Below are positions 1-64,000 of a stretch of DNA of 64,000 nt, piece by piece. The translations under genes and the position numbers were made by a program. How positions within the stretch are numbered: position 1 is the stretch's first letter; each line of letters starts with the position of its first letter. The stretch is from positions 152,246 through 216,245 of the forward strand of contig CAZRPY010000001.1 of assembly GCA_964602245.1 (NCBI GenBank), in the 5' to 3' direction. Origin of the DNA: an uncultured Methanosarcinales archaeon (lineage in GTDB: Archaea > Nanobdellota > Nanobdellia > Woesearchaeales > JACPIF01). The notes under the pieces were generated by a model. It was not told where the DNA came from. It ran no database searches and saw only the letters and a list, made by a program, of their open reading frames with translations.

Positions 1-360
1 TTCACTTCCCCATATCACAATTCTAATCATTCCAGTTTCATCACCTATTAAGAAAGAGCCGACTTTACCTTCTCTATTATTTGTAGTAAATTCTTTTACA
101 TCATAAACTTGAAGGACTTTACCTAGGGTTTCAACACTTCTCATTCCTTGCAATATGTTCTTTATTTTTAGTTGACCTGTGAATTGGTCAAATAGTCTAA
201 TGCCTAGCTCATTTGCAATAATATGAGCTGCACCTTCTTTAGAAATTAAGCCAGAAAGTTGTTTTAGCTTTGCATTAATCCTGTTTTCTATATCTTCTCT
301 GCTAATTGCTTTCTTTTCTTGAATAGTCTTTATGATGTCTTCATAAGAAAGTTTTATCAT
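1..360 (-). CDS. rpa: Replication protein A (RPA) large-subunit homolog, N-terminal part; C-terminus runs off the window edge
   Basis: I translated the minus strand from the ATG at 360..358. It gives MIKLSYEDIIKTIQEKKAISREDIENRINAKLKQLSGLISKEGAAHIIANELGIRLF...GKVGSFLIGDETGMIRIVIWGSE. This resembles the helical N-terminus plus first OB fold of Pyrococcus-type RPA. The ORF is absent from the track because it crosses the window edge. Confidence 0.7.
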   Translation of the reverse strand, partial: MIKLSYEDIIKTIQEKKAISREDIENRINAKLKQLSGLISKEGAAHIIANELGIRLFDQFTGQLKIKNILQGMRSVETLGKVLQVYDVKEFTTNNREGKVGSFLIGDETGMIRIVIWGSE

Positions 361-460
361 TATGAGAAGGGTTTATGAGGAGTTTATATATCTTTTTGTT
401 GTGTGGGGTTAACTATCGGGATTTTTTAACAACAATCTTATATATTTTAATATCCTAAAT

Positions 461-694
461 ATGCTTATGAATTATGTAACTCATTTCATTATCGTTATTC
501 TAGTATTCTCTTTTTTGATAGTCTATCCAATCTATTTATTGAGTGATGACATCTGGATTATCTTTCTCTTTGTCCTTACCTTGCTAGTAATAGTTGTTGT
601 AATACTTTATTTTTTGCAGAAAAAATATCCTAAATCAAAAATTGTAAAGGTCTTAGAAAATATAAAAGAAATTCTGAAGGATACTTTCCCTTAA
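461..694 (+). CDS. Small hypothetical membrane protein, two predicted TM helices
   Basis: The ORF has 77 aa, a strongly hydrophobic composition and a basic C-terminus. There is no homology evidence. Confidence 0.3.
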   Translation: MLMNYVTHFIIVILVFSFLIVYPIYLLSDDIWIIFLFVLTLLVIVVVILYFLQKKYPKSKIVKVLENIKEILKDTFP

Positions 695-702
695 TCCGCT
701 TC

Positions 703-1488
703 CTACGAAAACTCTATAGCAAACTTTATTTTGTGCTCTTTCTCTACTATATTGCTCTTTTCATCTGTTACTATGAGCTTTTTGCCAGTATTATAGCATA
801 ATGCGTAGATTTTTCTTTGATAGGATTTTAGATCGCACTCTTTTCCAAGAGCGCCTTTTCTTACTGATAATATAGCACCGTTTTGATCTCTTGCTAATCT
901 ATGATTTTGAGTGTCTGAGAAGGTTAATTGGCTTGAAAGCTTTGAGTTTTTGATAATGACTGAATATTTGTTTTTGTTAAGCTCTGTATTAACTACAATA
1001 TTAGATCCATCTTGGGATAGCTTATATTCTGCTTGGCTAATATGTTCATGAGCACATTCACAATTATTTTCTGTGCTAGAAGAGCAATTACTTAAATAGT
1101 CAAGGAAATCCATAAAGATTCCTTCATCACCTTCATAACAGCCTATGGCTAATGGAAATCCTGGTTTATTAGAGCCTTCTTTAAGATTAAATTTTAACAT
1201 TTCAGTATTAACACAGGCTTCTTTATCCTTTTCTTGTGAGCAGGAATTAGATATTTGTTTTAAGGCTTCTTCTATCTTGTCATAAACATCTAAATAGTAG
1301 TCTAAATCTATAGAGAAAGAAGGCCTGATGGAATAGGTGCCTATTACGATGTTATGAGGAATATTTTCTATAAATTGTTGTAAAGTTGCTTGACCTGTGA
1401 TTTTATTGCTTGGGTATAACTCAAGTAATATAGCTAGCCCTATTAATAGAAAAACTATTGCAGGTATTATAATAATTCTTTTTTTCAT
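703..1488 (-). CDS. Secreted or membrane-anchored hypothetical protein; last gene of the surface-protein operon
   Basis: The N-terminus is basic then hydrophobic (MKKRIIIIPAIVFLLIGLAILL). The gene is tightly packed on the same strand as its neighbours. Confidence 0.6.
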   Translation of the reverse strand: MKKRIIIIPAIVFLLIGLAILLELYPSNKITGQATLQQFIENIPHNIVIGTYSIRPSFSIDLDYYLDVYDKIEEALKQISNSCSQEKDKEACVNTEMLKFNLKEGSNKPGFPLAIGCYEGDEGIFMDFLDYLSNCSSSTENNCECAHEHISQAEYKLSQDGSNIVVNTELNKNKYSVIIKNSKLSSQLTFSDTQNHRLARDQNGAILSVRKGALGKECDLKSYQRKIYALCYNTGKKLIVTDEKSNIVEKEHKIKFAIEFS

Positions 1489-1491
1489 TTT

Positions 1492-2592
1492 TTAGCCTAT
1501 CATTCCATATAATGGTTTAACTTCTGCTAGCTTTTGTTTTGACATTTCTATTGCCCATAGTTCTGTGCCATATTCCCAGTGCCACCATTCACTAGGAAGA
1601 TTAGTAAAGCCTGCTTTAGTCATGATTTCTTTTAGCTTCTGTCTGCAATTATGTATGTCTATGCCTCTTGGATCTTTGTTATTAGCATAGTCGTCTATTT
1701 GGGACTTATCTAGAATGTTAATTGTGCCACAAGAATTTCTATTGCCATTAATAACTAGCCTTACATCAACTGCACCACCTGTCTGATGGCTTGATTTTCC
1801 TGCAGGAGCTGCATTTCTATTAATGCATTTACCATTTCTTAATTTCCCACATATTTTTTCTTGATCATCGTAGCTTCTGTAAGCATCGTTCACTATTAAT
1901 TCGTAGCCTTGGTCTTGAGCATATTTCTTTGCTAAATTTAATTGTTGCAGGGCTTGGGCTCTTAACTGACATATTGTATTTTTATCACGAGCTGAACAAG
2001 AAAAATCATATAGCTTCTCACTAGGCCCAGTTCCTATAGTTAGTAAAGGAGTTTGATAAGTTTCAATAGGATTTTGAATTTTTGCTAGTTGTGTCTTAAG
2101 AACTAAATCATAATTTACTCCATTAAGAGCTACTCCAAGGAACTTTAGATTTTTATCGTTAATAACAGAATATTCATAATTTTCTGCTTTCATATTTATA
2201 TCTTTATTTTTTTCTAGCCTTGGTTTAAAAGAGTTTTGGAATTCTTTCTTAATAGCTGTATCTATTTCATTTTTACTAGGGAAACAATTGTCATTTGCTT
2301 TATTCCATATAGCATAAGTTCCGTACTTATCGCATTTATTTAAAATACTTGGAATTTTATTAATTGCTTCCTGTAAAGTGTAATAAGCTGCTGACTGAAT
2401 AAATATTAGTTGGGAAAAAACCTCATTTTCATTATTATACATTGAAAGTGCTGATTCACCAATAAAAGTTACGTCTGGTCTGAAGTTTTTTACAGTTGTG
2501 CCAAATAAAGTTGCAACTGCTGCAACAAATCCGATTAATATTATATATATTAATACTGCTGATTTTTTATTTAAAATAGCTATTTTTGTCAT
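1492..2592 (-). CDS. Membrane-anchored peptidase M15 / VanY-like D-alanyl-D-alanine carboxypeptidase domain protein
   Basis: It has an N-terminal TM anchor. The C-terminal domain carries the LAS-metallopeptidase signature SxHxxGxAxD (SSHQTGGAVDV) and ExxH (EWWHWEY), plus a DxxR-like YRSYDDQ segment. Confidence 0.6.
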   Translation of the reverse strand: MTKIAILNKKSAVLIYIILIGFVAAVATLFGTTVKNFRPDVTFIGESALSMYNNENEVFSQLIFIQSAAYYTLQEAINKIPSILNKCDKYGTYAIWNKANDNCFPSKNEIDTAIKKEFQNSFKPRLEKNKDINMKAENYEYSVINDKNLKFLGVALNGVNYDLVLKTQLAKIQNPIETYQTPLLTIGTGPSEKLYDFSCSARDKNTICQLRAQALQQLNLAKKYAQDQGYELIVNDAYRSYDDQEKICGKLRNGKCINRNAAPAGKSSHQTGGAVDVRLVINGNRNSCGTINILDKSQIDDYANNKDPRGIDIHNCRQKLKEIMTKAGFTNLPSEWWHWEYGTELWAIEMSKQKLAEVKPLYGMIG

Positions 2593-3083
2593 TATGTTAC
2601 ACCTATGTCTTTCCCTATATTGAGGCTTATCGTAAGAATTTCTCCATTTGGAGCAGAGAGTTTGACTGAGGCTAACCTGGTTTTTGATCCTGCTGAATCA
2701 AAATTTTTATCTTTTATTTCTAAAGAGTGTATGGGTTCTATTCTTAACATCCATGCTACTTTAGAAGGATCTTTATAATGTGCTTTAAAGAAATTGTTAG
2801 TATAGTCTTCAAAGTATTTATAGTCGTTATTTGCTATTGCTAAAGCTAGTAAGTCTATAGTCTTTTTGCCTTTATCATCTACTGAACTAAGATATTCAAG
2901 TAGAATTCTTGCTCCTTCTGCTCTTTCTAGAGCATCATCTGCATACTGATTTATTTGGTTTGTAATATTGCTCTTTATGCCAAGAAAAAAGGGGATGGAT
3001 ACCCCTATTATAAATATAGCAAATATTACTTGAAGCCAGTCATCCATAATACCTCTTTTATTTAGCATTTTGTATCTCCACAA
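2592..3083 (-). CDS. Type IV pilin-like protein with class III signal peptide
   Basis: The N-terminus is MLNKRG|IMDDWLQVIFAIFIIGV. This is the archaeal prepilin pattern of a short basic n-region, Gly at -1, then a hydrophobic helix. Confidence 0.55.
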   Translation of the reverse strand: MWRYKMLNKRGIMDDWLQVIFAIFIIGVSIPFFLGIKSNITNQINQYADDALERAEGARILLEYLSSVDDKGKKTIDLLALAIANNDYKYFEDYTNNFFKAHYKDPSKVAWMLRIEPIHSLEIKDKNFDSAGSKTRLASVKLSAPNGEILTISLNIGKDIGVT

Positions 3084-3570
3084 TTAAGAAGCCTTTTGAT
3101 ATTTTCCCCTTGTCATAGATGTTAATTTCTTTAGTTTTCTTAGTGATAAGGGCAGAGTCATCAAAATTTTTAGTTGTTAGAATAATTTCCTGATTATTCT
3201 TAATATCTTTAAGAGTTAAACTAAAAGCTTTTACTGTTTTCTCTTTAAATTTTGATTTTTCTTCTACTGCATAGCATTTGTCTAAAGTTTCTTGATTAAA
3301 TTTTTCTATATCTATAGTATTAAAGAAATAATTGAATTCTCTTTGAGAAGCTGAAAAACATAATGGAGAGTTGATAAATCTTTGCAGAAAGATGAATGTA
3401 TCTAAGTTTTTTGGAGTTTCTATTTTTACATTGCCTATCCTTATTATTAGAAAGGTAAAAAGTAATAAGAGAATAGCGATAATAAACAATACTGCTACAT
3501 AAAAAATAACATCGTGTGCAAAAAGCTGGGCTTTTTTCCATCTTTTGGAGATTTTACTTCTTGTATTCAT
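3058..3570 (-). CDS. Hypothetical membrane-anchored protein
   Basis: It has a basic N-terminus followed by one TM helix (VIFYVAVLFIIAILLLLF). It overlaps its neighbours, consistent with an operon. Confidence 0.5.
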   Translation of the reverse strand: MNTRSKISKRWKKAQLFAHDVIFYVAVLFIIAILLLLFTFLIIRIGNVKIETPKNLDTFIFLQRFINSPLCFSASQREFNYFFNTIDIEKFNQETLDKCYAVEEKSKFKEKTVKAFSLTLKDIKNNQEIILTTKNFDDSALITKKTKEINIYDKGKISKGFLIVEIQNAK

Positions 3571-4484
3571 TTGTTGTATTCCTCTATACCTTTTATGATA
3601 GAAATTGAAAAATCTGAGGGTATTTTATGATAATTCTGATTTGCAATATTTCCTAATTCCAAGTAGATTGCAAAATCTTGATCTTTTAGGATATATCTTG
3701 GATCATTTGGCTCTACTCTATTTGTATCTATTGGAATAATTACATAGCTATCAACATTAACTCTTTCCATCATCTCGTTAATAATGAAACAGCTAACAGT
3801 AAGTGCTTCTTTTGTATTTCTGGAATTATGAGAGATATAAGCTTTAATATGATTGCTAGGAAGGTTGATATTGTTAATATTTAAAGCTAATAAGAACTTA
3901 TCAATTTGCAGCTGAGAAGACGGTATGTAATTAACACTTCCTTTAAGTCCATCTGAGATTTTTTCCAATTCTTTATACTCGTCTGAATCTTTTTTAGCCG
4001 CTGAATGGAGAATTATTGGTTGTGTAATTTTCCTAAAATTTTGTTCTTTATCGCATTCAAACTTATTTATAGCAAAAGTGTCATAGTCTATGTAAATATT
4101 CTTACCTTGCTTATTAATTGCAAAATATAATGGATTTTCTAGATTAATATTTTTAGGATTAATGTCATTTTCTTTTTGAGTTACAAAATAATAAATTCCT
4201 GGAGTAAGATCTCTGGCTTTTGTGGAGATTTCTACTTTGTTATTGTTTATGTTTATCCTATAGTTATAGAGGTCATTAAATTCTACATATGCATTTCCTC
4301 TCATTCCAGATAAAGCATCTATTGCTAAACCGATCTCTTTTGCTATTTCTTGTTTATAATGAATCTCATTACTTGCATAATCCTGCGCTTCATTTATAAA
4401 AAGCCAACCTACAAATATAGCTAGCACTATCTCTGCTACAACTATAACAGGATATTCTGTGCCTGTTTCTCCTCTTTTATTCAT
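3567..4484 (-). CDS. Type IV pilin-like protein with class III signal peptide
   Basis: The N-terminus is MNKRG|ETGTEYPVIVVAEIVLAIFVGWLFI. Confidence 0.55.
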   Translation of the reverse strand: MNKRGETGTEYPVIVVAEIVLAIFVGWLFINEAQDYASNEIHYKQEIAKEIGLAIDALSGMRGNAYVEFNDLYNYRININNNKVEISTKARDLTPGIYYFVTQKENDINPKNINLENPLYFAINKQGKNIYIDYDTFAINKFECDKEQNFRKITQPIILHSAAKKDSDEYKELEKISDGLKGSVNYIPSSQLQIDKFLLALNINNINLPSNHIKAYISHNSRNTKEALTVSCFIINEMMERVNVDSYVIIPIDTNRVEPNDPRYILKDQDFAIYLELGNIANQNYHKIPSDFSISIIKGIEEYNK

Positions 4485-4491
4485 TTTAGCA

Positions 4492-5157
4492 TTAAGGATA
4501 TCCTATATAAGAGCTAGGTGAGATTACATTACAATTTCTTTTTGGACATACTCCAACTTTTCCAAAGTCTTTTCTTACATATAATGCATTTAGAGTGTCT
4601 TTTGCATAGATGCCAAATATTTCTTGAAATAGCCTGGGGAAATCACTGCTTCTAATTATACCAAATCCATTTTTCCATGAATATGTAACAGTGTTTAGTC
4701 CTTGCCTAAGGTCGTTGATATGTGTGTAGTCTGTTATTATTACATTGTCCAAAGACCTACAGTTCATTGTTCCTACACATCTAAATTCTTTATCGTCAAT
4801 TAATATTTCTGAACATATACATACACAAGAGCTTTCTTTTTTGCATCCTGTTTCTTGGCTAGGTCTTGTAAGAGGCCTGACTGTACTTTCCTTTGATTGC
4901 AAAGTAAGGACTAATTCTAACTTATCTGCATTAGGAGCAAATCCGAAAACTGCGTTCTTGTCATTATCAAGAAAAAATGCTACTGGATCCTGAGAGCCTT
5001 CTTCTACGCTTTCGATTGCACTAACTAAAGTGTTAAAAGAATTTGAGGTTCTAGTAGTTATTTTAAAAATGTCTATTGCAATTTCAGTAGCAAAAACAAA
5101 AAGGATTATACCAATTACTAATAATATTATTGCTATAGTCACAAAACCTTTGGCCAT
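4492..5157 (-). CDS. Type IV pilin-like protein with class III signal peptide; Cys-containing C-terminal domain
   Basis: The N-terminus is MAKG|FVTIAIILLVIGIILFV. Confidence 0.6.
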   Translation of the reverse strand: MAKGFVTIAIILLVIGIILFVFATEIAIDIFKITTRTSNSFNTLVSAIESVEEGSQDPVAFFLDNDKNAVFGFAPNADKLELVLTLQSKESTVRPLTRPSQETGCKKESSCVCICSEILIDDKEFRCVGTMNCRSLDNVIITDYTHINDLRQGLNTVTYSWKNGFGIIRSSDFPRLFQEIFGIYAKDTLNALYVRKDFGKVGVCPKRNCNVISPSSYIGYP

Positions 5158-5159
5158 TT

Positions 5160-5474
5160 TTATTTAGATGATTTTCTTTTTTCTTCAATTTCTTTTCTAC
5201 AGATATCAGAAGGTGTTGGGCATTTTCCTTCAGAATCTTTTTCTTGGTTAGCATTGCAAGGACATGGATCAATAGTGTCAAAAACTCCATCATTGTCATG
5301 GTCTAGAGATAAGCCTGTTGCCGTATCTCCTATTGGTTTAGAGCTCTTGGAAAAGAGTTGTCCTGGGCCAAAAAAGGTATAGCCAATAACTATTAATGCT
5401 AATAGCCCTAGCATCATACCAACAATTACCCACATCATGCCACCTTCCATTGCTTTCTCATTCATTTGTATCAC
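5160..5474 (-). CDS. Small membrane-anchored protein with a thrombospondin-type-3-like Asp-rich Ca-binding motif
   Basis: It has a hydrophobic N-terminus. The C-terminus reads DHDNDGVFDTIDPCPCNANQEKDSEGKC, which is a DxDxDG Ca-binding-like motif. Confidence 0.5.
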   Translation of the reverse strand: MIQMNEKAMEGGMMWVIVGMMLGLLALIVIGYTFFGPGQLFSKSSKPIGDTATGLSLDHDNDGVFDTIDPCPCNANQEKDSEGKCPTPSDICRKEIEEKRKSSK

Positions 5475-5477
5475 CTT

Positions 5478-6212
5478 TTATGCGCATTTATATTGTTTTT
5501 GCAGATCTAAATTTCTTACATACTGAGGAGGGATACCTCTATCGTATGATGCTCCTAATAAACCTCTATAAGTTGGTAAAAAACAAATATTGTTTTGGTC
5601 AATATTAAACATTAAGTTTGAATCATCTAGCACTCCATTAGTTAGCTTTTGACCTGATTCATATTCCACTATAATTGTATTTTTCCCTTTAACTGTTATT
5701 TTATTGGCTCTTGCATATTTCTGTTGAGTAGTGTCTGGCTGTTTAAGAATGAACTTATTTATGAAATATCTTACTTGGCTTTGTCCAGTTACTACACAAG
5801 GATATTTCTGTTCTATAAACTCTCTCTTAACCTCCTCTCCTTTAGGAGCTTGTATTATTATAAATAAGCCATTATAAGCTTTCTGGCGAGATTTGTCTAA
5901 GACTATTGAATAGCTTTGGAAATCTTGAGGAAACTGAAGATTATAAATAAGGCATTCATTATTGTATTTAACATCTTTTAAGAAAGATACTAATGAGTTA
6001 TAAGCCTGGTTTAATTCTGGTGGTGGTGTTAGAGTTCCTGCTTCTATATCAGGTGTTTTGCCATAACTTACTGAAATCATGTTTATTAGGAAATTAAAAG
6101 CTGTTGTTAGAACACTAAATAACTTACCAGTCCATCCAAGGTAAACTACTAGGAGTAAACCTACTAGTGCTAAAAGAACTACTATTTTCAAAAGAGCTTT
6201 TTTGCCAATCAT
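5478..6212 (-). CDS. Secreted or membrane-anchored hypothetical protein
   Basis: The N-terminus is MIGKKALLKIVVLLALVGLLLVV. Its start overlaps the stop of the upstream small pilin ORF (ATGA overlap). Confidence 0.55.
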   Translation of the reverse strand: MIGKKALLKIVVLLALVGLLLVVYLGWTGKLFSVLTTAFNFLINMISVSYGKTPDIEAGTLTPPPELNQAYNSLVSFLKDVKYNNECLIYNLQFPQDFQSYSIVLDKSRQKAYNGLFIIIQAPKGEEVKREFIEQKYPCVVTGQSQVRYFINKFILKQPDTTQQKYARANKITVKGKNTIIVEYESGQKLTNGVLDDSNLMFNIDQNNICFLPTYRGLLGASYDRGIPPQYVRNLDLQKQYKCA

Positions 6213-6355
6213 CTTGAAAATTTAATAGCTGAAGCGTCTGGGGCTTTGCTAGTAAAATAAATATAAAGTAAGATAACTACAAGTATTAAAGCAGACATTA
6301 GCACTAGATAAACAACTGCATTTGCACCTATTTCAAAACCCTTTTTACTTTTCAT
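6209..6355 (-). CDS. Small (48 aa) archaeal pilin or flagellin-like protein, absent from the ORF track
   Basis: My translation of the minus strand 6355..6209 is MKSKKG|FEIGANAVVYLVLMSALILVVILLYIYFTSKAPDASAIKFSR*. It has a canonical class III signal (KKG|F...). Its stop overlaps the start codon of the next gene. Confidence 0.55.
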   Translation of the reverse strand: MKSKKGFEIGANAVVYLVLMSALILVVILLYIYFTSKAPDASAIKFSR

Positions 6356-6374
6356 GTTTTATTCTGTTTATTTT

Positions 6375-7622
6375 TTATTCTGGTATTATGCTGCATAATG
6401 GACCTTCCTGACCTGTTACTTTCTGGTCAGTTATCTGGCTAACTGTACTTAAATATATTGTGGAAGTTGGTCTTTGTCTCCACCAATCAACAAGTGGCAC
6501 ATATAGGTCTCTTACTCCTTGTTGTCCTATAAGAGCTCCAAAAATACCTCCTCCTATAGTTACTCCTGCTCCAATTACAATTGCTGGAATGCACAAAACT
6601 CCAGTTGCACAAGCTACTCCAGCAACTTTAGCTGCTAATAAGCCTGTTGCAGCAGCTGCGACAAATCCATAGCCACCAACTATTGCATTACAAATAGATG
6701 TAGTGCATTCTTTTGTAGGAGCACCAAAACTTATTGCATAAATCTCATTAGGCTCTATATCAGTAAGAATATATACACCTCCAGGACCAACACCTCTTTG
6801 GAGATAACTTAGATAACTAAGATCATTTTCTTTTTTAATATAGCAAGTCTCATCTCTAGGGCATTTCCAATTTGGATAGACAGTATAGTTTGGGCCAAGA
6901 TAACCTTTACTGCACTCTCCCCCATTATTTAAGCAATCAATATTACTGTAACAGCATCCTTCTCCTTTGCTAGCATGATTTTTCTTGCAGAAAGTATTTT
7001 TCTCATCAAATTCTATATTTCTTAAATCTGTTTTAATATGTTGTGTACATTCCTCTTTTTTATTTGCACAAAAACCACCTCTATCTTTGCCAAAAGTAAA
7101 GCATCTATGGGTTGTATCTTTAGCTTTGTAAGGGGTTGTTGCTAAATATTGGGTGAATTCCTCTGTAGAAATCTTTCCAGTTATCTTTGCGTTTTTCTTA
7201 ACTTTAAATACATAACATGTCTGACAATTATTAATCCAGGGACTTCCTTCCTTAAAAATATCTCCAGCTCTGCCTTCATCGTATCTTTGCCAGCAGTCTT
7301 TCATTAGATCTGCAATTGCTTTCTTTACAAGTTCCTCACTTTCTCCTTTTTTAGGAATTTCTTTCTTATCTACTGTGACACAGCCTTTTAGAGGAGCTCT
7401 TAAAGTTGCTAATCTTAAGTCTACCCCTAAATTTACATTAACTTGAATCTCGTGTCTTCTCAGATCAATATTTATCCTGCAAATTTCATCTTTAATAGCA
7501 TCATCTGCTCCTTGAAGTATTTTTGGAAAGAGTGGAAAGGTAAGGGCTACTCCAATAAATATAAGTATTAAGGCGCCAATTGTTGCTGTTAAAGCTTCTA
7601 CACCTCTTTTATTGGTTGACAT
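6375..7622 (-). CDS. Large type IV pilin-like, Cys-rich protein with a Gly/Ala-rich hydrophobic C-terminus
   Basis: The track ORF 6375..7661 begins at a TTG. The likely start is the internal ATG at 7622, giving MSTNKRG|VEALTATIGALILIFIGVAL, a canonical class III signal. The body has many Cys. The C-terminus is a Gly/Ala/Val-rich hydrophobic stretch. Confidence 0.65.
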   Translation of the reverse strand: MSTNKRGVEALTATIGALILIFIGVALTFPLFPKILQGADDAIKDEICRINIDLRRHEIQVNVNLGVDLRLATLRAPLKGCVTVDKKEIPKKGESEELVKKAIADLMKDCWQRYDEGRAGDIFKEGSPWINNCQTCYVFKVKKNAKITGKISTEEFTQYLATTPYKAKDTTHRCFTFGKDRGGFCANKKEECTQHIKTDLRNIEFDEKNTFCKKNHASKGEGCCYSNIDCLNNGGECSKGYLGPNYTVYPNWKCPRDETCYIKKENDLSYLSYLQRGVGPGGVYILTDIEPNEIYAISFGAPTKECTTSICNAIVGGYGFVAAAATGLLAAKVAGVACATGVLCIPAIVIGAGVTIGGGIFGALIGQQGVRDLYVPLVDWWRQRPTSTIYLSTVSQITDQKVTGQEGPLCSIIPE

Positions 7623-7623
7623 T

Positions 7624-7779
7624 TTATGGAAGTTTAGTTTTAAAGAAGTTTGTAATCGCAAAATATAATAGTATGATTAATAACAAAGAAATGATAAGTA
7701 TAATTGCAAATTGAGCAGCTCTAGCTCCGGATATCTCTGAATCCTGGGCTTTTTTGTTTGATAAAATCTTGTTTTTCAT
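7624..7779 (-). CDS. Small (51 aa) membrane protein, possibly pilin-like, absent from the ORF track
   Basis: My translation is MKNKILSNKKAQDSEISGARAAQFAIILIISLLLIILLYFAITNFFKTKLP*. Its stop lies 1 nt upstream of the start of the 6375..7622 gene. Confidence 0.4.
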   Translation of the reverse strand: MKNKILSNKKAQDSEISGARAAQFAIILIISLLLIILLYFAITNFFKTKLP

Positions 7780-7846
7780 AAGTTTATTACTTAAGAACTT
7801 TGTATATAAGCCTTTCTAAAGCTAGGCTTCAGTAAAAATAAGTTTC

Positions 7847-7965
7847 GTTTTGCCATCGGTTCGCATTTTGCTGTTTCTTATGATGTTGACTTTCCCCGTA
7901 AGGGACTTCCCCCTTGTCAAAGCTAAGTTGCCTTAGAAGAATGCTCGCAAAATTGATGGCAAAAC
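7847..7965 (+). ncRNA. Candidate structured ncRNA or structured repeat element, family copy 1 of 3
   Basis: The terminal inverted repeat is gttttgccatc / gatggcaaaac. The conserved strands are ggttcgcatt and gaatgctcgcaaaatt. The internal hairpin is gttgac-tttcccc-GTAA-ggg-acttccccc-tgtcaa. A TATA-like tgtatataa lies at 7801-7809 and the run ttatttttatc lies downstream. The strand was assigned from the GNRA loop and TATA orientation. Confidence 0.45.
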
Positions 7966-8109
7966 TTATTTTTATCAGAGCTTAAAGCTAAAAAGAGATT
8001 TTATCGCTAAATAAGATAACTAAAGAAATAATAAGTATAAGAATAAAGGAGCTTACTAAAATAACTGATAAAGAAATACCTTGAGCTTTAATGCTACTCA
8101 TATTAGCTA

Positions 8110-8385
8110 TTATGTTGGAATACAACACTTAGTGTTTTGGGTGTCTTTTTGGCCAGCTATAAAGCATGATGCTCCTGGAAGATAGACATTATCCTGTGGA
8201 CAATCTTGACCTGTTGGAACACATTTGCCACCTTTAGCTTGGCAGTCCTCAACGCCAACTCGGAATATAGCAATTCTTCCAGTAAATATAAGCACTAAGA
8301 TAACTAAAACTATTAAGGCTATCGCTGCAACTATAATTACATTTAAAGATAGCTCAGCTCCTCTTTTATTTGATTTTTTAAGCAT
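8110..8385 (-). CDS. Type IV pilin-like protein (91 aa) with class III signal peptide and Cys-rich C-terminus
   Basis: The N-terminus is MLKKSNKRG|AELSLNVIIVAAIALIVLVILVLIF, a textbook archaeal prepilin signal. Confidence 0.7.
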   Translation of the reverse strand: MLKKSNKRGAELSLNVIIVAAIALIVLVILVLIFTGRIAIFRVGVEDCQAKGGKCVPTGQDCPQDNVYLPGASCFIAGQKDTQNTKCCIPT

Positions 8386-8466
8386 GACAATGCCTCTATA
8401 TTTCTTTTAAACCTATTATTTGATGTATATAAAGCTTTCTATGTGATTTAAATTTATATGATTTAT

Positions 8467-8973
8467 TTAGCTACATATATCCATCACTAATGTTAAGGTT
8501 CCTGCATCTGTCTGGATATAGTTTTGTTTTGATTCCTTTTCTCCTGTGCATCTTCCATTTGTATTCTTTAGTATAACTTGGCCTGGTATCCTAGCCTCAA
8601 ATGAGTAGCTTTGATTGCCCCATGCTGTTAAAGTTGAATCAAAGATAAGGCTAATAGTGCTTTTTAAATAGTCACATGACCTTTGGTTATTTTGACATTT
8701 GAGCTGGGTATTAGGAGAGTTATAATTTTCTGCGCAATCCTTAAAGAGGTTATTTACAGAATTTCCAAAACAGTCTATAGTTGTTGTTCTTAAGATAGAA
8801 CTTAAAAGATTGGATGCTAATTGTGTTTGAGTGAATGTTTTTTTAATACTAGAGGGCTCTTTATTTACAGTGAATTGTATTATAAATAATATTCCAAGTG
8901 ATATGAGAATAACTATAACTGCTAACCCCATGATTTCCATTTGTGATTTCTTACTGGTTATTTTGATTTGCAT
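8467..8973 (-). CDS. Pilin-like or membrane-anchored secreted protein
   Basis: The N-terminus is ...SKKSQMEIMGLAVIVILISLGILFII. The start region is tandemly duplicated: atgcaaatcaaaataa occurs twice at 8958-8989. Confidence 0.5.
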   Translation of the reverse strand: MQIKITSKKSQMEIMGLAVIVILISLGILFIIQFTVNKEPSSIKKTFTQTQLASNLLSSILRTTTIDCFGNSVNNLFKDCAENYNSPNTQLKCQNNQRSCDYLKSTISLIFDSTLTAWGNQSYSFEARIPGQVILKNTNGRCTGEKESKQNYIQTDAGTLTLVMDICS

Positions 8974-9126
8974 ATTATTTTGATTTGCATAACTAGTGGA
9001 TTTCTTTGTGTTGGCGTAGTTAATGCAAATTATTTTAATATTTTTTATTGATTAATGCGAGTTATTGCTATATTATCTTTATTAGTTCGATGCAAATTAT
9101 TATTGTTTTGACTGGCTTTACTTTCT

Positions 9127-9606
9127 TTATTGAATCGGATAATAAGTAACCTCTAAAATGCCAAAATTATATTTATTGCTAACAGGATCATATAAGGATA
9201 CAGGTATTGGGGTGAACAGATAACCTGTTCCAGTAACATTCCTATCATAAATAAGCCATTCCTTTTTAATTGGATATATTTGTCTTACAATCAATTTACT
9301 GGATTCAAAATTATCATAATAGTTTACTTGTAAAGTTTGGTCAGCCTTAAGCATATTGCTCATAGCCTCTAATTTTAATATGTCTATACAGTTGTCTGTC
9401 ACAATATTATTGGAGGAGCATTGAAGTTCTGGTAAGGTAAAGGCTCTCTGGGCAACCTCTACTGCTCTTTTCTCATTTTCTTCAATTATTAAGCCTTGGT
9501 AGCTAGTTGCCTGGATTCTTGCATAAAAAACAAAGCCAAATATAACAAGCAAAAAGAAAATAAACATAACGCCTATTGTTTCTGTCATTTTAATCTGAGC
9601 TTTCAT
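9127..9606 (-). CDS. Pilin-like or membrane-anchored protein
   Basis: The N-terminus is MKAQIKMTETIGVMFIFFLLVIFGFVFY. Confidence 0.45.
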   Translation of the reverse strand: MKAQIKMTETIGVMFIFFLLVIFGFVFYARIQATSYQGLIIEENEKRAVEVAQRAFTLPELQCSSNNIVTDNCIDILKLEAMSNMLKADQTLQVNYYDNFESSKLIVRQIYPIKKEWLIYDRNVTGTGYLFTPIPVSLYDPVSNKYNFGILEVTYYPIQ

Positions 9607-9607
9607 T

Positions 9608-10675
9608 TTAATATACCTCTCTACATGACAGTCTTTGAAGTTGTTGATTTCTGGTTTTTAGCTCTGAAGAAGATTGTAAGATTAATGCTGTTTCTTGTTG
9701 AGAAATGGCAGAAGATAATTTTTCTGAATTAGATTTTAAAGATTGTAATGCATCAAGGCTTAAAGATAATTGAGTTGCACAGGTTGTATCTCCTGACTGT
9801 TGGTAAGATTTAATTAAGCTATTAGTCCTATGTATATAGATATCAGAAACAATAGACATCTGCTTAAAAGCTCTTTGCATGTTGCAGTTATATGATTTAT
9901 AATCATCTGCAAATACTGCAGCAAATACAGATTCTTTACCAAGATAGTAGCTAATGCCTGCAGGAACTGGTGACCAATAACCATTTATTTTATTATAGAA
10001 TCTTAACTCACCAAAACTTTCTAGAGAATTTCCTACTATATTAATTGCTGATACATCTTCATTATCTAGAGTAATTATATCTAAAAGACCTTCACTACCA
10101 ACTGGATCATGGTTAAAGAATACTAACCTGATTCTATAATTGCCTTCACTTTTAATATTATTGGTATCTTTTATTACATCTTTATTAAGTAGTAATTGTT
10201 TATTATTTCCTTTGACAAGAAAATTTGGAGGTAAAGACTTGTTCAGTTCTTTGGCTATAGCAGAATCGCCAATTATAACATATTTTATATTTGGGCTTGT
10301 TACCATTAGGAAATTTGAAATCCTATAAGGCATACCCCAATCTTTTGACCATGCAGTAACCTTAAAGCCTTTAATTTTACTTGGAGAGAAAGAGATTCCT
10401 GTTTGTGCAGGATTAAGATTTTCTACAGAATATCCTTCACAATTATAGCTTATTTCTTTGCCGACTAAGTCTATTATAGATGCTGTGCCTGTACTGGACC
10501 TAGCACCAGTGAATATGGTTTTTATATCAGACCTGACTTTTGATGATACTTTTACCTCTGAGATGCTTTTTTGCCTTTCAGCTATACCTATAAAGAACAT
10601 AAGGATAATGCCACCTATTATTAAAATAAATATCCAGTTAAATTGTATCTCAACAAAACCTTTATTACCGAGCAT
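9608..10675 (-). CDS. Type IV pilin-like protein with class III signal peptide
   Basis: The N-terminus is MLGNKG|FVEIQFNWIFILIIGGIILMFFI. Confidence 0.6.
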   Translation of the reverse strand: MLGNKGFVEIQFNWIFILIIGGIILMFFIGIAERQKSISEVKVSSKVRSDIKTIFTGARSSTGTASIIDLVGKEISYNCEGYSVENLNPAQTGISFSPSKIKGFKVTAWSKDWGMPYRISNFLMVTSPNIKYVIIGDSAIAKELNKSLPPNFLVKGNNKQLLLNKDVIKDTNNIKSEGNYRIRLVFFNHDPVGSEGLLDIITLDNEDVSAINIVGNSLESFGELRFYNKINGYWSPVPAGISYYLGKESVFAAVFADDYKSYNCNMQRAFKQMSIVSDIYIHRTNSLIKSYQQSGDTTCATQLSLSLDALQSLKSNSEKLSSAISQQETALILQSSSELKTRNQQLQRLSCREVY

Positions 10676-10680
10676 TTTGA

Positions 10681-11187
10681 TTAGGTCCAGCTAGAGAATT
10701 CTACATAGCTACCCTTACCTTCTAGCTTTAGAGCAATTTTGCCAAAAATAACATTTTGGCAGAAGTAATGCTCTTTTGGTATCCTTATATTTCCTATGTC
10801 TATAGAGATAACGTTTGTGTCCTTTGATATTAAAAACATGTTTTTACTTATTCTATCTTTCCAGCTGTTGCAGATAACTGGATTATAATCCTGATTACCT
10901 AGAGTACAAATATTTGTTGATTCCTGGCCAGTATATGAAAGATCAATAAAACATATCTTGTCATATTTATTTGGGATGCTTACTTCTTCCTTAATGACTG
11001 TGCCATAATCTGAAGTAGTCTTTTTAACAGCTGACGATAATTGTTTACCAAGCTGAAGAATAACTACTGTATCTGCTTTTTCACCCAGATTTCTAATAGA
11101 ATTATACCCATAGACCATTATTAAAGAGAATAATACTATGGCTAAAATGTAGATAAAAACTTCTCCAATTACTTGGGCATTTTTCAT
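10681..11187 (-). CDS. Pilin-like or membrane-anchored protein
   Basis: The N-terminus is MKNAQVIGEVFIYILAIVLFSLIMV. Confidence 0.45.
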   Translation of the reverse strand: MKNAQVIGEVFIYILAIVLFSLIMVYGYNSIRNLGEKADTVVILQLGKQLSSAVKKTTSDYGTVIKEEVSIPNKYDKICFIDLSYTGQESTNICTLGNQDYNPVICNSWKDRISKNMFLISKDTNVISIDIGNIRIPKEHYFCQNVIFGKIALKLEGKGSYVEFSSWT

Positions 11188-11196
11188 CTTTTAATG

Positions 11197-14100
11197 TCAC
11201 TTTTTCCTCTTTTTTATTAAGATGTCTAATTTCTCAAATGAATTCTTGCTGGTTTTTAATTTTGGAACTTCTTTTTGAGCTTCCTTCTTTATCTCTGACT
11301 TCTTTTGCTCAGGCTTCTTAATCTCTGATATTTTCTCTTTACTTATCTCCTCTTCTTTTTTGCCTAGGCCAAAAATATCTAAGATACTACTTTTTGTCTT
11401 AAACTTCTCTTTCATCCTAAGCTCAAATAATTTATGTTTCTCCAGTTCTAACTGTGGTTTTTTAGTTGGCCTTAATTTAATTTCCTCCATTTTTTGATAT
11501 TGAGGCTGTTGAACTTTTGGTTTTGTTATTTGGAATTGGGGCAAACTTATTCTTTGAATTGATTTTAGTTTGTAGCCGTATTTTTTATATCCAAGAATTG
11601 CACCTGCAATAATTAAAATAAAGGCTAAGCTATATATTATATAGGGAAGAATTCTTGAGCTAGGGTGAGAATTCTTGTCTAAAGGATCTGTGCCTGCTAA
11701 TATTTCCACATTATCTCTATAGCCGTCATCGTCTGTGTCTGCTTTGAAAGGACCTGTTTTGGCTCTCTGTTCTTCAATATTATTTAGCTCATCTGTGTCA
11801 GTATCTTCTTCTCCGTCGTTTATACCATTATTATCTGAGTCTGGTAAAAGTTTATTTAAATTATGAAGGTCTTCCCACTCATTTGATAAGCCATCTCCAT
11901 CTATGTCTTCATCACAGATATCTCCAACGCCATCTTTATCCAAATCCTCTTGCTCAGGATTCTCTTCTTCAAGACAATTATCTCTTGAATCTGGAATGCC
12001 GTCTTCATCTTCATCTGGCTCCAGTAATACACACTTATTATGGATACAGTCTGCACCAATTGTGCAATCATCTTTAATATTGCATTGCCTACCTGCTTCA
12101 CACCTTAAAGGACAATAAATGCCACAATCTATGTCACCTTCGCCAGAATCAAGAACGTTATTTGAGCAAGGGCTGGGCTTTTTGCATACACCAAACTCAC
12201 AGTTGCCTGAGGAGCAATCTAAATTTTGGATGCATTTGGCTTCAAGGCTGCATTTATTTTGGCATGCGCTGCCACAATCTATGTCTGTTTCTTGGCCGTT
12301 TTTTATTCCATCATTACATGCTTCTTTTTTGCATTTCTTTGTTGATGGATGGCAAAAGCCAGAGCTACAATCAGAATTTTCTATGCATTTTGCATCTTCT
12401 TGGCAACCCTGGCATGAGCCACCGCAATCTATATCTGTTTCAGTTTGATCTTGTATATTGTTTGTGCAGTGGCTTGGCTTCTTTGAAATATCAATAGTAA
12501 CTCCATTACTTTCAAGTATTTTACTTGTCAAGCCAACTATATTTGTAGAATCTACTTTAAAGACATACTTTGTCTTATCAGTTAGATTGAGAGGCCTATT
12601 TGAGCTGTCTTTAGTAATTACTACAAATTCTCCACCTACTGTACTTTGGGTTTGGTTGATAATTGAGGATCTAGACGGCAGGGTTTCAAGGCTGTATCTG
12701 TAGTATTTAACCAAACTTTCATTTTCCTCTGCAAGCCATTTCACTCTTAGCCTGTCAGTTTCCCAAGTAAATTCTGGATCTTCTACTAGAGTGCTGCTAT
12801 CATTTACATATAACATTGCAGGGGGTGTTGTGTCAATTGTAAAAGCAATAGTAGCTATATTAGAAAAGACTCCTGCTACTATACATCTTGCATAATACGT
12901 ATGTGTTATTCCCTGCTGTAGATTTGCAACTGTTCTTTGATGCCTATAGCCAATTTCCCCAAAAGAATTTGAGATTGAATCTTGAGCTTGGCCATAATAG
13001 CATTGGGCTTTTTTATTTGTAGATATATCTAGGATTACATTTGATGTATTCGAATAACGAGGGGTATTAACCTGGATAGTTAAAGGCTCACTTTCATTGA
13101 TTTTGAAGGTAATAATTGAGGTATTGGATAACAAACCTGCTTCATTCTCACAGGAAACAAAATAAGTATATTCTTGCTTTGCTCTTGTAACAGTTAAATT
13201 TTGGCTATGGACCTTTTGATAATTTTCCTTATCTGGGAAAAAATTAGGCATTTCAGGATAGATTTTCTTTGAATCATCATATCTGCAAATAGTGTTGTCA
13301 TCTGTCTGAACTTTAAGCACTGTTTTTAGATCTGATTCTATTATTATTTCTGGTTGTGCAAAAGCTGCCAGAATAATAGGTGGTGTTTTGTCTATAGCAA
13401 CTTTAAACTCCTTTTCTATAACTCCCCAGACACCATCATCACATTTTACAAATAAAGCATGGTCTTTTTGATCGCCTTCTGGTATATCCTTAAAATTGTT
13501 AATTCTGTGAATTAAGCCTCCTGTTGCAGAGAAGTCTTTCATATTCTCAAAAATTGTTCCAGGCAAATCCATGATATATTTGCATTTGGCATCATTATCA
13601 GTGCCTATTGTTATGTTAAATACAGATTCCTTAGAAACTCCAGTTTTTGGGATTAACATAGTAATAACCGTTGGGACAGCATTTACTATAAAGCTAAAAC
13701 TGCCATTAACAGAATTTCCAGCATAATCAGTTGCCTTGACAAAGACTGATTTTAAGCCATCGCTAAGGTTTAGCTTTATTTGATGAAATCTATTATCAAG
13801 AGTAGTAAAATTGTCCTTTAAGTCAGATGTGAGTCCAGTAACTATAACATTATTCAGGTCAACTTCCTTAGTGAAGTTTAATGTTAAAACAAAGTTTGTA
13901 GATTTTATAGTAATATTATTCGGAGAGCCTGTAAACTTTGGTGGATTATTGTCAATATTAATTGTTATTACCCTTGGAGATTTCATAAATCTTCCAAAAT
14001 TGTTCCTTGCCATAATAGTAAGGTTATATTGGCCATCTGGCAATGGAGAGTTTGGAATAAAAGAATGGATAGTATTATTCTCGAAAACTTGTTGAGTAAG

Positions 14101-16080
14101 AGGTATACTAGTCTTATTTTCACCTATAAAACTAGAGAAGCTAATTATAGAAAAGTCTGAGAAAGTAATATTAATTATTGGTTTTATGTTGTTCGTGTAG
14201 AAAATTCTATTTGCAAATTTATCGCCTTGAACTGAAACCTTTAGTATAACAGGTCCAGTGACATTAGGAGAGGCATTAAAATTTAATGTCTTAATTACCC
14301 CTAAATTATTTGAAGGATCTCTTGTATAGAATTTTAATATATTTTCTCCAGGACTAAGGGTTAGGATTTGTTTAACTCCATCAAAAACCTTTAAGTTATT
14401 AACTATTAAGAAAGTATTAGTAGTTATTATTGGGAATTTTGAGCCATCAGTGCAGCTTTCAGTTAAAGTATTACAGATAAATATTTGATAATTGCTAGTA
14501 ACTCTTCTAGCAGAACCTATTTTTTCTGTTTTGTCTAAGATGTCTATATTGAATTGAGTTGGTATTCCTTCTTCAAATGTTGTTGGCACTATATTGGTAT
14601 CAGGAGGAAAGTAGTCTGCTTCACATTGTAAATTAGTGCAATCCCTATCTTGGCTGTAGTCTGCACTTTTGCTACATTCTCCAAATACTGAAGCGCAAAC
14701 GCCTATCCTACATTTGTCATTACTTCTAGAGGTTATGTTATTGGTAGAAGGATCTATTGAAGCCTTATTGAAGGAAAGGCATTCTTCGTTACTATAGTCC
14801 TTACATGTAACTTTTTCGCAGCTTAGGCTTTCCCCATTCTTAAAGAAGCATGGAAAGTCTTGAGTTGAAAGAGCTTCTGATTTCTCCTGAGTACAAATGT
14901 CAAATACTGAATTATAAGCTTTTAATGTTGGTGAGCTTGGGCTTCCCTTTTCAACACACCATTGGCAATTTTCCTTGTTCTTGTTAATACAAACACCTAT
15001 TCCAAGAGCTTGTATTGTATCTTTCCATAAGCAACCTGAGATTTGGCAGTTATCTGTTTCACATGCTGATTTTGTTTTATAATCATAACAATCCATGTTG
15101 GGATCACAGTTGTAGCATGTGTTGACTATTGTTGAAGATCTGTCAAAGAAGCAATATCTGTAATTTTGCTGAGTACCTTCACATCTTTGCTTATCTGTAA
15201 ACAGCCCAAAAGGATTATTAGTTGTATTTGTGCATTGAGTTTTTATTGCACATCTTGCTACACTTCCATCAGAAATACATGCACAAGATTGTCCTGTAAA
15301 GCAGTCTGCTGTTCCTGAGTTGCAATTTACTACTGGACTACTAAGTATATTTTCTTCATTACAGAAAAATGCTTTATTAAATCTTGAGGAAAAGGTATTT
15401 AATATTTCATTATTAAAGTTACTTGCTGTAAAGCCCTTTTTTGAGATAAGATAGGAAGAGTATTGGTTATAATATCCTTTATTTATGCAGAATTTGTCTT
15501 GGGTATTTCTATTAAAGCATTCAAGGTTACCTATTGAGAAATTAGAGCTAATTAATGAGGATTTGTCTTGAGTCCTGAAATAGCCTGTAACTTTATATGA
15601 ATAGTCCTTATCGAATAATAAGTCATCTGATTGATCAGTAAAGAAGTTGTCAGTAGTTGTGCCAATTAATTTAAAGTTACAAGTTGGCAAGTCACATCTT
15701 GAAATATTATAGAACTCTGCTGGACAATCAGATATCCATGTTAGAGTTACCTGCCTTTTACCTTGAACTGTAATTTTCTCAAGATTTTTAAGCTTTGGAG
15801 AGAAAGAAGGCTCATTGCAAGAAGTAAGATTAAGGCTTAATGTCGGGCTTCCAGAGCCGCAAACACTTGGACAGGTTTGCCTGCTGGAGGGGATTACAAA
15901 CCTAAACTGACAATTTTCTCTGCTTACAAAAGAATTTGGAGTTGCTATATTGCCATTACAACAACAGCCTGCATCTCCTGCTTTAACTAGATTAGATAAA
16001 GAAAGTAAGATAATTAACGATAAGAATATAATAGCTATATAAACTAAACTATTTCCTATAACTTTTATTTTGGCTTTCAT
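11197..16080 (-). CDS. Giant (1627 aa) cell-surface adhesin-like protein with signal peptide, Cys-rich repeats, thrombospondin type-3-like Ca-binding repeats and a C-terminal TM anchor with a Lys-rich tail
   Basis: It has an N-terminal signal. There are three roughly 48-aa repeats, each containing the motif ETDIDCGGxC...DCSSGxC. Asp-rich motifs DKDGVGDICDEDIDGDGLSNEWE and DSDNNGINDGEEDTDTDE are TSP3-like DxDxDG. A C-terminal hydrophobic segment ILPYIIYSLAFILIIAGAILG is followed by a K/E-rich tail. Confidence 0.7.
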   Translation of the reverse strand: MKAKIKVIGNSLVYIAIIFLSLIILLSLSNLVKAGDAGCCCNGNIATPNSFVSRENCQFRFVIPSSRQTCPSVCGSGSPTLSLNLTSCNEPSFSPKLKNLEKITVQGKRQVTLTWISDCPAEFYNISRCDLPTCNFKLIGTTTDNFFTDQSDDLLFDKDYSYKVTGYFRTQDKSSLISSNFSIGNLECFNRNTQDKFCINKGYYNQYSSYLISKKGFTASNFNNEILNTFSSRFNKAFFCNEENILSSPVVNCNSGTADCFTGQSCACISDGSVARCAIKTQCTNTTNNPFGLFTDKQRCEGTQQNYRYCFFDRSSTIVNTCYNCDPNMDCYDYKTKSACETDNCQISGCLWKDTIQALGIGVCINKNKENCQWCVEKGSPSSPTLKAYNSVFDICTQEKSEALSTQDFPCFFKNGESLSCEKVTCKDYSNEECLSFNKASIDPSTNNITSRSNDKCRIGVCASVFGECSKSADYSQDRDCTNLQCEADYFPPDTNIVPTTFEEGIPTQFNIDILDKTEKIGSARRVTSNYQIFICNTLTESCTDGSKFPIITTNTFLIVNNLKVFDGVKQILTLSPGENILKFYTRDPSNNLGVIKTLNFNASPNVTGPVILKVSVQGDKFANRIFYTNNIKPIINITFSDFSIISFSSFIGENKTSIPLTQQVFENNTIHSFIPNSPLPDGQYNLTIMARNNFGRFMKSPRVITINIDNNPPKFTGSPNNITIKSTNFVLTLNFTKEVDLNNVIVTGLTSDLKDNFTTLDNRFHQIKLNLSDGLKSVFVKATDYAGNSVNGSFSFIVNAVPTVITMLIPKTGVSKESVFNITIGTDNDAKCKYIMDLPGTIFENMKDFSATGGLIHRINNFKDIPEGDQKDHALFVKCDDGVWGVIEKEFKVAIDKTPPIILAAFAQPEIIIESDLKTVLKVQTDDNTICRYDDSKKIYPEMPNFFPDKENYQKVHSQNLTVTRAKQEYTYFVSCENEAGLLSNTSIITFKINESEPLTIQVNTPRYSNTSNVILDISTNKKAQCYYGQAQDSISNSFGEIGYRHQRTVANLQQGITHTYYARCIVAGVFSNIATIAFTIDTTPPAMLYVNDSSTLVEDPEFTWETDRLRVKWLAEENESLVKYYRYSLETLPSRSSIINQTQSTVGGEFVVITKDSSNRPLNLTDKTKYVFKVDSTNIVGLTSKILESNGVTIDISKKPSHCTNNIQDQTETDIDCGGSCQGCQEDAKCIENSDCSSGFCHPSTKKCKKEACNDGIKNGQETDIDCGSACQNKCSLEAKCIQNLDCSSGNCEFGVCKKPSPCSNNVLDSGEGDIDCGIYCPLRCEAGRQCNIKDDCTIGADCIHNKCVLLEPDEDEDGIPDSRDNCLEEENPEQEDLDKDGVGDICDEDIDGDGLSNEWEDLHNLNKLLPDSDNNGINDGEEDTDTDELNNIEEQRAKTGPFKADTDDDGYRDNVEILAGTDPLDKNSHPSSRILPYIIYSLAFILIIAGAILGYKKYGYKLKSIQRISLPQFQITKPKVQQPQYQKMEEIKLRPTKKPQLELEKHKLFELRMKEKFKTKSSILDIFGLGKKEEEISKEKISEIKKPEQKKSEIKKEAQKEVPKLKTSKNSFEKLDILIKKRKK

Positions 16081-17327
16081 TTTTTAGGTTTTCCCTCTGT
16101 CTCAAAAACAAAATCTTGATAATCTTCTAGTAGTTCGTCGCTAACTTTTACTGTTAATAACCAATTATTGTTAAATGGTGGAGTGTCTTGCGAGCTAATA
16201 GTGTAAGGAAGGCTTGGATTATAAGAATAACTGAGAGAATCTTCATCAGGGTCATAAGATGACTTTGGATTAGTATTTTGCTGAAATATTTGACTTCCAT
16301 CTCTAATTATAACTAGAGGAGAATTGGCACTGAAAGTAATTTCATCTCCTTCTCTAAGAGTTGGAAGAGCTTGCTCAATTATATAATGAAGGGCAGGATA
16401 CCTGTTTTGAATACTAAACTGGAATGTAAATGGCCTGCCATATAAAGTTGAAGCTGGATCTGTAATGGATAATACATCATCTTTTTTGAATAAATTTCTT
16501 GATAGGCTTACTTCCATTACATCAAAGTTTACCTGGCTTGCATCAAAATTTAATGAATTGGAGTCTGTATCTATTATAGTTCTTGCTAGATTATAAATAA
16601 GTTTAAGCCTAATTTTAAGTGGGACAGAAAAGTCTTCTATTTTTGTTATTTCTTCTCCAGTTACTTTATTAATTATTATTGGAATCTTGGCGTTAGCTAC
16701 TATATGGTTATCTCCAATTATTACTGAACTAGTTACATTTGTATAATTTATATTATAAGTTTTAAATGACTGGAAATTAAGGCATGTGCTGGCATTATTG
16801 TTAATAAAATGCTCTAATTGAGATAAAATAGATATGTTTGAGCCAGAAAGGTCTGGAAGAGAATTTTGACCATAATAACCATTATTAAGGTCTATTGTGG
16901 TGTAAGTTGTGTCAGTATAAGGAAATTCTGGCCATGGATAGCTTGGTGGTTGCCAAAAATATAATTGGCTAATATCTGAGCTTGGGCGTTTAAGGCCATA
17001 GCTAACTTTATAGCCTGAATATAATATGTGGTCATTTCCTAGTTCCTTAGTATCTGGAATAAAGCCACCTTGGGATTTATAGATAAAACTGCCTTGTTTT
17101 CCTATGAAATCTAAGGCTTTAAAAGCTGTTTCTTCAATGCATTTATTTACAAATTCTTTAATACTGGCAATTCCTATAGCTGTTTGCTGGCTTTCTGTAG
17201 ATTGCCTGCCAAGCTTTTTCTCTGTCTTGAAAAGAACTAAATAAAATAGGAATATAAGCATAGCAAAGATAACTATGCCTATTATTATCATTATCGTTAA
17301 TTGAGATTTAGTATAAATCTTTACCAT
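16077..17327 (-). CDS. Membrane-anchored hypothetical protein (416 aa)
   Basis: It has an N-terminal TM helix (LTIMIIIGIVIFAMLIFLFYLVLF). It overlaps the giant gene by 4 nt. Confidence 0.55.
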   Translation of the reverse strand: MVKIYTKSQLTIMIIIGIVIFAMLIFLFYLVLFKTEKKLGRQSTESQQTAIGIASIKEFVNKCIEETAFKALDFIGKQGSFIYKSQGGFIPDTKELGNDHILYSGYKVSYGLKRPSSDISQLYFWQPPSYPWPEFPYTDTTYTTIDLNNGYYGQNSLPDLSGSNISILSQLEHFINNNASTCLNFQSFKTYNINYTNVTSSVIIGDNHIVANAKIPIIINKVTGEEITKIEDFSVPLKIRLKLIYNLARTIIDTDSNSLNFDASQVNFDVMEVSLSRNLFKKDDVLSITDPASTLYGRPFTFQFSIQNRYPALHYIIEQALPTLREGDEITFSANSPLVIIRDGSQIFQQNTNPKSSYDPDEDSLSYSYNPSLPYTISSQDTPPFNNNWLLTVKVSDELLEDYQDFVFETEGKPKK

Positions 17328-17361
17328 TATACCTCCTTTTTTAAGCTATAAGAGTATTTTT

Positions 17362-20052
17362 TTAAGTTGACCTTAACTTAGATGTGAGATCTTGCCATAC
17401 TTCATTGCCTATTTGATATCTGCTAGAGACTGTTACTATGGATTCTGATTGATTACAGAAGAGGATGTTTACTCCTGCTGAAGCTCTTTCCTTGTTTATC
17501 TCCTGGACTAGTGAGCAGACATCAATAGATGGGTTGCTGTATTGTATGCTTAAATAAGGATCATTTCTAATTATCTCTATTACACCTTTAACTGACTTGT
17601 CTCCAGAGCTAGATATATACAATCTGCTAAACTTCTTTGTTGATTGCAAGAAAGATAAGTCAACTTGGACTCCTTCATAAGAGGGCTTTGTCTCTTGGAT
17701 TTTGCCAAAAATCTTGGAAAAAGGACTCTTCAAGAGTAGGATAAATTTATCAAAGAAATTTATTTGTGGATTTAGGTTTATTGATGTTTTGCTAAATACT
17801 ATTGCTTTTATTTTATTATTATACCAAGCCAGTGGGCTTGTGCAAGAATGAAATTGTCCGTCATTTGCTAGTGCATTATTGCAGTAACTTATAGGTAATT
17901 CAAATGCTTCAAGAATTGAAGGATCTTTATTAATAATAGTGTTTATTGTTGTTCCAACTATTATATTGCTCTTAGTTTTTAAAACACAAAAGTTATTAGA
18001 GCAAGGTAATTGAGTAGCGTTTATGGCACAACTAGTTATTAAATCTGTTTTTACATTAAAGCCACTTGGCAAGGAATATTCAAAATTGTTTAGTACATTA
18101 GAAAAGATATCGCAATAAAGTGTATAATTACCTAGACTAGTACTTTCAGCACTGTCAAGCATTGCTAATGCTAGTAACTTAGTTCTAGCACTCCAATTTC
18201 CTTCTTCACAATAATTATCTCCTATATACTGAGTGTCATTAATGCATTGGATATTGTTATTTAAAGCTGCTGAGAAATCTTGGGTAAAGTTCTCAATTAA
18301 GCCATTTTTACTGTTAGAGCTAGTTGGATTAACTAAGCATTGAGTTTTTTTGGGGCAATAGCCTTGAGCACTTTCATCCGAATTGGTTTTTAATGGTGAT
18401 TCTGACCATTCTCCTTTAATGCATCTATTTCCATTAATAGCACTGCTTATGGCTGAAGTAGACTGATCATTTAAGCATTTAGAGCCATCCCAGCATTGAG
18501 TTGCTGTACAGCACTCTTCTTGAGGAACACTAGAATCTGTCCAACCAAGTTTTTTTAGGGAATCTCTAACTTCTGCAGATCTGTTCCATATACCTCTGGA
18601 TGAGCAAAATGAATGTTGGCCCTGCTGAAAGCCATTTAGTATTACTGCGCAAAACTGGTTGTTATGTACTAACTCTTTGGCTGTAATAGAATCTTTTAAT
18701 GCTTTTAAACTTGGCTTTGAATCTGTATTACAGCCTTCAAATGAGCCATTTGCATTAATAACCTCTTTCTGAATAGGATTGGTGTTGCTTGTAACATAAT
18801 TCTTGTTGAATACAGGAATACCATTCCAACAGGCTATGCTTTTATTAGGTTCGTTATAATACTCTTCAGAATCGTCGCCACAGCATCTTGTGCCTGTCCA
18901 TGTATATTGGCCATTAGATGTACAAGCCTGAGCACTTGAATCTCCATCTCTCCACTGACCATTATCACATAGGAAGTTATTGGTTGTATTTGACCACTCG
19001 CCTGCGGAATAGCACTTATTGAGAAAATTACAGTCAGAACTGCTTGAGCAGCAAGATTCTGTATCATCAATCAGGTCTCCTTTGCTTACAGTGATATATT
19101 CTTCAAAATCATCGCCACAGCATTTATCTGGGTTTTGTGAGCCGCCTATTGACCACTCTGTGCCATTACAAGAATTGCACCAATCTTCTCCTGTGTCTAA
19201 GTCAACTGGAGTAAAAGAGCAACTTCCTGAGGAGCAGCCATAATCTCTAGCACTGCAAACACCGCCATTTCCACATTTGCCATCACACTTTGGCTGAGAG
19301 GCTATATTTGGTCTATTAGGAGCTAATGAATCATAGATATTACAGTCTACTGTTTTAGTTTCTGACTTTAAGCCATTACATCTTGAAGTTGTTAGAGTGT
19401 TGCCTGAACAAGAGCTTGTTAAGCTTCTGTCTTCTCCGCATTTACCAGTATCTGAGCCTGAGATAATACAGCCTTCATTGTCTATAATTGTAATTTGGCC
19501 AAAATCGTTATATTGAGTAGGACCTATGCAATTATCTACACCACAGTTTCCTTGATCCTTTCCTTTGTGGCAGCCTCTAGTAGCTACACAATAATTGTCT
19601 GAGAGCTTGTCACAGCATCTCTTTTCAGTGTCCCAGAATGAGTTTGCTATGCAGGAGCATGCTGAGCTTGAATCATCTGGGTTTTTCTGGCCACTAGTTG
19701 AGGTTGTCTGAGGGACTGTACACTTACACTGTGCAGGATTGCTTTCTATGCAGACCTGTTGTGAGTAATAAACTTTAAATTCGTCTATGGTTAATGTGCC
19801 AAAGGATGCGAACTCATCTCTTTGGTCATAACAGCCAGGGCTGTATGTTAAGCATGGAGGTGGTGTCTGGCAAGTTCCTGAAATACATACTAAGCCAGAG
19901 TTACAACTAGAGCCGCCACAGCACATCTGACCATTGCCACCGCATGGAGGGGGAGATGGAGGAGGAGGCTCGCCTTTGCTCATGACTATTGAAGATAAAA
20001 CAAGAATAAATGTGAAAATACAGATTACTTGTAAAACTCTTTTTTTATTCAT
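17362..20052 (-). CDS. Secreted Cys-rich protein (896 aa) with a Pro-rich linker after the signal peptide
   Basis: It has a signal peptide followed by GEPPPPSPPPCGGNGQMCCGGSSC. The motif CCGDDxEEY occurs twice, and W-containing Cys modules (CDNGQWRD, CIKGEWSE, CEEGNWSA) also repeat. Confidence 0.6.
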   Translation of the reverse strand: MNKKRVLQVICIFTFILVLSSIVMSKGEPPPPSPPPCGGNGQMCCGGSSCNSGLVCISGTCQTPPPCLTYSPGCYDQRDEFASFGTLTIDEFKVYYSQQVCIESNPAQCKCTVPQTTSTSGQKNPDDSSSACSCIANSFWDTEKRCCDKLSDNYCVATRGCHKGKDQGNCGVDNCIGPTQYNDFGQITIIDNEGCIISGSDTGKCGEDRSLTSSCSGNTLTTSRCNGLKSETKTVDCNIYDSLAPNRPNIASQPKCDGKCGNGGVCSARDYGCSSGSCSFTPVDLDTGEDWCNSCNGTEWSIGGSQNPDKCCGDDFEEYITVSKGDLIDDTESCCSSSSDCNFLNKCYSAGEWSNTTNNFLCDNGQWRDGDSSAQACTSNGQYTWTGTRCCGDDSEEYYNEPNKSIACWNGIPVFNKNYVTSNTNPIQKEVINANGSFEGCNTDSKPSLKALKDSITAKELVHNNQFCAVILNGFQQGQHSFCSSRGIWNRSAEVRDSLKKLGWTDSSVPQEECCTATQCWDGSKCLNDQSTSAISSAINGNRCIKGEWSESPLKTNSDESAQGYCPKKTQCLVNPTSSNSKNGLIENFTQDFSAALNNNIQCINDTQYIGDNYCEEGNWSARTKLLALAMLDSAESTSLGNYTLYCDIFSNVLNNFEYSLPSGFNVKTDLITSCAINATQLPCSNNFCVLKTKSNIIVGTTINTIINKDPSILEAFELPISYCNNALANDGQFHSCTSPLAWYNNKIKAIVFSKTSINLNPQINFFDKFILLLKSPFSKIFGKIQETKPSYEGVQVDLSFLQSTKKFSRLYISSSGDKSVKGVIEIIRNDPYLSIQYSNPSIDVCSLVQEINKERASAGVNILFCNQSESIVTVSSRYQIGNEVWQDLTSKLRST

Positions 20053-20055
20053 TTT

Positions 20056-20580
20056 TTATTTCACATCTAATATAAAGTTAATAGCAGCATAATTATGGTT
20101 AGGATCTCCGTAAGGGAAATCTGTATTTCTGGCATAAATAGTAAATTCTGCAGTGCCTATAAAATCGTTATTATGATACTCAATAGGAACAAGTTTTATT
20201 TCTTTTGACTCTAAAATAAAAGGTTTATTGTCATATTCAAATACTCCTGATTTTATAATACCAGCTTCATTATCCTGGTATACTTCTTTTATATCTATTT
20301 GCAAATTTAGATTTCTATTTAATTGATTGGATATGCCTATTAAGAATGTAAATTTCTCTTTATCTCTTGCACTTGGTTCTTCATCATCTATCCATATCTT
20401 TTCATTAGAATGTTTTAGCTGTGAAAGGATATATGCTTTTTCAGTTTTGTAATCATCTAGGATACAGTCACAATTTGGATAAAGGCCTGTTGTGCTATAT
20501 GTTAATATTAGAATCAGAACTATAATGAATAATATAGCTATAGATTTATAGAGATTGCTTATCACCGCTTTTTTACTCAT
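20056..20580 (-). CDS. Membrane-anchored hypothetical protein; first gene of the minus-strand surface-protein array
   Basis: It has an N-terminal TM helix (IAILFIIVLILILTY). Confidence 0.5.
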   Translation of the reverse strand: MSKKAVISNLYKSIAILFIIVLILILTYSTTGLYPNCDCILDDYKTEKAYILSQLKHSNEKIWIDDEEPSARDKEKFTFLIGISNQLNRNLNLQIDIKEVYQDNEAGIIKSGVFEYDNKPFILESKEIKLVPIEYHNNDFIGTAEFTIYARNTDFPYGDPNHNYAAINFILDVK

Positions 20581-20654
20581 GGTTTAAAAGATATAATAGA
20601 GCTTATTTAAATATTTCTTATTATAACTGCTTATAACGGCTAAAAGCCTTCTGA

Positions 20655-21023
20655 ATGGGTTTAGTAAGTTTTATAAAAAGCAGTATAATTACTAGATTTA
20701 TGCTAGGGGTTAATATTATTGGCAAAATTAATGGTAAGAAGTTGGATTTATCAAATTTGGAAAAGAAAATAAGCAAGGCTACTAAACTGACTGGGCTTAA
20801 GATTGTCAAGAAGGTTTTTTATAAATTTGGCTCTAAGAAAGAAGCTACTTATTGCTTCGTTTTATCTCAGTCTCACTTAATAATACATACGTGGCCTGAG
20901 AAGAATATAATAGTTTTTGATTTATTCACATGTGGGAATAAAAATAAAGGGTTGAAAGCTATTAAAAATATAGCTAAATACACAAAAGGAACTATAAAAG
21001 ATATAAAAATAATAGAATTATGA
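20655..21023 (+). CDS. speH: S-adenosylmethionine decarboxylase proenzyme (pyruvoyl-dependent, SpeH/SpeD class)
   Basis: It is about 120 aa with the core HLIIHTWPE...FTCG, typical of small archaeal and bacterial AdoMetDC. It is translationally coupled to speE by an ATGA overlap. Confidence 0.7.
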   Translation: MGLVSFIKSSIITRFMLGVNIIGKINGKKLDLSNLEKKISKATKLTGLKIVKKVFYKFGSKKEATYCFVLSQSHLIIHTWPEKNIIVFDLFTCGNKNKGLKAIKNIAKYTKGTIKDIKIIEL

Positions 21024-22621
21024 AATCTAAACCAATTTTAAAGGGTTTTGAAGCAGATTATTGGATAATCTTTCTTGTTATGTTTTTAACTGGATTTTCA
21101 AGTTTGCTTTATGAGATTGTATTATTACTTGTATTCTCTACAATAATTGGAGCTACTGAGATTTCTCTGGCTATAATCTTGTCTTCATTCTTATTGGGTC
21201 TTGCAATTGGTGGCTTGCTTGGGGGGTTTATATCAAAAAAGAATTTTAATCATATTCTCATTTTAATTTTTATAGAAATCATTATAGCTATATTTGCTTT
21301 TAGTGCTATGTTTCTCATGAAAAATATTGCCTTAATACAGTCAAGATCATTTTTACAATTTTTATTTATAATAATTCTTGTTCTAATTCCTACCTTCTCA
21401 ATGGGAATGGAAATTCCAATAGCCGTGAGGATTTTATCTGCTAGAAGGAAAAAACATCCAACTGGTTTTGTTTATTTCAGTGATACTTTGGGAGGTGTTT
21501 TAGGCTCACTATTTTCTGGACTGTTGGTTATTCCTGTGCTTGGTTTTCATGGAGCAATGATTTTTGGAGGGATATTAAATATTATTGCTGCTTTAATGGG
21601 TATGCTGCTAAATATAAAATTGAGGTTAAGAAAGTTATTGTCTATTTTAATTATGATAATTCTGATTATATCAACTATATTTGTTATCAATAGCAGGGAA
21701 AGATTTTATAATCTTGAATTGGATTTTTTTGATACTATTTATAATAAAAAGGATTTCTATTATGCTAAGACTATTTATTCAGTTATAAGCCCTTTTCAGT
21801 CTATTATAATAGCTAACTCACCTTATTATGGGAATCAATTGTATATTAATGGAGAGCTACAAGTCTCTGATTATGATTCTTTAATTTATCATGAATACTT
21901 AGTTTTGCCTTCAATAGCTGCTCATCCTCATCCTAAGAAAGTTTTAGTTATAGGAGGTGGTGATGGAGGGGCTTTATATCAGATACTTAAATATAATTTC
22001 ACTAAGATTGAGCATGTTGAGTTGGATGAGAAGGTAATAGAGGTTTCAAGGAGTTATTTGAAAAATGTGCATAACGGCTCACTAGATAATCCTAGAGTAA
22101 ATACTATAACTGAAGATGGTAGGTATTATTTGGCTAATAATCAGGAAAAATATGATATAATTGTTATAGATTTGCCAGACCCATTAAAATTAGAATTGTC
22201 TGCTTTATACTCACAAGAATTCTATCAGTTGGTCTATAACTCTTTAGAGGAGGATGGCATTATGGTGACTCAGGCAAATTCTCCATATCATTATCTCATA
22301 GCTCATGCTTCTATTTATAAAACTATTAAAAGTGTTTTTCCAAATGTTAAAAGCTATACTATTCCTATTTCTTCGATGAGTAGCATGGGTTATATAATAG
22401 CCTCCAAAAATATAATATTAGAAAATGTTAGCAATAGACAAAAGATAGATGGTAAATGGTATAATAGTAATGACCATGAGAAAATATTTTATGAGCCTGA
22501 ATTTTTAAGAGAATTCTTAGAAAATAATAGCATATTAATTTCTACAGACACTAACCCAATAATACATATCTATAGTCAACCTAATTATTACGTTAAGGGT
22601 ATATTAGATATAGAAAAATGA
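21020..22621 (+). CDS. speE: Spermidine synthase with an N-terminal multi-TM membrane domain
   Basis: The C-terminal half has VLVIGGGDGGALYQIL and DIIVIDLPDP, which are aminopropyltransferase motifs. The N-terminal roughly 230 aa are highly hydrophobic with multiple TM segments. Confidence 0.8.
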   Translation: MKSKPILKGFEADYWIIFLVMFLTGFSSLLYEIVLLLVFSTIIGATEISLAIILSSFLLGLAIGGLLGGFISKKNFNHILILIFIEIIIAIFAFSAMFLMKNIALIQSRSFLQFLFIIILVLIPTFSMGMEIPIAVRILSARRKKHPTGFVYFSDTLGGVLGSLFSGLLVIPVLGFHGAMIFGGILNIIAALMGMLLNIKLRLRKLLSILIMIILIISTIFVINSRERFYNLELDFFDTIYNKKDFYYAKTIYSVISPFQSIIIANSPYYGNQLYINGELQVSDYDSLIYHEYLVLPSIAAHPHPKKVLVIGGGDGGALYQILKYNFTKIEHVELDEKVIEVSRSYLKNVHNGSLDNPRVNTITEDGRYYLANNQEKYDIIVIDLPDPLKLELSALYSQEFYQLVYNSLEEDGIMVTQANSPYHYLIAHASIYKTIKSVFPNVKSYTIPISSMSSMGYIIASKNIILENVSNRQKIDGKWYNSNDHEKIFYEPEFLREFLENNSILISTDTNPIIHIYSQPNYYVKGILDIEK

Positions 22622-23586
22622 GTGTAAATGAAAAAAAATGGCTTATAATAATTCTTGTATTAGTTCTACCTTTAACATATGCTCATAATATAGATTATTT
22701 GCCTTTGAAGGATAATATTATAACTAAAGCAATAGAAGAAAATGTAACTATTCAAAATTATATAGAAAAATGCAATACCTATAATAGGACTCCTTTATTT
22801 AATGTCTGTATGGCTCCTTATTATAAGAATTTGGCAAAAACGATGAAGGCTGAGGAGGTGTTATTTAGAGCTGAGAATGATTTAAATATGTTTCCTAATA
22901 TAACAGATTGTCATTTTATTGCGCATGAGGTGGGATCAGTAAATTTTGAGAAAAATGGATATAATATAGCTAAATCTATTAGTGATTGTGGAACCGTTTG
23001 GCTTTGTGGTGGCGGTTGTCATCATCAAGTTTTTATTGACATTTTAGAGAATAAAAGTGAGGAAGATTTGATAAGTATAAGCAGTAAAGTCTGTTCAAGT
23101 GACGATTCTAATCTGCCTGAAGATTTTGAATATCTGTGCTATCATTCATTAGGGCATGGATTGCTTTTAGTTTCTGAATATAATTTAAATAAATCTGTAA
23201 AATATTGCTATAATAAAGATGAAGATTATTATTATGAATGTCTTGATGGAATTTTTCACCAATATTATTTTCCTAAGCTGGATTATGAATTTGATACTAT
23301 TGCCAGGAATATAGAAGTATTATGTCCTAGATATTTATCTGGATTGGCAAGAAAGACTTGTTTTGAGAGAGCTGGAAAGTTTGCTTTAAGCTATTTTGGG
23401 TACCATGATAGTAAAGCTTTTTCAAACGGGTTTGAATTATGCAATGGGTTAAGATTTGCAGATAAGGTTAAATGCTTGAATGGATTATTTGTTTTTCCTG
23501 AGAATTGTGACATAGGGGAGATGAATTGTAAGTATATGTTTTATAAAGCAAAAGTAATGAATTATGCAATTGAATTATTTAGTTAA
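22618..23586 (+). CDS. Secreted Cys-rich hypothetical protein
   Basis: It has a signal peptide (MSVNEKKWLIIILVLVLPLTYA) and many Cys. Confidence 0.5.
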   Translation: MSVNEKKWLIIILVLVLPLTYAHNIDYLPLKDNIITKAIEENVTIQNYIEKCNTYNRTPLFNVCMAPYYKNLAKTMKAEEVLFRAENDLNMFPNITDCHFIAHEVGSVNFEKNGYNIAKSISDCGTVWLCGGGCHHQVFIDILENKSEEDLISISSKVCSSDDSNLPEDFEYLCYHSLGHGLLLVSEYNLNKSVKYCYNKDEDYYYECLDGIFHQYYFPKLDYEFDTIARNIEVLCPRYLSGLARKTCFERAGKFALSYFGYHDSKAFSNGFELCNGLRFADKVKCLNGLFVFPENCDIGEMNCKYMFYKAKVMNYAIELFS

Positions 23587-24566
23587 ATATTCCAATGAGT
23601 TATGACATATTCCTGCATAAGTTTCGGAATACGTTCATTTACTGTAACAATATTACATCCATAAAACCAGTCTTCACCACCTCCCCAACGTGATATTAGA
23701 GGTTGTTTGTCCAAATCGTGATAAGATTCTTCAAACTTTTTAAAAAGAATATTTCTAGATTTCTCTGTTAAAATTTTTGGCCCTAGGTCATCATAAAACA
23801 AAAGTAGGAAATAGCCAGTAACTTTAGGTTCAAAATATTTAAAATAATTATCAATATTATCATTCTGTATAATGAAATTAATTAATTGTTGATTAGTGTC
23901 AAAAACATTTTTTGCAAGAGAAGAGTTCAGATTTAGCATTGTAATAAAATTAGAAATAATTATAGCATCGATGTCCTCATGCCAGTCTACACTACTCCAT
24001 ACACGAACAATATTTTTCCTATTACAGTTAATTTTTGTACATACCTCATTAAAAGGATATGATAAAGGTTCATTAGAAAGAAAATTAGTTAATACATCTT
24101 CTGAAATTTTATCTTCATAGTAACGATGACCCCATCCTGTATCATCAGCATCATAATATAATTTAATATTTTCTTTTCCTAAAAAGTAGTTTTTACCATC
24201 TGTAAGGATTTTTTCTGGCCACCAACCAATTAACTTATCTTTACCAAAAGATATTATTATGTTATTTAAATCCGGATTCATAGTTCCAGTTAAGGAGTTT
24301 TCTAACATGGCTTCCAAAAGTAGCCAGCCATTAGTCTCAACTAGTTTGCCATGAGATTTATTATTTTTGTCTAGAAAGAGAATATAATTGTGTTTTAATA
24401 TAGATTCATTCTCATTTAAATTATAATTAACTTGTATATTGCAATTTTCTTCTTTGGATAAATATTTAGTTAAAAATAGTATAAAAAATAAAATAAAGAA
24501 GATTATGGGTAAAGAAAGTTGTTTGAAGTGTAATTTAAATAAATTATTCTTATGGTATTTCTTCAT
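23583..24566 (-). CDS. Secreted or membrane-anchored hypothetical protein
   Basis: The N-terminal region is hydrophobic (LPIIFFILFFILFL). Confidence 0.45.
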   Translation of the reverse strand: MKKYHKNNLFKLHFKQLSLPIIFFILFFILFLTKYLSKEENCNIQVNYNLNENESILKHNYILFLDKNNKSHGKLVETNGWLLLEAMLENSLTGTMNPDLNNIIISFGKDKLIGWWPEKILTDGKNYFLGKENIKLYYDADDTGWGHRYYEDKISEDVLTNFLSNEPLSYPFNEVCTKINCNRKNIVRVWSSVDWHEDIDAIIISNFITMLNLNSSLAKNVFDTNQQLINFIIQNDNIDNYFKYFEPKVTGYFLLLFYDDLGPKILTEKSRNILFKKFEESYHDLDKQPLISRWGGGEDWFYGCNIVTVNERIPKLMQEYVITHWNI

Positions 24567-24572
24567 TTTTTC

Positions 24573-26042
24573 CTAAAAATAATACAACATAATAAAAGTA
24601 TATATGCCTAACAAAGATGAAATAAAATATACTATTCTTTCATCACCTTTTTTATAATAAAGATAACTAGTAATTATAGATAAAATTAATGCTATAGTTA
24701 AGAATGTGATCTCTCTAATGAAGAATGTTGGTAGATTTAATACTAAGAACAATAAAGCGGTAACTATATTTTTCCCTTTTTCTTTTCCAAATAAAGTATA
24801 AAAGTTAATCACTTTATTTCTTGAATCTCCTTTAATATCTTTAAAATCTTTTGTAAAAGAGGTTACTAGTCCAAAAAAGAAAAGTATAGTACAAAATTGT
24901 ATATTTTTTATATTTAATATGTATGCTAAATCATTAACAACTAAGAATCCTACAGCAAAACATAGAATTAAGCTAATTCCTATTATTATTTGACCCAAAA
25001 AACTCTTCCTTAGCCTAAAAGGTGGAACTGAATATAAAAATCCTAATATTAAGCCTAGTACTATTAAAAATAAAACTTTCAAATTTATTATAGCTGAGAA
25101 AGATATAGCTAAACCTGTAAATATTAATGCTAAATTTTTATGCTCTTCTTTATTTAATATTTTTTTAACTAGTGGCCTTTCTTTATTACTGATTTTATCT
25201 ATATTATAATCATAAATATCATTCAAGACTACAGAGAATTGTCTGACAAAGAATATAGCTATTATTGCATAAGCTACATAATAAAAATTTAGGCTATATC
25301 CTAAAGATTTAGCTGCTAAAGAACCTATAAAAGTGGCAAGTATAAAAATTATTGCTAATAAAGGTCTAAAGCCAAATAAAATTGATTTAAGCTTTTCTTT
25401 AGAATGAAAATAATATAACATACTAGATAATACAATTAAAGGAAAGAAATAATATATCGGAAGAAAATAGTCATAATAAAAATCCCCTTTGCTTTCTCCA
25501 AAAAATATGTCTGGAGTTGAAATTAGAGCTATAATGAATGTTGTTAAGAAGATTGAGATTAAAGCTAATAATAAAGACTTCCTACTATAATAAGTATATA
25601 ATCCAATAGCTATTACTGCTATTAATAACTCAATTATAATGCCATTACTTGCGTCTCCCTTTAATAAGGAAATTGTTAAAAAATTGTAAATGAAATTACC
25701 TTTAGTAGCATAGTCATACCCTTTGGTTTGATTATAAATAAAATAGTCTATTAAAGGGGGAAGAAGAATTACTGGATAAAGTCTAATGCCAAAATTTGTA
25801 ATTTCTAAAAAACTCTTTTTAGCTATTTTAAATAAAATTATAGATATAAGTAAAAATGCGATAATAAAATAATATAAATTTTCCAAATAAAATCTTATAT
25901 AATCTTGAGTGCCATCTAGTTCAATAGGATATTCTAATAATGCCCATTCTATGAGAACTCTTAGAGTAGCTAGGATAAAAATAAAAATAATAATTTCTTT
26001 AATACTAAATTTTCTTCTTATAAATTGCTTAATTGATTCCAT
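24573..26042 (-). CDS. UbiA-family prenyltransferase with an N-terminal membrane extension
   Basis: It is polytopic. The Asp-rich motif NDIYDYNIDKISNKERP (NDxxDxxxD) is typical of UbiA-family prenyltransferases, including the archaeal lipid family DGGGP synthase. Confidence 0.65.
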   Translation of the reverse strand: MESIKQFIRRKFSIKEIIIFIFILATLRVLIEWALLEYPIELDGTQDYIRFYLENLYYFIIAFLLISIILFKIAKKSFLEITNFGIRLYPVILLPPLIDYFIYNQTKGYDYATKGNFIYNFLTISLLKGDASNGIIIELLIAVIAIGLYTYYSRKSLLLALISIFLTTFIIALISTPDIFFGESKGDFYYDYFLPIYYFFPLIVLSSMLYYFHSKEKLKSILFGFRPLLAIIFILATFIGSLAAKSLGYSLNFYYVAYAIIAIFFVRQFSVVLNDIYDYNIDKISNKERPLVKKILNKEEHKNLALIFTGLAISFSAIINLKVLFLIVLGLILGFLYSVPPFRLRKSFLGQIIIGISLILCFAVGFLVVNDLAYILNIKNIQFCTILFFFGLVTSFTKDFKDIKGDSRNKVINFYTLFGKEKGKNIVTALLFLVLNLPTFFIREITFLTIALILSIITSYLYYKKGDERIVYFISSLLGIYTFIMLYYF

Positions 26043-26399
26043 GTTTTAAAATACTAATATATTAAATTGGATAAAGGAGTTATGTCTTTTTTACTTTTTC
26101 CTTACTAAAGGTCTTAAAATCGGAATATCTCTATTTATGTTATTAAGATTTTGTATATTAGATAATTTTTTGTGTATATTTCATTATACCTAACAATACG
26201 GCAATATTATATTTTAGATGAGTAGGAATATAACTCGTTGATAAAGATTATTATAAGTTTATTAACGCTATATAATTGCTTTATAAGCCTTAATACATAG
26301 GAAGAGAAGGGGGTATATAAATCTGGATATATGTATTTAAAAACAAAAGTATTTATAAAGGATTTATAAATACCATTTAAATTATGCTGGGGTGGGTAG

Positions 26400-26960
26400 A
26401 TGGCTAAAAAGCAGCAAAGGACTCAGAAAGAGATTAAAGTGGTAAATATTGTGGTTTCTACTTCTTTAAAGCATGATATTCCATTAGAAAAGATGGCTGC
26501 AACATTAAGCAATACAGAATACAATCCTGAGCAATTCCCAGGGCTTGTAATAAGGATAAAGGAGCCAAAGACTTCTGCTTTAATCTTTAGCTCTGGCAAG
26601 ATAGTATGCACAGGAGCTAGGTCAATGGATAAGGTTCATGAGTCTATAAACAAGATAATTAAAAGCCTTGAGAAAATAAAGGTAAAAATAACTATAAAGC
26701 CTGAGGTTAAAATCCAGAATATTGTTGCTTCTGGCAGTGTTGGAATGGATTTAAACCTTAACACTTTGGCTATGAAACTAGATAACACTGAATATGAGCC
26801 TGAGCAGTTTCCAGGACTAGTTTATAAGCTTGATGAGGCTAAGGCAACATTCCTTCTATTCAGCAATGGTAAGGTTGTTTGCACTGGAACTAAGAGCGAG
26901 AAAGAGGTTAGCCAGGCTTTAGATAAGTTAATTATTAATCTAAAGAAAGTTGGAGCTTAG
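26400..26960 (+). CDS. tbp: TATA-box binding protein
   Basis: Two direct repeats of the TBP fold are present (PGLVIRIKEPKTSALIFSSGKIVCTGA and PGLVYKLDEAKATFLLFSNGKVVCTG). It is 186 aa. Confidence 0.95.
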   Translation: MAKKQQRTQKEIKVVNIVVSTSLKHDIPLEKMAATLSNTEYNPEQFPGLVIRIKEPKTSALIFSSGKIVCTGARSMDKVHESINKIIKSLEKIKVKITIKPEVKIQNIVASGSVGMDLNLNTLAMKLDNTEYEPEQFPGLVYKLDEAKATFLLFSNGKVVCTGTKSEKEVSQALDKLIINLKKVGA

Positions 26961-26973
26961 GGCTTAGATATAG

Positions 26974-27002
26974 CACTGGTCACTGGACATGTTCACGTGA
27001 GG
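26974..27002 (+). promoter_or_regulatory. Conserved motif cactggtcactggaca-N4-cacgtgagg immediately upstream of a TATA-like box for mcm
   Basis: A near-identical copy lies at 51553-51581 upstream of the cas4-like gene. It is followed by ttttatac. Confidence 0.4.
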
Positions 27003-27056
27003 CTTTTATACTAGAGAGTATTAGTTATTTAGGATTATTATGATTACAGATAAAGT

Positions 27057-29090
27057 TTGGTGGTTAAAATGGAAGGAGTGCAATATACTAGGCAATTTTA
27101 TCAGTTCTTTGAGGATAATTATCATGCTGAAATATTAGAAAGGGCTAGAAAAGGAGAGAATTTCTTACAGGTTGATTTTACAAAGCTTGTTGAGTTTGAA
27201 CCTGAGATTGCTGAGGATCTTCTAGAAAATCCTGAAGAGGTGATAAGAAATGCTGAGCTAGCTCTTCAAGAATTTGACATAGAAAATAAGCCTAAGTTTA
27301 GGATTAGGTTTTTTAATCTTCCTGCAAGCCAGAAAATCATGATTGGAAATATTAGAAGTGAGCACATAGGAAAGTTTCTCATTATGGAGGGGATTGTAAG
27401 GCAGAAGTCTGATGTAAGGCCACAGGTAATAGCTGCTAGATTTGAATGTCCTTCTTGTGGCAATGTGATACCTATGTTACAGCTGGAAAATGCTTTAAGA
27501 GAGCCGTCAAAATGCAGTTGTGGCAGAAAAGGGAAGTTTGTATTGATAGATAAAGAGCTTGTGGATGCGCAGAAAATTGTTATGGAAGAGGCTCATGAAA
27601 GCTTAGAAGGAGGAGAGCAGCCTAGGAGGATAAGTATATTCCTAAAAGATGATTTAGTAAGCCCAATAAGCGAGAAAAAGACTGCTCCAGGGAATAAAGT
27701 TAGAGTAATAGGGATAATAAAAGAGGTGCCTATAACTCTTAACAGTGCTGGAACAAAATCTGTTAGATTTGATTTGCAGATGGAGGCAAATAATTGTGAG
27801 CCTATTGATGAAACATTCTACGATTTAGTTATAACAGAGGAAGAAGAGGAAATTATTAAGAAACTGGCTGAAGATCCAAGAATATTAAGCAAGCTTTCTG
27901 CTAGTATTGCTCCATCTGTTTTTGGGTATGAGAAGATTAAAGAGGCTTTGGTATTGCAAATGATGGGAGGAGTGCATAAAACAAGCAAAGATGGTACTTT
28001 GAAAAGAGGGGACATACATATGCTTTTAGTTGGAGATCCTGGAGCTGGAAAATCAATGATGCTTAAAAGAGTTAACCAGGTTGCTCCTAAAAGCAGGTAT
28101 ATAAGTGGCAAGGGGGTTTCTGCTGCTGGACTGACAGCTTCTGTTGTTAAAGACGAGTTCTTAAGAGGATGGAGCTTAGAGGCAGGAGCTATGGTTTTAG
28201 CTTCTAATGGCCTATGCTGCATCGATGAGCTAGATAAGATGAGTAGGGAAGATACTAGTGCAATGCATGAAGCTCTTGAAAACCAGACCGTTAGTATAAG
28301 CAAGGCAAATATTCAAGCTACTTTAGTTGCTAAGACTACTGTATTAGCTGCAGCTAACCCTAAGCTTGGGAGGTTTGATCAATATGGAATAATTGCTGAC
28401 CAGATTGACCTGTCTCCTGCTTTAATTAACAGATTTGATCTAATATTTCCTATTAAAGATCTTCCAAATAAAGATGCTGATGAGCAAATGGCTACTCATA
28501 TACTTAATCTGCACCATTCGCCAGAAAAGGTTGAACAAGAAATATCTACTAAGCTTTTAAAGAAATATTTTGCATATGCAAAGCAAAAAATTAATCCTAG
28601 GCTGACTGAAGGGGCAATGGAAGAAATGAAATCTTATTACTTAAAAATGAGATTAAGTGGAGGTGGTGAAGAGGGGATTAGAACTATACCTATATCTGCA
28701 AGACAGCTTGATGCACTTATCAGGCTTGCTGAGGCTTCAGCCAGAGTAAGGCTTTCTGATAAAGTAACGAGGAGGGATTCGAAAAAGGCAATAGAATTAT
28801 TAGAATATTGCTTGATGCAGGTTGGATTTGATAGAGAAACTGGAAAAATAGATATTGATAGGATTGCTACGGGTGTTGGGGCATCCCAAAGAAGCAATAT
28901 AATAACAATAAAAGAGATTATGGATGAGCTGGAAACTAGGTTTGGAAAGCAAATACCTATAAACGAGATTATGGATTATGCAAAAGATAAAGGATTAGAT
29001 GATTCTAAGACTGAAGAGATTATTGATAAATTAAAAAGATCCGGAGATGTTTTTGAGCCGAAAAGAGGCTATTTACAGAAAATAGGTTGA
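27057..29090 (+). CDS. mcm: MCM replicative helicase
   Basis: It has a zinc finger (CPSCGN...CSCG), Walker A (GDPGAGKS), Walker B (CIDELDKM) and an Arg finger (SARQ). Confidence 0.95.
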   Translation: MVVKMEGVQYTRQFYQFFEDNYHAEILERARKGENFLQVDFTKLVEFEPEIAEDLLENPEEVIRNAELALQEFDIENKPKFRIRFFNLPASQKIMIGNIRSEHIGKFLIMEGIVRQKSDVRPQVIAARFECPSCGNVIPMLQLENALREPSKCSCGRKGKFVLIDKELVDAQKIVMEEAHESLEGGEQPRRISIFLKDDLVSPISEKKTAPGNKVRVIGIIKEVPITLNSAGTKSVRFDLQMEANNCEPIDETFYDLVITEEEEEIIKKLAEDPRILSKLSASIAPSVFGYEKIKEALVLQMMGGVHKTSKDGTLKRGDIHMLLVGDPGAGKSMMLKRVNQVAPKSRYISGKGVSAAGLTASVVKDEFLRGWSLEAGAMVLASNGLCCIDELDKMSREDTSAMHEALENQTVSISKANIQATLVAKTTVLAAANPKLGRFDQYGIIADQIDLSPALINRFDLIFPIKDLPNKDADEQMATHILNLHHSPEKVEQEISTKLLKKYFAYAKQKINPRLTEGAMEEMKSYYLKMRLSGGGEEGIRTIPISARQLDALIRLAEASARVRLSDKVTRRDSKKAIELLEYCLMQVGFDRETGKIDIDRIATGVGASQRSNIITIKEIMDELETRFGKQIPINEIMDYAKDKGLDDSKTEEIIDKLKRSGDVFEPKRGYLQKIG

Positions 29091-29091
29091 A

Positions 29092-29691
29092 ATGGCAAAT
29101 AGCTTGAAAAGAGCAACTGCTTATAAGCTTTGTATTAAAGATATAATTGATGGCTCTTATGTAAGATCTGAGCAGAATCCTAGTTATTTGCTGACAAAGG
29201 ATGGCAGGAAAGTTTCTAGAGTGAATTTAATAGCAGTGCTATTGGAAAAGGTTGAAGATAGCTTATGGATTTTAGAAGATGAAAGCGGAAGGGTAACTGT
29301 CAGATCGTTTAATGAGATGCCTTCTGAGTTTATTAATGGTGATGTTGTATTAGTAATTGGAAATCCTAGAGAATTTGGTGGAGAAAAATATTTAATTCCT
29401 GAGATTATAAAGAGATTAAGTTATAGTTGGCTTAAGCTAAGGAGCATAGAGATTGGACAAAATATTAGGGAGGTTTATCAGGAAGAAGCTGCTAGCATAG
29501 TAAATGATGAAAAATTAAGTTTTTCTAATGAGGTTTATGATATGATAAAGAGCTATGATAAAGGTGAAGGTGTTGATTTTTCTATTTTAGTTGAAAAGTT
29601 TGGCAATAAAAGCGAGAATATTATTTCTAAGTTACTAGAGCAAGGAGAGATATTTGAGGTAAAGCCTGGAAGGTTGAAGGTGCTGGAGTAG
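29092..29691 (+). CDS. OB-fold nucleic-acid-binding protein (RPA-like or ssDNA-binding); function uncertain
   Basis: It has an OB-fold-like segment (VNLIAVLLEK...LWILEDESGRVTVRSF). It abuts mcm with a 1-nt gap. Confidence 0.45.
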   Translation: MANSLKRATAYKLCIKDIIDGSYVRSEQNPSYLLTKDGRKVSRVNLIAVLLEKVEDSLWILEDESGRVTVRSFNEMPSEFINGDVVLVIGNPREFGGEKYLIPEIIKRLSYSWLKLRSIEIGQNIREVYQEEAASIVNDEKLSFSNEVYDMIKSYDKGEGVDFSILVEKFGNKSENIISKLLEQGEIFEVKPGRLKVLE

Positions 29692-29892
29692 AGATGTAAA
29701 GTTTATTATGGTCAAAATTCTCTGCCAGGGAGTATATGCCGACCTTCGTCTGCTAGAAAATCTTCATAGAAATTTCTTCCTGTTTTATACTACAACTTGA
29801 TAAAGAGCATGAACTCACTATGCGAACTTGTGCCATCTGTTCACTAATCATACACATGGTATTCTATTATTAAAAATTGCTTTATTATTCAA

Positions 29893-30756
29893 TCAAAACA
29901 ACTTAGGAGTTATATAAACCTCAACAAAGGCTGCTATTACTAGGATGGCAAAGGCTATTACTAATAAGTCTAATGTGTCTATTAATATTTTTTCAAAGTT
30001 CTTAGAGTAGATGTCTTTTCGGATAATTGCCATGGAAACTATACCTCCAGCTAAGCCAGCAATAAAATATGCTGCTATTTCTAATAAGCCATGAGTGAAG
30101 TAGCGCATGATGCCAAAAGAGGCAGCTTGCATGTAGGCAGATAAAGAGACCATGCCAATTGTTGAGGCTGCATGTGAGATTTGGTTTTTGATAAGATTGC
30201 CAATAGCAACACCTATAACTGAGGCATTCCATGTTAAGATGAAGATTGCTCCTATGCCATAGATTAGTGCAAAGATTAAGGTAAATATCAGCACCTTGAT
30301 ATTATTAGAAAGAATTTTCATCATTATTCCAAAATGAGAAACTACATTGCCTGTTGCTTTTGCAGCTATTTGTGAATTTATATCTGTTATTGTTTGTTGT
30401 TGTATGCCAAATAAGCTTTGATTGTATTTTTCTGGCATTACTATATACCAAAATGTAATGGCTAAGCTTATTCCTATGAAAAGAAATATTAAGAAATTAA
30501 TGGCTTTCCAATGCTCTTTTAGAAGGCTAAGCTCACTGCTTATTAAAATGTCTTTTTTTTCTTCATATTTTATTGTGAAGTAAAACAGAGGTGATAAAGC
30601 TAAAACTGTTAGGAATACGGTCACTAAGCTTGCATACCTCTCAAAAACCCATAAAGATAATAGTAAGGCTACAGAACAATAAAAGAAGCCTATAAATAAT
30701 AGCTCCCATGGCTTTTTCTCTGCCTTAACAGGATTTATTAGAGATTCTATAACCAT
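29893..30756 (-). CDS. Polytopic membrane protein (DUF95/SpoIIM-like, tentative)
   Basis: It has six or more TM segments. The family assignment is from memory only. Confidence 0.4.
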   Translation of the reverse strand: MVIESLINPVKAEKKPWELLFIGFFYCSVALLLSLWVFERYASLVTVFLTVLALSPLFYFTIKYEEKKDILISSELSLLKEHWKAINFLIFLFIGISLAITFWYIVMPEKYNQSLFGIQQQTITDINSQIAAKATGNVVSHFGIMMKILSNNIKVLIFTLIFALIYGIGAIFILTWNASVIGVAIGNLIKNQISHAASTIGMVSLSAYMQAASFGIMRYFTHGLLEIAAYFIAGLAGGIVSMAIIRKDIYSKNFEKILIDTLDLLVIAFAILVIAAFVEVYITPKLF

Positions 30757-30847
30757 AATGGTATTTTTTAGATTTATATTTATATACTTTGTTAAAATTA
30801 ATGTTTAGTTAGTAACTTTCATTAGGTTTATATACTGCTATAAATTT

Positions 30848-31264
30848 TTGGCTTCTATGGATTATGAGGAAATGCTAGATATTGGAAAGAATCAATTGCC
30901 TGAGGGAATATTAGCTAAAGAAAGGTTTGAAGTACCTAAAGTTATAGGGCATATACAGGGAAATAAGACTATGATAAGCAATTTTAACCAAATTGCTGCC
31001 ACACTAAATAGAGAGATAGAGCATCTTTTAAAATTTATCTTGAGGGAATTAGCTACTCCTGGAGAGATTGTAAATAACTTATTGATATTAGGAACTAAGA
31101 TAAGTGCTTCTAGAATAAATGAAAAGATTAGAGAGTATGCAGAGAACTATGTGATATGCCAAGAATGTGGCAAGCCAGATACTAGGATTTTAAAAGAGGG
31201 AAATGTTATTTTCCTTAGATGCCAGGCATGTGGCAGCAAGCATCATATTAAAAAGGCTATTTAA
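30848..31264 (+). CDS. eif2b: Translation initiation factor 2 beta subunit
   Basis: It has the C-terminal zinc ribbon CQECGKPDT...CQACGS and is 138 aa. Confidence 0.85.
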   Translation: MASMDYEEMLDIGKNQLPEGILAKERFEVPKVIGHIQGNKTMISNFNQIAATLNREIEHLLKFILRELATPGEIVNNLLILGTKISASRINEKIREYAENYVICQECGKPDTRILKEGNVIFLRCQACGSKHHIKKAI

Positions 31265-31269
31265 TACAA

Positions 31270-31566
31270 ATGAGTGTAAAAATACATAATGTAAGTGGTA
31301 AGAAAATACTAGCTATATGCAATAAAAAAATTTTGGGAAAGGTATATATGGATAAGGGTTTGCAACTAGACCTTTCCTCATCCTTTTATAGTGGAACTGA
31401 AATTTCTGAGAATGAAATAATTCAACTAATGAAGGGAATCTATACTATAAATGCTGTAGGAAGCAAATCAATAGATTTTTTAATTAGAATTAGAGCAATT
31501 TCTAAAGAAAATGTTAGAATTATAAAAAAAAACACCTTATGCCTTTGCTATTCTAGAATAAATTAG
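31270..31566 (+). CDS. Conserved hypothetical small protein (possibly DUF424-like)
   Basis: It is 98 aa and co-directional with eif2b, 5 nt after it. Confidence 0.4.
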   Translation: MSVKIHNVSGKKILAICNKKILGKVYMDKGLQLDLSSSFYSGTEISENEIIQLMKGIYTINAVGSKSIDFLIRIRAISKENVRIIKKNTLCLCYSRIN

Positions 31567-34500
31567 TTTATCCATGCTTTTAGAGCTGCCTGCTTATCAC
31601 CAAACCTGCCAAAAACTCCTTCTATCCTTCTTTTTGTAACCTCGAGGCTTCTCTTTAAGTATAGAGGTGCATCATACTTATTCGCCAGATTAATAGAAGA
31701 TTCTAAGTATTTTATTACAGAGCCTTCTGAAACTGTGAAAGTAATCTTGCCACCGCATTCGTCGCATTTTCCATGAAGGCTTGGCCTCCTAAATTTTGTA
31801 TTGCATTTTGTGCACCTAAATTCCTGAGTTGAAAATTTCCTTAGATTACCTTTAATATCTTTTAGAAAATGCTTTTCTATAACTAATTTTGCAACATCTG
31901 ATGCATCAACAGCTCTTATCTTTTCTGCTAACTCCATCTGACCACGAAGCTTTTCTTCCATAGAAGGGATTGTCTTATAAGCAGAGCATAATACTCCAGA
32001 ATTAATATCAGTAGTTTCGTGAGTGTAGCCAAGCCCTTCATATTGCTTTTGAGTGTTTATTCTATCTCCTAGTTTTTCAATTGTGAAATCTTGCTTTTCT
32101 AAGAAAGATTTATAGAATTCTAGAGGGTATTGCCAGACAACATCTAAGTCAAACACCATATCATCAACTTCTGCTGGATTTAGCATTGAAGTCATTACTA
32201 AGCAGGCATCTTGAGCTGAGCCTCTATGATTAGGCAAATATTGTCTTGAAAAGTTTAATAATGCGTCCATAAGCAAGATAATTGAACTCTCATCCCCGTC
32301 TAAGTCTCTCCTCATTGCAGCGTGAAACATTGGATGAGCAAAAAATCCTTGGGTCTTACTAAATCCGATTATTCTGCCGATGATTGCTGCTGATGTGTGA
32401 GGGGCTATGCCTAAAACTAAATGTCCTATAATGTCATCTTCTTTTTTAAAGTTATAGAATTTAGGCATAGAGTATAAGGTTTCTAGTAAATCATCTATAA
32501 AGTTGGCTATCCTCATCAAGACTTTGCCAGCGCCTTCATTAGTTGATTCATAGCCAGAAGGGAGAATAATATCTTGAGGCTTTATCTCTACTATTTGGCT
32601 ATCAGAAACTAATTCTTTGTTATGGATATCTTTAGTATAGCCTAACTCTTTTGTTTTCCCAACTGTCAAGCCTATTTCTCTTGGCTTGAAATGTGTTATA
32701 CCAAGTTGAGTCATGTCATATCTTATTGTGCCATCTTTATTTACACTAAGATCATATTTGGCTCTCAGGATTCCTTTGACTAAATTTTCTGCTATATGAT
32801 CTTTATTAGATGTTCCTCTAACGCCTCGCAAGTTTTCTGGCACTATTTTAATGTTGGCTTTTGGAGCAAATGAATTATAGATAGCTTTAATATCAACTTT
32901 CCTATTAATGAAAGAGCTTGCTTTTCCATGGGAACATTCTTGACTATTAATATAGCCACAAATTTTGCAATAATACCTTAATATGCATTTGTCTTTACAT
33001 TGATAGCATAAATTGTATACATTGTCTAAAGAGCATTTTATACAATAAAAGTTCGGGAAATCGGATTTTACATGACCTATTTCTAAAGCTTGCTGGAAGC
33101 TTCTAAGCCTGCCGCCTTCCACACCTATAGGGAATAAAACAGAAGGAGAGCCTGTCAGCTTTCTTAGCTTTGCTTTCTCGGGCCTACCCATTCTTGCACC
33201 TATAAAGATTCCTGCTTTATCCTTTATTTTTATATTGGTTACTCTTTCTAGGATAGATAGGATATCCTCTTTATCTTCTAAATTTGTTTGCACATTATTA
33301 TCTAGAAAAACAAAATCTAAGCATTTTGCTACTTCTCCTTCTATAACTACAAATTCATTTTGAGCAAGTAAGTTGGGTATTCCCAATATTTCTAGGAGTC
33401 TTTTCTTTCCTTGGCTATTTGGAAGAATTATTTTTTTAACAACGCCTTGCTCTTCTTTAATAGTTACTGCTTCGTCAAACCATTCTTTTAAAGACAAAAG
33501 TTCAGCTGGTGTAATAGAGGTCCAATAAAAGGTATATTCTGGATGTAAAGGAATATTTAATTTTTGACTAATGACTAAAGATTCGTTAAAAGAAGGAGTA
33601 AAATTAAATGGTTGTTGGAAGAGAGTTTTTAATCTACTTTCATTTATACTAACATAATTTGCACATTTTGGATAATCATTATTAAAATTCAGTTTTATGG
33701 ATTCTTCAAGCTCAAGAGCCCACCATTCCTCACAATAACCTGGTTGAACTAAAGGATGACCTCTATTAACAAAATCTCCATAATTGATAAGGATGTCTCC
33801 TAAATAGAGAATTTCTTTTACATCTTTTGCAATTCTTTTTGCCTCTTGCTCTTCTTTGATTTTAATCACATTACCGTTATTTAATAATACGATTGGGCCT
33901 TCAATATAGTCACATGGCGTTAGTGTTGTGGCTTTCCCTGGTCTTTCAAGTTTAAGTTGGGTTCCAGTTGCTAGATACTTGTCTGATATATACATTGTTG
34001 CTGGATGAATTGTATATGAAGAAAAACCTGAGGTTCTTGTTCTACCATATCTAAGTCTAAAGCCTCCATATCTCATTGGATAAGTTAGAATTGGTCTGCC
34101 AGCTATTAAATCACTCATATATGTATAATCTGGACCTATTTTCTTTTCATCTTGGGTGACCTTGCCTTTTGATTTTATCTCTCTTTGTAAAGAAATAAAT
34201 TTTTCAAGAAATTCCCAATGATCTAACCCATAATCCTTTGCCCATTTGGAGAGCTGTTTCCATAACTTAACAGCTTTTTGGGCAATGCATTCTCCAATAA
34301 CTAGGCAAGGACCATTTCTAATTTTATTAGTTTCAATCCTATCTAAAAATTTATAATTAGAAACTTCTAAATCTTCAGATGGCTCCCCATCAATTTGAAG
34401 AGGAATATTCTTTACTAAGAATTCAATCTCTTTTTCGCTGGGAAGATATTGTAAGTTGGTAACTTTTTCATGATAATCAAACATTTCAATTACGGTTCTT

Positions 34501-35069
34501 TTTATTTCTTCTGTTGAAGCGTCATAAGTGTCATATCCCATTTTTTTCCTTACATAATCTGCAATTAAGACAGAGACAGAGGCGCCGGTACCTCCCGCAC
34601 TTCTTATAGGTCCTGAGTACAATATTGCTAAGTATTCTTTTCCATCTTTTCTTTTTCTAACTTTTAAATTTGTAAAACCTTCTAGAGGAGAAGACACTGT
34701 CCCTAATGTATGATACGCAAAACCAACTCTTATACCAGTTTCAATTGCTTCTATTTTATTGCTAAACTTGCAAAACTTTTCTTGAGCTATTTCAAGAGCT
34801 ATAATTAGCGAAATTCTCCAATCTAAGACACCGTAATTTTTTTCAAGTTCTCTTAGCCTTTTTGGGATACCTACACCTTTTATTTGAGGGCTTATGGCTG
34901 AAACAAGTCCTTCTACTCTTTCTGCCATGTCTATTGCTAGCGGTATATCTACATGATCATCTGGATCGTATCCTTTCTTTCTGGCTTGCTCAGCTATGTC
35001 ATAAACTTGTTTTGTCTTTTTCCCTATTTCTTCAAGATATTTCTTAATTTCTTGGCTTGCTTCTACCAT
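31563..35069 (-). CDS. polC: DNA polymerase II (PolD) large subunit DP2
   Basis: It is 1168 aa with an N-terminus typical of DP2. Several Cys clusters are present. No intein is evident. Confidence 0.9.
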   Translation of the reverse strand: MVEASQEIKKYLEEIGKKTKQVYDIAEQARKKGYDPDDHVDIPLAIDMAERVEGLVSAISPQIKGVGIPKRLRELEKNYGVLDWRISLIIALEIAQEKFCKFSNKIEAIETGIRVGFAYHTLGTVSSPLEGFTNLKVRKRKDGKEYLAILYSGPIRSAGGTGASVSVLIADYVRKKMGYDTYDASTEEIKRTVIEMFDYHEKVTNLQYLPSEKEIEFLVKNIPLQIDGEPSEDLEVSNYKFLDRIETNKIRNGPCLVIGECIAQKAVKLWKQLSKWAKDYGLDHWEFLEKFISLQREIKSKGKVTQDEKKIGPDYTYMSDLIAGRPILTYPMRYGGFRLRYGRTRTSGFSSYTIHPATMYISDKYLATGTQLKLERPGKATTLTPCDYIEGPIVLLNNGNVIKIKEEQEAKRIAKDVKEILYLGDILINYGDFVNRGHPLVQPGYCEEWWALELEESIKLNFNNDYPKCANYVSINESRLKTLFQQPFNFTPSFNESLVISQKLNIPLHPEYTFYWTSITPAELLSLKEWFDEAVTIKEEQGVVKKIILPNSQGKKRLLEILGIPNLLAQNEFVVIEGEVAKCLDFVFLDNNVQTNLEDKEDILSILERVTNIKIKDKAGIFIGARMGRPEKAKLRKLTGSPSVLFPIGVEGGRLRSFQQALEIGHVKSDFPNFYCIKCSLDNVYNLCYQCKDKCILRYYCKICGYINSQECSHGKASSFINRKVDIKAIYNSFAPKANIKIVPENLRGVRGTSNKDHIAENLVKGILRAKYDLSVNKDGTIRYDMTQLGITHFKPREIGLTVGKTKELGYTKDIHNKELVSDSQIVEIKPQDIILPSGYESTNEGAGKVLMRIANFIDDLLETLYSMPKFYNFKKEDDIIGHLVLGIAPHTSAAIIGRIIGFSKTQGFFAHPMFHAAMRRDLDGDESSIILLMDALLNFSRQYLPNHRGSAQDACLVMTSMLNPAEVDDMVFDLDVVWQYPLEFYKSFLEKQDFTIEKLGDRINTQKQYEGLGYTHETTDINSGVLCSAYKTIPSMEEKLRGQMELAEKIRAVDASDVAKLVIEKHFLKDIKGNLRKFSTQEFRCTKCNTKFRRPSLHGKCDECGGKITFTVSEGSVIKYLESSINLANKYDAPLYLKRSLEVTKRRIEGVFGRFGDKQAALKAWIN

Positions 35070-35072
35070 TTT

Positions 35073-36650
35073 TTAAAACCTCAAAATCTTAATTTCTCTG
35101 GTTTGAAGATTAAGCATTGGAACTCTGCAAGGTTCAGGATTATGGCCAAGTTTTTCTTGGAATGGTGTCATATCCTGCCAGCATGAGCCACATATCATAG
35201 TTACATGCCTATAATTTTTTGCTGATACCCTGTGCAAATGGCCAGTAACAAAAATGTCAGGAACTTTTTCAATTACCAAGTAATCTTTTTCTGGATCTGG
35301 AAGAGATAATGTTGAGGAATATGTGGGGGCAAGGTGCCTTTTTTGAAGAATAAATTTCATTATAAGGTCTGGTCTATCATAGCCTCCATTATTTCTTATA
35401 GACTCAACATTTGCAATATAGTAGTCAAATGAGTATCCATGATAAATTAGGACATCAAATCCTGAAAAATTATTATTGGCTTCTATGTTGACTACTCCTG
35501 GGTTTGAGATTATTGTGATATTAGACAATTTCCATAAATCTTCTGCAAAATCTTTGTAGAACTCTGGCTGTGGCTCTGATATCCTCATAGCATCATGGTT
35601 GCCTGGAGAAATTATAATATTAATATGCTTTGGAATTCTAGCCAGTAATTTTGCGCATTCTTTGTATTGCTCATAGATATCTAGTATCTCTAACTCTCTT
35701 TCTTGGCCTGGATAGATACTACAACCATCAACAAGGTCACCTGCAATAAAGAGATACCTGATTTTTGAGATCAATTCGCGATGCTTTTCACTTTCTCCGT
35801 TGAGCCAATTTAAGAATTTCTCAAATTTGTCTCTTAGAAAAAGTGTTGAGCCTATATGTAAATCTGAAAGGAATAAGGAATAAACTTCATCTTGAGATTT
35901 CCTTAATTCTTTATTAATGGGTATGTCTGGCTCTATAATATTATTTGCAAAGACTATATTGGTACCTGTTACACCAACTACTCCTAAAACCTGGTCTAGT
36001 ACCGTGTCTTTTGCAACATCAAATATCTCTTTTCTATTTTTATTGACAAAAACTTTAATTGAGCCTGTAAGGTCTTCTATGATAAAACTTATACCTCCGC
36101 TCTTTGTGGTTTCTTTTAATTTAACCATGCCTATTATAGATACTTGTTCTTTATCCTTTTTACTGAATATTCTATTAATGGATACTGGATTTTGAAGCTC
36201 TTGTCTATTTTGTAAGATTTTTTTAATAGAGTTAAATCTGTTCGTAAAATATGAAACAAAATCTTGGGGTTCAATTGGTTTTAATTTTTTATTGTAGGAA
36301 AATACGATTTTAACTTTGTTTTCTATCTCTTGGTATTGCGGCTCTTGTAAAGGCTCTGTCAAGTGTATTAGAAATTTGTCATAAATATTTTTTCCTTTTC
36401 TTTTTTCTGCAAGTGCTCTTATCCTTTCTAAATCAAGCCAATTTAATTCTTCTAATTTCTCTTTATTTTTGGTAAGTATTTTTTCGAAATCTTTGTTGAG
36501 AACTAGTAAGGTGCTTGATTCTTTGTTTTCAATAATTTCTTTCATAGAAGTTAAATCTATTTCGTTTTCTAGTATTTCTGGATTTATTAATATGTTTTTA
36601 TTGAGAAAATAGTTAATTAGCTCTTTTTTCCTTGATTTTTTGTCTTCCAT
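35073..36650 (-). CDS. polB: DNA polymerase II (PolD) small subunit DP1, a calcineurin-like phosphoesterase
   Basis: Phosphoesterase motifs are present (GDLVDG, ISPGNHDA, GHLH). Confidence 0.9.
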   Translation of the reverse strand: MEDKKSRKKELINYFLNKNILINPEILENEIDLTSMKEIIENKESSTLLVLNKDFEKILTKNKEKLEELNWLDLERIRALAEKRKGKNIYDKFLIHLTEPLQEPQYQEIENKVKIVFSYNKKLKPIEPQDFVSYFTNRFNSIKKILQNRQELQNPVSINRIFSKKDKEQVSIIGMVKLKETTKSGGISFIIEDLTGSIKVFVNKNRKEIFDVAKDTVLDQVLGVVGVTGTNIVFANNIIEPDIPINKELRKSQDEVYSLFLSDLHIGSTLFLRDKFEKFLNWLNGESEKHRELISKIRYLFIAGDLVDGCSIYPGQERELEILDIYEQYKECAKLLARIPKHINIIISPGNHDAMRISEPQPEFYKDFAEDLWKLSNITIISNPGVVNIEANNNFSGFDVLIYHGYSFDYYIANVESIRNNGGYDRPDLIMKFILQKRHLAPTYSSTLSLPDPEKDYLVIEKVPDIFVTGHLHRVSAKNYRHVTMICGSCWQDMTPFQEKLGHNPEPCRVPMLNLQTREIKILRF

Positions 36651-36679
36651 TTTAGATAAGAAAGATTATTCTTGTTTTA

Positions 36680-37891
36680 TCAAGTTAAGTCTAACCCTTC
36701 CTCTAATATTTGTTTTATCTTTATGTTTAAATGTTCTTGTGTGGTGAGTTGGATTTCTCTTGTCCTACCGTGCCTGCCTTTTGATATTACTTTGCCATTT
36801 ATAATTCCTTGCATGTCCAGTTCTGCAAGTATATCTGAAATTCTTCTTTGGGTTAGGGGCCTTAGACCTATCTGACTGCATAATTTCTTGTAAAACTCAT
36901 AAACCTCCCCAGTTAAAATTGCTTCATTTTGTGACTTTAATAGCCTAAATATTGAGTAAATAACACATTGATATTGCTTAGGCTGAGTTGAAATTATTTC
37001 TATTATATAGTCTCTTTCTATCTTTTCCTCTGCATTATCTATATGTTCAATTTTTACAGTGGTATTACCATTTCTATCTGCAATCTCCCCTGCAACCCTT
37101 AATAGCTCTATAGCTCTTCTTGCATCACCATGGTCACGAGCAGCATAGGCTGAACATTTTTCTATTACACCGTAATCTAAAGCCCCTTCCCTAAAGGATT
37201 GCTTAACTCTTTGCTCTAGAATATCCTTAATTTGTAAGGCGTTGTAAGGGGGGAATATTAGGCCCTCTTCTGATAAAGAGCTTCTAACTCTTGGGTCTAT
37301 ATTGTCTAGGAATTTTGTGTCATTGGAAATACCGATTAAGGCTACCTGAGCTTTTTTTAACTCTTCGTTGATCCTTGTTAAATTATAGAGTATATCATCT
37401 TCTGTTCTTTTAATAAGATAATCTATCTCGTCAAGGATAATTATTACTATTTGTTCCTTTTCTTCAATTCCAGAATAAAATATCTTGTAAACCTCTTCTG
37501 TTGGCAGCCCTGTAGAAGGAACAGCTTTGTTCAAGTCTCTTGCCAATTGGGCAATTAGCCTGTACTGTGTATCAGCTACCCTTTTAAGCTTACAGTTAAT
37601 GTAAAGTACTTTTAATGGTATTTTGTTGTTTAAAGATGCTTTTATAAGATGGTTTGTTACATGTTTTATGGTTACTGTTTTGCCAGTTCCTGTTTTACCA
37701 TATAAAAGAAGATTAGAAGGTTTTTCGAGTTTTAGGCTTGGGGCCAATATCTTACTGATTTGTTCTATTTGCTCATCTCGATGAAATATTTGTTCAGGAA
37801 TGTAGTTAAATTGTAGTACTCTTTTGTTAGTAAAAACGGATTGTATATTTATAAAATTCTCAAAAAATGTAGCTAAACCCCACTGAGTCAT
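36680..37891 (-). CDS. cdc6: Orc1/Cdc6 replication initiator
   Basis: It has AAA+ Walker A (LLLYGKTGTGKT) and a C-terminal winged helix. It is the first gene of the cdc6-DP1-DP2 operon. Confidence 0.95.
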   Translation of the reverse strand: MTQWGLATFFENFINIQSVFTNKRVLQFNYIPEQIFHRDEQIEQISKILAPSLKLEKPSNLLLYGKTGTGKTVTIKHVTNHLIKASLNNKIPLKVLYINCKLKRVADTQYRLIAQLARDLNKAVPSTGLPTEEVYKIFYSGIEEKEQIVIIILDEIDYLIKRTEDDILYNLTRINEELKKAQVALIGISNDTKFLDNIDPRVRSSLSEEGLIFPPYNALQIKDILEQRVKQSFREGALDYGVIEKCSAYAARDHGDARRAIELLRVAGEIADRNGNTTVKIEHIDNAEEKIERDYIIEIISTQPKQYQCVIYSIFRLLKSQNEAILTGEVYEFYKKLCSQIGLRPLTQRRISDILAELDMQGIINGKVISKGRHGRTREIQLTTQEHLNIKIKQILEEGLDLT

Positions 37892-38198
37892 AAATTTTCC
37901 AGAGGAAGGAACGGTATTTAAATATTTATATTATGAAGAAGACAATACCCCGTGGTTTCTTATGGAGTATTGGCTATTATCTTTGTAGACATATTATATA
38001 TATTTTATATTTATTTTCTATATGGATAATATATATCAGTAATAATAAACAGAAACGTGTTAAAGTATATTAACTAATAGTTAGAATTTCCACAAGAAGA
38101 GACCGTCTAAGTAGGTATTCAGATACGAGTTGTTACTTTTAAATAATAACAACGTAGAAAGATTTAAATACTCTTGGTACAATCCACAATAAGAGAAA
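37892..38198. other. Candidate replication origin (oriC): ORB-like repeats flanking an AT-rich unwinding element
   Basis: The ORB-like repeats are tTTCCAgAgGAAGgAAC (37893-37910) and aTTTCCAcAaGAAGagAcC (38084-38102). They flank a roughly 60-bp tract that is about 90% AT (37985-38045). The region lies immediately upstream of cdc6, as in Pyrococcus. Confidence 0.5.
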
Positions 38199-38999
38199 AT
38201 GATAGTTCAAAAGGAATTTTTAAACAAACTGAAGGATTTCGGGCTTAACTCTTATGAGAGTAGGCTTTGGACCGCTTTGCTTTCAAGAGGTGTTAGTACA
38301 GCTGGCGAGCTAAGCGATATAGCTAATGTTCCAAGGTCAAGAAGCTACGATGTTTTGGAAAGCCTTGAAAAGAAGGGTTTTGTGGTAATGAAGCTTGGTA
38401 AGCCTATTAAGTATATTGCTGTTCAGCCAGAAGAGGTATTTGAAAGGGTTAAGAGAAGGATAAAACAGAACACAGAGGAAAGGCTCGTAATAATAGAGAA
38501 TCTTAAAAACAGTACAGTATTAGATGAGCTGAAGTTAATACATTCACAAGGAATTAATCTTGTTGAGCCAAGTGATTTGTCTGGATCAATTAAGGGCAGA
38601 GAAAACTTATATTCGCATATAGAATCAAGACTTAAGAATGCTAAAAGCTCTATTATAATATCAACAACTTCACAAGGGCTAGTGAGAAAAGCTGCTAATT
38701 TCAAGAAAGCTTTAATGAAAGCAAGCCAAAGAGGAGTTAAGATTAAGATATTAACATCTATCAATAAAGAAAGTCAAGAAGCTATTAAAGAACTGGCAGA
38801 AATTGCAGATATTAGGAATAAGGCTAGTCCTGCCAGATATGTAATAATTGACGGTAAGGAAATAATCTTTATGCTAATAGATGATAAGCAAGTTCATTCA
38901 GATTATGACACAGGCATATGGGTTAGTACACCTTTCTTTACGTCTGCAATAGAAGCTATGTTTAATAGGGAGTGGGAGAGCTGTAAGGTTTATAAATAA
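38199..38999 (+). CDS. TrmB-family transcriptional regulator
   Basis: It has an N-terminal HTH (YESRLWTALLSRGVSTAGELSDIANVPRSRSYDVLESLEKKGFV). Confidence 0.8.
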   Translation: MIVQKEFLNKLKDFGLNSYESRLWTALLSRGVSTAGELSDIANVPRSRSYDVLESLEKKGFVVMKLGKPIKYIAVQPEEVFERVKRRIKQNTEERLVIIENLKNSTVLDELKLIHSQGINLVEPSDLSGSIKGRENLYSHIESRLKNAKSSIIISTTSQGLVRKAANFKKALMKASQRGVKIKILTSINKESQEAIKELAEIADIRNKASPARYVIIDGKEIIFMLIDDKQVHSDYDTGIWVSTPFFTSAIEAMFNREWESCKVYK

Positions 39000-39032
39000 G
39001 CACTATTACATACAAATATAAGAAGGTTTAAA

Positions 39033-39395
39033 ATGAAAAAAATGGTAACATATATGCAAGGCAATCTAGGAGAAATACTAGTTGATTTAGAAGTAAAAAC
39101 AGAAGAATGGGGGATAGGCACACGTTTGGAACGTTTTCCTTTTGTAACTAAAGCTGATTTAGTAGTCGAAGATGGTAGAAAAAGAATCTACGATGACGCC
39201 GGAGCTAGTCCATATTCAATGCATATTAAAGCTGTTTCGTATCTAGAACAACAGGGTTTCAGAAGAGTAGGGACAGAATTATTAAGGCATGGTGTTCCTG
39301 AAGAGGAAGTTTGGAGTACTGGAAGAAGAAAAGCTGTCTTGCAAGAACAAGGAAGAGAATTGTATGCTCACCCTTCTCGATTAGCCAAAAAATAA
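39033..39395 (+). CDS. Hypothetical protein with atypical composition for this window (Gly/Arg/Glu-rich, locally higher GC)
   Basis: It is a 120-aa ORF. Its codon choices (cgt, gcc, ggc, cga) are rare elsewhere in the window. Confidence 0.4.
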   Translation: MKKMVTYMQGNLGEILVDLEVKTEEWGIGTRLERFPFVTKADLVVEDGRKRIYDDAGASPYSMHIKAVSYLEQQGFRRVGTELLRHGVPEEEVWSTGRRKAVLQEQGRELYAHPSRLAKK

Positions 39396-39529
39396 TTTAA
39401 GTGCATATATTAAGCTTACTATCAATAAAAGTTTCTATATTACAAATTAGCTATCCCATCTTTCCAAAACTTTTATATACTAAAACACTTATATTCAAAT
39501 AAGTCTGTTGTTTAAAAAGGAGGGATAGG

Positions 39530-39736
39530 ATGGCTTTAGATGTGCAAGGGGTTACACTTTCTGTTATTATTGGCACTTTAGCTGCAATTGTTTATTCATT
39601 AAGAATTCTAGTGTTAATGGAAAGAAGAGTTGCAAGAGTTGAAGAGCATCTTGAGAATATAGCAAAAAAGATATTGCGAGAAGAATTGAGAATAGAGAAA
39701 TCTTTAGGGAGAAGAGCTAGGAAATCAAGAAGATGA
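39530..39736 (+). CDS. Small TM protein with a basic coiled C-terminus
   Basis: It is 68 aa. A strong SD-like aggaggg lies 6-12 nt upstream of the ATG. Confidence 0.4.
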   Translation: MALDVQGVTLSVIIGTLAAIVYSLRILVLMERRVARVEEHLENIAKKILREELRIEKSLGRRARKSRR

Positions 39737-40123
39737 CTTCTCTATTAGCTCATCAATAAGCAAACCTCTTCTCTGTGCAATTTTATAATCAATAACATAG
39801 CCATTCTCCGTTTTCTCTATATCTTCTGGGCTTAAGAACAACCAATCTTTTCTTGTAAACCTAACTGCGAACCATGGCTCTGCTCCAAAAGCATTGCAAA
39901 ATTCTACTAACTGGTTAATATCTTCCTTACTCAGGTATTTCTTTTTCTTCTTTGTTGACTTACATTCAATTGCTAATACCCTTGCTTTATTACTAACAAT
40001 TAAATCTGGGCCAGGATACTTCATAGAGCCAGAGCCAGCTGAGCGCAAGGTAGCAAAACCTCTCTGCCAAAACATATGCAATAATTCCCTTTCAGCATTA
40101 GAGCCTTTAGCTTTATTAGCCAT
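39725..40123 (-). CDS. hjc: Holliday junction resolvase Hjc
   Basis: The sequence GSNAERELLHMFWQRGFATLRSAGSG...LAIECKSTKKKK...YLSKEDINQLVEF...PWFAVRF matches the archaeal Hjc nuclease fold. Confidence 0.85.
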   Translation of the reverse strand: MANKAKGSNAERELLHMFWQRGFATLRSAGSGSMKYPGPDLIVSNKARVLAIECKSTKKKKKYLSKEDINQLVEFCNAFGAEPWFAVRFTRKDWLFLSPEDIEKTENGYVIDYKIAQRRGLLIDELIEKSSS

Positions 40124-40130
40124 ATCACAC

Positions 40131-41021
40131 CTAGCTTCTAATTTCCATAAAATCCTCAGCAGATATTACATTATCAAAATAATCTCTGGCATCTTTTTCA
40201 ATATCATAAGTGTTTTTATATCTAGTACTAAAATGTGCTAAAACTAATTTCTTAGCACTACTTTTACTTGCAATTAATGCTGCATCTTTTGCAGTTAGAT
40301 GCATATATTTCTCAGCTTTGTCATCTAAGTTAGAAGCATAAACGGCTTCACATACTAAGATATCTACATTGTTAGCAATTTTATAGCAATTCTCGTTAAG
40401 ACTTGTATCTAGGATTATACCGATTTTTTGTCCAGGACTAATTTTTCCAGTATCCCTTGGTTTTATTTTCCTACCTTTATAAGTTAAAGATTCTCCTTTT
40501 TGTAATTTACCTACTAAAAGGCTCGGAAGCTTTAGGGCTTTTATTTTACTGGGGTCTATTTTCCATTTATCTTTTTCTTTAATTGAATAAGCAACACAAG
40601 TAATGCTATGTTTCATTGGATAAGACTCTATAATCAAAGATTCATCCTCATAATTAATGCCTTCTACTACTTCTATTACTTTAATATCAAGCTTATTATC
40701 AAATTCAAAAGCCCTAAATGCTAAATCCAACCTTTCCTTAGTGCCTTTAGGGCCGTAAATTTCCAACTTTTCATTATAATCACTTGCACTCATTGTTTGC
40801 AATAACCCAGGAATGCCTAGAACATGGTCACCATGCCAATGAGTTATTAGTATTTTATTTATCTTAGACAGCTTTATTCCAGCAATTTTTAGTTGCCTTT
40901 GAGTACCTTCACCACAATCAACTAGAAAACCTTTATCCTTATAAGTAATAAAAAGGGAGAAATGATTTCTATCCTTAGTAGGCTTCATACAAGATGTACC
41001 TAAAAATTTCAAAATAAACAT
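40131..41021 (-). CDS. rnz: Ribonuclease Z (tRNA 3-prime endonuclease), metallo-beta-lactamase fold
   Basis: It has the ITHWHGDHVLG motif. Confidence 0.85.
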   Translation of the reverse strand: MFILKFLGTSCMKPTKDRNHFSLFITYKDKGFLVDCGEGTQRQLKIAGIKLSKINKILITHWHGDHVLGIPGLLQTMSASDYNEKLEIYGPKGTKERLDLAFRAFEFDNKLDIKVIEVVEGINYEDESLIIESYPMKHSITCVAYSIKEKDKWKIDPSKIKALKLPSLLVGKLQKGESLTYKGRKIKPRDTGKISPGQKIGIILDTSLNENCYKIANNVDILVCEAVYASNLDDKAEKYMHLTAKDAALIASKSSAKKLVLAHFSTRYKNTYDIEKDARDYFDNVISAEDFMEIRS

Positions 41022-41145
41022 AACAAATGCTAATCAAGCTTTATTTATAATTTTATACCCACCAAAAGAACACAATATTATTTACAATATTGAAAATAAA
41101 ATATATGTAAAAACATTTTAATATAGAGCAAAACTACTTTTAATT

Positions 41146-41715
41146 ATGAGCAAAAAGAAAGAAGAAATGATGGAAGAAAAGAAAGATAAAAAACAGATAA
41201 AAGCTGTGCTTTCAAGAGAGAAAGTTATAACTGAAGCATCAAGCGAGGCAAAAGAGCTTTATGAACAGGGCAGGTATGGCATACTTTTAGAGGAAGGCAG
41301 AATGCAGCTATCTTTAATAGAGGCTCTTTACCTTCTAGAAAAAAAGAGGCTAATTGTTTTTGATAACAGGAATAAGGAAATTATAGTTGAGAAATTCATT
41401 AAGAAGGCAGAAAAAATTGACAAGAATTTCTGGGTTAAATTTTGTGTTTACAAAGATATAAGAAATCGTGGCTATATTGTCAAGACAGCTTTGAAATTTG
41501 GAGCAGATTTTAGGGTATATGACAGGGGAGTTAAACCAGGAGAGGATCACGCTAGATGGATATTATACCCTGTGCATGAGAGCGAGCATCTGACTTGGTA
41601 TGATTTTGCAGCTAAAAATAGAGTTGCACATTCTACTAAAAAAAGACTGCTGGTAGGAATAGTTGATGATGAAGGGGATGTTACTTACTATGAGATTAAA
41701 TGGATGAGGCCATGA
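41146..41715 (+). CDS. endA: tRNA-splicing endonuclease
   Basis: The C-terminal catalytic domain reads KFGADFRVYDRG...HARWILYPV. Confidence 0.8.
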   Translation: MSKKKEEMMEEKKDKKQIKAVLSREKVITEASSEAKELYEQGRYGILLEEGRMQLSLIEALYLLEKKRLIVFDNRNKEIIVEKFIKKAEKIDKNFWVKFCVYKDIRNRGYIVKTALKFGADFRVYDRGVKPGEDHARWILYPVHESEHLTWYDFAAKNRVAHSTKKRLLVGIVDDEGDVTYYEIKWMRP

Positions 41716-42581
41716 GCAGAGAAAAGATATTACAGATAATAAAAGATAGAGGGCCTGTGCTGCCAGTACAAATATCAAAAGAGATAGGAACAAACATACT
41801 TTTTGCATCCGCGATGTTATCAGAGTTAGTTGCAAGAAAAGAGTTAAAAGTCTCTAACTTAAAGATAGGAAGTAGTCCATTATACTTTATTCCTGGGCAA
41901 GAGCACATGCTAGAAAATTTTATTGATAAATTAAATGAGAAAGACAAGGTATCTTATACATTAATTAAAGAGGAAAAATTAGTAAGAGATAATGAGGAAA
42001 CTCCACTAACAAGAGTAGCTTTAAGATCTATTAAAGATTTTGCAATACCTCTAGAGGTAACTCATAATAATAGAAAGGAAATATTCTGGAAGTGGTATAA
42101 ATTAGATAATAAAGATGCAGAAGGTTATATAAAAAAGATATTAGACTCAAATAAATTAATAGCAGTTAAAAAAGATGAAAAAATAGAGCAAAAGAAAGAA
42201 AAAGTAAAACTAGAAAAAGAACAAAAGCAGAAAAGAGAAGAGGTAAAGGTAAAATTAAAAGATACTAAAAAAGATAGCTTTTATTTGAAGTTAGAGGATT
42301 TTTTAAAGAAAGCACATTTCACCTTTAAAGATTCTAATACTAAGAAACACGAGGGTTTATTGGGAATGGAAAGTTCTATTGGAGATATTATATTCTATTA
42401 TATTACAAAAAATAAGAAAAATATCACTGAAAAAGATATAGGCGAGGCAGTTGCGCAAAGCCAGTTACAAAATTTACCAGTTATCATACTTTCTAGCGGA
42501 AATTTGAATAGGAAGGCCAGCATTATGCTTGAAAAATTTAAAAACATATATTTTAGAAAAATAGATGAAAATGGGAGTTAA
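41700..42581 (+). CDS. Hypothetical protein with an N-terminal winged-helix-like domain and a Lys/Glu-rich middle
   Basis: It is 293 aa. The start may be the ATG at 41712 (MSREKILQ...). Confidence 0.45.
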   Translation: MDEAMSREKILQIIKDRGPVLPVQISKEIGTNILFASAMLSELVARKELKVSNLKIGSSPLYFIPGQEHMLENFIDKLNEKDKVSYTLIKEEKLVRDNEETPLTRVALRSIKDFAIPLEVTHNNRKEIFWKWYKLDNKDAEGYIKKILDSNKLIAVKKDEKIEQKKEKVKLEKEQKQKREEVKVKLKDTKKDSFYLKLEDFLKKAHFTFKDSNTKKHEGLLGMESSIGDIIFYYITKNKKNITEKDIGEAVAQSQLQNLPVIILSSGNLNRKASIMLEKFKNIYFRKIDENGS

Positions 42582-43602
42582 TCTTGCAGAAATTCTAATT
42601 TCAAGAGAAATTAAGGCTGAAGATTTAAAAGGCAAGGTAATAGCGGTTGATGCATCTAACTGGATTTATCAGTTCTTATCAGTAATAAGACAGCCTGATG
42701 GAAGTTTATTGACAGATAGAAAAGGAAGAGTGACATCACATTTAATGGGGTTATTTACAAGGAACATAAAGCTTATACAATTAGGAATTAGTGTTGTTTA
42801 TGTCTTTGATGGAAAGCCGCCAGATTTAAAAATAGTAACACAGCAAAAAAGGCAAGAAACCAAGGCTAATGCAGAGAAAGAATATAAGAAAGCTTTAGCA
42901 AAGCAAGATATTGAAGAGATGAGAAAATATGCAGCAATGACATCTAGGCTTACTGAGGAGATGGTGGCAGAATCAAAAGAGCTGCTCCAAGCCTTAGGAA
43001 TAGCTATTTTACAAGCACCTTCTGAAGGAGAGGCGCAAGCCGCATTCTTAGTTAAAAATAAAGATGCTTATGCTGTTGGAAGTCAAGATACAGACTCAAT
43101 GCTTTTTGGTGCAATAAGAGCAGTAAGAAATCTAGGATTTTCAAGCAAACGAAGAATAGGTAAAGCAAGATATGTTAGTATTTCTCCAGAATTATTTGAC
43201 TTGAAAGAAAACTTAAAGCACCAGGATATTACTTATGAACAATTAATAGTTTTAGCAATACTTGTAGGGACAGACTATAATTATGGAGGCATTCCAGGCA
43301 TAGGACCGAAAAAGGCACTAGGTTTAGTTAAAAAATACGGAAAGAATTTTGATAAGATATTCTCAGAGGTTAGATGGAAGCAATATTTTAACTATTCATG
43401 GAAGGAAGTATTTGACCTGTTTTTAAAAATGGATGTTACTGATAAATATAAAATAAAACAAATTCTTCCAAATAGAGATAAAATATTAAAGATACTAATT
43501 GAGGACCATGATTTTTCTGAGGGAAGGGTTAATAGCCTGCTAGAACCTTTTTTAGAATACTGTAAAAAAAAACAGAAAGGTCTTGGTGAGTTCTTTGACT
43601 AA
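42565..43602 (+). CDS. fen: Flap endonuclease FEN-1
   Basis: The N-terminus MGVNLAEIL...VIAVDASNWIYQFLSVIR carries the XPG N/I domains. Confidence 0.95.
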   Translation: MKMGVNLAEILISREIKAEDLKGKVIAVDASNWIYQFLSVIRQPDGSLLTDRKGRVTSHLMGLFTRNIKLIQLGISVVYVFDGKPPDLKIVTQQKRQETKANAEKEYKKALAKQDIEEMRKYAAMTSRLTEEMVAESKELLQALGIAILQAPSEGEAQAAFLVKNKDAYAVGSQDTDSMLFGAIRAVRNLGFSSKRRIGKARYVSISPELFDLKENLKHQDITYEQLIVLAILVGTDYNYGGIPGIGPKKALGLVKKYGKNFDKIFSEVRWKQYFNYSWKEVFDLFLKMDVTDKYKIKQILPNRDKILKILIEDHDFSEGRVNSLLEPFLEYCKKKQKGLGEFFD

Positions 43603-44425
43603 AACTTTAAAAGATATGCTAAAATCATACCTAAGTAAAGATGAGATAGATTATGTTAGGACTAGTTATGACATTATAGGAGACATAGCCTTAATTGAGA
43701 TTCCTCTAGAACTTAGGAAAAAAGAAAAGATTATAGCACAAGCTATAATTGAAAGACATAAAAATGTTAAAACAGTTGCAAAAAAAGCAGGAATACATTC
43801 AGGAGAGTTTAGAACACAAAAAATTAAAGTAATTCTTGGGAGAAAAAAAACAGAAACAATGCACAAAGAAAGCTTAGTTAGAATAATGTTAGATGTCGGA
43901 AAAGTTTATTTCTCTCCACGGCTAGCTTCAGAAAGATTAAGAATAGCTAAGCTTGTGAAACCAAATGAGATTATATTAGTTATGTTTTCCGGATGTGGGC
44001 CATACCCTTTAGTTATAGCTAAGAATTCTCAAGCTAAAGTTATTCACGGAATAGAAAAGAATCCTATAGCGCATGAATACGCGGTTAAAAATGTTAAATT
44101 GAATAAATTAGAAAAGAAAATAATTCTAATAAAAGGAGATGTTAAAAAAGTTATTAAAAATTTATCACAGAAATTTGATAGGATAGTAATGCCTTTGCCA
44201 AAGGATTCTGAGAGTTTTCTTAAAGAGGCTTTAAGTGTTGCAAAAAGTGTTAGCTACCTTCATTATTATACATTCTCTTCATTAGAAGACTCTAAGCAAA
44301 CAGCACTAAATATTAAAGATGCAATAAAGATTTTAGGCAGGAATTGTGAGATACTTAATATAGTAAAATGCGGGCAATACTCTCCTAGAGTTTATAGGAT
44401 TTGTATTGATTTTTTGCTGAGTTGA
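43583..44425 (+). CDS. Class I SAM-dependent methyltransferase of the Trm5/Taw2 (Met-10+) family
   Basis: It has IIGDIALIEIPLELRKKEKIIAQAIIERHKNVKTVAKK. The track ORF starts at a GTG, and the ATG at 43616 is a plausible alternative start. Confidence 0.7.
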   Translation: MVSSLTKTLKDMLKSYLSKDEIDYVRTSYDIIGDIALIEIPLELRKKEKIIAQAIIERHKNVKTVAKKAGIHSGEFRTQKIKVILGRKKTETMHKESLVRIMLDVGKVYFSPRLASERLRIAKLVKPNEIILVMFSGCGPYPLVIAKNSQAKVIHGIEKNPIAHEYAVKNVKLNKLEKKIILIKGDVKKVIKNLSQKFDRIVMPLPKDSESFLKEALSVAKSVSYLHYYTFSSLEDSKQTALNIKDAIKILGRNCEILNIVKCGQYSPRVYRICIDFLLS

Positions 44426-45069
44426 TTATTATGGTAATTAATAACATCATATTTGATTGGTCTGGAACAATTAGTAATGATTTATTACCAGTTTGGAAGG
44501 CTTCAAGTTATACATTTAAGTATTTTGGAATAAAACCTTTAACTCTTAAAGAGTTTAGAACAGAATTTATACTACCTTATATGAACTTTTATTCGAAATT
44601 TAAAAAAGACATTAGCAAAAAGGAATGTGATGAAGTATTCTTTAAGAAATTTAAGTTACTAAGAGAGCCAAAACCTTTTCCAAAAGTTAAGCTAATTCTT
44701 AGATATTTGAAATTAAAAGGCATAAAGTTAATTATTCTAAGCTCTCATCCACAGAAAGAGATAGAAAAAGAATTAAAAAGATATAAGTTGGGTGATTATT
44801 TTAGATGTATTTATGGAGGAATTCATGATAAAACAAGTGGGATAGTGAGAGTTATAAAAGATAATAAACTTAAACGAAGAGAAACTGCATTTGTTGGAGA
44901 TATGACTTCAGATATAAAAGCAGGAAAGAAAACAAAAGTAATAACTATTGCTGTCACATGGGGATACCACTTGAAAGATAAATTATTAGAAGCAAAACCA
45001 GACTACATAATTAATAATTTTTATGAGCTGAAAAGAATCATTTCTGATACAGAAAATAACAAAATATAA
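44422..45069 (+). CDS. HAD-superfamily hydrolase
   Basis: Motif I is IIFDWSGT and motif IV is VGDMTSDIKAG. Confidence 0.7.
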   Translation: MIIMVINNIIFDWSGTISNDLLPVWKASSYTFKYFGIKPLTLKEFRTEFILPYMNFYSKFKKDISKKECDEVFFKKFKLLREPKPFPKVKLILRYLKLKGIKLIILSSHPQKEIEKELKRYKLGDYFRCIYGGIHDKTSGIVRVIKDNKLKRRETAFVGDMTSDIKAGKKTKVITIAVTWGYHLKDKLLEAKPDYIINNFYELKRIISDTENNKI

Positions 45070-45250
45070 AAGAATAAGCTAATTAGCAAAATTAAATTGG
45101 TGCAATATGCTCGAGGAAGAAGTGAACACCATGAGAGCTTAGGCTATGATCAATAGGAGTAACTGCTGAGAGCATGCAAAACCAATATTCCGATAGAAAA
45201 TGCACTTAGCCAAACATACTAAAAAATCATAGATTTTTTGTCGTTCGGCT

Positions 45251-46411
45251 TTAACCGAACATGTTAAGATAATCTTTTCCTTCTAGCTCTTCTTCTCTCT
45301 TAACTTTTTCAAAAGCCCTTTTGAAGTCTTCAAATGTTACTTTCGCTCTAAAATCCCTTATAGCAAAATAACCTGCTTCTGTGCAAACGGCTTTTATCTC
45401 TGCTCCTGAAAAACTCTCCATAAGATCTATTATCTTATCGAAGTTGATGCCTTTATCATAGTTCATATTTGCTGTGTGGATTTTTAGAATTTGGCTTCTG
45501 CCATCCTTATCCGGCAGATCTATTTTTATTAGCCTATCTAATCTTCCAGGTCTAGTTATTGCAGGATCTAGGATATCTCTTCTGTTACTGCAACCAACTA
45601 TTTTTACATTACCTAAAGGCTTAAAACCATCTATTTCTGCAAGGAGCTGCATAAATGTCCTTTGGACTTCTCTCTCACCAGAAGTACCAATGTCAATCCT
45701 AGTTGCTGCTAATGCATCCAACTCGTCAATAAATATTATTGAAGGAGCTTTTTCCTTTGCAAGCTGAAAAATCTCTTTAACTAACTTTGCTCCTTCTCCT
45801 ATAAACTTCTGTACTAACTCTGAGCCAACAATTTCTATAAAAGTGGAGTTTGTTGAAGAGGCAACAGCCTTTGCCAATAAAGTTTTTCCAGTGCCAGGAG
45901 GACCATAAAGTAAAATTCCTTTAGGAGGCTGTATCCCAACTTTCTTAAATAACTCAGGGGATTTTAAAGGAAGCTCTATAACCTCTTTAATTTCCTCTAT
46001 CTGCCTGCTCAAACCACCTACCTTATTCCAACTAACCTTTGGATTTTCAATAATAACAAATTTCTCAACATTAAATTTCTTTGTGCTGTTAATCTTCTTC
46101 ACAAGAGTTAAGTTCTTCTGCTCTGCAAGTACAGTGTCACCAACATTAATCTGCCGGCAGTCATTTGAAATTTCTACAAGAAACTCATTGCCATTCTGCA
46201 GCCTTACTATAGCGTTGTTGTCTATAATATCCTGGATTTCACATACTATTAGTGGGGTTTTCTTGAATCTTTCAAGCTCAAGCTTTAGATTTTCAACAGT
46301 GTCCCTTAACAGCCTGTTCTCTTCTTCTAGTTTAGGGATATGCATAGCATAATTATAAATAACACTATCCAATAATTCCCTGTCTTTTTCTTTTGACTCA
46401 GAATTTTCCAT
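45251..46411 (-). CDS. pan: Proteasome-activating nucleotidase PAN (AAA+ ATPase)
   Basis: It has an N-terminal coiled coil, an OB domain and GPPGTGKT. The track ORF extends to 46468. The internal Met at 46411 avoids overlap with the upstream gene. Confidence 0.85.
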   Translation of the reverse strand: MENSESKEKDRELLDSVIYNYAMHIPKLEEENRLLRDTVENLKLELERFKKTPLIVCEIQDIIDNNAIVRLQNGNEFLVEISNDCRQINVGDTVLAEQKNLTLVKKINSTKKFNVEKFVIIENPKVSWNKVGGLSRQIEEIKEVIELPLKSPELFKKVGIQPPKGILLYGPPGTGKTLLAKAVASSTNSTFIEIVGSELVQKFIGEGAKLVKEIFQLAKEKAPSIIFIDELDALAATRIDIGTSGEREVQRTFMQLLAEIDGFKPLGNVKIVGCSNRRDILDPAITRPGRLDRLIKIDLPDKDGRSQILKIHTANMNYDKGINFDKIIDLMESFSGAEIKAVCTEAGYFAIRDFRAKVTFEDFKRAFEKVKREEELEGKDYLNMFG

Positions 46412-46413
46412 AT

Positions 46414-47745
46414 TTATAGCTCTAAAGGCATTGTTATATTTAAACCTTTCACCAAAATACTTGGACAAGTAACAGGCTTTTCAGCCTCCCAGCCTTTAAT
46501 CTGCTCACTATTATTAGCAATACTAATTATATTTTGCAAGATATTTAGCATATTATCACTTATCCTTATATTTTTAATTGGATATTTAATTTTTCCGTTT
46601 TCTATATAAAATATACCATCTCTCGGTATTGTAGAGAAATCCCCAGTCATTACATTTGTTGCTCTTGTATACCAAACATTTGTGACATATATTCCTTTTT
46701 TTATGCTTTCTAGGAGCTTGCTAAATTTATTCTTACCCTGCTTCAGAATTATATTTCTAGGCTCTGGAGCTATAATACCAGCATTTCCTGTACTTTTAAC
46801 TTTGTATTTTTTTGCTGTGAAAGTATTATGAAGATAATTCTTAAATATCCCATTTTCAATAATTACAGTATCTTGGCTCGGATAGCCTTCAGCATCACAT
46901 TTGCTTGAGCCTAGTCCATTCTTTAGTAGACCATTATCGTAAATATTAATAATATCAGATGCAACTTTCTTGTTTAGAGAGTTTTGGAAAAATGAAAGAC
47001 CTGATTCCATATTAAATATTGAGGCTGAATTTCCAACCAACTCCAATAAATTAGCAAAAGGTAAAGGATCAAAAAGAATGTCAAACTTTCCAACATTACC
47101 ATTAATAGGATTTTTTGCCATTATAGCAGTTTGTGCAGCCTTTTTGGCAGCTTTCTCAGCATTAAATTTGTTTAAGACTCTTGAAACAGAAATATTATGG
47201 CCAGAAGCATCCTTATCTGTAAAAGCCCTTATTGAGAAATAAATATAAGTTCCTTTTTCTCTTGCCTCTATTTTGCCAGAGGTTAAAAGTAAAGATTCAT
47301 TCTCACAGGATTCTGTAACACCAGCTACTCTTCTAGCACCATTTGCCAAAGCACAATTAATACCTCTTTCAGTAATGTCAAATATTTTATTTCCTAGGTT
47401 CGCTATTTTCTTATCATAAGACTCAGATATTTCCTTATATTTAAAAGGTCCTTGGGCTATACCATTATAATCGCGATTCTCTGCCGAGGATCTAGCAAAA
47501 TTAACTAAACTCTTTGCTAATTTTATTTTATCAGTATCTATATTCTTTATATCACTGAAAACTAATTTTTTGCCAATAGAACCAAAAATAGCTAGATCAT
47601 AATTTTCCAAGTTTTTAACAATGCTTATCTTATTATTATTAAATTTTATATGATTAATGTTGCTTCTAGTTAAGGCTACTATAACATCATTCATTTCTTG
47701 CTGTAAATCTTTAAATAATATTCTACTGTCCTGCTCAAACTTCAT
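46414..47745 (-). CDS. TldD/PmbA family (peptidase U62) protein, PmbA-like
   Basis: It is 443 aa and paired with an upstream TldD-like gene. Confidence 0.75.
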   Translation of the reverse strand: MKFEQDSRILFKDLQQEMNDVIVALTRSNINHIKFNNNKISIVKNLENYDLAIFGSIGKKLVFSDIKNIDTDKIKLAKSLVNFARSSAENRDYNGIAQGPFKYKEISESYDKKIANLGNKIFDITERGINCALANGARRVAGVTESCENESLLLTSGKIEAREKGTYIYFSIRAFTDKDASGHNISVSRVLNKFNAEKAAKKAAQTAIMAKNPINGNVGKFDILFDPLPFANLLELVGNSASIFNMESGLSFFQNSLNKKVASDIINIYDNGLLKNGLGSSKCDAEGYPSQDTVIIENGIFKNYLHNTFTAKKYKVKSTGNAGIIAPEPRNIILKQGKNKFSKLLESIKKGIYVTNVWYTRATNVMTGDFSTIPRDGIFYIENGKIKYPIKNIRISDNMLNILQNIISIANNSEQIKGWEAEKPVTCPSILVKGLNITMPLEL

Positions 47746-47746
47746 T

Positions 47747-49177
47747 TTACCTCATCCTTACTTTTCTAAGCCTAATTGAAGGGCCGCCAAACCACACAGG
47801 CAGGGCCTGCATTGGTTCACCTTTGCCGCAGCTGCCAGCATGTAGCTCAAAATTGTTGGCAGCAGCATCAATAGATTTCCACAAAACGGGAGTAATTATC
47901 TCAAGAACTGGCTGGAATATAGGATATTTTATCTCACCATTCTTGATTAAATAAGCTTCAGCTCCAACATATTTTTGGTTATATCTCTTATCGTCAATGT
48001 TCCACTCTGTAAAATTTTTAATGTATACTCCTTCTCTAATCTCCTCAATTAATTCTTCTTCTTTAAAGCTACCTGTAGCAAAGAAAGTGTTAGACATTCT
48101 TACAATAGGCTCTTTATCATAATCACTAGATCTAGAGCTACCATTACTCTTTAAGCCTAAATTTGCTGCAGTTTGTCTATTATGAAGAAATTCGTTAATA
48201 ATTCCTTTTTTAATCAGAAACTTTTCTTTTGCTCTAACACCTTCACTGTCAAAGAGATAAAATCCATTACTATTAGCTATGGATGGATTATCAATAACAT
48301 TAACAGCCTCACTACCAATTCTAGTTCCTAACATATCTACACTTATAAAAGATTCTCCTGCCTGAGCAGCCTCTCTTCCAAGAATCCTGTCAGCTTCATA
48401 AGGATGGCCAACACTCTCATGAACCATAATACCGGTTATCTCAGGACAACAGATAACATCCATAACCCCTTTTTGGGCTCTAATAGAGTTATTAATATTT
48501 TTACCTAGAGCTTTAACTTCATTACTCAATTTCTCTGTAAGCTTCCAATTATTGATGGATTCCCAACCACCTGTCTGGCCATATTGCCAGTATCTTTGTA
48601 AACTTCTCTTGCCAGTAATTGTTAAGAAATAATAAAAATTAACTCTAGGAATATTTGCTATTATTCTACTTCCCTCAGATGTTACCAAGTATTCTGTTGT
48701 TTCACTGTCTGATAAAGATAAAAATCTTCCAGGTACATTAATTTTAGTATTTAATATACTCTTGTCAATATCTTTTAGTAGCCTTATTTTAGTTTCTGGT
48801 GAAACGTTTTCTAGCTTAATTTTTTGGCTCACAGAATATTTTTGCTTATGTATTTCTTCCTCAGAAAATCTTATTTCTTCTTTTAAATGAAGAAAGGTTT
48901 TAGTAGATTTACAAGATTTATCTATTATGCTCTTTACTGAATCTTTTGTTAATAAATTAGTTGATACAAAGTTAAGCTTATTTTTAACTAAAAACCTAAT
49001 TCCCAGACCATTTTTATCTTCTAGGCCACCTCCTTGAAGGACACCGTTCTTAAAGACATAGGAAGAGCCCTTGGTTAGCTCTAGTCTGGCTTCAACATAA
49101 CTTGCTCCTAACTTAAGAAGGTAATTTAGTACATAGTCTGCTATTTCAAATTTAGAATCCATAACTTTAAAAATCAA
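47747..49177 (-). CDS. tldD: TldD/PmbA family metalloprotease, TldD-like
   Basis: It has the HESVGHPYEADR motif and is 476 aa. Confidence 0.8.
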   Translation of the reverse strand: MIFKVMDSKFEIADYVLNYLLKLGASYVEARLELTKGSSYVFKNGVLQGGGLEDKNGLGIRFLVKNKLNFVSTNLLTKDSVKSIIDKSCKSTKTFLHLKEEIRFSEEEIHKQKYSVSQKIKLENVSPETKIRLLKDIDKSILNTKINVPGRFLSLSDSETTEYLVTSEGSRIIANIPRVNFYYFLTITGKRSLQRYWQYGQTGGWESINNWKLTEKLSNEVKALGKNINNSIRAQKGVMDVICCPEITGIMVHESVGHPYEADRILGREAAQAGESFISVDMLGTRIGSEAVNVIDNPSIANSNGFYLFDSEGVRAKEKFLIKKGIINEFLHNRQTAANLGLKSNGSSRSSDYDKEPIVRMSNTFFATGSFKEEELIEEIREGVYIKNFTEWNIDDKRYNQKYVGAEAYLIKNGEIKYPIFQPVLEIITPVLWKSIDAAANNFELHAGSCGKGEPMQALPVWFGGPSIRLRKVRMR

Positions 49178-49185
49178 ATCTGTAT

Positions 49186-50253
49186 TTATAAATTTATTGT
49201 AATAAGTTCTTTAGTAAATTTAGTTAAGGGAATACAGATATTTTCCAGAAGTACCGTATCTTCAATCCTAATGCCTAATTTATCATTAATATAAATTCCA
49301 GGCTCGATAGTAAATACCATACATTTTTGTAAGATATCATTAGACTTACTAGATAATCTAAAAGTACCTTCATGAACATCTATACCTATTTGATGGCCTA
49401 GGCTATGGATAAAATATTTCTCATATTTTCCAAGAATTTTTCTACAGGCTATTTCTACATCAGAGACTTTAACACCTATTTTTGAATTTTTAATAGACTT
49501 TAATTGGGCTTTTAGAACTAAGTTATAGAGACCTTTTTCCTTTTCGCTAGGCTTGCCAATAAATAGAGTCCTAGTCATGTCAGAGCAGTAATTCTCAAAT
49601 TTTATACCAAAGTCTATTACGCAAAATCCTCTTTTCAATTTTTTCTTAGATGTAATATGGTGTGGCAATGCAGCATTTCTGCCAGAAGCTACAATTGTTT
49701 GAAAAGAATTTAACAAACCTAATTTTTTAGTCTGGCTTTCTATATATTCCATTACAGCAGCTTCTGTTTTGAATTTCTTAAAATTATCAATACATTTCTC
49801 AATTATTTCATCAGTTATTTTGCAAGCCTCTCTAATTTTATTAATTTCTATTTGAGTTTTTATTTTTCTTAAATTAATTAAATAAGTGGATATGTCAACT
49901 ATCTTAGAATTAGGAAAAGTGTTTTTAAATTTCTGATATTCTTTAATTGAAATGCAGTCAAAGTTAATTCCTATTTTTCTAGCCTTGATATAACTGTTTA
50001 ATTGTTCCCAAAGATTGTCTAAAGTAATTATATTCTTAATATAAGACATTCTCTTAGCCTTAGCAAATTCTAATTTAGGGACAATAACTATTGGAGGTTT
50101 ATCTTGATATATTATTAAGCAACAGAAATCACTTAAATCTAAGTTACTAAAATAAGTAATATTACTATCATTTTTGTTTAGATTTGATTTTAATAAAACA
50201 CAAGCATCAATACTTTCTTTAGCTAGAATTTCCTGGAATTCTTTAAGTCTCAT
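49186..50253 (-). CDS. M24-family Xaa-Pro aminopeptidase or prolidase
   Basis: It has the pita-bread fold motif HSLGHQIGIDVHE. Confidence 0.8.
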   Translation of the reverse strand: MRLKEFQEILAKESIDACVLLKSNLNKNDSNITYFSNLDLSDFCCLIIYQDKPPIVIVPKLEFAKAKRMSYIKNIITLDNLWEQLNSYIKARKIGINFDCISIKEYQKFKNTFPNSKIVDISTYLINLRKIKTQIEINKIREACKITDEIIEKCIDNFKKFKTEAAVMEYIESQTKKLGLLNSFQTIVASGRNAALPHHITSKKKLKRGFCVIDFGIKFENYCSDMTRTLFIGKPSEKEKGLYNLVLKAQLKSIKNSKIGVKVSDVEIACRKILGKYEKYFIHSLGHQIGIDVHEGTFRLSSKSNDILQKCMVFTIEPGIYINDKLGIRIEDTVLLENICIPLTKFTKELITINL

Positions 50254-50255
50254 AT

Positions 50256-51332
50256 TTATCTTGTTACTTCAAAGCTTTTAACCCTAGCAAGAAGCTCTTT
50301 AGCCTTTTTATTTTTTTCAAAGTGTTTTCTTACTGGTTCAATTAACTGGTTAATATAGAATGCTACAGTATTCTTTAAATCAATTGGATGCAAGTTACCT
50401 TTAGAATAAACTCTGACAAGATCATTATAGTTATGAAACTCTAAGTTTCCACCAAATTTTTCAGCTCTTTCTATCGTAATTGAGTTGAATTTTTCAAAAA
50501 GTATGTATTTGCAATATTCCAAGATAGGGTTGTCCTCTACTTGTTTTTCTGGACAATAGGCTTTAGCGATCTTTTCCTTGACCTCTTTCTCGGAATCTGT
50601 CATAAAAATGGCAGTTTCTGGCTTGGATTTAGACATTTTGAGGTCAATTGTTCTTTCAATAGCACTCTTTTCTTTACTAGCAGGCTTGCCAAGGCCCATT
50701 AACATATGGTGGCTGACTATCACAGGTTTCCAATATCCAAGTTTTTCTCCAAGTTCCCTAGCTAAAACATTAACTTTCCTTTGATCCATGCCTAGCTGGC
50801 AAATATCAGCTTTTAGATGGAATATGTCAGCTGCTTGCATACAAGGATACAATATTTGAGAGGCTTGCTGTACTTCAGACTCTTGTCTGCCCATTATCTG
50901 CCCAGTTCTTATTATCCTCTGTATAGTAGAATTTCTTGCTATCTGCATTACTTTCTTCCAATAATCCATACTGTTTACTACATCACTTGCCCTTACAAAT
51001 TCTACCTTATCAACATTCATTCCAGACACTTTCCAAACCTCAACAAGATAATCGCTGCATATTTGTATTTTTTCTAGATCACCGCCTAACTTGTTATTGG
51101 CCCAAGCGTGCCAGTCAGCTGCATACATCTTGAAATGGATGCCTGCTTTTACTAGTTTATTGATATTTATAGCCCTAAGAATGCCTTGAGCAATATGAAT
51201 ATTACCAGAAGGCTCAAAACCATCATATGCTATTGGATGAGATTTAGTCTCTATTAAAGTTTTTAGCTCATCTTCTGTAATTATCTCTTCACCTACCTGC
51301 TTTATCAGCTCTAATTTTGTATTTATATCCAT
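50256..51332 (-). CDS. tyrS: Tyrosyl-tRNA synthetase (archaeal type)
   Basis: It has a HIGH-region variant (EPSGNIHIAQ), KMSKS, and a C-terminus (KAYCP...NPILE...EKFGGNLEF...LHPIDLKNTVA) that matches archaeal TyrRS. Confidence 0.85.
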   Translation of the reverse strand: MDINTKLELIKQVGEEIITEDELKTLIETKSHPIAYDGFEPSGNIHIAQGILRAININKLVKAGIHFKMYAADWHAWANNKLGGDLEKIQICSDYLVEVWKVSGMNVDKVEFVRASDVVNSMDYWKKVMQIARNSTIQRIIRTGQIMGRQESEVQQASQILYPCMQAADIFHLKADICQLGMDQRKVNVLARELGEKLGYWKPVIVSHHMLMGLGKPASKEKSAIERTIDLKMSKSKPETAIFMTDSEKEVKEKIAKAYCPEKQVEDNPILEYCKYILFEKFNSITIERAEKFGGNLEFHNYNDLVRVYSKGNLHPIDLKNTVAFYINQLIEPVRKHFEKNKKAKELLARVKSFEVTR

Positions 51333-51405
51333 AAAACTAAGCTTAATTTATTCTTTTAAAAAGGTATCGTAAATTTAGGCTCTGTCATAAATCTCGATTT
51401 GCTCG

Positions 51406-51525
51406 GGGTTAGGTCGGTTCGCATTTTGATGTGAAAACTGTTAAGTTGACATCCCCGTAAGGGACTTCCCCCTGTCAACTGTAATTTTTGTATATTGGAG
51501 AATGCTCACAAAAATGACCTAACCC
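51406..51525 (+). ncRNA. Candidate structured ncRNA or structured repeat element, family copy 2 of 3
   Basis: The closing helix is gggttaggtc / gacctaaccc. The conserved strands are ggttcgcatt and gaatgctcacaaaaat. The internal helix gttgaca/tgtcaac encloses cccGTAAggg. A TATA-like ttttaaaaa lies about 45 nt upstream and the run ctttattta lies downstream. Confidence 0.5.
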
Positions 51526-51552
51526 TTTATTTAGGACAGAGCCGTAAAAGAA

Positions 51553-51581
51553 CACTGGTCACTGGACAGACGCACGTAAGG
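51553..51581 (+). promoter_or_regulatory. Second copy of the motif cactggtcactggaca-N4-cacgtaagg, followed by tatataaag upstream of the cas4-like gene
   Basis: It matches 26974-27002 at 16 of 16 positions, and the following cacgtRagg also matches. Confidence 0.4.
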
Positions 51582-51611
51582 TATATAAAGTAAATTGTTT
51601 TAATTTATGAT

Positions 51612-52472
51612 ATGATAACTGTATCTATGCTCTCTACATATCTATATTGCTCTAGAAAGCTGTACTTACAAGAAGTGCTTAAGCTAGAGGAACCTGAAAG
51701 AGAAGATGCAGTCATAGGCAGTATTAGGCATGAAACCTATGATCTAATAAATAAAAATGAAATGAAAATTGTTACAAGCATACAAAGAAAGGTGCCAAGA
51801 GAAGAATTGCAAGATTTATATAAGGAATATTATTCAGAGCATTTAAGAAATGCTATTAGAGCTAATAAAGATAGGTTAAGGACTTTAGTAATTAATTCTG
51901 GAGAGATTTTTAAGAGGCTATGGCCTTTAGTATTGGAGGAAAGCATTACAAGAGCTAATAGTATTTTTGACTTTATTGAGACACACCTTATTTTTGGAGA
52001 TAAACTTTGGGAAATGCTCACTCCAAAAATAGTTTCTGAGTTTAAGATAATATCTGCTAAACTTGAGCTTAAGGGCATAATAGATCAAGTAGAGCACTGG
52101 CAAACTGGTTTAGTTCCTATTGAGATTAAGACAGGAAACGCCCCATTAGAAGGAATATGGTCTGGGCATAAAATCCAATTAATAGCCTATGCAATGCTAC
52201 TTGAGGATTATTATAGCAAGCCAGTAAAAGAGGGATTTGTTGTTTACCTTGGATCAAAAGAGAAAAGGCATTTAGCCATAAATCCTTTTATGAGATATGA
52301 ATTGAAAGAGCTTATAGGCCAAGTAAAGACAGTCTTGACAAGCAAGGAGCTTCCAGATTTTACAACATCTAAAAAGAAGTGTGAGAAATGTGGGCTTAGA
52401 GATAGATGTTATAATAAAGAATTTATGGATAATACCATGAATAATCTCATAGAACTGTCACAAACTATATAG
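51612..52472 (+). CDS. Cas4-like / RecB-family PD-(D/E)xK nuclease with a 4-Cys Fe-S cluster signature; no CRISPR array or other cas genes nearby
   Basis: It has an N-terminal Cys (YLYCSRKLYLQ), the nuclease motifs IIDQVEH...VPIEIKTGN and QLIAYAML, and a C-terminal CEKCGLRDRC. Confidence 0.65.
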   Translation: MITVSMLSTYLYCSRKLYLQEVLKLEEPEREDAVIGSIRHETYDLINKNEMKIVTSIQRKVPREELQDLYKEYYSEHLRNAIRANKDRLRTLVINSGEIFKRLWPLVLEESITRANSIFDFIETHLIFGDKLWEMLTPKIVSEFKIISAKLELKGIIDQVEHWQTGLVPIEIKTGNAPLEGIWSGHKIQLIAYAMLLEDYYSKPVKEGFVVYLGSKEKRHLAINPFMRYELKELIGQVKTVLTSKELPDFTTSKKKCEKCGLRDRCYNKEFMDNTMNNLIELSQTI

Positions 52473-52552
52473 TGGTATATTTTTAAACCAGTTTATACAT
52501 TCTTTATAGAAACATTTAAATAAAGAAAATCATAGATTTTCTAATTTAAATG

Positions 52553-52671
52553 TCCGAAAATGCTTACATTTTCGATACAAAGGGACTTTGTCCCTAGTCT
52601 GGGAAATTAAAATTTCCGATACAACGAAAACCATTGGTTTTCGAGTCTCGAATTACGTTGTAATTCGATAC
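52553..52671. repeat. Array of five different perfect palindromes with alternating conserved 3-prime flanks (GATAC / AGTCT)
   Basis: The palindromes in order are: ccgaaaatg-ctta-cattttcg; ggga-ctttg-tccc; ggaaatt-aa-aatttcc; cgaaaacca-ttggttttcg; cgaattac-gtt-gtaattcg. They are followed alternately by (c)gatac and agtct. Confidence 0.6.
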
Positions 52672-52729
52672 ATTTAAATATTACTTACTACTAGATTTAG
52701 AATAGACTTTTGAATTAAGGAGTGATAAA

Positions 52730-53035
52730 ATGCCAACAACTAAAGAAGAAATGCCAAAAATGATGCAGGAAGGCCAAGAGGCTGACAAGAAGTTCTCTAA
52801 GCAATTAATAGGCAAGACAGTTGTTTCCAAGGCTGGAAAAAGGTTTGGGGAGGTAGGAGATATAATTTTTGAGGCTAAATCTGGAGAGCTAATACATATG
52901 GTATTAAGCAATCCCACTTCTTATACAGAAAAGCTAGAACTGGAGAAAGACAAGGATGGACATATTCTGATACCATTTAGTTCTGTAATAGCTATGGGAG
53001 ATTTTATGGTTATATCTGAAGAGGATATTATTTAA
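52730..53035 (+). CDS. PRC-barrel domain protein
   Basis: It is 101 aa with a GKRFGEVGDIIFEAKSGELIHMVL core. An aaggagtga RBS lies upstream. Confidence 0.6.
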   Translation: MPTTKEEMPKMMQEGQEADKKFSKQLIGKTVVSKAGKRFGEVGDIIFEAKSGELIHMVLSNPTSYTEKLELEKDKDGHILIPFSSVIAMGDFMVISEEDII

Positions 53036-53107
53036 TTGGCATTATTTTGATTGTTCTCTTTATATACTGCGCAAAACTATTTAAAGCAATATAAATTCTT
53101 TCAATCT

Positions 53108-54064
53108 ATGGAAAGTGCTTTGTGGACAGAGAAATATAGGCCTAAAGAATTTAATGAAATAAAGGGGCAAGTAGAAATAATTAAGAGAGTGAAGGCCTTT
53201 GTTGAAAAGAAAAATATGCCTCACCTGCTATTTACCGGACCTGCTGGAACAGGTAAGACCAGCCTTTCTATTGTAATAGCAAAAAAATTGTTTGAAGAGC
53301 AGTGGAGGCAGAACTTTTTAGAGCTTAACGCGTCAGACGAGAGAGGCATAGATGTTATTAGAAATAAAGTTAAAGATTTTGCAAGAACTAAGCCAATAGG
53401 TAATGTGCCTTTTAAGATAATTTATCTGGATGAATGCGATGCATTAACAAGAGATGCACAACAGGCTTTAAGAAGGACGATGGAAAATTATACAGCTACT
53501 ACTAGATTTATTCTTTCTGCAAATTATTCTTCAAAGATAATTGAACCAATACAGAGCAGATGCGCAGTGTTCAGGTTTAAGCATCTAGATAAGAAAGATG
53601 TTTACGAGATTATAGATAAGATAGCAATTAACGAGGATTTTCATATAACAGAAACTGCAAAAGAGGCTTTATTTGAGGTGACAGAAGGTGATCTGAGGAA
53701 ATTAGAGAATATACTTCAGAGCTCAGCATCTATATCAAATAAAATTGACGAAAATATGATTTATGCGATTGCAAATACAGCTAAGCCTAAGGATATAATT
53801 GAGATATTAAAATTAGCATTAAAAAATGATTTTATGGCCGCTAAGACAAAATTGCTCGATGTTATGCTGACTAATGGACTTTCAGGGGCTGATATTATTA
53901 AACAAATACAGAAAGAAATCTTAAATTTGCCAATAGAGACAAAAGATAAAATGTCTTTAATAGACAAATGCGGGGAGATAGAATTTAGGATGTCAGAGGG
54001 TGCAGACGAGTTTATACAACTAGAAGCTCTTTTAAGCCAATTTGCACTAATAGGAAGCAAATAG
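53108..54064 (+). CDS. rfcS: Replication factor C small subunit
   Basis: It has Walker A (LLFTGPAGTGKTS), DECD and the SRC motif. The track ORF starts at 53051, and the start is likely the internal MESALWTEKYRP. Confidence 0.9.
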   Translation: MESALWTEKYRPKEFNEIKGQVEIIKRVKAFVEKKNMPHLLFTGPAGTGKTSLSIVIAKKLFEEQWRQNFLELNASDERGIDVIRNKVKDFARTKPIGNVPFKIIYLDECDALTRDAQQALRRTMENYTATTRFILSANYSSKIIEPIQSRCAVFRFKHLDKKDVYEIIDKIAINEDFHITETAKEALFEVTEGDLRKLENILQSSASISNKIDENMIYAIANTAKPKDIIEILKLALKNDFMAAKTKLLDVMLTNGLSGADIIKQIQKEILNLPIETKDKMSLIDKCGEIEFRMSEGADEFIQLEALLSQFALIGSK

Positions 54065-54093
54065 GTAAATAGATATAATGAGTTTACCTATTA

Positions 54094-55050
54094 TTAATCT
54101 TCTTCTTTCTTTATTCTTAACTGTTTATGTATAGAATCCTTATAATCATAATCTAGAGTAATAGCAACTTCTTTTGTAAACAAGTCATCTTTAGATAATT
54201 TGGCATTGTCTTTTAACCTGCAGATAATAGAACCCTTGCCTGTTGTGTCAAGCCTTAGCTCACCTGATTTGCCCCTGCCACTGCAATCCCATTTATCGCT
54301 ATCAGATATTTCAAACTCTAAAACTGGTATTCTTATGTCAAAAGCAGTTCCCTGCTTGGTCACTCTGCCCTGGCCAACATTTTCTACCTCAAACTCTAGG
54401 CTTATTAGGCCTGTTCCTGACGGCCTTTCCCTTACACCCCTGACTTGAATTGGAGCAGAAGAAGAGAAAACTGTCTTTTCCTCATCAACCTCGCAAAATG
54501 TCTTGTCTTTTAAATCACCTTTAAAACAGACTTTTGTAACAGTTGCAAATGTCTTGTAATGATAAACAACATTGCCTACAACAGTGATATCAACACTATT
54601 GCCTAGGATTTTTGGTTGGTATCTAGCATTATCATCACCCGGAGTAAAGTCAAGGACCTCTTCATCACCTTCTTCATTTACATCAGAAACCTTTTCTATT
54701 TTATCTGAATTTTGAAGTTCTCTATTTGGTATGCCTGAAAAATCAGCAAGATTAATACCTGATAAGCTAACTCTCACATCACCTGGCTCTACATCTTGCT
54801 CCCCTTTGTTCTTTAAAACTACTTCTATTGGGAAACTTTCTGAGGAAAAGATTTCTTCTATATCTGCTTTATCTAATATTCCAAATTCCCTGAACTCAGC
54901 TACAATACCCTTTTGGCCTCCTATGAAAGGAGATTTTCCAGATTTTGGCTCTTGTTGATCAGTTGGAGTGCAAGCAGCAATAGCAAATATAGAGATTATT
55001 AGGTTAATTAACAAGTACTGGTTAAATTTTATTAATTTTATTTTTACCAT
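54094..55050 (-). CDS. Lipoprotein-like secreted protein, paralog 3 of 3
   Basis: It has a signal plus Cys (IAACTPTD). It shares the motifs CEVDEEK...SSAPIQVRGVRE, EFEVENVGQGRV and ITLDYDYKDSIHKQLRIK with the two upstream paralogs. Confidence 0.6.
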   Translation of the reverse strand: MVKIKLIKFNQYLLINLIISIFAIAACTPTDQQEPKSGKSPFIGGQKGIVAEFREFGILDKADIEEIFSSESFPIEVVLKNKGEQDVEPGDVRVSLSGINLADFSGIPNRELQNSDKIEKVSDVNEEGDEEVLDFTPGDDNARYQPKILGNSVDITVVGNVVYHYKTFATVTKVCFKGDLKDKTFCEVDEEKTVFSSSAPIQVRGVRERPSGTGLISLEFEVENVGQGRVTKQGTAFDIRIPVLEFEISDSDKWDCSGRGKSGELRLDTTGKGSIICRLKDNAKLSKDDLFTKEVAITLDYDYKDSIHKQLRIKKEED

Positions 55051-55126
55051 CCGGTCACTTATCTAATACTTAGTAGAGCATTATTTAAACTTTTCTTATT
55101 ATAAATGCTATTTATTTATCTTTGAT

Positions 55127-56071
55127 TTATTTTAGATTAATAATTTCGAACTGTTTCTGAACAGAGCTAGAATAGCCATAGCTTAGCTCAATATTAAGAG
55201 GAGTTGTATAAGATGTCTGTTGTTTGTCAATTGGAAGGTTAAAGCTGCAGAATATAAAACCTTGTCCATTTATTAGTATAACATCCTTGTCTAAACTTGG
55301 CTCACATCTATCTAGAGTTAGGCTAGGTATTGAAACAGAATTTACATGGACTTTGTTTATGTCTAGGATGTCAATGCCAAATGGGCATTTGTCCAAAACA
55401 GCATCTGGCTTCATAACCTTTCCATCTCCAACATTTCTTATAAATATCCTGAAAAACACTTTATTATTGCCAACTTCTTCCTCAACTCTAGTAACAGCAA
55501 TAGGAGCTCCTTGGCTGGTTAAACTAACATCTCTTACCTCACAAACCTTATCTTTTTTGACTACAGAAAATGGGTCAGGGTCAATGCATACTATAGGATT
55601 GGCTTGTGTTTTGTAGCTATAACAAGAGGTAACTAGGATATTAGCCACATATTTATCAGCAGATGATATAGGAACACTGGCTTTAGCTATATAGCTTTTA
55701 ATGTCAATAGAGCCTTCAGGGCTTGTTTGACTTTTGCCCCTGAAAAGACCACTTAGAGTTAGATCTACGCTAGTTTCACTGCCATCCTGCCAATTGCCTT
55801 GCAAGGCAGCTTTTTCAAAACCAGAAATAAATAACCTTGCAAATTCTGAATCATGAGCACCTTTGTTCTCTGCATGGACATTAATAATTATATCCTGATC
55901 TTGGAAAACTCTTGGAGGAGGAGAGTTTTGAAGAAACTTAATTACTATGCCTTCTATACCCTTATGAAAATCGATATCTTTTGTGGTTAAGGTTCTTGTG
56001 TCCTTTTTAGAGCAACTTGATAACACTACAAGGAGTATTATGGCTAGAGTAATAACAGTAATTTTTTTCAT
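55127..56071 (-). CDS. Lipoprotein-like secreted protein, paralog 2 of 3
   Basis: It has a signal plus Cys (VLSSCSKKD). It shares TSCYSYKTQANPIVCIDPDPF, KVCEVRDVSLTSQGAPIAVTRVEEEV and FIRNVGDGKV with the other paralogs. Confidence 0.6.
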   Translation of the reverse strand: MKKITVITLAIILLVVLSSCSKKDTRTLTTKDIDFHKGIEGIVIKFLQNSPPPRVFQDQDIIINVHAENKGAHDSEFARLFISGFEKAALQGNWQDGSETSVDLTLSGLFRGKSQTSPEGSIDIKSYIAKASVPISSADKYVANILVTSCYSYKTQANPIVCIDPDPFSVVKKDKVCEVRDVSLTSQGAPIAVTRVEEEVGNNKVFFRIFIRNVGDGKVMKPDAVLDKCPFGIDILDINKVHVNSVSIPSLTLDRCEPSLDKDVILINGQGFIFCSFNLPIDKQQTSYTTPLNIELSYGYSSSVQKQFEIINLK

Positions 56072-56187
56072 TTTGATTAATGTAGGTAACTCTTTTATAT
56101 CATATATAAAAGTTTCTACTCTGCTGTAGTTTTGATTATAGTATATTGACTATATTATATAAAATCTAGGTCCTTTGTTTCTTTCAT

Positions 56188-57228
56188 TTATTTCTTTGGA
56201 ACAGGCACTTTAATTAAAACTTCTTTTGATATAGACTCTGTGTAGCCGTATTCAGCAAGTATCCTTAGTTTTGTAACATAATTGCCAGCATTAGCAGGAA
56301 TTTCTCCTAGATATCTGCAAGTTACTGTTGCAACCTTGTCCTTAAATCTTGCATAGCCAAACAAGCCTTCTTCTTCGAAAGGATCTTTAATTAGCTCGCT
56401 TCTCTTTGGCAAGCAGTCTAAACGATTAATTTCTTTACCTGCAATGAAAGCGCTTACCCTTACAATATTAAAATTGTTTAAATCAGAAGATGATTTTTGG
56501 GAGCAAACCTCTTGATATTTTTGATATCTTATCACTTCTCCCTTGCCAACGTTCCTTAAGGTAATAACAAAATATGGAGAAATGCCTTTTCCACTAGGCA
56601 GCATCTGTACTTCTACTTTTTCTATAGAAACAGGGGCACCTTGACCACTGCTAGATGCTATATCTTTTACTTTGCAAACTTTTGCTATTGGCTTTGTATT
56701 AAATATGTCTGTGTCAATGCAGACTTCTGGAGTAAATTCTGTTTGGTAGTCATAGCAAGCAGTTGCTATAATAGCACTTTTAAATTGCTCTGCCTGGGGG
56801 TTTAATAGGGATGGTTCTGCAAGTACGCTAAAGGTCATTATATCACCATTAGGGTTTTTTGCACTTTTACCTTCTAAAAAAGAGTTTTCACTACTAGCTA
56901 TTCTGAAGAGATCTTCACCATAATATATAGTAGAATCTAAATTTTCCTTAACAATACCTTTATAACCATCAAAATTAAAAGCAATTACACCGTAAGCCTT
57001 TTCTGCACCCTTATTTCTCATCTCTAAACCTATTGGAACTCTTGTTTTTTCAGTATAATAAATCTCTTTTGGAGGTGCATTTTCTAGAAATTTGAATTCT
57101 AAGCCTTGTACTCCTGTCTTGAAATTAGTAATTACTTTTGTTTGGACATCTGCTCTTTTACAGCTAATTAATAGTAAAGAGATTATAATAAGAAAAATGT
57201 ACATTCGTTTAGTTTTAGTCTTTTGCAT
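56188..57228 (-). CDS. Lipoprotein-like secreted protein, paralog 1 of 3
   Basis: It has a signal plus Cys (LLISCKRAD). It shares TACYDYQTEFTPEVCIDTDIF, KVCKVKDIASSSGQGAPVSIEKVEVQ and LRNVGKGEV with the other paralogs. Confidence 0.6.
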   Translation of the reverse strand: MQKTKTKRMYIFLIIISLLLISCKRADVQTKVITNFKTGVQGLEFKFLENAPPKEIYYTEKTRVPIGLEMRNKGAEKAYGVIAFNFDGYKGIVKENLDSTIYYGEDLFRIASSENSFLEGKSAKNPNGDIMTFSVLAEPSLLNPQAEQFKSAIIATACYDYQTEFTPEVCIDTDIFNTKPIAKVCKVKDIASSSGQGAPVSIEKVEVQMLPSGKGISPYFVITLRNVGKGEVIRYQKYQEVCSQKSSSDLNNFNIVRVSAFIAGKEINRLDCLPKRSELIKDPFEEEGLFGYARFKDKVATVTCRYLGEIPANAGNYVTKLRILAEYGYTESISKEVLIKVPVPKK

Positions 57229-57229
57229 T

Positions 57230-59773
57230 TTAAGGTGTTAATTTAGCTACACTAATTAAAGTATTATACCTATCCCAAATTTCATCTGCATAATTTATGT
57301 TTGTCTTGCCCCATCCATTGTAGGCTCTTAGACCTGCTTTATCAATAGTGTAATATATCAGAGTTGTTGTTGGTGCATAGGTATACTCACAAAACCTATC
57401 TTTATTGCATTTTCCATCGCATTTAAAGCCAAGACAAGAATCCGGATAGGGATGAACGCACTCTGAGGGTGAGGAGCAAGAATCTTTGAATTTCCCATAT
57501 TCCTGATTAAATATTTTTAATCCACAATCTATGTTTGATAAAGGATTTTTCTCCCTGTCAGCTGGGCATGTTGCTATTGTTGCTGTATTTTTCTTTGAGA
57601 CTTTCATAAGCCCAAACCATTCATCACCAGGGTCTAGGCTGTAAGCATTTTCATTGCATCCAGATTCCTGCACTATAATTGAAAGAGTAAATAAAGGATC
57701 TATACCATTTTTTTTTGATGACTGAATAATACTTTCTGCATGTTTTTTGCATGGCTCTTTTAGAGAACTTTGTATTGCAGTAGTAGCATCTATTATCTTT
57801 CTTAATCTCTCATGGCTTATTTCTCCAACGCTTTTTGTAGAGTCAATAGCAATAGGCTGCGCTTTTCTGCTAATATAACCAGATGGTAGTCTATTAACAG
57901 TAATGCTTATCTGCTCTGTTATTTTATACTTATAATTAATTTTTGCTCTAAAATATTTAATTGCAATGGGAGTTGCTCCAAGGAATTCCTCTGAGTTGTC
58001 TACGTTTAAATTACATAATATTGTAGTAGGAGTTTTAGCTTCTTTTACCCTTGCAGGATCTCTTTCTAGTTTATATGTCTTATAATTATCATCTTTGGCA
58101 ACCTCTTCACTAAAATCCTTATTCTCTACTAATTTAACATTATAATTTGGGCCACAAGCACTTTTACCTTCTGTTATTGACATTTGCTTTGGCACTTGCA
58201 AATAAATCTCTTTTATTTCAATTACTTGGCCTTTCCAGTTATTGTCTAAAGTAATGCCAAGCCTGGGGGTTATTGTTTCTATGCCTTTTCCAATGCCTAC
58301 TATCTCACTTGAAGTTCCCATGCCAATCATTATTGGACCGTTAGTGTAAACAGCCACAGGCTTCTTTTCAGTAATTCCAAACCTGTCTAAAGGATCAATG
58401 TTTTCTCTTAATAGTTCTCTTAATCTCTGTCTGTCCATAAAATAAGCTTTGACATAACCATATGTAGGAAAGTTCTCAAACTCAGATGAGAGCTTTATAA
58501 CATGGCTGCCTTCTTTTAACTCTTTCATATTACATTCTAGGTCAAAAACATCAAAGCTTTCAACAGTAAACTTATTTCTAGCTACTGTGCCTATTTTATC
58601 AGGGCTATTATCATCTCCTTCATAACAACTAACTGCTATAGTAATTGGAATACTTGGATCAATAGTTCTAGCCCTTAAAACTCCATATACAACAATAGTA
58701 TCGCCTGAATAATATTTAGGATCAGCAGCCTTAACTTTTTCTATATAAACACCTAAAGGCTCTTTTACGTTTCTGTCAACATTGCCTGTGTAATAGTCTC
58801 CTCCAACTGTATAAAGTACTGCTCTATCAAAGCTTTTCTTAACTTGCCCCGGGATGCTTTTGATTGTTGTAACAACATTGCTTAAACCTTTTGTAAAAGA
58901 ATTTCCAAGTTTTGACATTCCATCTATAACATCAATCTTTACTGGCAGGTTTTCAAGGCCACTAAAAGCTTCAGCTGCTGTATCCCAACCTATGACAGCC
59001 CAAAAAATAATTAATGCTGCAAGACCAAGTTTTAATACCCTAGTTCCACCAACACCAAATGTTAGGTAAATTATCCATAACGGTCCAAAAACTGCAATTA
59101 GGATTACTTGAAATATAATATTGTTTGCTAGAAAACTTAAGCCAGGTATATTAGGTAAGTATGGGAAGCCAAAAGCTATAGCAGAAATAATAAAAGGTAT
59201 CCTTAAATCTTCTATATGGAATCGTCCTATCTCGCTTTTAAAAACACCAAATCCTGCCCATAATGTTATAATTGTATAAAATAGCATCCTTATTCTAACA
59301 GGTAGTTGGAAAAAAGTGGAGAGATCTAATAAATAAACAACGATAGTCATGAAAAAAAACGCATTCAAACCAGTTAATGCTCTGGCACCAGCCCTTACTC
59401 CTGAGGCAGTTGCACCAGCAGCAGCACTGCCTATTGTAAGACCGGTCATTAAGCCTCTTCCAGTGCCTCTGGCAGCTCTTAAAGCTTTACTGCCAACATT
59501 TTGCCATCTTCTAGCTTTTTCTTGAGATGCTTGCAAATTTCCCATGCCTGCCATCTGCCTTTGAAGACTGGCTTCATATTGTTGCTCAAATAAATTCATT
59601 TGACTCATTCGCATTTGCTGTTCTCTCTGAGCCTGTGCCATAGCTGCGTTTTGCTGGCTAGAGGATTTCCTTAAATTCTTTACAGAATTAGCCATATTTC
59701 TACTGTATTTAGCAACTATACTTCCAGCACTAGCAAGCCCTCTTCCAATACCAGCAATTATAGGAACTACCAT
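57230..59773 (-). CDS. Large polytopic membrane protein (847 aa) with a Gly/Gln-rich N-terminal region and a C-terminal lytic transglycosylase (SLT, lysozyme-like) domain
   Basis: The C-terminus has IVQESGCNENAYS...FGLMKV, which matches the SLT family-1 motifs ES-x-F-x-P-x-A-x-S and GLMQ. There are about 5-6 TM helices after a Gly/Ala/Gln-rich N-terminal stretch. Confidence 0.65.
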   Translation of the reverse strand: MVVPIIAGIGRGLASAGSIVAKYSRNMANSVKNLRKSSSQQNAAMAQAQREQQMRMSQMNLFEQQYEASLQRQMAGMGNLQASQEKARRWQNVGSKALRAARGTGRGLMTGLTIGSAAAGATASGVRAGARALTGLNAFFFMTIVVYLLDLSTFFQLPVRIRMLFYTIITLWAGFGVFKSEIGRFHIEDLRIPFIISAIAFGFPYLPNIPGLSFLANNIIFQVILIAVFGPLWIIYLTFGVGGTRVLKLGLAALIIFWAVIGWDTAAEAFSGLENLPVKIDVIDGMSKLGNSFTKGLSNVVTTIKSIPGQVKKSFDRAVLYTVGGDYYTGNVDRNVKEPLGVYIEKVKAADPKYYSGDTIVVYGVLRARTIDPSIPITIAVSCYEGDDNSPDKIGTVARNKFTVESFDVFDLECNMKELKEGSHVIKLSSEFENFPTYGYVKAYFMDRQRLRELLRENIDPLDRFGITEKKPVAVYTNGPIMIGMGTSSEIVGIGKGIETITPRLGITLDNNWKGQVIEIKEIYLQVPKQMSITEGKSACGPNYNVKLVENKDFSEEVAKDDNYKTYKLERDPARVKEAKTPTTILCNLNVDNSEEFLGATPIAIKYFRAKINYKYKITEQISITVNRLPSGYISRKAQPIAIDSTKSVGEISHERLRKIIDATTAIQSSLKEPCKKHAESIIQSSKKNGIDPLFTLSIIVQESGCNENAYSLDPGDEWFGLMKVSKKNTATIATCPADREKNPLSNIDCGLKIFNQEYGKFKDSCSSPSECVHPYPDSCLGFKCDGKCNKDRFCEYTYAPTTTLIYYTIDKAGLRAYNGWGKTNINYADEIWDRYNTLISVAKLTP

Positions 59774-59860
59774 TTGACCTCTTTTATTAAATAATTAAGA
59801 AAATAGCATTTAAACCTTACTAATTCTCGGGCTCATTGAAAAGTTCCTCGCATTTGCTCG

Positions 59861-59978
59861 GTTGCCATCGGTTCGCATTGTCATGTTGCTACAGGTAACA
59901 GGAATTCCTACTTGCAATCTCCCTTCCTGTCTATGTTTAATTTGAAGATGCTCACAAATTGATGGCAACTACAAACTT
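59861..59978 (+). ncRNA. Candidate structured ncRNA or structured repeat element, family copy 3 of 3 (most diverged)
   Basis: The closing helix is gttgccatc / gatggcaac. The conserved strands are ggttcgcatt and gatgctcacaaatt. A TATA-like atttaaa lies about 50 nt upstream and the run acttttc lies downstream. The GNRA hairpin module of copies 1 and 2 is replaced by other sequence. Confidence 0.4.
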
Positions 59979-59996
59979 TTCAATAACGCCTAATTC

Positions 59997-61166
59997 CTAG
60001 TTACTTTTCAGGCTTACATTCAATTCAACAATATTTAATGTTTCTTTTGGAGTTACTTCAATGAAGTTATTGCCCTCTTCAACAAAACTGTCAATATTCT
60101 TAGTAAATACTGCCCTTGTCTGCTCTACCCTAAACTTATGGCCATTTACACTGATATCAGCGGATTTGCTAGATTTATCATCAATGAAATGCATAGCTAA
60201 AATTACGTCTTTCTTATTATTTTCTACATTGGAGAAATCAGCAGCAGTTATTTCAAAGTAATAGATTATAGATTTAGTTTCTTTTAAGTCAAGATCGAGC
60301 TTTATCTGCTCAATACTATAACTGCCCTTGCTTGACCTGAATACTATGGTATTAGTTCCCTCATTTAAAAGCTCAGGGTTAATATCTAAGGCAACAGTCT
60401 CTTCGCATATAGGAACTGAGGAATAGACATTCTTATTATTTATAGCTAATTCTAAATTTCCAATCTCTTGTTTGCCACAGAATGGAATGAACTTTAGCTG
60501 AGGTCTTTCTATATTCTGAGCCTCAGAGCTGGTAAGGACAAAAGAGTTCTGGCTTTTCTGCCTGCTTAAGTCAGTTATCTCTCCAATAATCTTTACATCC
60601 TCTAAACTATATTCATTTGTTCTCCAGAACTGCCATCCAACACTGCCAACTGAGAATTCTAATGTGTTAGAATCTTTGAGTAAACTTTTCTTGAATTCAA
60701 TTGGCTCAATGTTTTGAGATGTTATTTCATATTGGTAAATAAGTTGACCATTTAGCTTAATTATTAATTCCCCTTTATATTTCTGTACTGTAAATGAGAG
60801 GAAAACATTGTCTGTGTTCTCAAGATTAGGGATATTAAACTCTACTGTTTTATCTCTTTTGTCAAACACACCATTTCTTATGCTGAAAGGAGAGAATTTT
60901 GCTAAAACTTTTGATTCAACTGCTTCAATTAAGTTTACATTTGATATATCGATACTTTTTTTATCTTCAAGCTGGAAGGATAATGTTCCAGGAAATTCTT
61001 CCAATAATACTGAAACATCTACTTTCTTCACGGATTTGCTAGGAGTAGAAGGCTTACCACTATCTTCAAGAAGAGCTTCTCTTTCCTCAGGAGGCAATAT
61101 AACAATGTAAAGTATGATTATTAAAAGTATAATTAAGACTAATGTATTGGCTTGTCCTTTCCTCAT
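59997..61166 (-). CDS. Membrane-anchored extracellular hypothetical protein (389 aa)
   Basis: It has an N-terminal TM helix (LVLIILLIIILYIVIL). Confidence 0.5.
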   Translation of the reverse strand: MRKGQANTLVLIILLIIILYIVILPPEEREALLEDSGKPSTPSKSVKKVDVSVLLEEFPGTLSFQLEDKKSIDISNVNLIEAVESKVLAKFSPFSIRNGVFDKRDKTVEFNIPNLENTDNVFLSFTVQKYKGELIIKLNGQLIYQYEITSQNIEPIEFKKSLLKDSNTLEFSVGSVGWQFWRTNEYSLEDVKIIGEITDLSRQKSQNSFVLTSSEAQNIERPQLKFIPFCGKQEIGNLELAINNKNVYSSVPICEETVALDINPELLNEGTNTIVFRSSKGSYSIEQIKLDLDLKETKSIIYYFEITAADFSNVENNKKDVILAMHFIDDKSSKSADISVNGHKFRVEQTRAVFTKNIDSFVEEGNNFIEVTPKETLNIVELNVSLKSN

Positions 61167-61301
61167 TTTGACACCAGTTTTTTAATCCTAATGCTATAAA
61201 AAATTAATTATTGGCTATATAAATGTTATTGTTATAGTTATATTAACTTCAGAGTTGTTTTTAGCAATATGCTTATATACACTTCTAATTCTAAAAATTA
61301 T

Positions 61302-62366
61302 ATGAGAAAGATTTATAGCAATCTGAAGAAAGGAGAAATTAAAGCGCAAGTAACAAATAATGATGACTTGTGGTGCTTATCACAGGTAATAGATGAAGGG
61401 GATTTAATTAAAGGGCATACCGTTAGGAAGATTAAGCTTAAAGATAGCGAAGAAAGAGGCTCAGAAGCAATTAAAAAAACTGTTTTCATATCCATAAAAG
61501 TTGAAAAAGTGGAATTTCATGAATATCAAAATTCTTTAAGAGTTTCTGGTAAGGTTTTAGAAGCCCCAGAAGATATACCAAAAGGAAGCTATCATACCTT
61601 TAATGTTGAACAAAATTCAGTTATAACAATAATTAAAGAAAAATGGCTAAAGTACCAATTGGCCAGGCTGAAAGAAGCCATAGAAGAGCCTAGCAATGCC
61701 TTGATTTGTGTTTTTGACAGAGAAGAGGCTTATTTTGCTTTGCTTAAAAAGTATAAATACGAACTCTTACTTGAGCTAAAAGGGAATGTGCAGAAGAAAA
61801 ATGATGAAAGTAAAGTAACTTCTAATTTTTATTCACAAATCATATCTCATCTGAAAGAATATAGTGATAGATATCACTTAGATACAATAATATTAGCAAG
61901 CCCTGCTTTTTGGAAAGAGTATTTACTTGAAGAGCTTAAAGACGACTCTTTAAGGAAGAAAATAACTTTAGCTACCTGCTCATCTGCTACTATTAATGCT
62001 ATTGATGAAGTAATTAAAAGGGACGAGGTTAAACAAATACTAAAAAAAGATAGGATAGCTAAAGAAACTAGGCTAGTAGAGGAACTTTTTAAAGAAATAG
62101 CAAAAGATAATTTAGCAGCTTATGGCTTTAATGAAGTTGAAGAAGCAGTTAATTTAGGAGCAGTAAAGACATTGCTAGTAGCAGATTCTATTATATTAAA
62201 ATACAGACAAGAAAATAAGTATAATACATTAGAAAAAGTTATGAAAAGAGCTGAGGAAACTGGAGCAGAGGTCGTAATTATTAGTTCTGAACACGAGGCT
62301 GGTAAAAGGTTAATTGGATTAGGAGGGGTTGCAGCACTGTTGAGGTATAAGTTAAGTTATGGTTAA
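61302..62366 (+). CDS. pelA: Pelota (Dom34) mRNA surveillance factor
   Basis: The N-terminus reads MRKIY..LKKGEIKAQVTNNDDLW and the central and C-terminal domains are eRF1-like. The track ORF starts at 61269. Confidence 0.85.
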   Translation: MRKIYSNLKKGEIKAQVTNNDDLWCLSQVIDEGDLIKGHTVRKIKLKDSEERGSEAIKKTVFISIKVEKVEFHEYQNSLRVSGKVLEAPEDIPKGSYHTFNVEQNSVITIIKEKWLKYQLARLKEAIEEPSNALICVFDREEAYFALLKKYKYELLLELKGNVQKKNDESKVTSNFYSQIISHLKEYSDRYHLDTIILASPAFWKEYLLEELKDDSLRKKITLATCSSATINAIDEVIKRDEVKQILKKDRIAKETRLVEELFKEIAKDNLAAYGFNEVEEAVNLGAVKTLLVADSIILKYRQENKYNTLEKVMKRAEETGAEVVIISSEHEAGKRLIGLGGVAALLRYKLSYG

Positions 62367-62440
62367 TTAATTTCAATCACATCCAAGACGTGATTTAAAA
62401 ATAATTCTGAATTAGAAGTTTATTTAAGGGCTTTGACCCT

Positions 62441-62716
62441 TTATTTCTGTACTAAGTCACTCAACTCAGCACTAACTATAAACTGCTGAGCACCTTGTAA
62501 ATTATTTCTTAGTTGGTGCTTTGCCTGAGGGAATGGCATCTCATCTTTCTTTAATGAAATTAAATACGCAGTCATAGCATCTTTCGCCATAATTCTTGCT
62601 TCACCAAGTGACTCTGCTTCTGTAATGCATCCCGAGAGATCTGGAAACTTAACAATATAACCACCTTCTTCAGCAGGTTCTGCTTTTGCTACATAACTTA
62701 TTGTTTGGCTAGTCAT
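62441..62716 (-). CDS. HicB-family (UPF0150) antitoxin-like protein, with no adjacent HicA
   Basis: From the internal Met it reads MTSQTISYVAKAEPAEEGGYIVKFPDLSGCITEAESLGEARIMAKDAMTAYL, which matches the HicB N-terminal domain. Confidence 0.55.
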   Translation of the reverse strand: MTSQTISYVAKAEPAEEGGYIVKFPDLSGCITEAESLGEARIMAKDAMTAYLISLKKDEMPFPQAKHQLRNNLQGAQQFIVSAELSDLVQK

Positions 62717-62821
62717 ATTAATCCTCTTATAATAACTAAAAATACAAAGTGGAGACTTATATTTAAAACTTTTTATTTTATTAATAAAAAGCAACAACTG
62801 TATTTTGGTAAACGAAAATTA

Positions 62822-64000
62822 TTATTTCTTTATCCTGCTAACCAATGCAGCCATAGCTCTTGCAGATTTTCTTACATCATTGTAATCAGGAATGTTGTTT
62901 TCCTCTAGATATTTTACACTTGATTTAGTAAATTTACCTCCCATATATGTGCAAATTATTGGCTTTGATGGATATTTTTTATGAGCATCTATAACAATCT
63001 TGGCATCTTCAATAGTATCTGTCATTGTCTGTAGGGTTTGGATAACTATTAATCCAGAAATATAATCTTTTGACAGCAAAGTTTCTATTGCAACCTTATA
63101 TCTTTCAGGTAGAGCATCTCCTACAATGTCAAGAGGATTACTTCTTGAATATGCGTGATGCATTACACCTGAGCTGTCAAGCTCTTCAATTGTTTTTTTA
63201 TCTAACTCAGCTAGATTAATGCCAAATTCAGAGCAATAGTCTGCGCATAAAACACCTGCACCACCGCCATTAGTTACAATAGCAATAGAATTCTTCTTTG
63301 GAATAGGCTGGGTGGCAATGGCTTTTGCAATATCAAACATCTCCTCAACACTTTCTGCTAATATTACTCCACTTTGCTTAAAGGCAGCATTATAAATTTC
63401 ATAGCTGCCAGCTAAGCTTCCTGTGTGAGAGCTAACAGCCTTTATGCCTTGAGCAGTTTTACCAGCCTTTACAGCTATAATTAGCTTATTTTGTGATACT
63501 TTGCTAGCTATTTTAAGGAATTTCCGGCCATCTTTAATTCCTTCTATATAAAGAGTTATTACCTTAGTTTCTTTGTCTTTGCCAAAATATTCAATAAAAT
63601 CTGAAATATCCAAGTGAGCAGAATTTCCTAGACTGACTATGCTACTAAAGCCATATCTTTCCTCAATTGCCCAATCAATTATTGAGTCTGCTAAAGCCCC
63701 TGATTGAGAGATAAAAGCTATGTTGCCTTTTGGAGGCATGCTTGGAGCAAAACTTGCATTAAGATGATTACTAGTTCTTATGATGCCTAAACAATTTGGG
63801 CCTATTAACAGGATTTTTGCTTTTCTCAGTTTTTTAACAATCCTTTCCTGCAACTTCTTTCCTTCTCTGCCAGACTCGGAAAATCCTGAAGAAATAATTA
63901 TTAAACCTTTAACCTTTTTTTTAATGCAAAGTTCAACTTGTTTTTCAACAAGGTTTGCAGGAACTGCTATGATTGCTAAGTCAACATTATCTTTAATGCT
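62822..64000 (-). CDS. Acetyl-CoA synthetase (ADP-forming) alpha or succinyl-CoA-ligase-alpha-like CoA-binding protein; N-terminus runs off the window end
   Basis: It has LLIGPNCLGI and IAFISQSGAL. The reading frame continues upstream to the window end (...AIIAVPANLVEKQVELCIKKKVKGLIIISSGFSESGREGKKLQERIVKK...). Confidence 0.75.
   Translation of the reverse strand, partial: SIKDNVDLAIIAVPANLVEKQVELCIKKKVKGLIIISSGFSESGREGKKLQERIVKKLRKAKILLIGPNCLGIIRTSNHLNASFAPSMPPKGNIAFISQSGALADSIIDWAIEERYGFSSIVSLGNSAHLDISDFIEYFGKDKETKVITLYIEGIKDGRKFLKIASKVSQNKLIIAVKAGKTAQGIKAVSSHTGSLAGSYEIYNAAFKQSGVILAESVEEMFDIAKAIATQPIPKKNSIAIVTNGGGAGVLCADYCSEFGINLAELDKKTIEELDSSGVMHHAYSRSNPLDIVGDALPERYKVAIETLLSKDYISGLIVIQTLQTMTDTIEDAKIVIDAHKKYPSKPIICTYMGGKFTKSSVKYLEENNIPDYNDVRKSARAMAALVSRIKK

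Follow-up and report, generated by a model that had tools for sequence, protein, structure and literature searches.

What is a row of perfect palindromes doing between a Cas4-like nuclease gene and the start of a PRC-barrel gene? The initial annotation of this 64,000-nt stretch of archaeal DNA (hereafter the window) had reported five perfect inverted repeats at this place, and direct reading, a repeat finder and a separate hairpin scan agree on five perfect hairpins in 52555–52668; their stems, given as 4 to 9 bp, measure 6–9 bp. An additional sixth perfect hairpin, H0, lies just upstream, 52 nt past the stop codon of the Cas4-like gene, and had been overlooked. The units are palindromes of 15–21 bp plus flanks, all intergenic. 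In our judgement there is an even chance that a small double-hairpin palindromic element, one that recurs in the intergenic DNA of Woesearchaeota, is clustered here in BIME-like fashion, in about three copies set head to tail (52512–52679) inside the promoter of the PRC-barrel (CdpB-type) gene. The features of the locus are as follows.

51612–52472, + strand: stand-alone Cas4-like PD-(D/E)XK nuclease gene (Pfam Cas_Cas4 2.9e-18, PDDEXK_1 1.8e-17)
52512–52521, + strand: promoter copy 1 (TATA1), ACATTTAAAT after TATAGAAAC; left copy of a 10-bp direct repeat
52512–52553, no strand assigned: 42-nt palindrome P_A, made up of TATA1, H0 and inverted TATA2 (ATTTAAATGT, 52544–52553)
52524–52542, no strand assigned: H0, AGAAAATC ata GATTTTCT; Hb-type; aligns to the second hairpin of model R1 (see below)
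52555–52574, no strand assigned: H1, CGAAAATG ctta CATTTTCG; 8 bp; class A / Ha-type; flanks TGTC and ATACA
52581–52595, no strand assigned: H2, AGGGAC ttt GTCCCT; 6 bp; class B; then AGTCT, 52596–52600
52602–52617, no strand assigned: H3, GGAAATT aa AATTTCC; 7 bp; class A; then GATACA, 52618–52623
52625–52643, no strand assigned: H4, CGAAAACCA t TGGTTTTCG; 9 bp; class B; then AGTCT, 52644–52648
52648–52668, no strand assigned: H5, TCGAATTAC gtt GTAATTCGA; 9 bp; class A; abuts the promoter
52571–52663, no strand assigned: two tandem periods, P1 (52571–52614) and P2 (52615–52663)
52666–52679, + strand: putative working promoter of the PRC gene, BRE-like CGATAC plus TATA box ATTTAAAT (52672–52679)
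52717–52724, + strand: Shine-Dalgarno-like AAGGAGTG, preceding the PRC-barrel gene
52730–53035, + strand: PRC-barrel gene, 101 aa (Pfam PRC 3e-08)

The PRC-barrel protein has 3374 homologues, mostly in Woesearchaeota/Nanoarchaeota, and small PRC-barrel proteins function in archaeal cell division (bioRxiv 10.1101/2023.03.28.534520; 10.1101/2023.03.28.534543). In many relatives without the array, the Cas4-like gene likewise lies upstream of the PRC gene.

The array is not a chance product. At least five stems of at least 7 bp appeared in 0.04% of 5000 dinucleotide shuffles of 52500–52699. The array is the densest hairpin cluster within the 64-kb window, holding 6–7 of the 21 perfect hairpins of all 45 intergenic regions (0–3 in each other region). 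Its folding energy is −46.2 kcal/mol versus −22.2 ± 3.5 in shuffles (z = −7 on the + strand; z = −6.3 on the − strand), and an MFE scan over all loci placed it in the top ten of 9812 windows, with the element of locus L007 ranked first (L numbers designate the loci compared). Nor is it an assembly artefact, since the identical sequence is present in independent assemblies from other samples (L001–L004); samples with this genotype are ERZ27284375-80 and SRR8863434.

Unit structure of the array

That all five stems differ, as first described, is literally true, but the stems are related and align to a consensus, nnTCnnGAAAATCATAGATTTTCGATnCTn. They fall into two alternating classes, A and B, and the array comprises about 2.5 copies of a two-hairpin unit of about 46 nt. 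Global alignment of P1 with P2 scores 29 versus 10.3 ± 5.4 in shuffles (p ~0.001); TRF called no tandem repeat at a score of 30 or above, the two periods being too diverged.

The linkers alternate GATACAA/AGTCT between the hairpin classes, and the positions read directly (GATAC at 52574, 52618 and 52667; AGTCT at 52596 and 52644) bear out the alternation that had been described. AGTCT is an imperfect inverse of GATAC, and GATAC and GTC(T) form the two sides of an imperfect outer helix, whose counterpart in the foreign elements introduced below is a GUG..(G)CAC outer helix. H3 is lengthened to 12 bp by its imperfect outer helix, GTCTG/GATAC, and H5, read as (T)CGAATTAC gtt GTAATTCG(A), reaches 12 bp with one mismatch through the outer helix GTCT/ATAC. 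H4 is effectively a stem of 8 bp with a 3-nt loop (CGAAAACC att GGTTTTCG) and resembles the Hb hairpin of L161 (TCAGAAACC ctc GGTTTCTGA).

GATAC also directly precedes the PRC-barrel gene's TATA box (CGATAC-ATTTAAAT), at the place of the BRE, the TFB-recognition element of archaeal promoters; relatives carry CGAAAC, CGCAAC or CGATAA at this position. CGATACA occurs three times in the window, each time inside the array; GATAC itself is not enriched in the window (88 seen versus 76.5 ± 8.5 expected), and ATAC/GTC flanks are found on other hairpins at the chance rate (2 seen versus 2.7 expected), for which reason the flank match of a hairpin at 45221 was dropped as a family tag. The pattern CGATACAA-N-AGTCT-N-CGATACA gave 0 matches in IMG/VR and 65 in metagenomes, all of them chance or unrelated repeats and none with hairpins between the motifs. 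TGTC precedes H1 only, the other units having AGTCT or ATACAA, so that no terminal tag (GTAG or CGTC/TGTC) is conserved per unit.

The alternation had been likened to CRISPR logic in reverse, with constant punctuation and variable palindromes; the palindromes are instead diverged copies of one unit, and GATAC is the neighbour of a TATA box. A CRISPR-like or other guide-array system tied to the Cas4-like gene could draw on the adjacency of a Cas4-family gene and on the regular period of ~23 nt, and on nothing else; this regular short-unit spacing beside such a gene is the only likeness to CRISPR arrays, whereas direct repeats and spacers are lacking and diverged palindromic units take the place of repeats split by acquired sequences. 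In 52450–52750 there are 0 direct-repeat families, and no further cas genes adjoin. The lack of direct repeats, together with the decoupling of the Cas4-like gene and the hairpins in relatives, where each occurs without the other (double hairpins lie without a Cas4-like gene in L161–L169), refutes this reading, and we put its probability close to nil.

The same slot in related genomes

The repeat ACATTTAAAT comprises the TATA box and the last part of the BRE. It is present only twice in the window, at 52512 and at 52670 (right copy, 52670–52679, within the PRC promoter), and the two copies bound the whole block. In about 70 related loci cRAAAC-ATTTAAATA lies ~58–63 nt before the ATG, and the downstream context ATTACTTACTAC is common to the window, L006, L086 and L087. 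L006 and L007 carry one uninterrupted ACATTTAAAT copy at the same place (ATAGAAAC/G-ATTTAAAT-AT..). By this comparison, the TATA1 region represents the ancestral upstream context of the PRC promoter. The 10-bp flanking repeat can be read as a trace of insertion, and duplication of the promoter is an equally good reading, because the repeat is itself a palindromic TATA box.

Among 80 species-level relatives, none has the array in front of the PRC gene, and the nearest relatives, with 79–90% DNA identity in the flanking genes, lack it as well. The GATAC/AGTCT punctuation, which had been taken for a constant mark, is accordingly not conserved in related genomes and is not a family mark, an outcome that the initial annotation had named as refuting its observation. 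The contents of the slot differ among relatives. L087 retains one chimeric unit with a non-pairing stem, and in L086 and L088 the slot is taken by 180 bp of unrelated filler, at whose ends the same promoter-proximal sequence stands in inverted copies (the L086 filler was rejected as a structured RNA, with z = −2.4 only and no Rfam match); it is these relatives that are 79–90% identical in the flanking genes. The PRC locus of L009 and L047 reads TATA1-H0-TATA2-H1-TATA3, which includes P_A; two hairpins abut the BRE/TATA in L024, L035 and L066; a hairpin pair lies inside the 5′ UTR itself in L022; and L161 and L164–L169 have a double-hairpin element in the same slot. Homologues of H1 adjoin the BRE/TATA in L009, L047, L022 and L049.

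Parts of the array recur elsewhere. P_A is 94–95% identical to L023 665–705 and L015 982–1017, which belong to other species and to a different locus, upstream of the TyrRS promoter, and a hairpin near-identical to H0 lies at 45221–45239 of the window. By blastn, no second copy of the array was found in the window or in the fetched loci, except in the same-species assemblies L001–L004; the array had no match in phages or plasmids, and the P_A pattern had 0 matches in IMG/VR. A 15-codon ORF starting at 52550 (MSENAYIFDTKGLCP) was rejected as a gene: it ends differently in L087 and L009 and is absent in L047, and its first codons are common to L087 and L009 because the DNA there is conserved.

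A family of double-hairpin elements

We defined a woesearchaeal double-hairpin element from L161, L164, L078 and L049 as two hairpins side by side, each ~9–10 bp long and constant at its base, with a short linker and a bulged outer helix of 3 bp. Base, linker and flanks are constant among these foreign elements and the stem tops co-vary: pairing stands at 94.7% in six foreign copies, and both sides have changed in 8 of 23 pairs, figures that are biased upward because the copies were picked as perfect hairpins. A covariance model, R1, was made from the foreign copies alone, with no window sequence; composed of two A/T-rich hairpins, it partly rewards any hairpin pair.

The best match of R1 is 52513–52583 on the − strand (30.7 bits; E 1e-4 in 0.5 Mb and 1.3e-5 in the window, filters off), with H1 aligned to the first hairpin of the model. 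Overlapping matches follow at 52614–52674 (−, 21.6 bits) and 52592–52655 (+, 21.5 bits), both at E 2e-3; outside the array the model gives nothing below E 0.4 in the window, and it also matches L022, L046 and L007. The 21–31 bits reached on the array are far below the 55–86 bits of true family members, and by this model the array appears to be a distant or degenerate member of the family.

The element differs in presence between assemblies. L164/L208 have a 110-bp insertion with a double hairpin that is absent in L165, L167 and L168, and the assemblies lacking it encode the same PRC protein as the element-bearing one; the junctions of the insertion repeat an imperfect AT-rich motif of ~8–10 bp (GGAATAAT, GAAAATAAAT). 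L161 has two copies that flank the PRC gene in opposite orientation. Intergenic sites also carry the second L161 and L164 copies, as well as similar double hairpins in L078, L049, L052 and L007, and the orthologous copies of L161 and L164 show compensatory changes. The 68 kb of this genome hold one cluster and one partial hairpin (45221), the 4 kb next to the window containing no further array, and relatives have 2 copies within 2.4–14.5 kb, or 1–2 elements per 14–20 kb in one relative; all sampled loci were centred on the PRC gene, and these counts show dispersal only within ±10 kb of it. The double-hairpin linker pattern had 36 matches in IMG/VR, none of them a double hairpin. Of the functions offered in the initial annotation, the array of recombination sites, read as a mobile repeat, comes closest to what this evidence favours.

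Neutral instability of a palindrome at one locus would also produce such an array. An ancestral inverted promoter-proximal copy (TATA2-GT-CGAAAATG..CATTTTCG-ATAC-TATA3) would then have expanded outward from the middle through replication slippage and template switching, and no element family, mobility or function would be involved. This agrees with L086, where the inverted promoter-proximal arms are the same but enclose a different centre of 110 bp, with the collapsed chimeric unit in L087, with the punctuation being specific to the array and with the perfection of the stems, which is expected of recent templated events (PMC8794818); any function would moreover be dispensable, because relatives do without the array. 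It does not account for comparable double hairpins that lie at other intergenic sites, and in species lacking this promoter architecture (the second L161 and L164 copies; L078, L049, L052, L007), nor for the R1 matches, for P_A being 95% identical at a different locus of other species, or for the compensatory changes between the orthologous L161 and L164 copies. We consider neutral growth at this one locus fairly unlikely.

RNA and operator readings

Rfam 15 gave 0 matches at the gathering score in the whole window. With E up to 10, three weak matches appeared in 51300–52760 (14.8–26.7 bits versus gathering scores of 45–54), and the only one inside the array was SNORD52 (14.8 bits versus 45). 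A tRNA search found none. An archaeal H/ACA guide RNA was rejected, as the stems are short and perfect, have no internal loop and match no Rfam family. A replication origin was also rejected, with a GC skew that tracks the gene strand only and shows no extremum at 52.5 kb, and with no direct repeats. The remark that the array is unlike a simple terminator holds: there is no bacterial-type hairpin followed by a T-run, 0 terminator-like sites were found in 52300–52900, and T4 runs sit within the 3′ arms of the hairpins, not after them. Archaeal termination relies on U-tracts and aCPSF1, not on hairpins (PMC8716108). Predictions of bacterial promoters around the array were uninformative.

The promoter copy upstream of the array raises the question of a structured transcript. 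If TATA1 (52514–52521), whose BRE, AGAAAC, is a good one, were active, the PRC-barrel mRNA would have a long leader with the five hairpins as its 5′ portion, or the hairpins would form a separate RNA of ~130 nt closed by a UUUAAAUGU/ACAUUUAAA stem. We find either version doubtful, and equally doubtful that such an RNA would tune expression or bind a protein through its constant single-stranded linkers, GAUACAA and AGUCU, in the manner of sponge RNAs with repeated motifs. TATA1 does fit the family promoter consensus cRAAAC-ATTTAAAT; the start predicted ~25 nt downstream of it falls at ~52545, just before H1; folding predicts a closed multiloop of five hairpins (z = −7); TATA1 plus one hairpin is kept in L009 and L047; and the L022 pair lies within the 5′ UTR. 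However, both strands fold equally well, and the promoter-proximal hairpins show no strand bias (17 versus 17 in 34 loci) and no G-U signature. The closing stem is simply two inverted TATA boxes, the nearest relatives lack the array, and the linkers are not conserved. The suggestion of an independent multi-hairpin ncRNA meets the same obstacles, with no Rfam family, no conservation and no strand bias.

Archaeal Lrp-family regulators, e.g., Ptr2 and Ss-LrpB, use tandem palindromes just upstream of promoters. Each palindrome of the array might in this manner be a double-stranded DNA site for a dimeric Lrp/Ptr2-type regulator, stacked upstream of the BRE/TATA and repressing or activating the PRC-barrel gene. 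In several species the palindromes do lie against the BRE/TATA at a constant distance, and they have common half-sites, xGAAA/TTTCx. Nevertheless, the half-site distance varies from 13 to 19 nt, which makes the set of operator sites offered in the initial annotation unlikely: the GAAA..TTTC span is 17, 18, 14, 17 and 17 nt in the window and 13–19 nt in relatives, H2 has no half-site, and the centre-to-centre distances of 21.5–31.5 nt are not phased. Within each unit the inner stem positions pair perfectly even though their sequence changes from unit to unit, and a protein reading only half-sites would need none of that; the same hairpins are also found downstream of genes, between convergent genes and within a 5′ UTR. 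We consider it very improbable that the array serves as a set of operators or upstream-activating sites. Nothing marks the array as an RNA gene in its own right, as operators or as a system of the guide type.

Comparison with known repeats

The closest known systems are the REP, REPIN and BIME repeats of bacteria. BIMEs consist of regularly spaced REPs that alternate in orientation and in linker motifs (PMC2817692), the REP doublet, or REPIN, is the mobile unit (PMC3116915), and REP dimers and clusters may carry differing stems (PMC3733652). The array shares with them palindromic units of 20–40 bp that are intergenic, lie mostly after genes and occur as singletons, dimers and clusters; A/B classes that alternate together with their linkers, in two significant periods of ~46 nt; and copies that one genome has and a related one lacks. 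A super-family of REPs has a CGTC/TGTC tag, stems of 8–9 bp and loops of 4–5 nt (PMC3733652), and H1 reads likewise as TGTC, 8 bp and 4 nt, except that the first two stem positions are C-G here and typically A-T in those REPs. The differences are several. The host is archaeal (DPANN); classic REPs exceed 100 per genome, whereas the Woesearchaeota element is low-copy wherever countable (68 kb here); its stems diverge far more between copies, with the stem base and linker alone constant; no RAYT or transposase was identified for it by a Pfam scan, which took in five neighbouring proteins; and the cluster lies within an archaeal BRE/TATA promoter that has been duplicated.

MITEs and the IS200/IS605-derived PATEs of archaea are similarly small and non-coding, with hairpin-rich ends, insertion polymorphism with putative empty sites in relatives, and short flanking repeats that may be duplications (10 bp here, ~8–10 bp in L164). 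In contrast to MITEs, the only terminal inverted repeat of the array is the TATA box, ATTTAAATGT/ACATTTAAAT, and blastn of the window and the fetched loci found no multiple near-identical copies. The unit, unlike MITEs and PATEs, is only ~50–110 nt long and has no known parent insertion sequence, and IS200/IS605 elements insert without a target duplication.

Template switching during replication creates and maintains perfect hairpins (PMC8794818). It would account for perfect stems that differ between paralogous units, and for compensatory changes without stepwise selection; being a mutational mechanism and not an element, it alone explains neither the recurrence at multiple loci nor the constant linkers. 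Single perfect inverted repeats in archaea are enriched ~50 nt before start codons and 50–80 nt past stop codons (PMC13155455). The position of H0 after the Cas4-like gene conforms to this, whereas a row of six with an internal repeat-unit structure does not.

Possible mechanism and implications

Under the BIME-like reading, we hypothesize that the element family spreads or expands by means of its hairpins, possibly by insertion (single-strand or tied to replication), by unequal recombination of similar arms, or by template switching. Hairpin-based spread would also explain why the stems are perfect and yet differ. Read-through from the Cas4-like gene, or transcription from the upstream promoter copy, would yield an RNA that folds into a row of hairpins, and this row could end, insulate or stabilise the transcript before the working promoter, as bacterial REP/BIME clusters do. 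By this analogy, a role of the array as terminator, insulator, stabiliser or leader is possible.

More tentatively, and well short of an even chance, we speculate that these are undescribed tiny mobile elements of ~50–110 nt, each with two hairpins (constant base and linker, co-varying tops), which insert in or beside the palindromic TATA box with ~10-bp duplications, multiply promoter boxes and pile into BIME-like clusters. Their stems would be kept perfect by hairpin-templated copying, and they would form an archaeal counterpart of the REPIN/RAYT system.

REP/REPIN/BIME-type repeats are a classic feature of bacterial genomes and influence mRNA stability, termination and genome plasticity; a literature search found no description of them in DPANN archaea. 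If the family were confirmed genome-wide, hairpin-based mini-elements would belong to very small archaeal genomes too, would serve as markers of recent insertion or deletion between strains, and would raise the question of the mobilising enzyme. Elements in or next to the BRE/TATA create tandem and inverted promoter copies, here before a conserved PRC-barrel gene of the cell-division type. Annotators should take care to call such arrays neither CRISPR-like loci nor ncRNA genes.

Two minor observations concern single hairpins: ACA comes after H1, H3 and H5, and the H0-like hairpin at 45221, between convergent genes, sits in a terminator-type context.

Structure and statistics of the hairpin array

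The window (G+C 32.6%) belongs to a Woesearchaeota/Nanoarchaeota (DPANN) genome. Its PRC-barrel protein has 3374 homologues in total, of which those with names are from that group. Nearby genes encode a stand-alone Cas4-like nuclease, the small subunit of RFC and an archaeal TyrRS. A spacer of 257 bp runs from the stop codon of the Cas4-like gene at 52472 to the start of the PRC-barrel gene (ATG 52730) and contains the following features:

52514: TATA1, with the ancestral upstream context TATAGAAAC
52524–52542: hairpin H0, class B, a sixth hairpin beyond the five initially annotated
52544: TATA2, an inverted copy
52555–52574: hairpin H1, class A, followed by GATAC
52581–52595: hairpin H2, class B, followed by AGTCT
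52602–52617: hairpin H3, class A, followed by GATAC
52625–52643: hairpin H4, class B, followed by AGTCT
52648–52668: hairpin H5, class A, followed by GATAC
52672: TATA3, with the ancestral downstream context ATTACTTACTAC

The five perfect hairpins of the initial annotation (H1–H5) and their alternating flanks are thus all present, with measured stems of 6–9 bp instead of the 4–9 bp proposed. Their stem sequences do differ, as had been noted, yet H0–H5 align to one consensus and alternate between class A (H1, H3, H5) and class B (H0, H2, H4). The suggested "inverse CRISPR" logic of constant punctuation and variable palindromes is therefore not borne out, the palindromes being related units. Two periods of ~46 nt (52571–52614 and 52615–52663) align with each other (p ~0.001); divergence between the stems hides the repeat from TRF. 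GATAC can pair imperfectly with GTCT, so that H3 and H5 extend to 12 bp with 1–2 mismatches.

The array is real and statistically solid. Among 5000 dinucleotide-preserving shuffles of 52500–52699, only 0.04% had five or more stems of 7 bp or longer. The array is the densest hairpin cluster of the 64-kb window; an equal density elsewhere, which would have counted against the initial reading, was not seen. The 45 intergenic regions together contain 21 perfect hairpins, 6–7 of them in the array; the remainder are mostly TATA-box or T-run palindromes. The predicted fold reaches −46 kcal/mol versus −22 for shuffles, about equally on the two strands, and the sequence is base-identical in independent assemblies of the same species (L001–L004; L numbers denote related loci, mostly around the PRC gene).

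Promoter copies flanking the array

The BRE is the TFB-recognition element preceding the archaeal TATA box. The last CGATAC of the array is a BRE-like element immediately 5′ of the TATA box ATTTAAAT (52672–52679), and cRAAAC-ATTTAAATA is found ~58–63 nt upstream of the PRC start codon in ~70 related loci. The spacer carries ATTTAAAT three times (TATA1–TATA3), and 52512 and 52670 are the sole positions of the 10-mer ACATTTAAAT. Judging by loci L006 and L007, which have a single unbroken promoter (ATAGAAAC/G-ATTTAAAT-AT..), 52522–52669 behaves as an insertion into the promoter or as a promoter duplication.

TATA1, H0 and TATA2 compose a 42-nt palindrome, P_A (52512–52553; CATTTAAATAAAGAAAATC-nnn-GATTTTCTAATTTAAATG), in which two facing TATA boxes flank a hairpin. 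P_A is 94–95% identical to a palindrome at a different locus in other species, located in the interval that separates the TyrRS promoter from an upstream gene for a small membrane protein (L023 665–705 and L015 982–1017). Its pattern had no matches in IMG/VR. A TATA-hairpin-TATA layout is also seen at 26336–26381 of the window, where TTTAAA is followed by a perfect hairpin with 11 bp (GTATTTATAAA gga TTTATAAATAC) and then by C-ATTTAAAT, 25 nt before the ATG of gene 26400 (+); ATAC precedes the TATA box there, as it does in the array.

The same slot in related genomes

All 80 species-level relatives examined among GTDB genomes lack the array. At the DNA level, the nearest available relatives are 89–90% identical in the PRC gene and 79–84% identical in flanking genes; they represent separate species rather than strains. 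L009 and L047 have TATA1-H0-TATA2-H1-BRE-TATA3 in common with the window, with H1 alone of H1–H5, and the window is ~93 nt longer in this slot. L087 retains one unit only, TGTCTGAGAATGCCACCAATTCCGATACA, which no longer pairs and looks like an H1 left arm joined to an H3 or H5 right arm. L086 and L088 contain an unrelated 180-bp filler between inverted promoter-proximal copies (GTATCGAA...TTCGAAAC). Two perfect hairpins (stems CGAAAATC, CGGAAAA, CGGAAAC, CGAATCGC) end 4–5 nt 5′ of the TATA box in L024, L035 and L066. Shorter versions of H1 occur in L022 and L049, L022 having an additional hairpin pair within the 5′ UTR. The GATAC/AGTCT flanks are not conserved in related genomes, a result that counts against the initial reading. 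Searches of IMG/VR and metagenomes found this punctuation nowhere else with hairpins.

Other species have different G+C-rich structured inserts upstream of the PRC promoter, in L015 (2296–2425), L016 (1–130), L013, L051 and L052 (for example, GCGAGTGAA..TTCACTCGC in L015 and L016), without Rfam or tRNA matches. Structured DNA seems to collect preferentially in the PRC promoter slot.

A proposed family of double-hairpin elements

Loci retrieved via two further PRC homologues bear an element of the form gtg-TCAGArATGC-nnn-GCATyTCTGA-gcaYRc-TCAGAAAyyC-nnn-GrrTTTCTGA-cac. Copies and related structures were located as follows:

L161, L164–L169: double hairpin upstream of the PRC gene
L161: second copy downstream of the PRC gene, opposite orientation
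L164/L208: second copy downstream of RFC
L078, L049: further double-hairpin copies
L052, 2250–2288 and 3895–3938: two copies of a different sub-type of hairpin pair
L007, 2937–3054 of JACPIF010000008.1: nested element 130 nt after the PRC gene, with the contig end 7 nt further

In the L052 sub-type, linker and tail are constant and stems variable (CTTGCGAA..TTCGCAAG-tc-CGCCAAG..CTTGGCG-acacc and CTTTGAAAAGC..GCTTTTCAAAG-tc-CGCCAAT..ATTGGCG-acacc). In L007, a 12-bp closing stem (TCAGAATTCCAC/GTGGAATTCTGA) encloses three perfect hairpins (AAAATGC, CTCGGAAAT, GTGGTTTAG) and is followed by GCATG; its fold (−51.8 kcal/mol, z = −9.6) is the strongest structural outlier in a scan of 9812 windows. In the related L089–L092, contigs break ~50 nt past the PRC gene.

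Where the orthologous elements of L161 and L164 differ, the changes are compensated. Across six copies, pairing holds for 94.7% of cells, and both sides are changed in 8 of the 23 pairs; these copies were chosen for being perfect hairpins, which biases the figures upward. A 110-bp element-bearing insertion in L164/L208 (2820–2930) is missing from L165, L167 and L168, assemblies encoding the same PRC protein. It comprises a G+C-rich block (GACAGCCCCCGCGGCGTG), the double hairpin, CACTTGAGTGG and an A+T-rich tail, with an imperfect AT-rich motif repeated at the junctions (left GGAATAAT, right GAAAATAAAT).

A covariance model, R1, trained exclusively on foreign double-hairpin copies, matched the array at 52513–52583 (−) with 30.7 bits (E = 1e-4 in 0.5 Mb; 1.3e-5 in the whole window, filters off), and at 52614–52674 (−) and 52592–52655 (+) with ~21.5 bits each; elsewhere in the window no match fell below E = 0.4. 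In the alignment, the outer helix of the model, GUG...(G)CAC, coincides with the hairpin flanks GTAT...(G)ACAT of the window, the opposite-strand reading of the GATAC and GTC punctuation. Since core members score far higher (55–86 bits), we regard the array as a probable distant or degenerate family member, locally amplified. The best description of the array is a BIME-like cluster, placed in a duplicated BRE/TATA promoter and built from a Woesearchaeal double-hairpin element not described before. It resembles bacterial REP/REPIN/BIME-type palindromic repeats; mobility of the Woesearchaeal element is putative at the family level. Guide-type array and conserved RNA gene were rejected as descriptions.

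Two kilobases before the window start, in the same genome, a perfect 9-bp TCAGA-type hairpin (TCAGAAATC tac GATTTCTGA; L159 12800–12820; R1 E = 0.02) lies in the RadA coding sequence, towards its 5′ end, and may be due to chance.

Maintenance of perfect stems

Up to half of the stem positions vary between array units, yet the ~47 stem pairs include no mismatch and the linkers are nearly constant. Either selection for pairing or templated copying between arms could explain this; there is published evidence that template switching both generates perfect hairpins and keeps them perfect (PMC8794818). The apparently chimeric, non-pairing L087 unit shows that joining arms of different units would abolish pairing.

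Possible function

The array matched no Rfam families or tRNAs, no phage or plasmid sequences and no replication-origin signal. It had been described as unlike a simple terminator, in agreement with the lack of any bacterial-type terminator at this site. Half-site spacing of the hairpins ranges from 13 to 19 nt, which argues against a rigid dimeric regulator. The array could possibly be a leader transcribed from TATA1. Across 34 loci, hairpins near promoters favour neither strand and hence give no RNA-specific signature.

The Cas4-like gene stops 52 nt before H0. Another hairpin, AAAAAATC ata GATTTTTT (45221–45239), lies between convergent genes, 12 nt beyond the minus-strand gene's stop codon. 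Its loop is identical to that of H0 and its stem departs from H0 in a single compensated base pair; it partially matches R1 (11.5 bits) and resembles a bidirectional T-run terminator. Archaeal perfect inverted repeats peak at such positions after stop codons (PMC13155455), although archaeal termination is known to depend on U-tracts and aCPSF1, not on hairpins (PMC8716108). The most economical guess is that the array hairpins would lie at the 3′ end of read-through transcripts and end, insulate or stabilise them, the role also proposed for bacterial REP/BIME clusters.

Other observations in the window

Two paralogous G+C-rich structured elements of ~165 nt occur at 51378–51543 and ~7825–7985. 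They share the blocks TCGGTTCGCATTTTG, GTTGAC.T.CCCGTAAGGGACTTCCCCCT(T)GTCAA and AGAATGCTC.CAAAA(A)TGA, co-variation is seen in the long helix that closes them (GGGGTTAGGTC/GACCTAACCC vs GTTTTGCCATC/GATGGCAAAAC) and the fold reaches −60 kcal/mol (z = −4.3), with no Rfam or tRNA match. In L086, L007 and L089 the TyrRS-to-Cas4 spacer is just 43–50 bp, so these loci lack the element there. The pair is a candidate unannotated ncRNA family or small mobile structured element.

The RFC small-subunit gene, whose start differs between gene callers among assemblies, probably begins at ATG 53108 rather than at the ORF-finder TTG 53051 (region 53051–53110); its own promoter, GCAAAAC-TATTTAAAG, lies ~30 nt upstream of this ATG and is conserved in L086 and L087.

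What the first reader, a model, noticed from the sequence alone, without database searches (positions are those of the whole stretch)
54094..61166. Second secreted locus: membrane protein with C-terminal lytic-transglycosylase domain followed by three tandem paralogous lipoprotein-like genes
The 847-aa protein has a Gly/Gln/Ala-rich N-terminal region, 5 to 6 TM helices, a large extracytoplasmic domain and a C-terminal SLT domain (QESGCNENAYS...GLMKV). This architecture resembles peptidoglycan-piercing components of bacterial secretion or conjugation systems, or phage tape-measure proteins, yet the genome is archaeal. It is followed by three paralogs of 314 to 346 aa with lipobox-like Cys and shared motifs (CYxYxT...VCIDxDxF, SQGAPIxVxRVE, xRNVGxGxV). 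The locus also includes an upstream 389-aa anchored protein and copy 3 of the structured element. This may be a murein-degrading host- or prey-interaction module.
Basis: partly seen in the sequence, partly recalled or inferred. Interest (0 to 1): 0.7.

Follow-up and report, generated by a model that had tools for sequence, protein, structure and literature searches.

The report
Conserved archaeal surface operon carrying murein hydrolase
A five-gene operon found at the same chromosomal spot across Woesearchaeota encodes a membrane protein that displays an interchangeable bacterial-cell-wall-cutting enzyme, three lipid-anchored paralogues and one anchored partner, which points to a dedicated surface apparatus for acting on bacterial cell walls.

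Summary
All five ORFs exist as described. The 847-aa protein has an Ala/Gly/Gln-rich N-terminus, about five TM helices, a beta-rich ectodomain and a C-terminal SLT domain (Pfam 36 bits, cutoff 21.3). The catalytic Glu (E703) is invariant in the 14 aligned orthologous SLT tails and aligns with the ES motif of MltC. The three downstream genes are true paralogues with canonical lipoboxes.

New findings:
- The cluster p389–CORE–PARA1–PARA2–PARA3 is syntenic between Pelota and RFC-small in about 50 species-level Woesearchaeota genomes, so it is vertically inherited and not mobile.
- The CORE family has at least 1,400 clusters at 50% identity.
- Its C-terminal module is swappable. SLT, glucosaminidase, amidase_2, amidase_3, NlpC/P60, M23 or M15 occupy the same position in roughly half of members; the rest carry non-enzymatic tails or none.
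- The PARA proteins are tandem beta-sandwiches in three ancient orthologous groups.
- No ATPase, conjugation or phage genes are nearby, so the secretion, conjugation and tape-measure analogies fail.
- The "structured element" is a MITE-like insertion with target-site duplications, not part of the system.

Best reading: a membrane-tethered, contact-dependent surface complex that cleaves peptidoglycan of bacteria.

The parts
59997..61166 (-). p389: N-terminally anchored 389-aa surface protein. First gene of the cluster and its most conserved member.
   Evidence: ORF. The N-terminus is conserved across orthologues as K[GA]Q, then a hydrophobic helix, then LPPEEREALL. Mean column identity is 49% over 26 orthologues. 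It lies immediately upstream of CORE in 36 of 39 loci with room. No Pfam, PDB or PHROGs relatives were found. hhalign shows no relation to PARA or CORE.
59829..59989 (-). It is flanked by the duplicated target GAATTAG at 59990-59996 and 59820-59826. It is not a functional part of the cluster.
   Evidence: It folds at -54 kcal/mol with z -3.2. Two more copies lie at 7812-7996 and 51360-51552, and one lies in L003 at a different intergenic spot. At least 47 true copies occur in metagenomes. The ends are terminal inverted repeats GGC.../...GCC, abutted by 9-10 bp direct repeats; repeats of 8 nt or more occur in 17 of 40 copies against 6% of controls. The element is absent from this position in L001 and L003. 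There is no Rfam match.
59808..59818 (-). BRE/TATA-like box (AAGGTTTAAAT) about 35 nt upstream of the 847-aa gene's ATG.
   Evidence: The sequence was read. The block TAGTAAGGTTTAAATGCT is conserved upstream of the orthologous gene in L001 and L003, which lack the insertion. Promoter function is inferred from the archaeal BRE/TATA consensus and was not tested.
59399..59773 (-). CORE protein residues 1-125: low-complexity Ala/Gly/Gln/Ser-rich, basic N-terminal region with a long predicted helix (17-89). Presumed cytoplasmic.
   Evidence: Composition and AF2 secondary structure. This region is poorly conserved among orthologues. The topology is inferred.
58961..59395 (-). CORE protein residues 127-271: polytopic membrane domain of about 5 TM helices.
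   Evidence: AF2 helices at 127-152, 159-179, 187-208, 213-240 and 245-271, with pLDDT 64-74. Hydropathy profile. No Pfam family matches.
57866..58804 (-). CORE ectodomain, residues 324-636. This is the family-defining two-beta-sandwich module (GDYYTGxVD ... YTNGP ... YxY).
   Evidence: It is the conserved block in alignments A1, A3 and A5. AF2 pLDDT is 85-93 and the fold is all-beta. The family has 1402 clusters at 50% identity with E<=1e-3. Foldseek returns only generic tandem Ig-like folds, largely the same PDB entries as for PARA. hhalign to PARA gives E 4.5e-4 with the motifs in the same order but probability of only 33%.
57233..57826 (-). C-terminal SLT (GH23-type lytic transglycosylase) domain, residues 650-847. 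Catalytic E703, G721-L-M-K724 and A817-Y-N-G820. A Cys-rich insert separates the lobes.
   Evidence: Pfam PF01464, E 5.5e-9, above the cutoff. The Glu is invariant in 14 of 14 aligned orthologous tails. A profile of those tails hits MltC (2.6e-7), Slt70 (8e-6) and EtgA (9e-6), with the Glu aligned to their ES motif. Foldseek hits MltF.
56188..57228 (-). PARA1: 346-aa lipobox protein (LISC) with a tandem beta-sandwich fold. Its start codon lies 1 nt after the CORE stop codon.
   Evidence: ORF. AF2 pLDDT 90.3 and pTM 0.84. The lipobox is conserved. It forms its own orthologous group. The CORE-PARA1 gap has a median of 1 nt and is <=10 nt in 30 of 42 loci.
55127..56071 (-). PARA2: 314-aa lipobox protein (LSSC), a paralogue of PARA1.
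   Evidence: BLASTP to PARA1 gives E 1e-30. hhalign of the PARA1 group against the PARA2 group gives E 5e-68. All 27 of 27 best cross-genome hits fall at position 2.
54094..55050 (-). PARA3: 318-aa lipobox protein (IAAC). The most divergent paralogue, with a PF(I/L)GG motif after the Cys.
   Evidence: BLASTP to PARA2 gives E 4e-9. hhalign to the PARA1 and PARA2 groups gives E 2.5e-37 and 5.8e-43. All 27 of 27 best cross-genome hits fall at position 3. N-terminal motif seen.

Best explanation
The locus is a vertically inherited, order-wide Woesearchaeota operon for a cell-surface complex. In this genome the complex carries a membrane-tethered lytic transglycosylase aimed at bacterial peptidoglycan.

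Proposed components and roles:
- The 847-aa CORE protein is held in the archaeal membrane by about five helices. It projects a two-beta-sandwich ectodomain, and at its tip sits an exchangeable 'warhead'. Here the warhead is an SLT domain with a complete catalytic motif set except Q->K in GLMQ.
- Three lipid-anchored paralogues (PARA1-3) are tandem beta-sandwiches, possibly distantly related to the CORE ectodomain. They are proposed to assemble with CORE into a hetero-oligomeric stalk or scaffold.
- The N-terminally anchored, highly conserved p389 is a fifth partner, possibly a glycan-binding one.

Proposed action: on contact with a bacterium, the tethered enzyme cuts MurNAc-GlcNAc bonds locally. 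This opens the sacculus for attachment, feeding or killing.

Shown: domain identities, catalytic-residue conservation, lipoboxes, paralogy, synteny and warhead swapping.
Inferred: complex formation, topology, a bacterial target and contact-dependent use.
For: 1. SLT identity and active site. The Pfam hit is above the cutoff. The Glu is invariant in 14 of 14 aligned orthologous tails and aligns to the ES motif of MltC and Slt70. There is a fold match to MltF.
2. Selection for peptidoglycan cleavage as such. At the same C-terminal position, orthologues carry SLT, Glucosaminidase, Amidase_2, Amidase_3, NLPC_P60, Peptidase_M23 or Peptidase_M15_4. By family definition, M15/VanY enzymes and MurNAc-L-Ala amidases act on D-Ala- and MurNAc-containing murein, which archaea do not make.
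3. Surface location. The PARA proteins have conserved lipoboxes. All Cys residues of CORE lie after the TM region. Lipoproteins and the lipidation enzyme AliA are reported for DPANN (PMC12462473).
4. One functional unit. Synteny counts are p389 upstream in 36/39 loci, three PARA genes downstream in 26/33, Pelota in 31/34 and RFC in 21/28. The CORE-PARA1 spacing has a median of 1 nt. Sampling anchored on PARA recovers the same cluster. The three PARA positions are ancient, non-interchangeable orthologous groups.
5. Not mobile, phage or secretion-related. The flanks are housekeeping genes and no ATPases are present. PHROGs gives no tape-measure match.
6. A second murein-directed enzyme (Peptidase_M15/VanY, ORF 1492-2592) lies in the same window.
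7. The literature independently proposes bacterial cell-wall attack or attachment for SLT proteins of Woese- and Pacearchaeota (PMC8204110, PMC9723730).
Against: - Roughly half of CORE orthologues have no recognisable hydrolase, and some have no C-terminal tail at all. Yet they keep the whole operon. The conserved function of the scaffold is therefore something broader than murein cleavage, and the enzyme is an add-on.
- No physical interaction among the five proteins has been shown. The CORE-PARA homology is only suggestive (hhalign probability 8-33%).
- The window protein has GLMK instead of GLMQ, which is unique among the 14 aligned tails.
- No host is known for this lineage, and published proposals for Woesearchaeota also include archaeal (methanogen) partners.
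- The folds of PARA and CORE are generic Ig-like sandwiches and give no functional clue.
Confidence: 0.55

Rival explanations
1. General envelope scaffold. The five proteins form a structural or adhesive cell-envelope complex, for example an S-layer anchor or a cell-cell adhesion module, and this is what Woesearchaeota actually need. The peptidoglycan hydrolase is an accessory used to scavenge murein fragments (amino sugars, D-amino acids) from necromass or nearby bacteria. It is not used to breach a living partner.
For: - The operon is conserved at a housekeeping locus even where CORE has no enzymatic tail.
- p389, which has no enzymatic signature, is the most conserved member.
- The folds are generic Ig-like sandwiches typical of surface layers and adhesins.
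- An extra M15/VanY peptidase in the window would fit muropeptide salvage.
- Muropeptide-trimming enzymes are reported as abundant in Pacearchaeota (PMC11537232).
Against: - Lytic transglycosylases, amidases, M23 and NlpC/P60 enzymes act on polymeric sacculi. Tethering one to the producer's membrane limits it to material in direct contact.
- Seven hydrolase classes recruited to one position argue for strong selection on cell-wall cleavage in about half of lineages.
- No transporter or muropeptide catabolic gene lies in the cluster.
Confidence: 0.25
2. Peptidoglycan-piercing accessory of a secretion, conjugation or pilus machine, or a domesticated phage tape-measure or tail-lysin module.
For: Membrane-anchored SLT domains are typical of VirB1-like and T3SS-associated enzymes, and EtgA is among the profile hits. 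The long helical, low-complexity N-terminus loosely recalls tape-measure proteins. p389 carries a K[GA]Q motif reminiscent of class III (prepilin) signals.
Against: - No VirB4/VirD4/PilB-type ATPase, secretin, platform, capsid, portal or tail gene lies within about 10 kb in the window or in about 50 loci. The neighbours are Pelota, RFC, TyrRS, Cas4-like and PRC-barrel genes.
- PHROGs returns only one unannotated family, over the SLT region.
- Fixed chromosomal synteny across genomes that share only 25-40% identity is not the behaviour of mobile elements.
- In most orthologues, polar residues separate the K[GA]Q motif of p389 from the hydrophobic stretch, which is atypical for prepilins.
Confidence: 0.05
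3. Autolysin-type remodelling complex. Woesearchaeota would build a murein-like wall of their own, and this housekeeping operon would be its remodelling or division hydrolase complex.
For: The position is fixed and housekeeping-like, and the cluster is nearly universal. The diversity of hydrolase classes mirrors bacterial autolysin sets.
Against: - No murein synthesis genes were seen in the window.
- No report of murein synthesis in Woesearchaeota was found in the literature searched.
- About half of orthologues lack any hydrolase, which would be odd for an essential autolysin.
Confidence: 0.03

Closest known systems
Bacterial membrane-bound family-1 lytic transglycosylases (MltC, MltE/EmtA, MltF, Slt70; Pfam PF01464, CAZy GH23)
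   Same: The catalytic fold and motif set match (ES with catalytic Glu, GxMQ, AYNxG). A profile of the archaeal tails hits MltC, Slt70 and MltE, and the model matches MltF. The enzyme is tethered to the producer's membrane.
   Different: - The producer is an archaeon without murein.
- Anchoring is through a polytopic N-terminal domain plus a 310-residue beta-sandwich spacer, not a lipid or a single helix.
- A Cys-rich insert of about 50-70 residues splits the domain.
- The enzyme module is exchangeable with six other hydrolase families in orthologues.
Large extracellular SLT-domain proteins of Woesearchaeota and Pacearchaeota (fam00969 in PMC8204110; GH23 proteins in PMC9723730)
   Same: The lineage, the domain and the proposed role (binding or degrading bacterial cell walls) are the same. 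This protein may belong to, or overlap with, what those surveys counted.
   Different: In the passages read, those reports describe proteins by their SLT domain only, some up to 3,000 aa. Those passages do not mention the conserved TM-plus-beta-sandwich CORE family, the five-gene operon, its fixed position, the lipoprotein paralogues or the warhead swapping. Identity with fam00969 was not tested.
Secreted archaeal peptidoglycan hydrolases that kill bacteria (PMC12352652)
   Same: Archaeal enzymes directed at bacterial murein, interpreted as cross-domain antagonism.
   Different: Those are described as produced weapons that kill bacteria. This one is fixed to the membrane within a multi-protein operon, which implies contact dependence.
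VirB1-, EtgA- and PrgK-type hydrolases of type III and type IV secretion systems
   Same: SLT domains that open the sacculus locally for a surface machine. EtgA is a profile hit.
   Different: No secretion-system genes accompany the cluster. The target sacculus would belong to another cell, not to the producer.
Archaeal lipobox lipoproteins (AliA/AliB pathway, PMC12462473)
   Same: PARA1-3 carry canonical [LVI][ASTVI][GAS]C lipoboxes after a Sec-type signal. DPANN are reported to be rich in predicted lipoproteins and to encode AliA.
   Different: Lipidation has not been shown for any DPANN protein. The PARA family has no characterised relatives.

Membership tests
SLT / family-1 lytic transglycosylase (PF01464, GH23) | Sequence match to the family model above the curated threshold | tested here: met
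   PF01464 gives E 5.5e-9 and 36 bits against a cutoff of 21.3, over residues 681-764. Only profile positions 2-85 of 117 are covered, because a Cys-rich insert separates the last motif.
SLT / family-1 lytic transglycosylase (PF01464, GH23) | Catalytic Glu of the ES motif present and conserved | tested here: met
   E703 (QESGC) is invariant in 14 of 14 aligned orthologous tails. It is present in 18 of 19 tails found by jackhmmer; the exception is a truncated domain. It aligns to the ES motif of MltC in the profile-PDB alignment.
SLT / family-1 lytic transglycosylase (PF01464, GH23) | Motifs II (GLMQ) and III (AYNxG) | tested here: met
   G50 and M52 are invariant and Q53 is present in 13 of 14 tails. 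The window protein has GLMK724, the single exception. A817-Y-N-G820 is present, with Y and G invariant.
SLT / family-1 lytic transglycosylase (PF01464, GH23) | Lysozyme-like fold | tested here: met
   Foldseek of the AF2 model hits MltF structures (5aa4, 5aa1, 4owd) at E 5e-4 to 1e-3 with probability 0.93-0.98. Domain pLDDT is 65-92.
SLT / family-1 lytic transglycosylase (PF01464, GH23) | Murein-cleaving activity that forms 1,6-anhydroMurNAc | not testable with these tools
   Needs a zymogram or muropeptide analysis of the recombinant domain.
Lipobox lipoproteins (PARA1-3) | Signal peptide ending in [LVI][ASTVI][GAS]C | tested here: met
   The window proteins have LISC, LSSC and IAAC. The Cys is at least 90% conserved in 87 sequences. 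The box is visible in essentially all PARA N-termini listed.
Lipobox lipoproteins (PARA1-3) | Lipid modification of the Cys, and lipidation enzyme (AliA) in the genome | not tested
   Only 64 kb of the genome is available. AliA is reported in DPANN generally (PMC12462473).
T4SS/T3SS-associated peptidoglycan hydrolase (VirB1-like) | Encoded within or next to secretion-system genes (VirB4/VirD4-type ATPases, channel components) | tested here: not met
   In the window and in about 50 loci with up to 10 kb of flank, the neighbours are Pelota, RFC-small, TyrRS, a Cas4-like gene, a PRC-barrel gene and CoA ligase.
Phage tape-measure or tail-associated lysin | Match to tape-measure or tail families, and location in a tail-gene module | tested here: not met
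   PHROGs returns only an unannotated family over the SLT region. There are no phage genes nearby, and the chromosomal synteny is fixed.
Archaeal type IV pilin-like proteins (class III signal), considered for p389 | [KR][GA] cleavage motif followed directly by the hydrophobic helix | tested here: inconclusive
   K[GA]Q is conserved. In the window protein it is followed at once by ANTLVLIILL. In most orthologues 4-9 small or polar residues intervene. No prepilin peptidase or pilus ATPase was seen among the ORFs scanned.
MITE (miniature inverted-repeat transposable element), for the 'structured element' | Terminal inverted repeats, target-site duplications, multiple copies and no coding capacity | tested here: met
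   - TIRs of the form GGCxxxx.../...xxxxGCC form the outer stem.
- Direct repeats of 9-10 bp abut the ends. Repeats of 8 nt or more occur in 17 of 40 copies against 6% of swapped-flank controls.
- There are 3 copies in the window and at least 47 in a truncated metagenome scan.
- The element is about 160-175 nt.
- No autonomous parent element was identified.

The most novel reading that the evidence does not exclude
The five-gene operon encodes the conserved core of a cross-domain host-contact organelle. An ancestral Woesearchaeota surface complex would present an interchangeable murein-cleaving head to the wall of a bacterial partner. That would mean the order as a whole is, or was ancestrally, tied to bacteria rather than archaea. 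It would also give the first defined gene set for DPANN-bacterium attachment or feeding.
Probability: 0.3. Interest if true: 0.8.

Novelty: new variant of a known kind. Interest (0 to 1): 0.6.

Why it matters
Woesearchaeota are among the most widespread uncultured archaea. Their partners and way of life are unknown. SLT genes have been cited as a hint of bacterial hosts or prey, but only gene by gene.

This analysis shows three things:
- The hydrolase is the exchangeable head of a conserved membrane protein.
- That protein sits in an order-wide five-gene surface operon at a fixed chromosomal position.
- At least seven murein-hydrolase families have been recruited to the same site.

This turns a loose hint into a defined, testable apparatus. 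The operon now offers candidate antigens for localisation and candidate domains for enzymology. It also offers a marker locus, and the warhead type could be compared with co-occurring bacteria across environments.

Tried and rejected
- A single-sequence phmmer search of the SLT tail against PDB found nothing. A profile of 14 tails was needed.
- Profile searches of PARA, CORE and p389 against PDB sequences found nothing significant.
- NCBIfam gave only noise.
- p389 is not related to PARA or CORE by hhalign.
- Enlarging the CORE and PARA alignments did not improve the CORE-PARA hhalign signal (E 1e-3 to 2e-2, probability 2-17%). That homology stays a hypothesis.
- Long PARA and p389 variants carry no enzymatic domains.
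- The window's own protein is not on record in the contig index, so the source assembly could not be named.
- The word-index homologue search badly under-reports the CORE family (14 plus 7 hits). The exhaustive search found 1,402 clusters.
- For the structured element I first considered a K-turn-containing ncRNA or a cis-regulatory leader. There is no Rfam match. It lies upstream of the downstream gene's promoter box, not in its 5' UTR. Target-site duplications then identified it as a MITE-like insertion.
- About 60% of the metagenome pattern hits were chance matches in GC-rich bacterial DNA and were discarded.

Full report
**What is there**

The window is a low-GC (about 33%) archaeal chromosome segment. 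It carries PolD, MCM, Cdc6, RFC-small, Pelota and an archaeal TyrRS. Homologues of the five proteins come only from genomes labelled Woesearchaeota, Nanoarchaeota or Nanoarchaeia.

**The 847-aa protein (CORE)**

- Pfam finds an SLT domain above the curated cutoff (PF01464, residues 681-764, E 5.5e-9, 36 bits against 21.3).
- An AlphaFold2 model built on 21 homologues (mean pLDDT 71) shows four regions:
  - a long N-terminal helix in a low-complexity Ala/Gly/Gln/Ser-rich region;
  - about five hydrophobic helices between residues 127 and 271;
  - a confidently predicted all-beta ectodomain (residues about 340-630, pLDDT 85-93);
  - an alpha-rich C-terminal domain.
- Hydropathy and composition agree with this picture. 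All 14 cysteines lie after residue 383, as expected for an extracytoplasmic region.
- Foldseek matches the beta region to generic tandem Ig-like modules and the C-terminal domain to the lytic transglycosylase MltF.

**Is the SLT domain catalytically credible?**

- Nineteen of 46 species-level orthologues carry a related SLT tail.
- In an alignment of 14 of these tails the Glu of the ES motif (E703 here) is invariant. So are the G and M of GxMQ and the Y and G of AYNG.
- The window protein is the only one of the 14 with K instead of Q in GLMQ.
- A profile of the tails hits MltC (E 2.6e-7), Slt70 (8e-6), the T3SS enzyme EtgA (9e-6) and MltE. The invariant Glu aligns to the ES motif of MltC.

**The three downstream genes (PARA1-3)**

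- They have canonical lipoboxes, and these are conserved in essentially all relatives examined.
- AlphaFold2 gives a high-confidence model of two beta-sandwiches (pLDDT 90.3, pTM 0.84).
- PDB and viral fold searches return only generic Ig-like, adhesin or DUF11-type matches. There is no sequence relative in Pfam, NCBIfam or the PDB.
- Across 27 genomes with three copies, every protein's best cross-genome hit is the copy at the same position (27/27/27). The triplication is therefore ancient and the copies are not interchangeable.

**Is CORE a fourth paralogue?**

- The CORE ectodomain aligns to PARA over about 165 columns with the characteristic motifs in the same order. These are AxFNFxT ~ ACYxYxT, NxWxGKI ~ NxGxGxV, and a C-terminal YxY ~ YGY.
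- Statistical support is weak: E 4.5e-4 with probability 33%, and lower with larger alignments.
- The two models also retrieve largely the same PDB entries.
- I treat this as a plausible but unproven fourth paralogue.

**p389**

- It has a conserved N-terminus: K[GA]Q, a hydrophobic helix, then LPPEEREALL.
- It is the most conserved protein of the cluster (49% mean column identity).
- It has no detectable relatives and no relation to PARA or CORE.
- Its resemblance to class III (prepilin) signals is inconclusive.

**Genomic context**

- Scanning one genome per species recovered 50 loci.
- Local HMM annotation shows the same arrangement almost everywhere the contig is long enough: Pelota on the - strand, then p389-CORE-PARA-PARA-PARA on the + strand, then RFC-small on the - strand.
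- Counts:

| Feature | Loci with feature / loci with room |
|---|---|
| p389 upstream of CORE | 36/39 |
| Pelota upstream | 31/34 |
| Three PARA genes downstream | 26/33 |
| RFC-small downstream | 21/28 |

- The CORE stop and PARA1 start are a median of 1 nt apart.
- Sampling anchored on distant PARA homologues finds the same cluster. It even finds the same extended neighbourhood as in the window (RFC, PRC-barrel, Cas4-like, TyrRS, M24 peptidase).
- The CORE ectodomain family is large: 1,402 clusters at 50% identity, 752 of them at E<=1e-30.
- This is the signature of a vertically inherited core operon, not of a mobile, phage or conjugative module.
- No ATPase or machinery gene accompanies the cluster. 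PHROGs gives no tape-measure match.

**The C-terminal module is exchangeable**

- Among the 46 species-level orthologues, Pfam finds SLT (17), Glucosaminidase (2), Peptidase_M15_4 (1), NLPC_P60 (1) and fn3-type modules.
- Among 59 further family representatives, Pfam finds SLT (11), Amidase_2 (2), Amidase_3 (1), Glucosaminidase (2), NLPC_P60 (1) and Peptidase_M23 (1). It also finds PKD, crystallin-like and other non-enzymatic modules.
- Some members end right after the ectodomain.
- Seven distinct murein-hydrolase families at one position mean that selection acts on peptidoglycan cleavage itself. Several of these enzymes (MurNAc-L-Ala amidases, D-Ala-specific M15) are specific for bacterial murein by family definition.
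- Long variants of PARA and p389 carry no enzymes. The head therefore belongs to CORE specifically.
- The operon persists without any hydrolase in about half of members. The scaffold's basic role must therefore be broader.

**Most likely mechanism**

- The locus encodes a membrane-anchored surface complex made of CORE, three lipoproteins of similar fold and p389. In this genome it presents a tethered lytic transglycosylase to bacterial peptidoglycan on contact.
- The components, their conservation and their enzymology-relevant motifs are shown.
- Assembly, topology and the bacterial target are inferred.
- The main rival is a general envelope or adhesion scaffold with the hydrolase serving murein scavenging. 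The secretion, conjugation, tape-measure and autolysin readings are poorly supported.

**Relation to the literature**

- SLT-domain proteins in Woese- and Pacearchaeota, and the idea that they bind or degrade bacterial walls, are already published (PMC8204110, PMC9723730; see also PMC12352652 and PMC11537232).
- I did not find the following described in the passages read:
  - the CORE family architecture;
  - the five-gene operon and its fixed position;
  - the three ancient lipoprotein paralogues;
  - the warhead swapping.
- DPANN are reported to be rich in predicted lipoproteins and to encode AliA (PMC12462473). This fits the PARA lipoboxes.

**The 'structured element'**

- The 223-nt gap between p389 and CORE holds a hairpin-rich element of about 160 nt.
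- Two more copies lie in the window, at 7812-7996 and 51360-51552. One lies in the closest relative, but between PARA2 and PARA3.
- There is no Rfam match.
- A metagenome pattern scan returned 120 stretches, of which 47 are true relatives by nhmmer.
- The outer stem is a pair of terminal inverted repeats (GGC.../...GCC) that falls into subfamilies.
- Direct repeats of 9-10 bp abut the ends. Repeats of 8 nt or more occur in 17 of 40 copies against 6% of swapped-flank controls.
- Here the duplicated target is GAATTAG (59990-59996 and 59820-59826).
- The conserved BRE/TATA-like block AAGGTTTAAAT follows the element. The same block is found upstream of CORE in relatives that lack the element.
- The element is therefore a MITE-like insertion and not part of the system.

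**Verdict**

- The domain-level finding is a known kind.
- The conserved operon with a modular murein-hydrolase head is a new variant worth experimental follow-up.

Noticed in passing
window 7812-7996 (-), 51360-51552 (-), 59829-59989 (-); L003 10616-10830 (+): A family of MITE-like elements of about 160-175 nt, with GGC.../...GCC terminal inverted repeats, 9-10 bp target-site duplications and a conserved interior (UUUGUGAGCAU ... AAUGCGAACCGA). A helix inside it differs between subfamilies but stays paired (GCCAUC/GAUGGC against UUAGGUC/GACCUAA). At least 47 copies occur in a truncated metagenome scan, there is no Rfam match, and no autonomous parent was found. In the window each copy sits just upstream of the BRE/TATA-like box of the next gene on the same strand.
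   Followed up: yes
window 1492-2592 (-): A 366-aa ORF with Peptidase_M15 / VanY (D-Ala-D-Ala peptidase) domains (E 7e-11 and 1e-9). This is a second murein-directed enzyme in the same 64 kb of an archaeal genome.
   Followed up: no
window 11197-20052 (-): Three large adjacent ORFs (1627, 416 and 896 aa). The largest has Big_13 and thrombospondin type 3 repeats. The other two have no Pfam match.
   Followed up: no
window 6375-7661 (-) and 8110-8384 (-): The 428-aa ORF starts MKNKILSNKKAQ..., the same KKAQ-type N-terminus as the p389 family. A small ORF nearby starts MLKKSNKRGAELSLNVIIVAAIALIV, a typical archaeal pilin-like class III signal. This region may encode pilin-like surface proteins.
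   Followed up: no
window 49186-54064; L054 10834-15311: The neighbourhood beyond the cluster (RFC-small, PRC-barrel protein, Cas4-like nuclease, TyrRS, M24 peptidase) is also syntenic with a distant relative. A large block around the operon is therefore conserved.
   Followed up: partly
L003 and L039 (contigs CAZBGH010000022.1 and CAZBGH010000083.1, same MAG): One MAG carries two CORE-PARA clusters, with 67% and 29% identity to the window's ectodomain. This is either a second paralogous cluster in one genome or a mixed bin.
   Followed up: no
L001 9859-10032 and 10001-12250: In the GCA_016188215.1 relative, the N-terminus of the CORE gene appears to be split into a called 57-aa ORF plus the main ORF. 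The conserved promoter-like box lies upstream of the small ORF. This looks like a frameshift or a start-site miscall.
   Followed up: no
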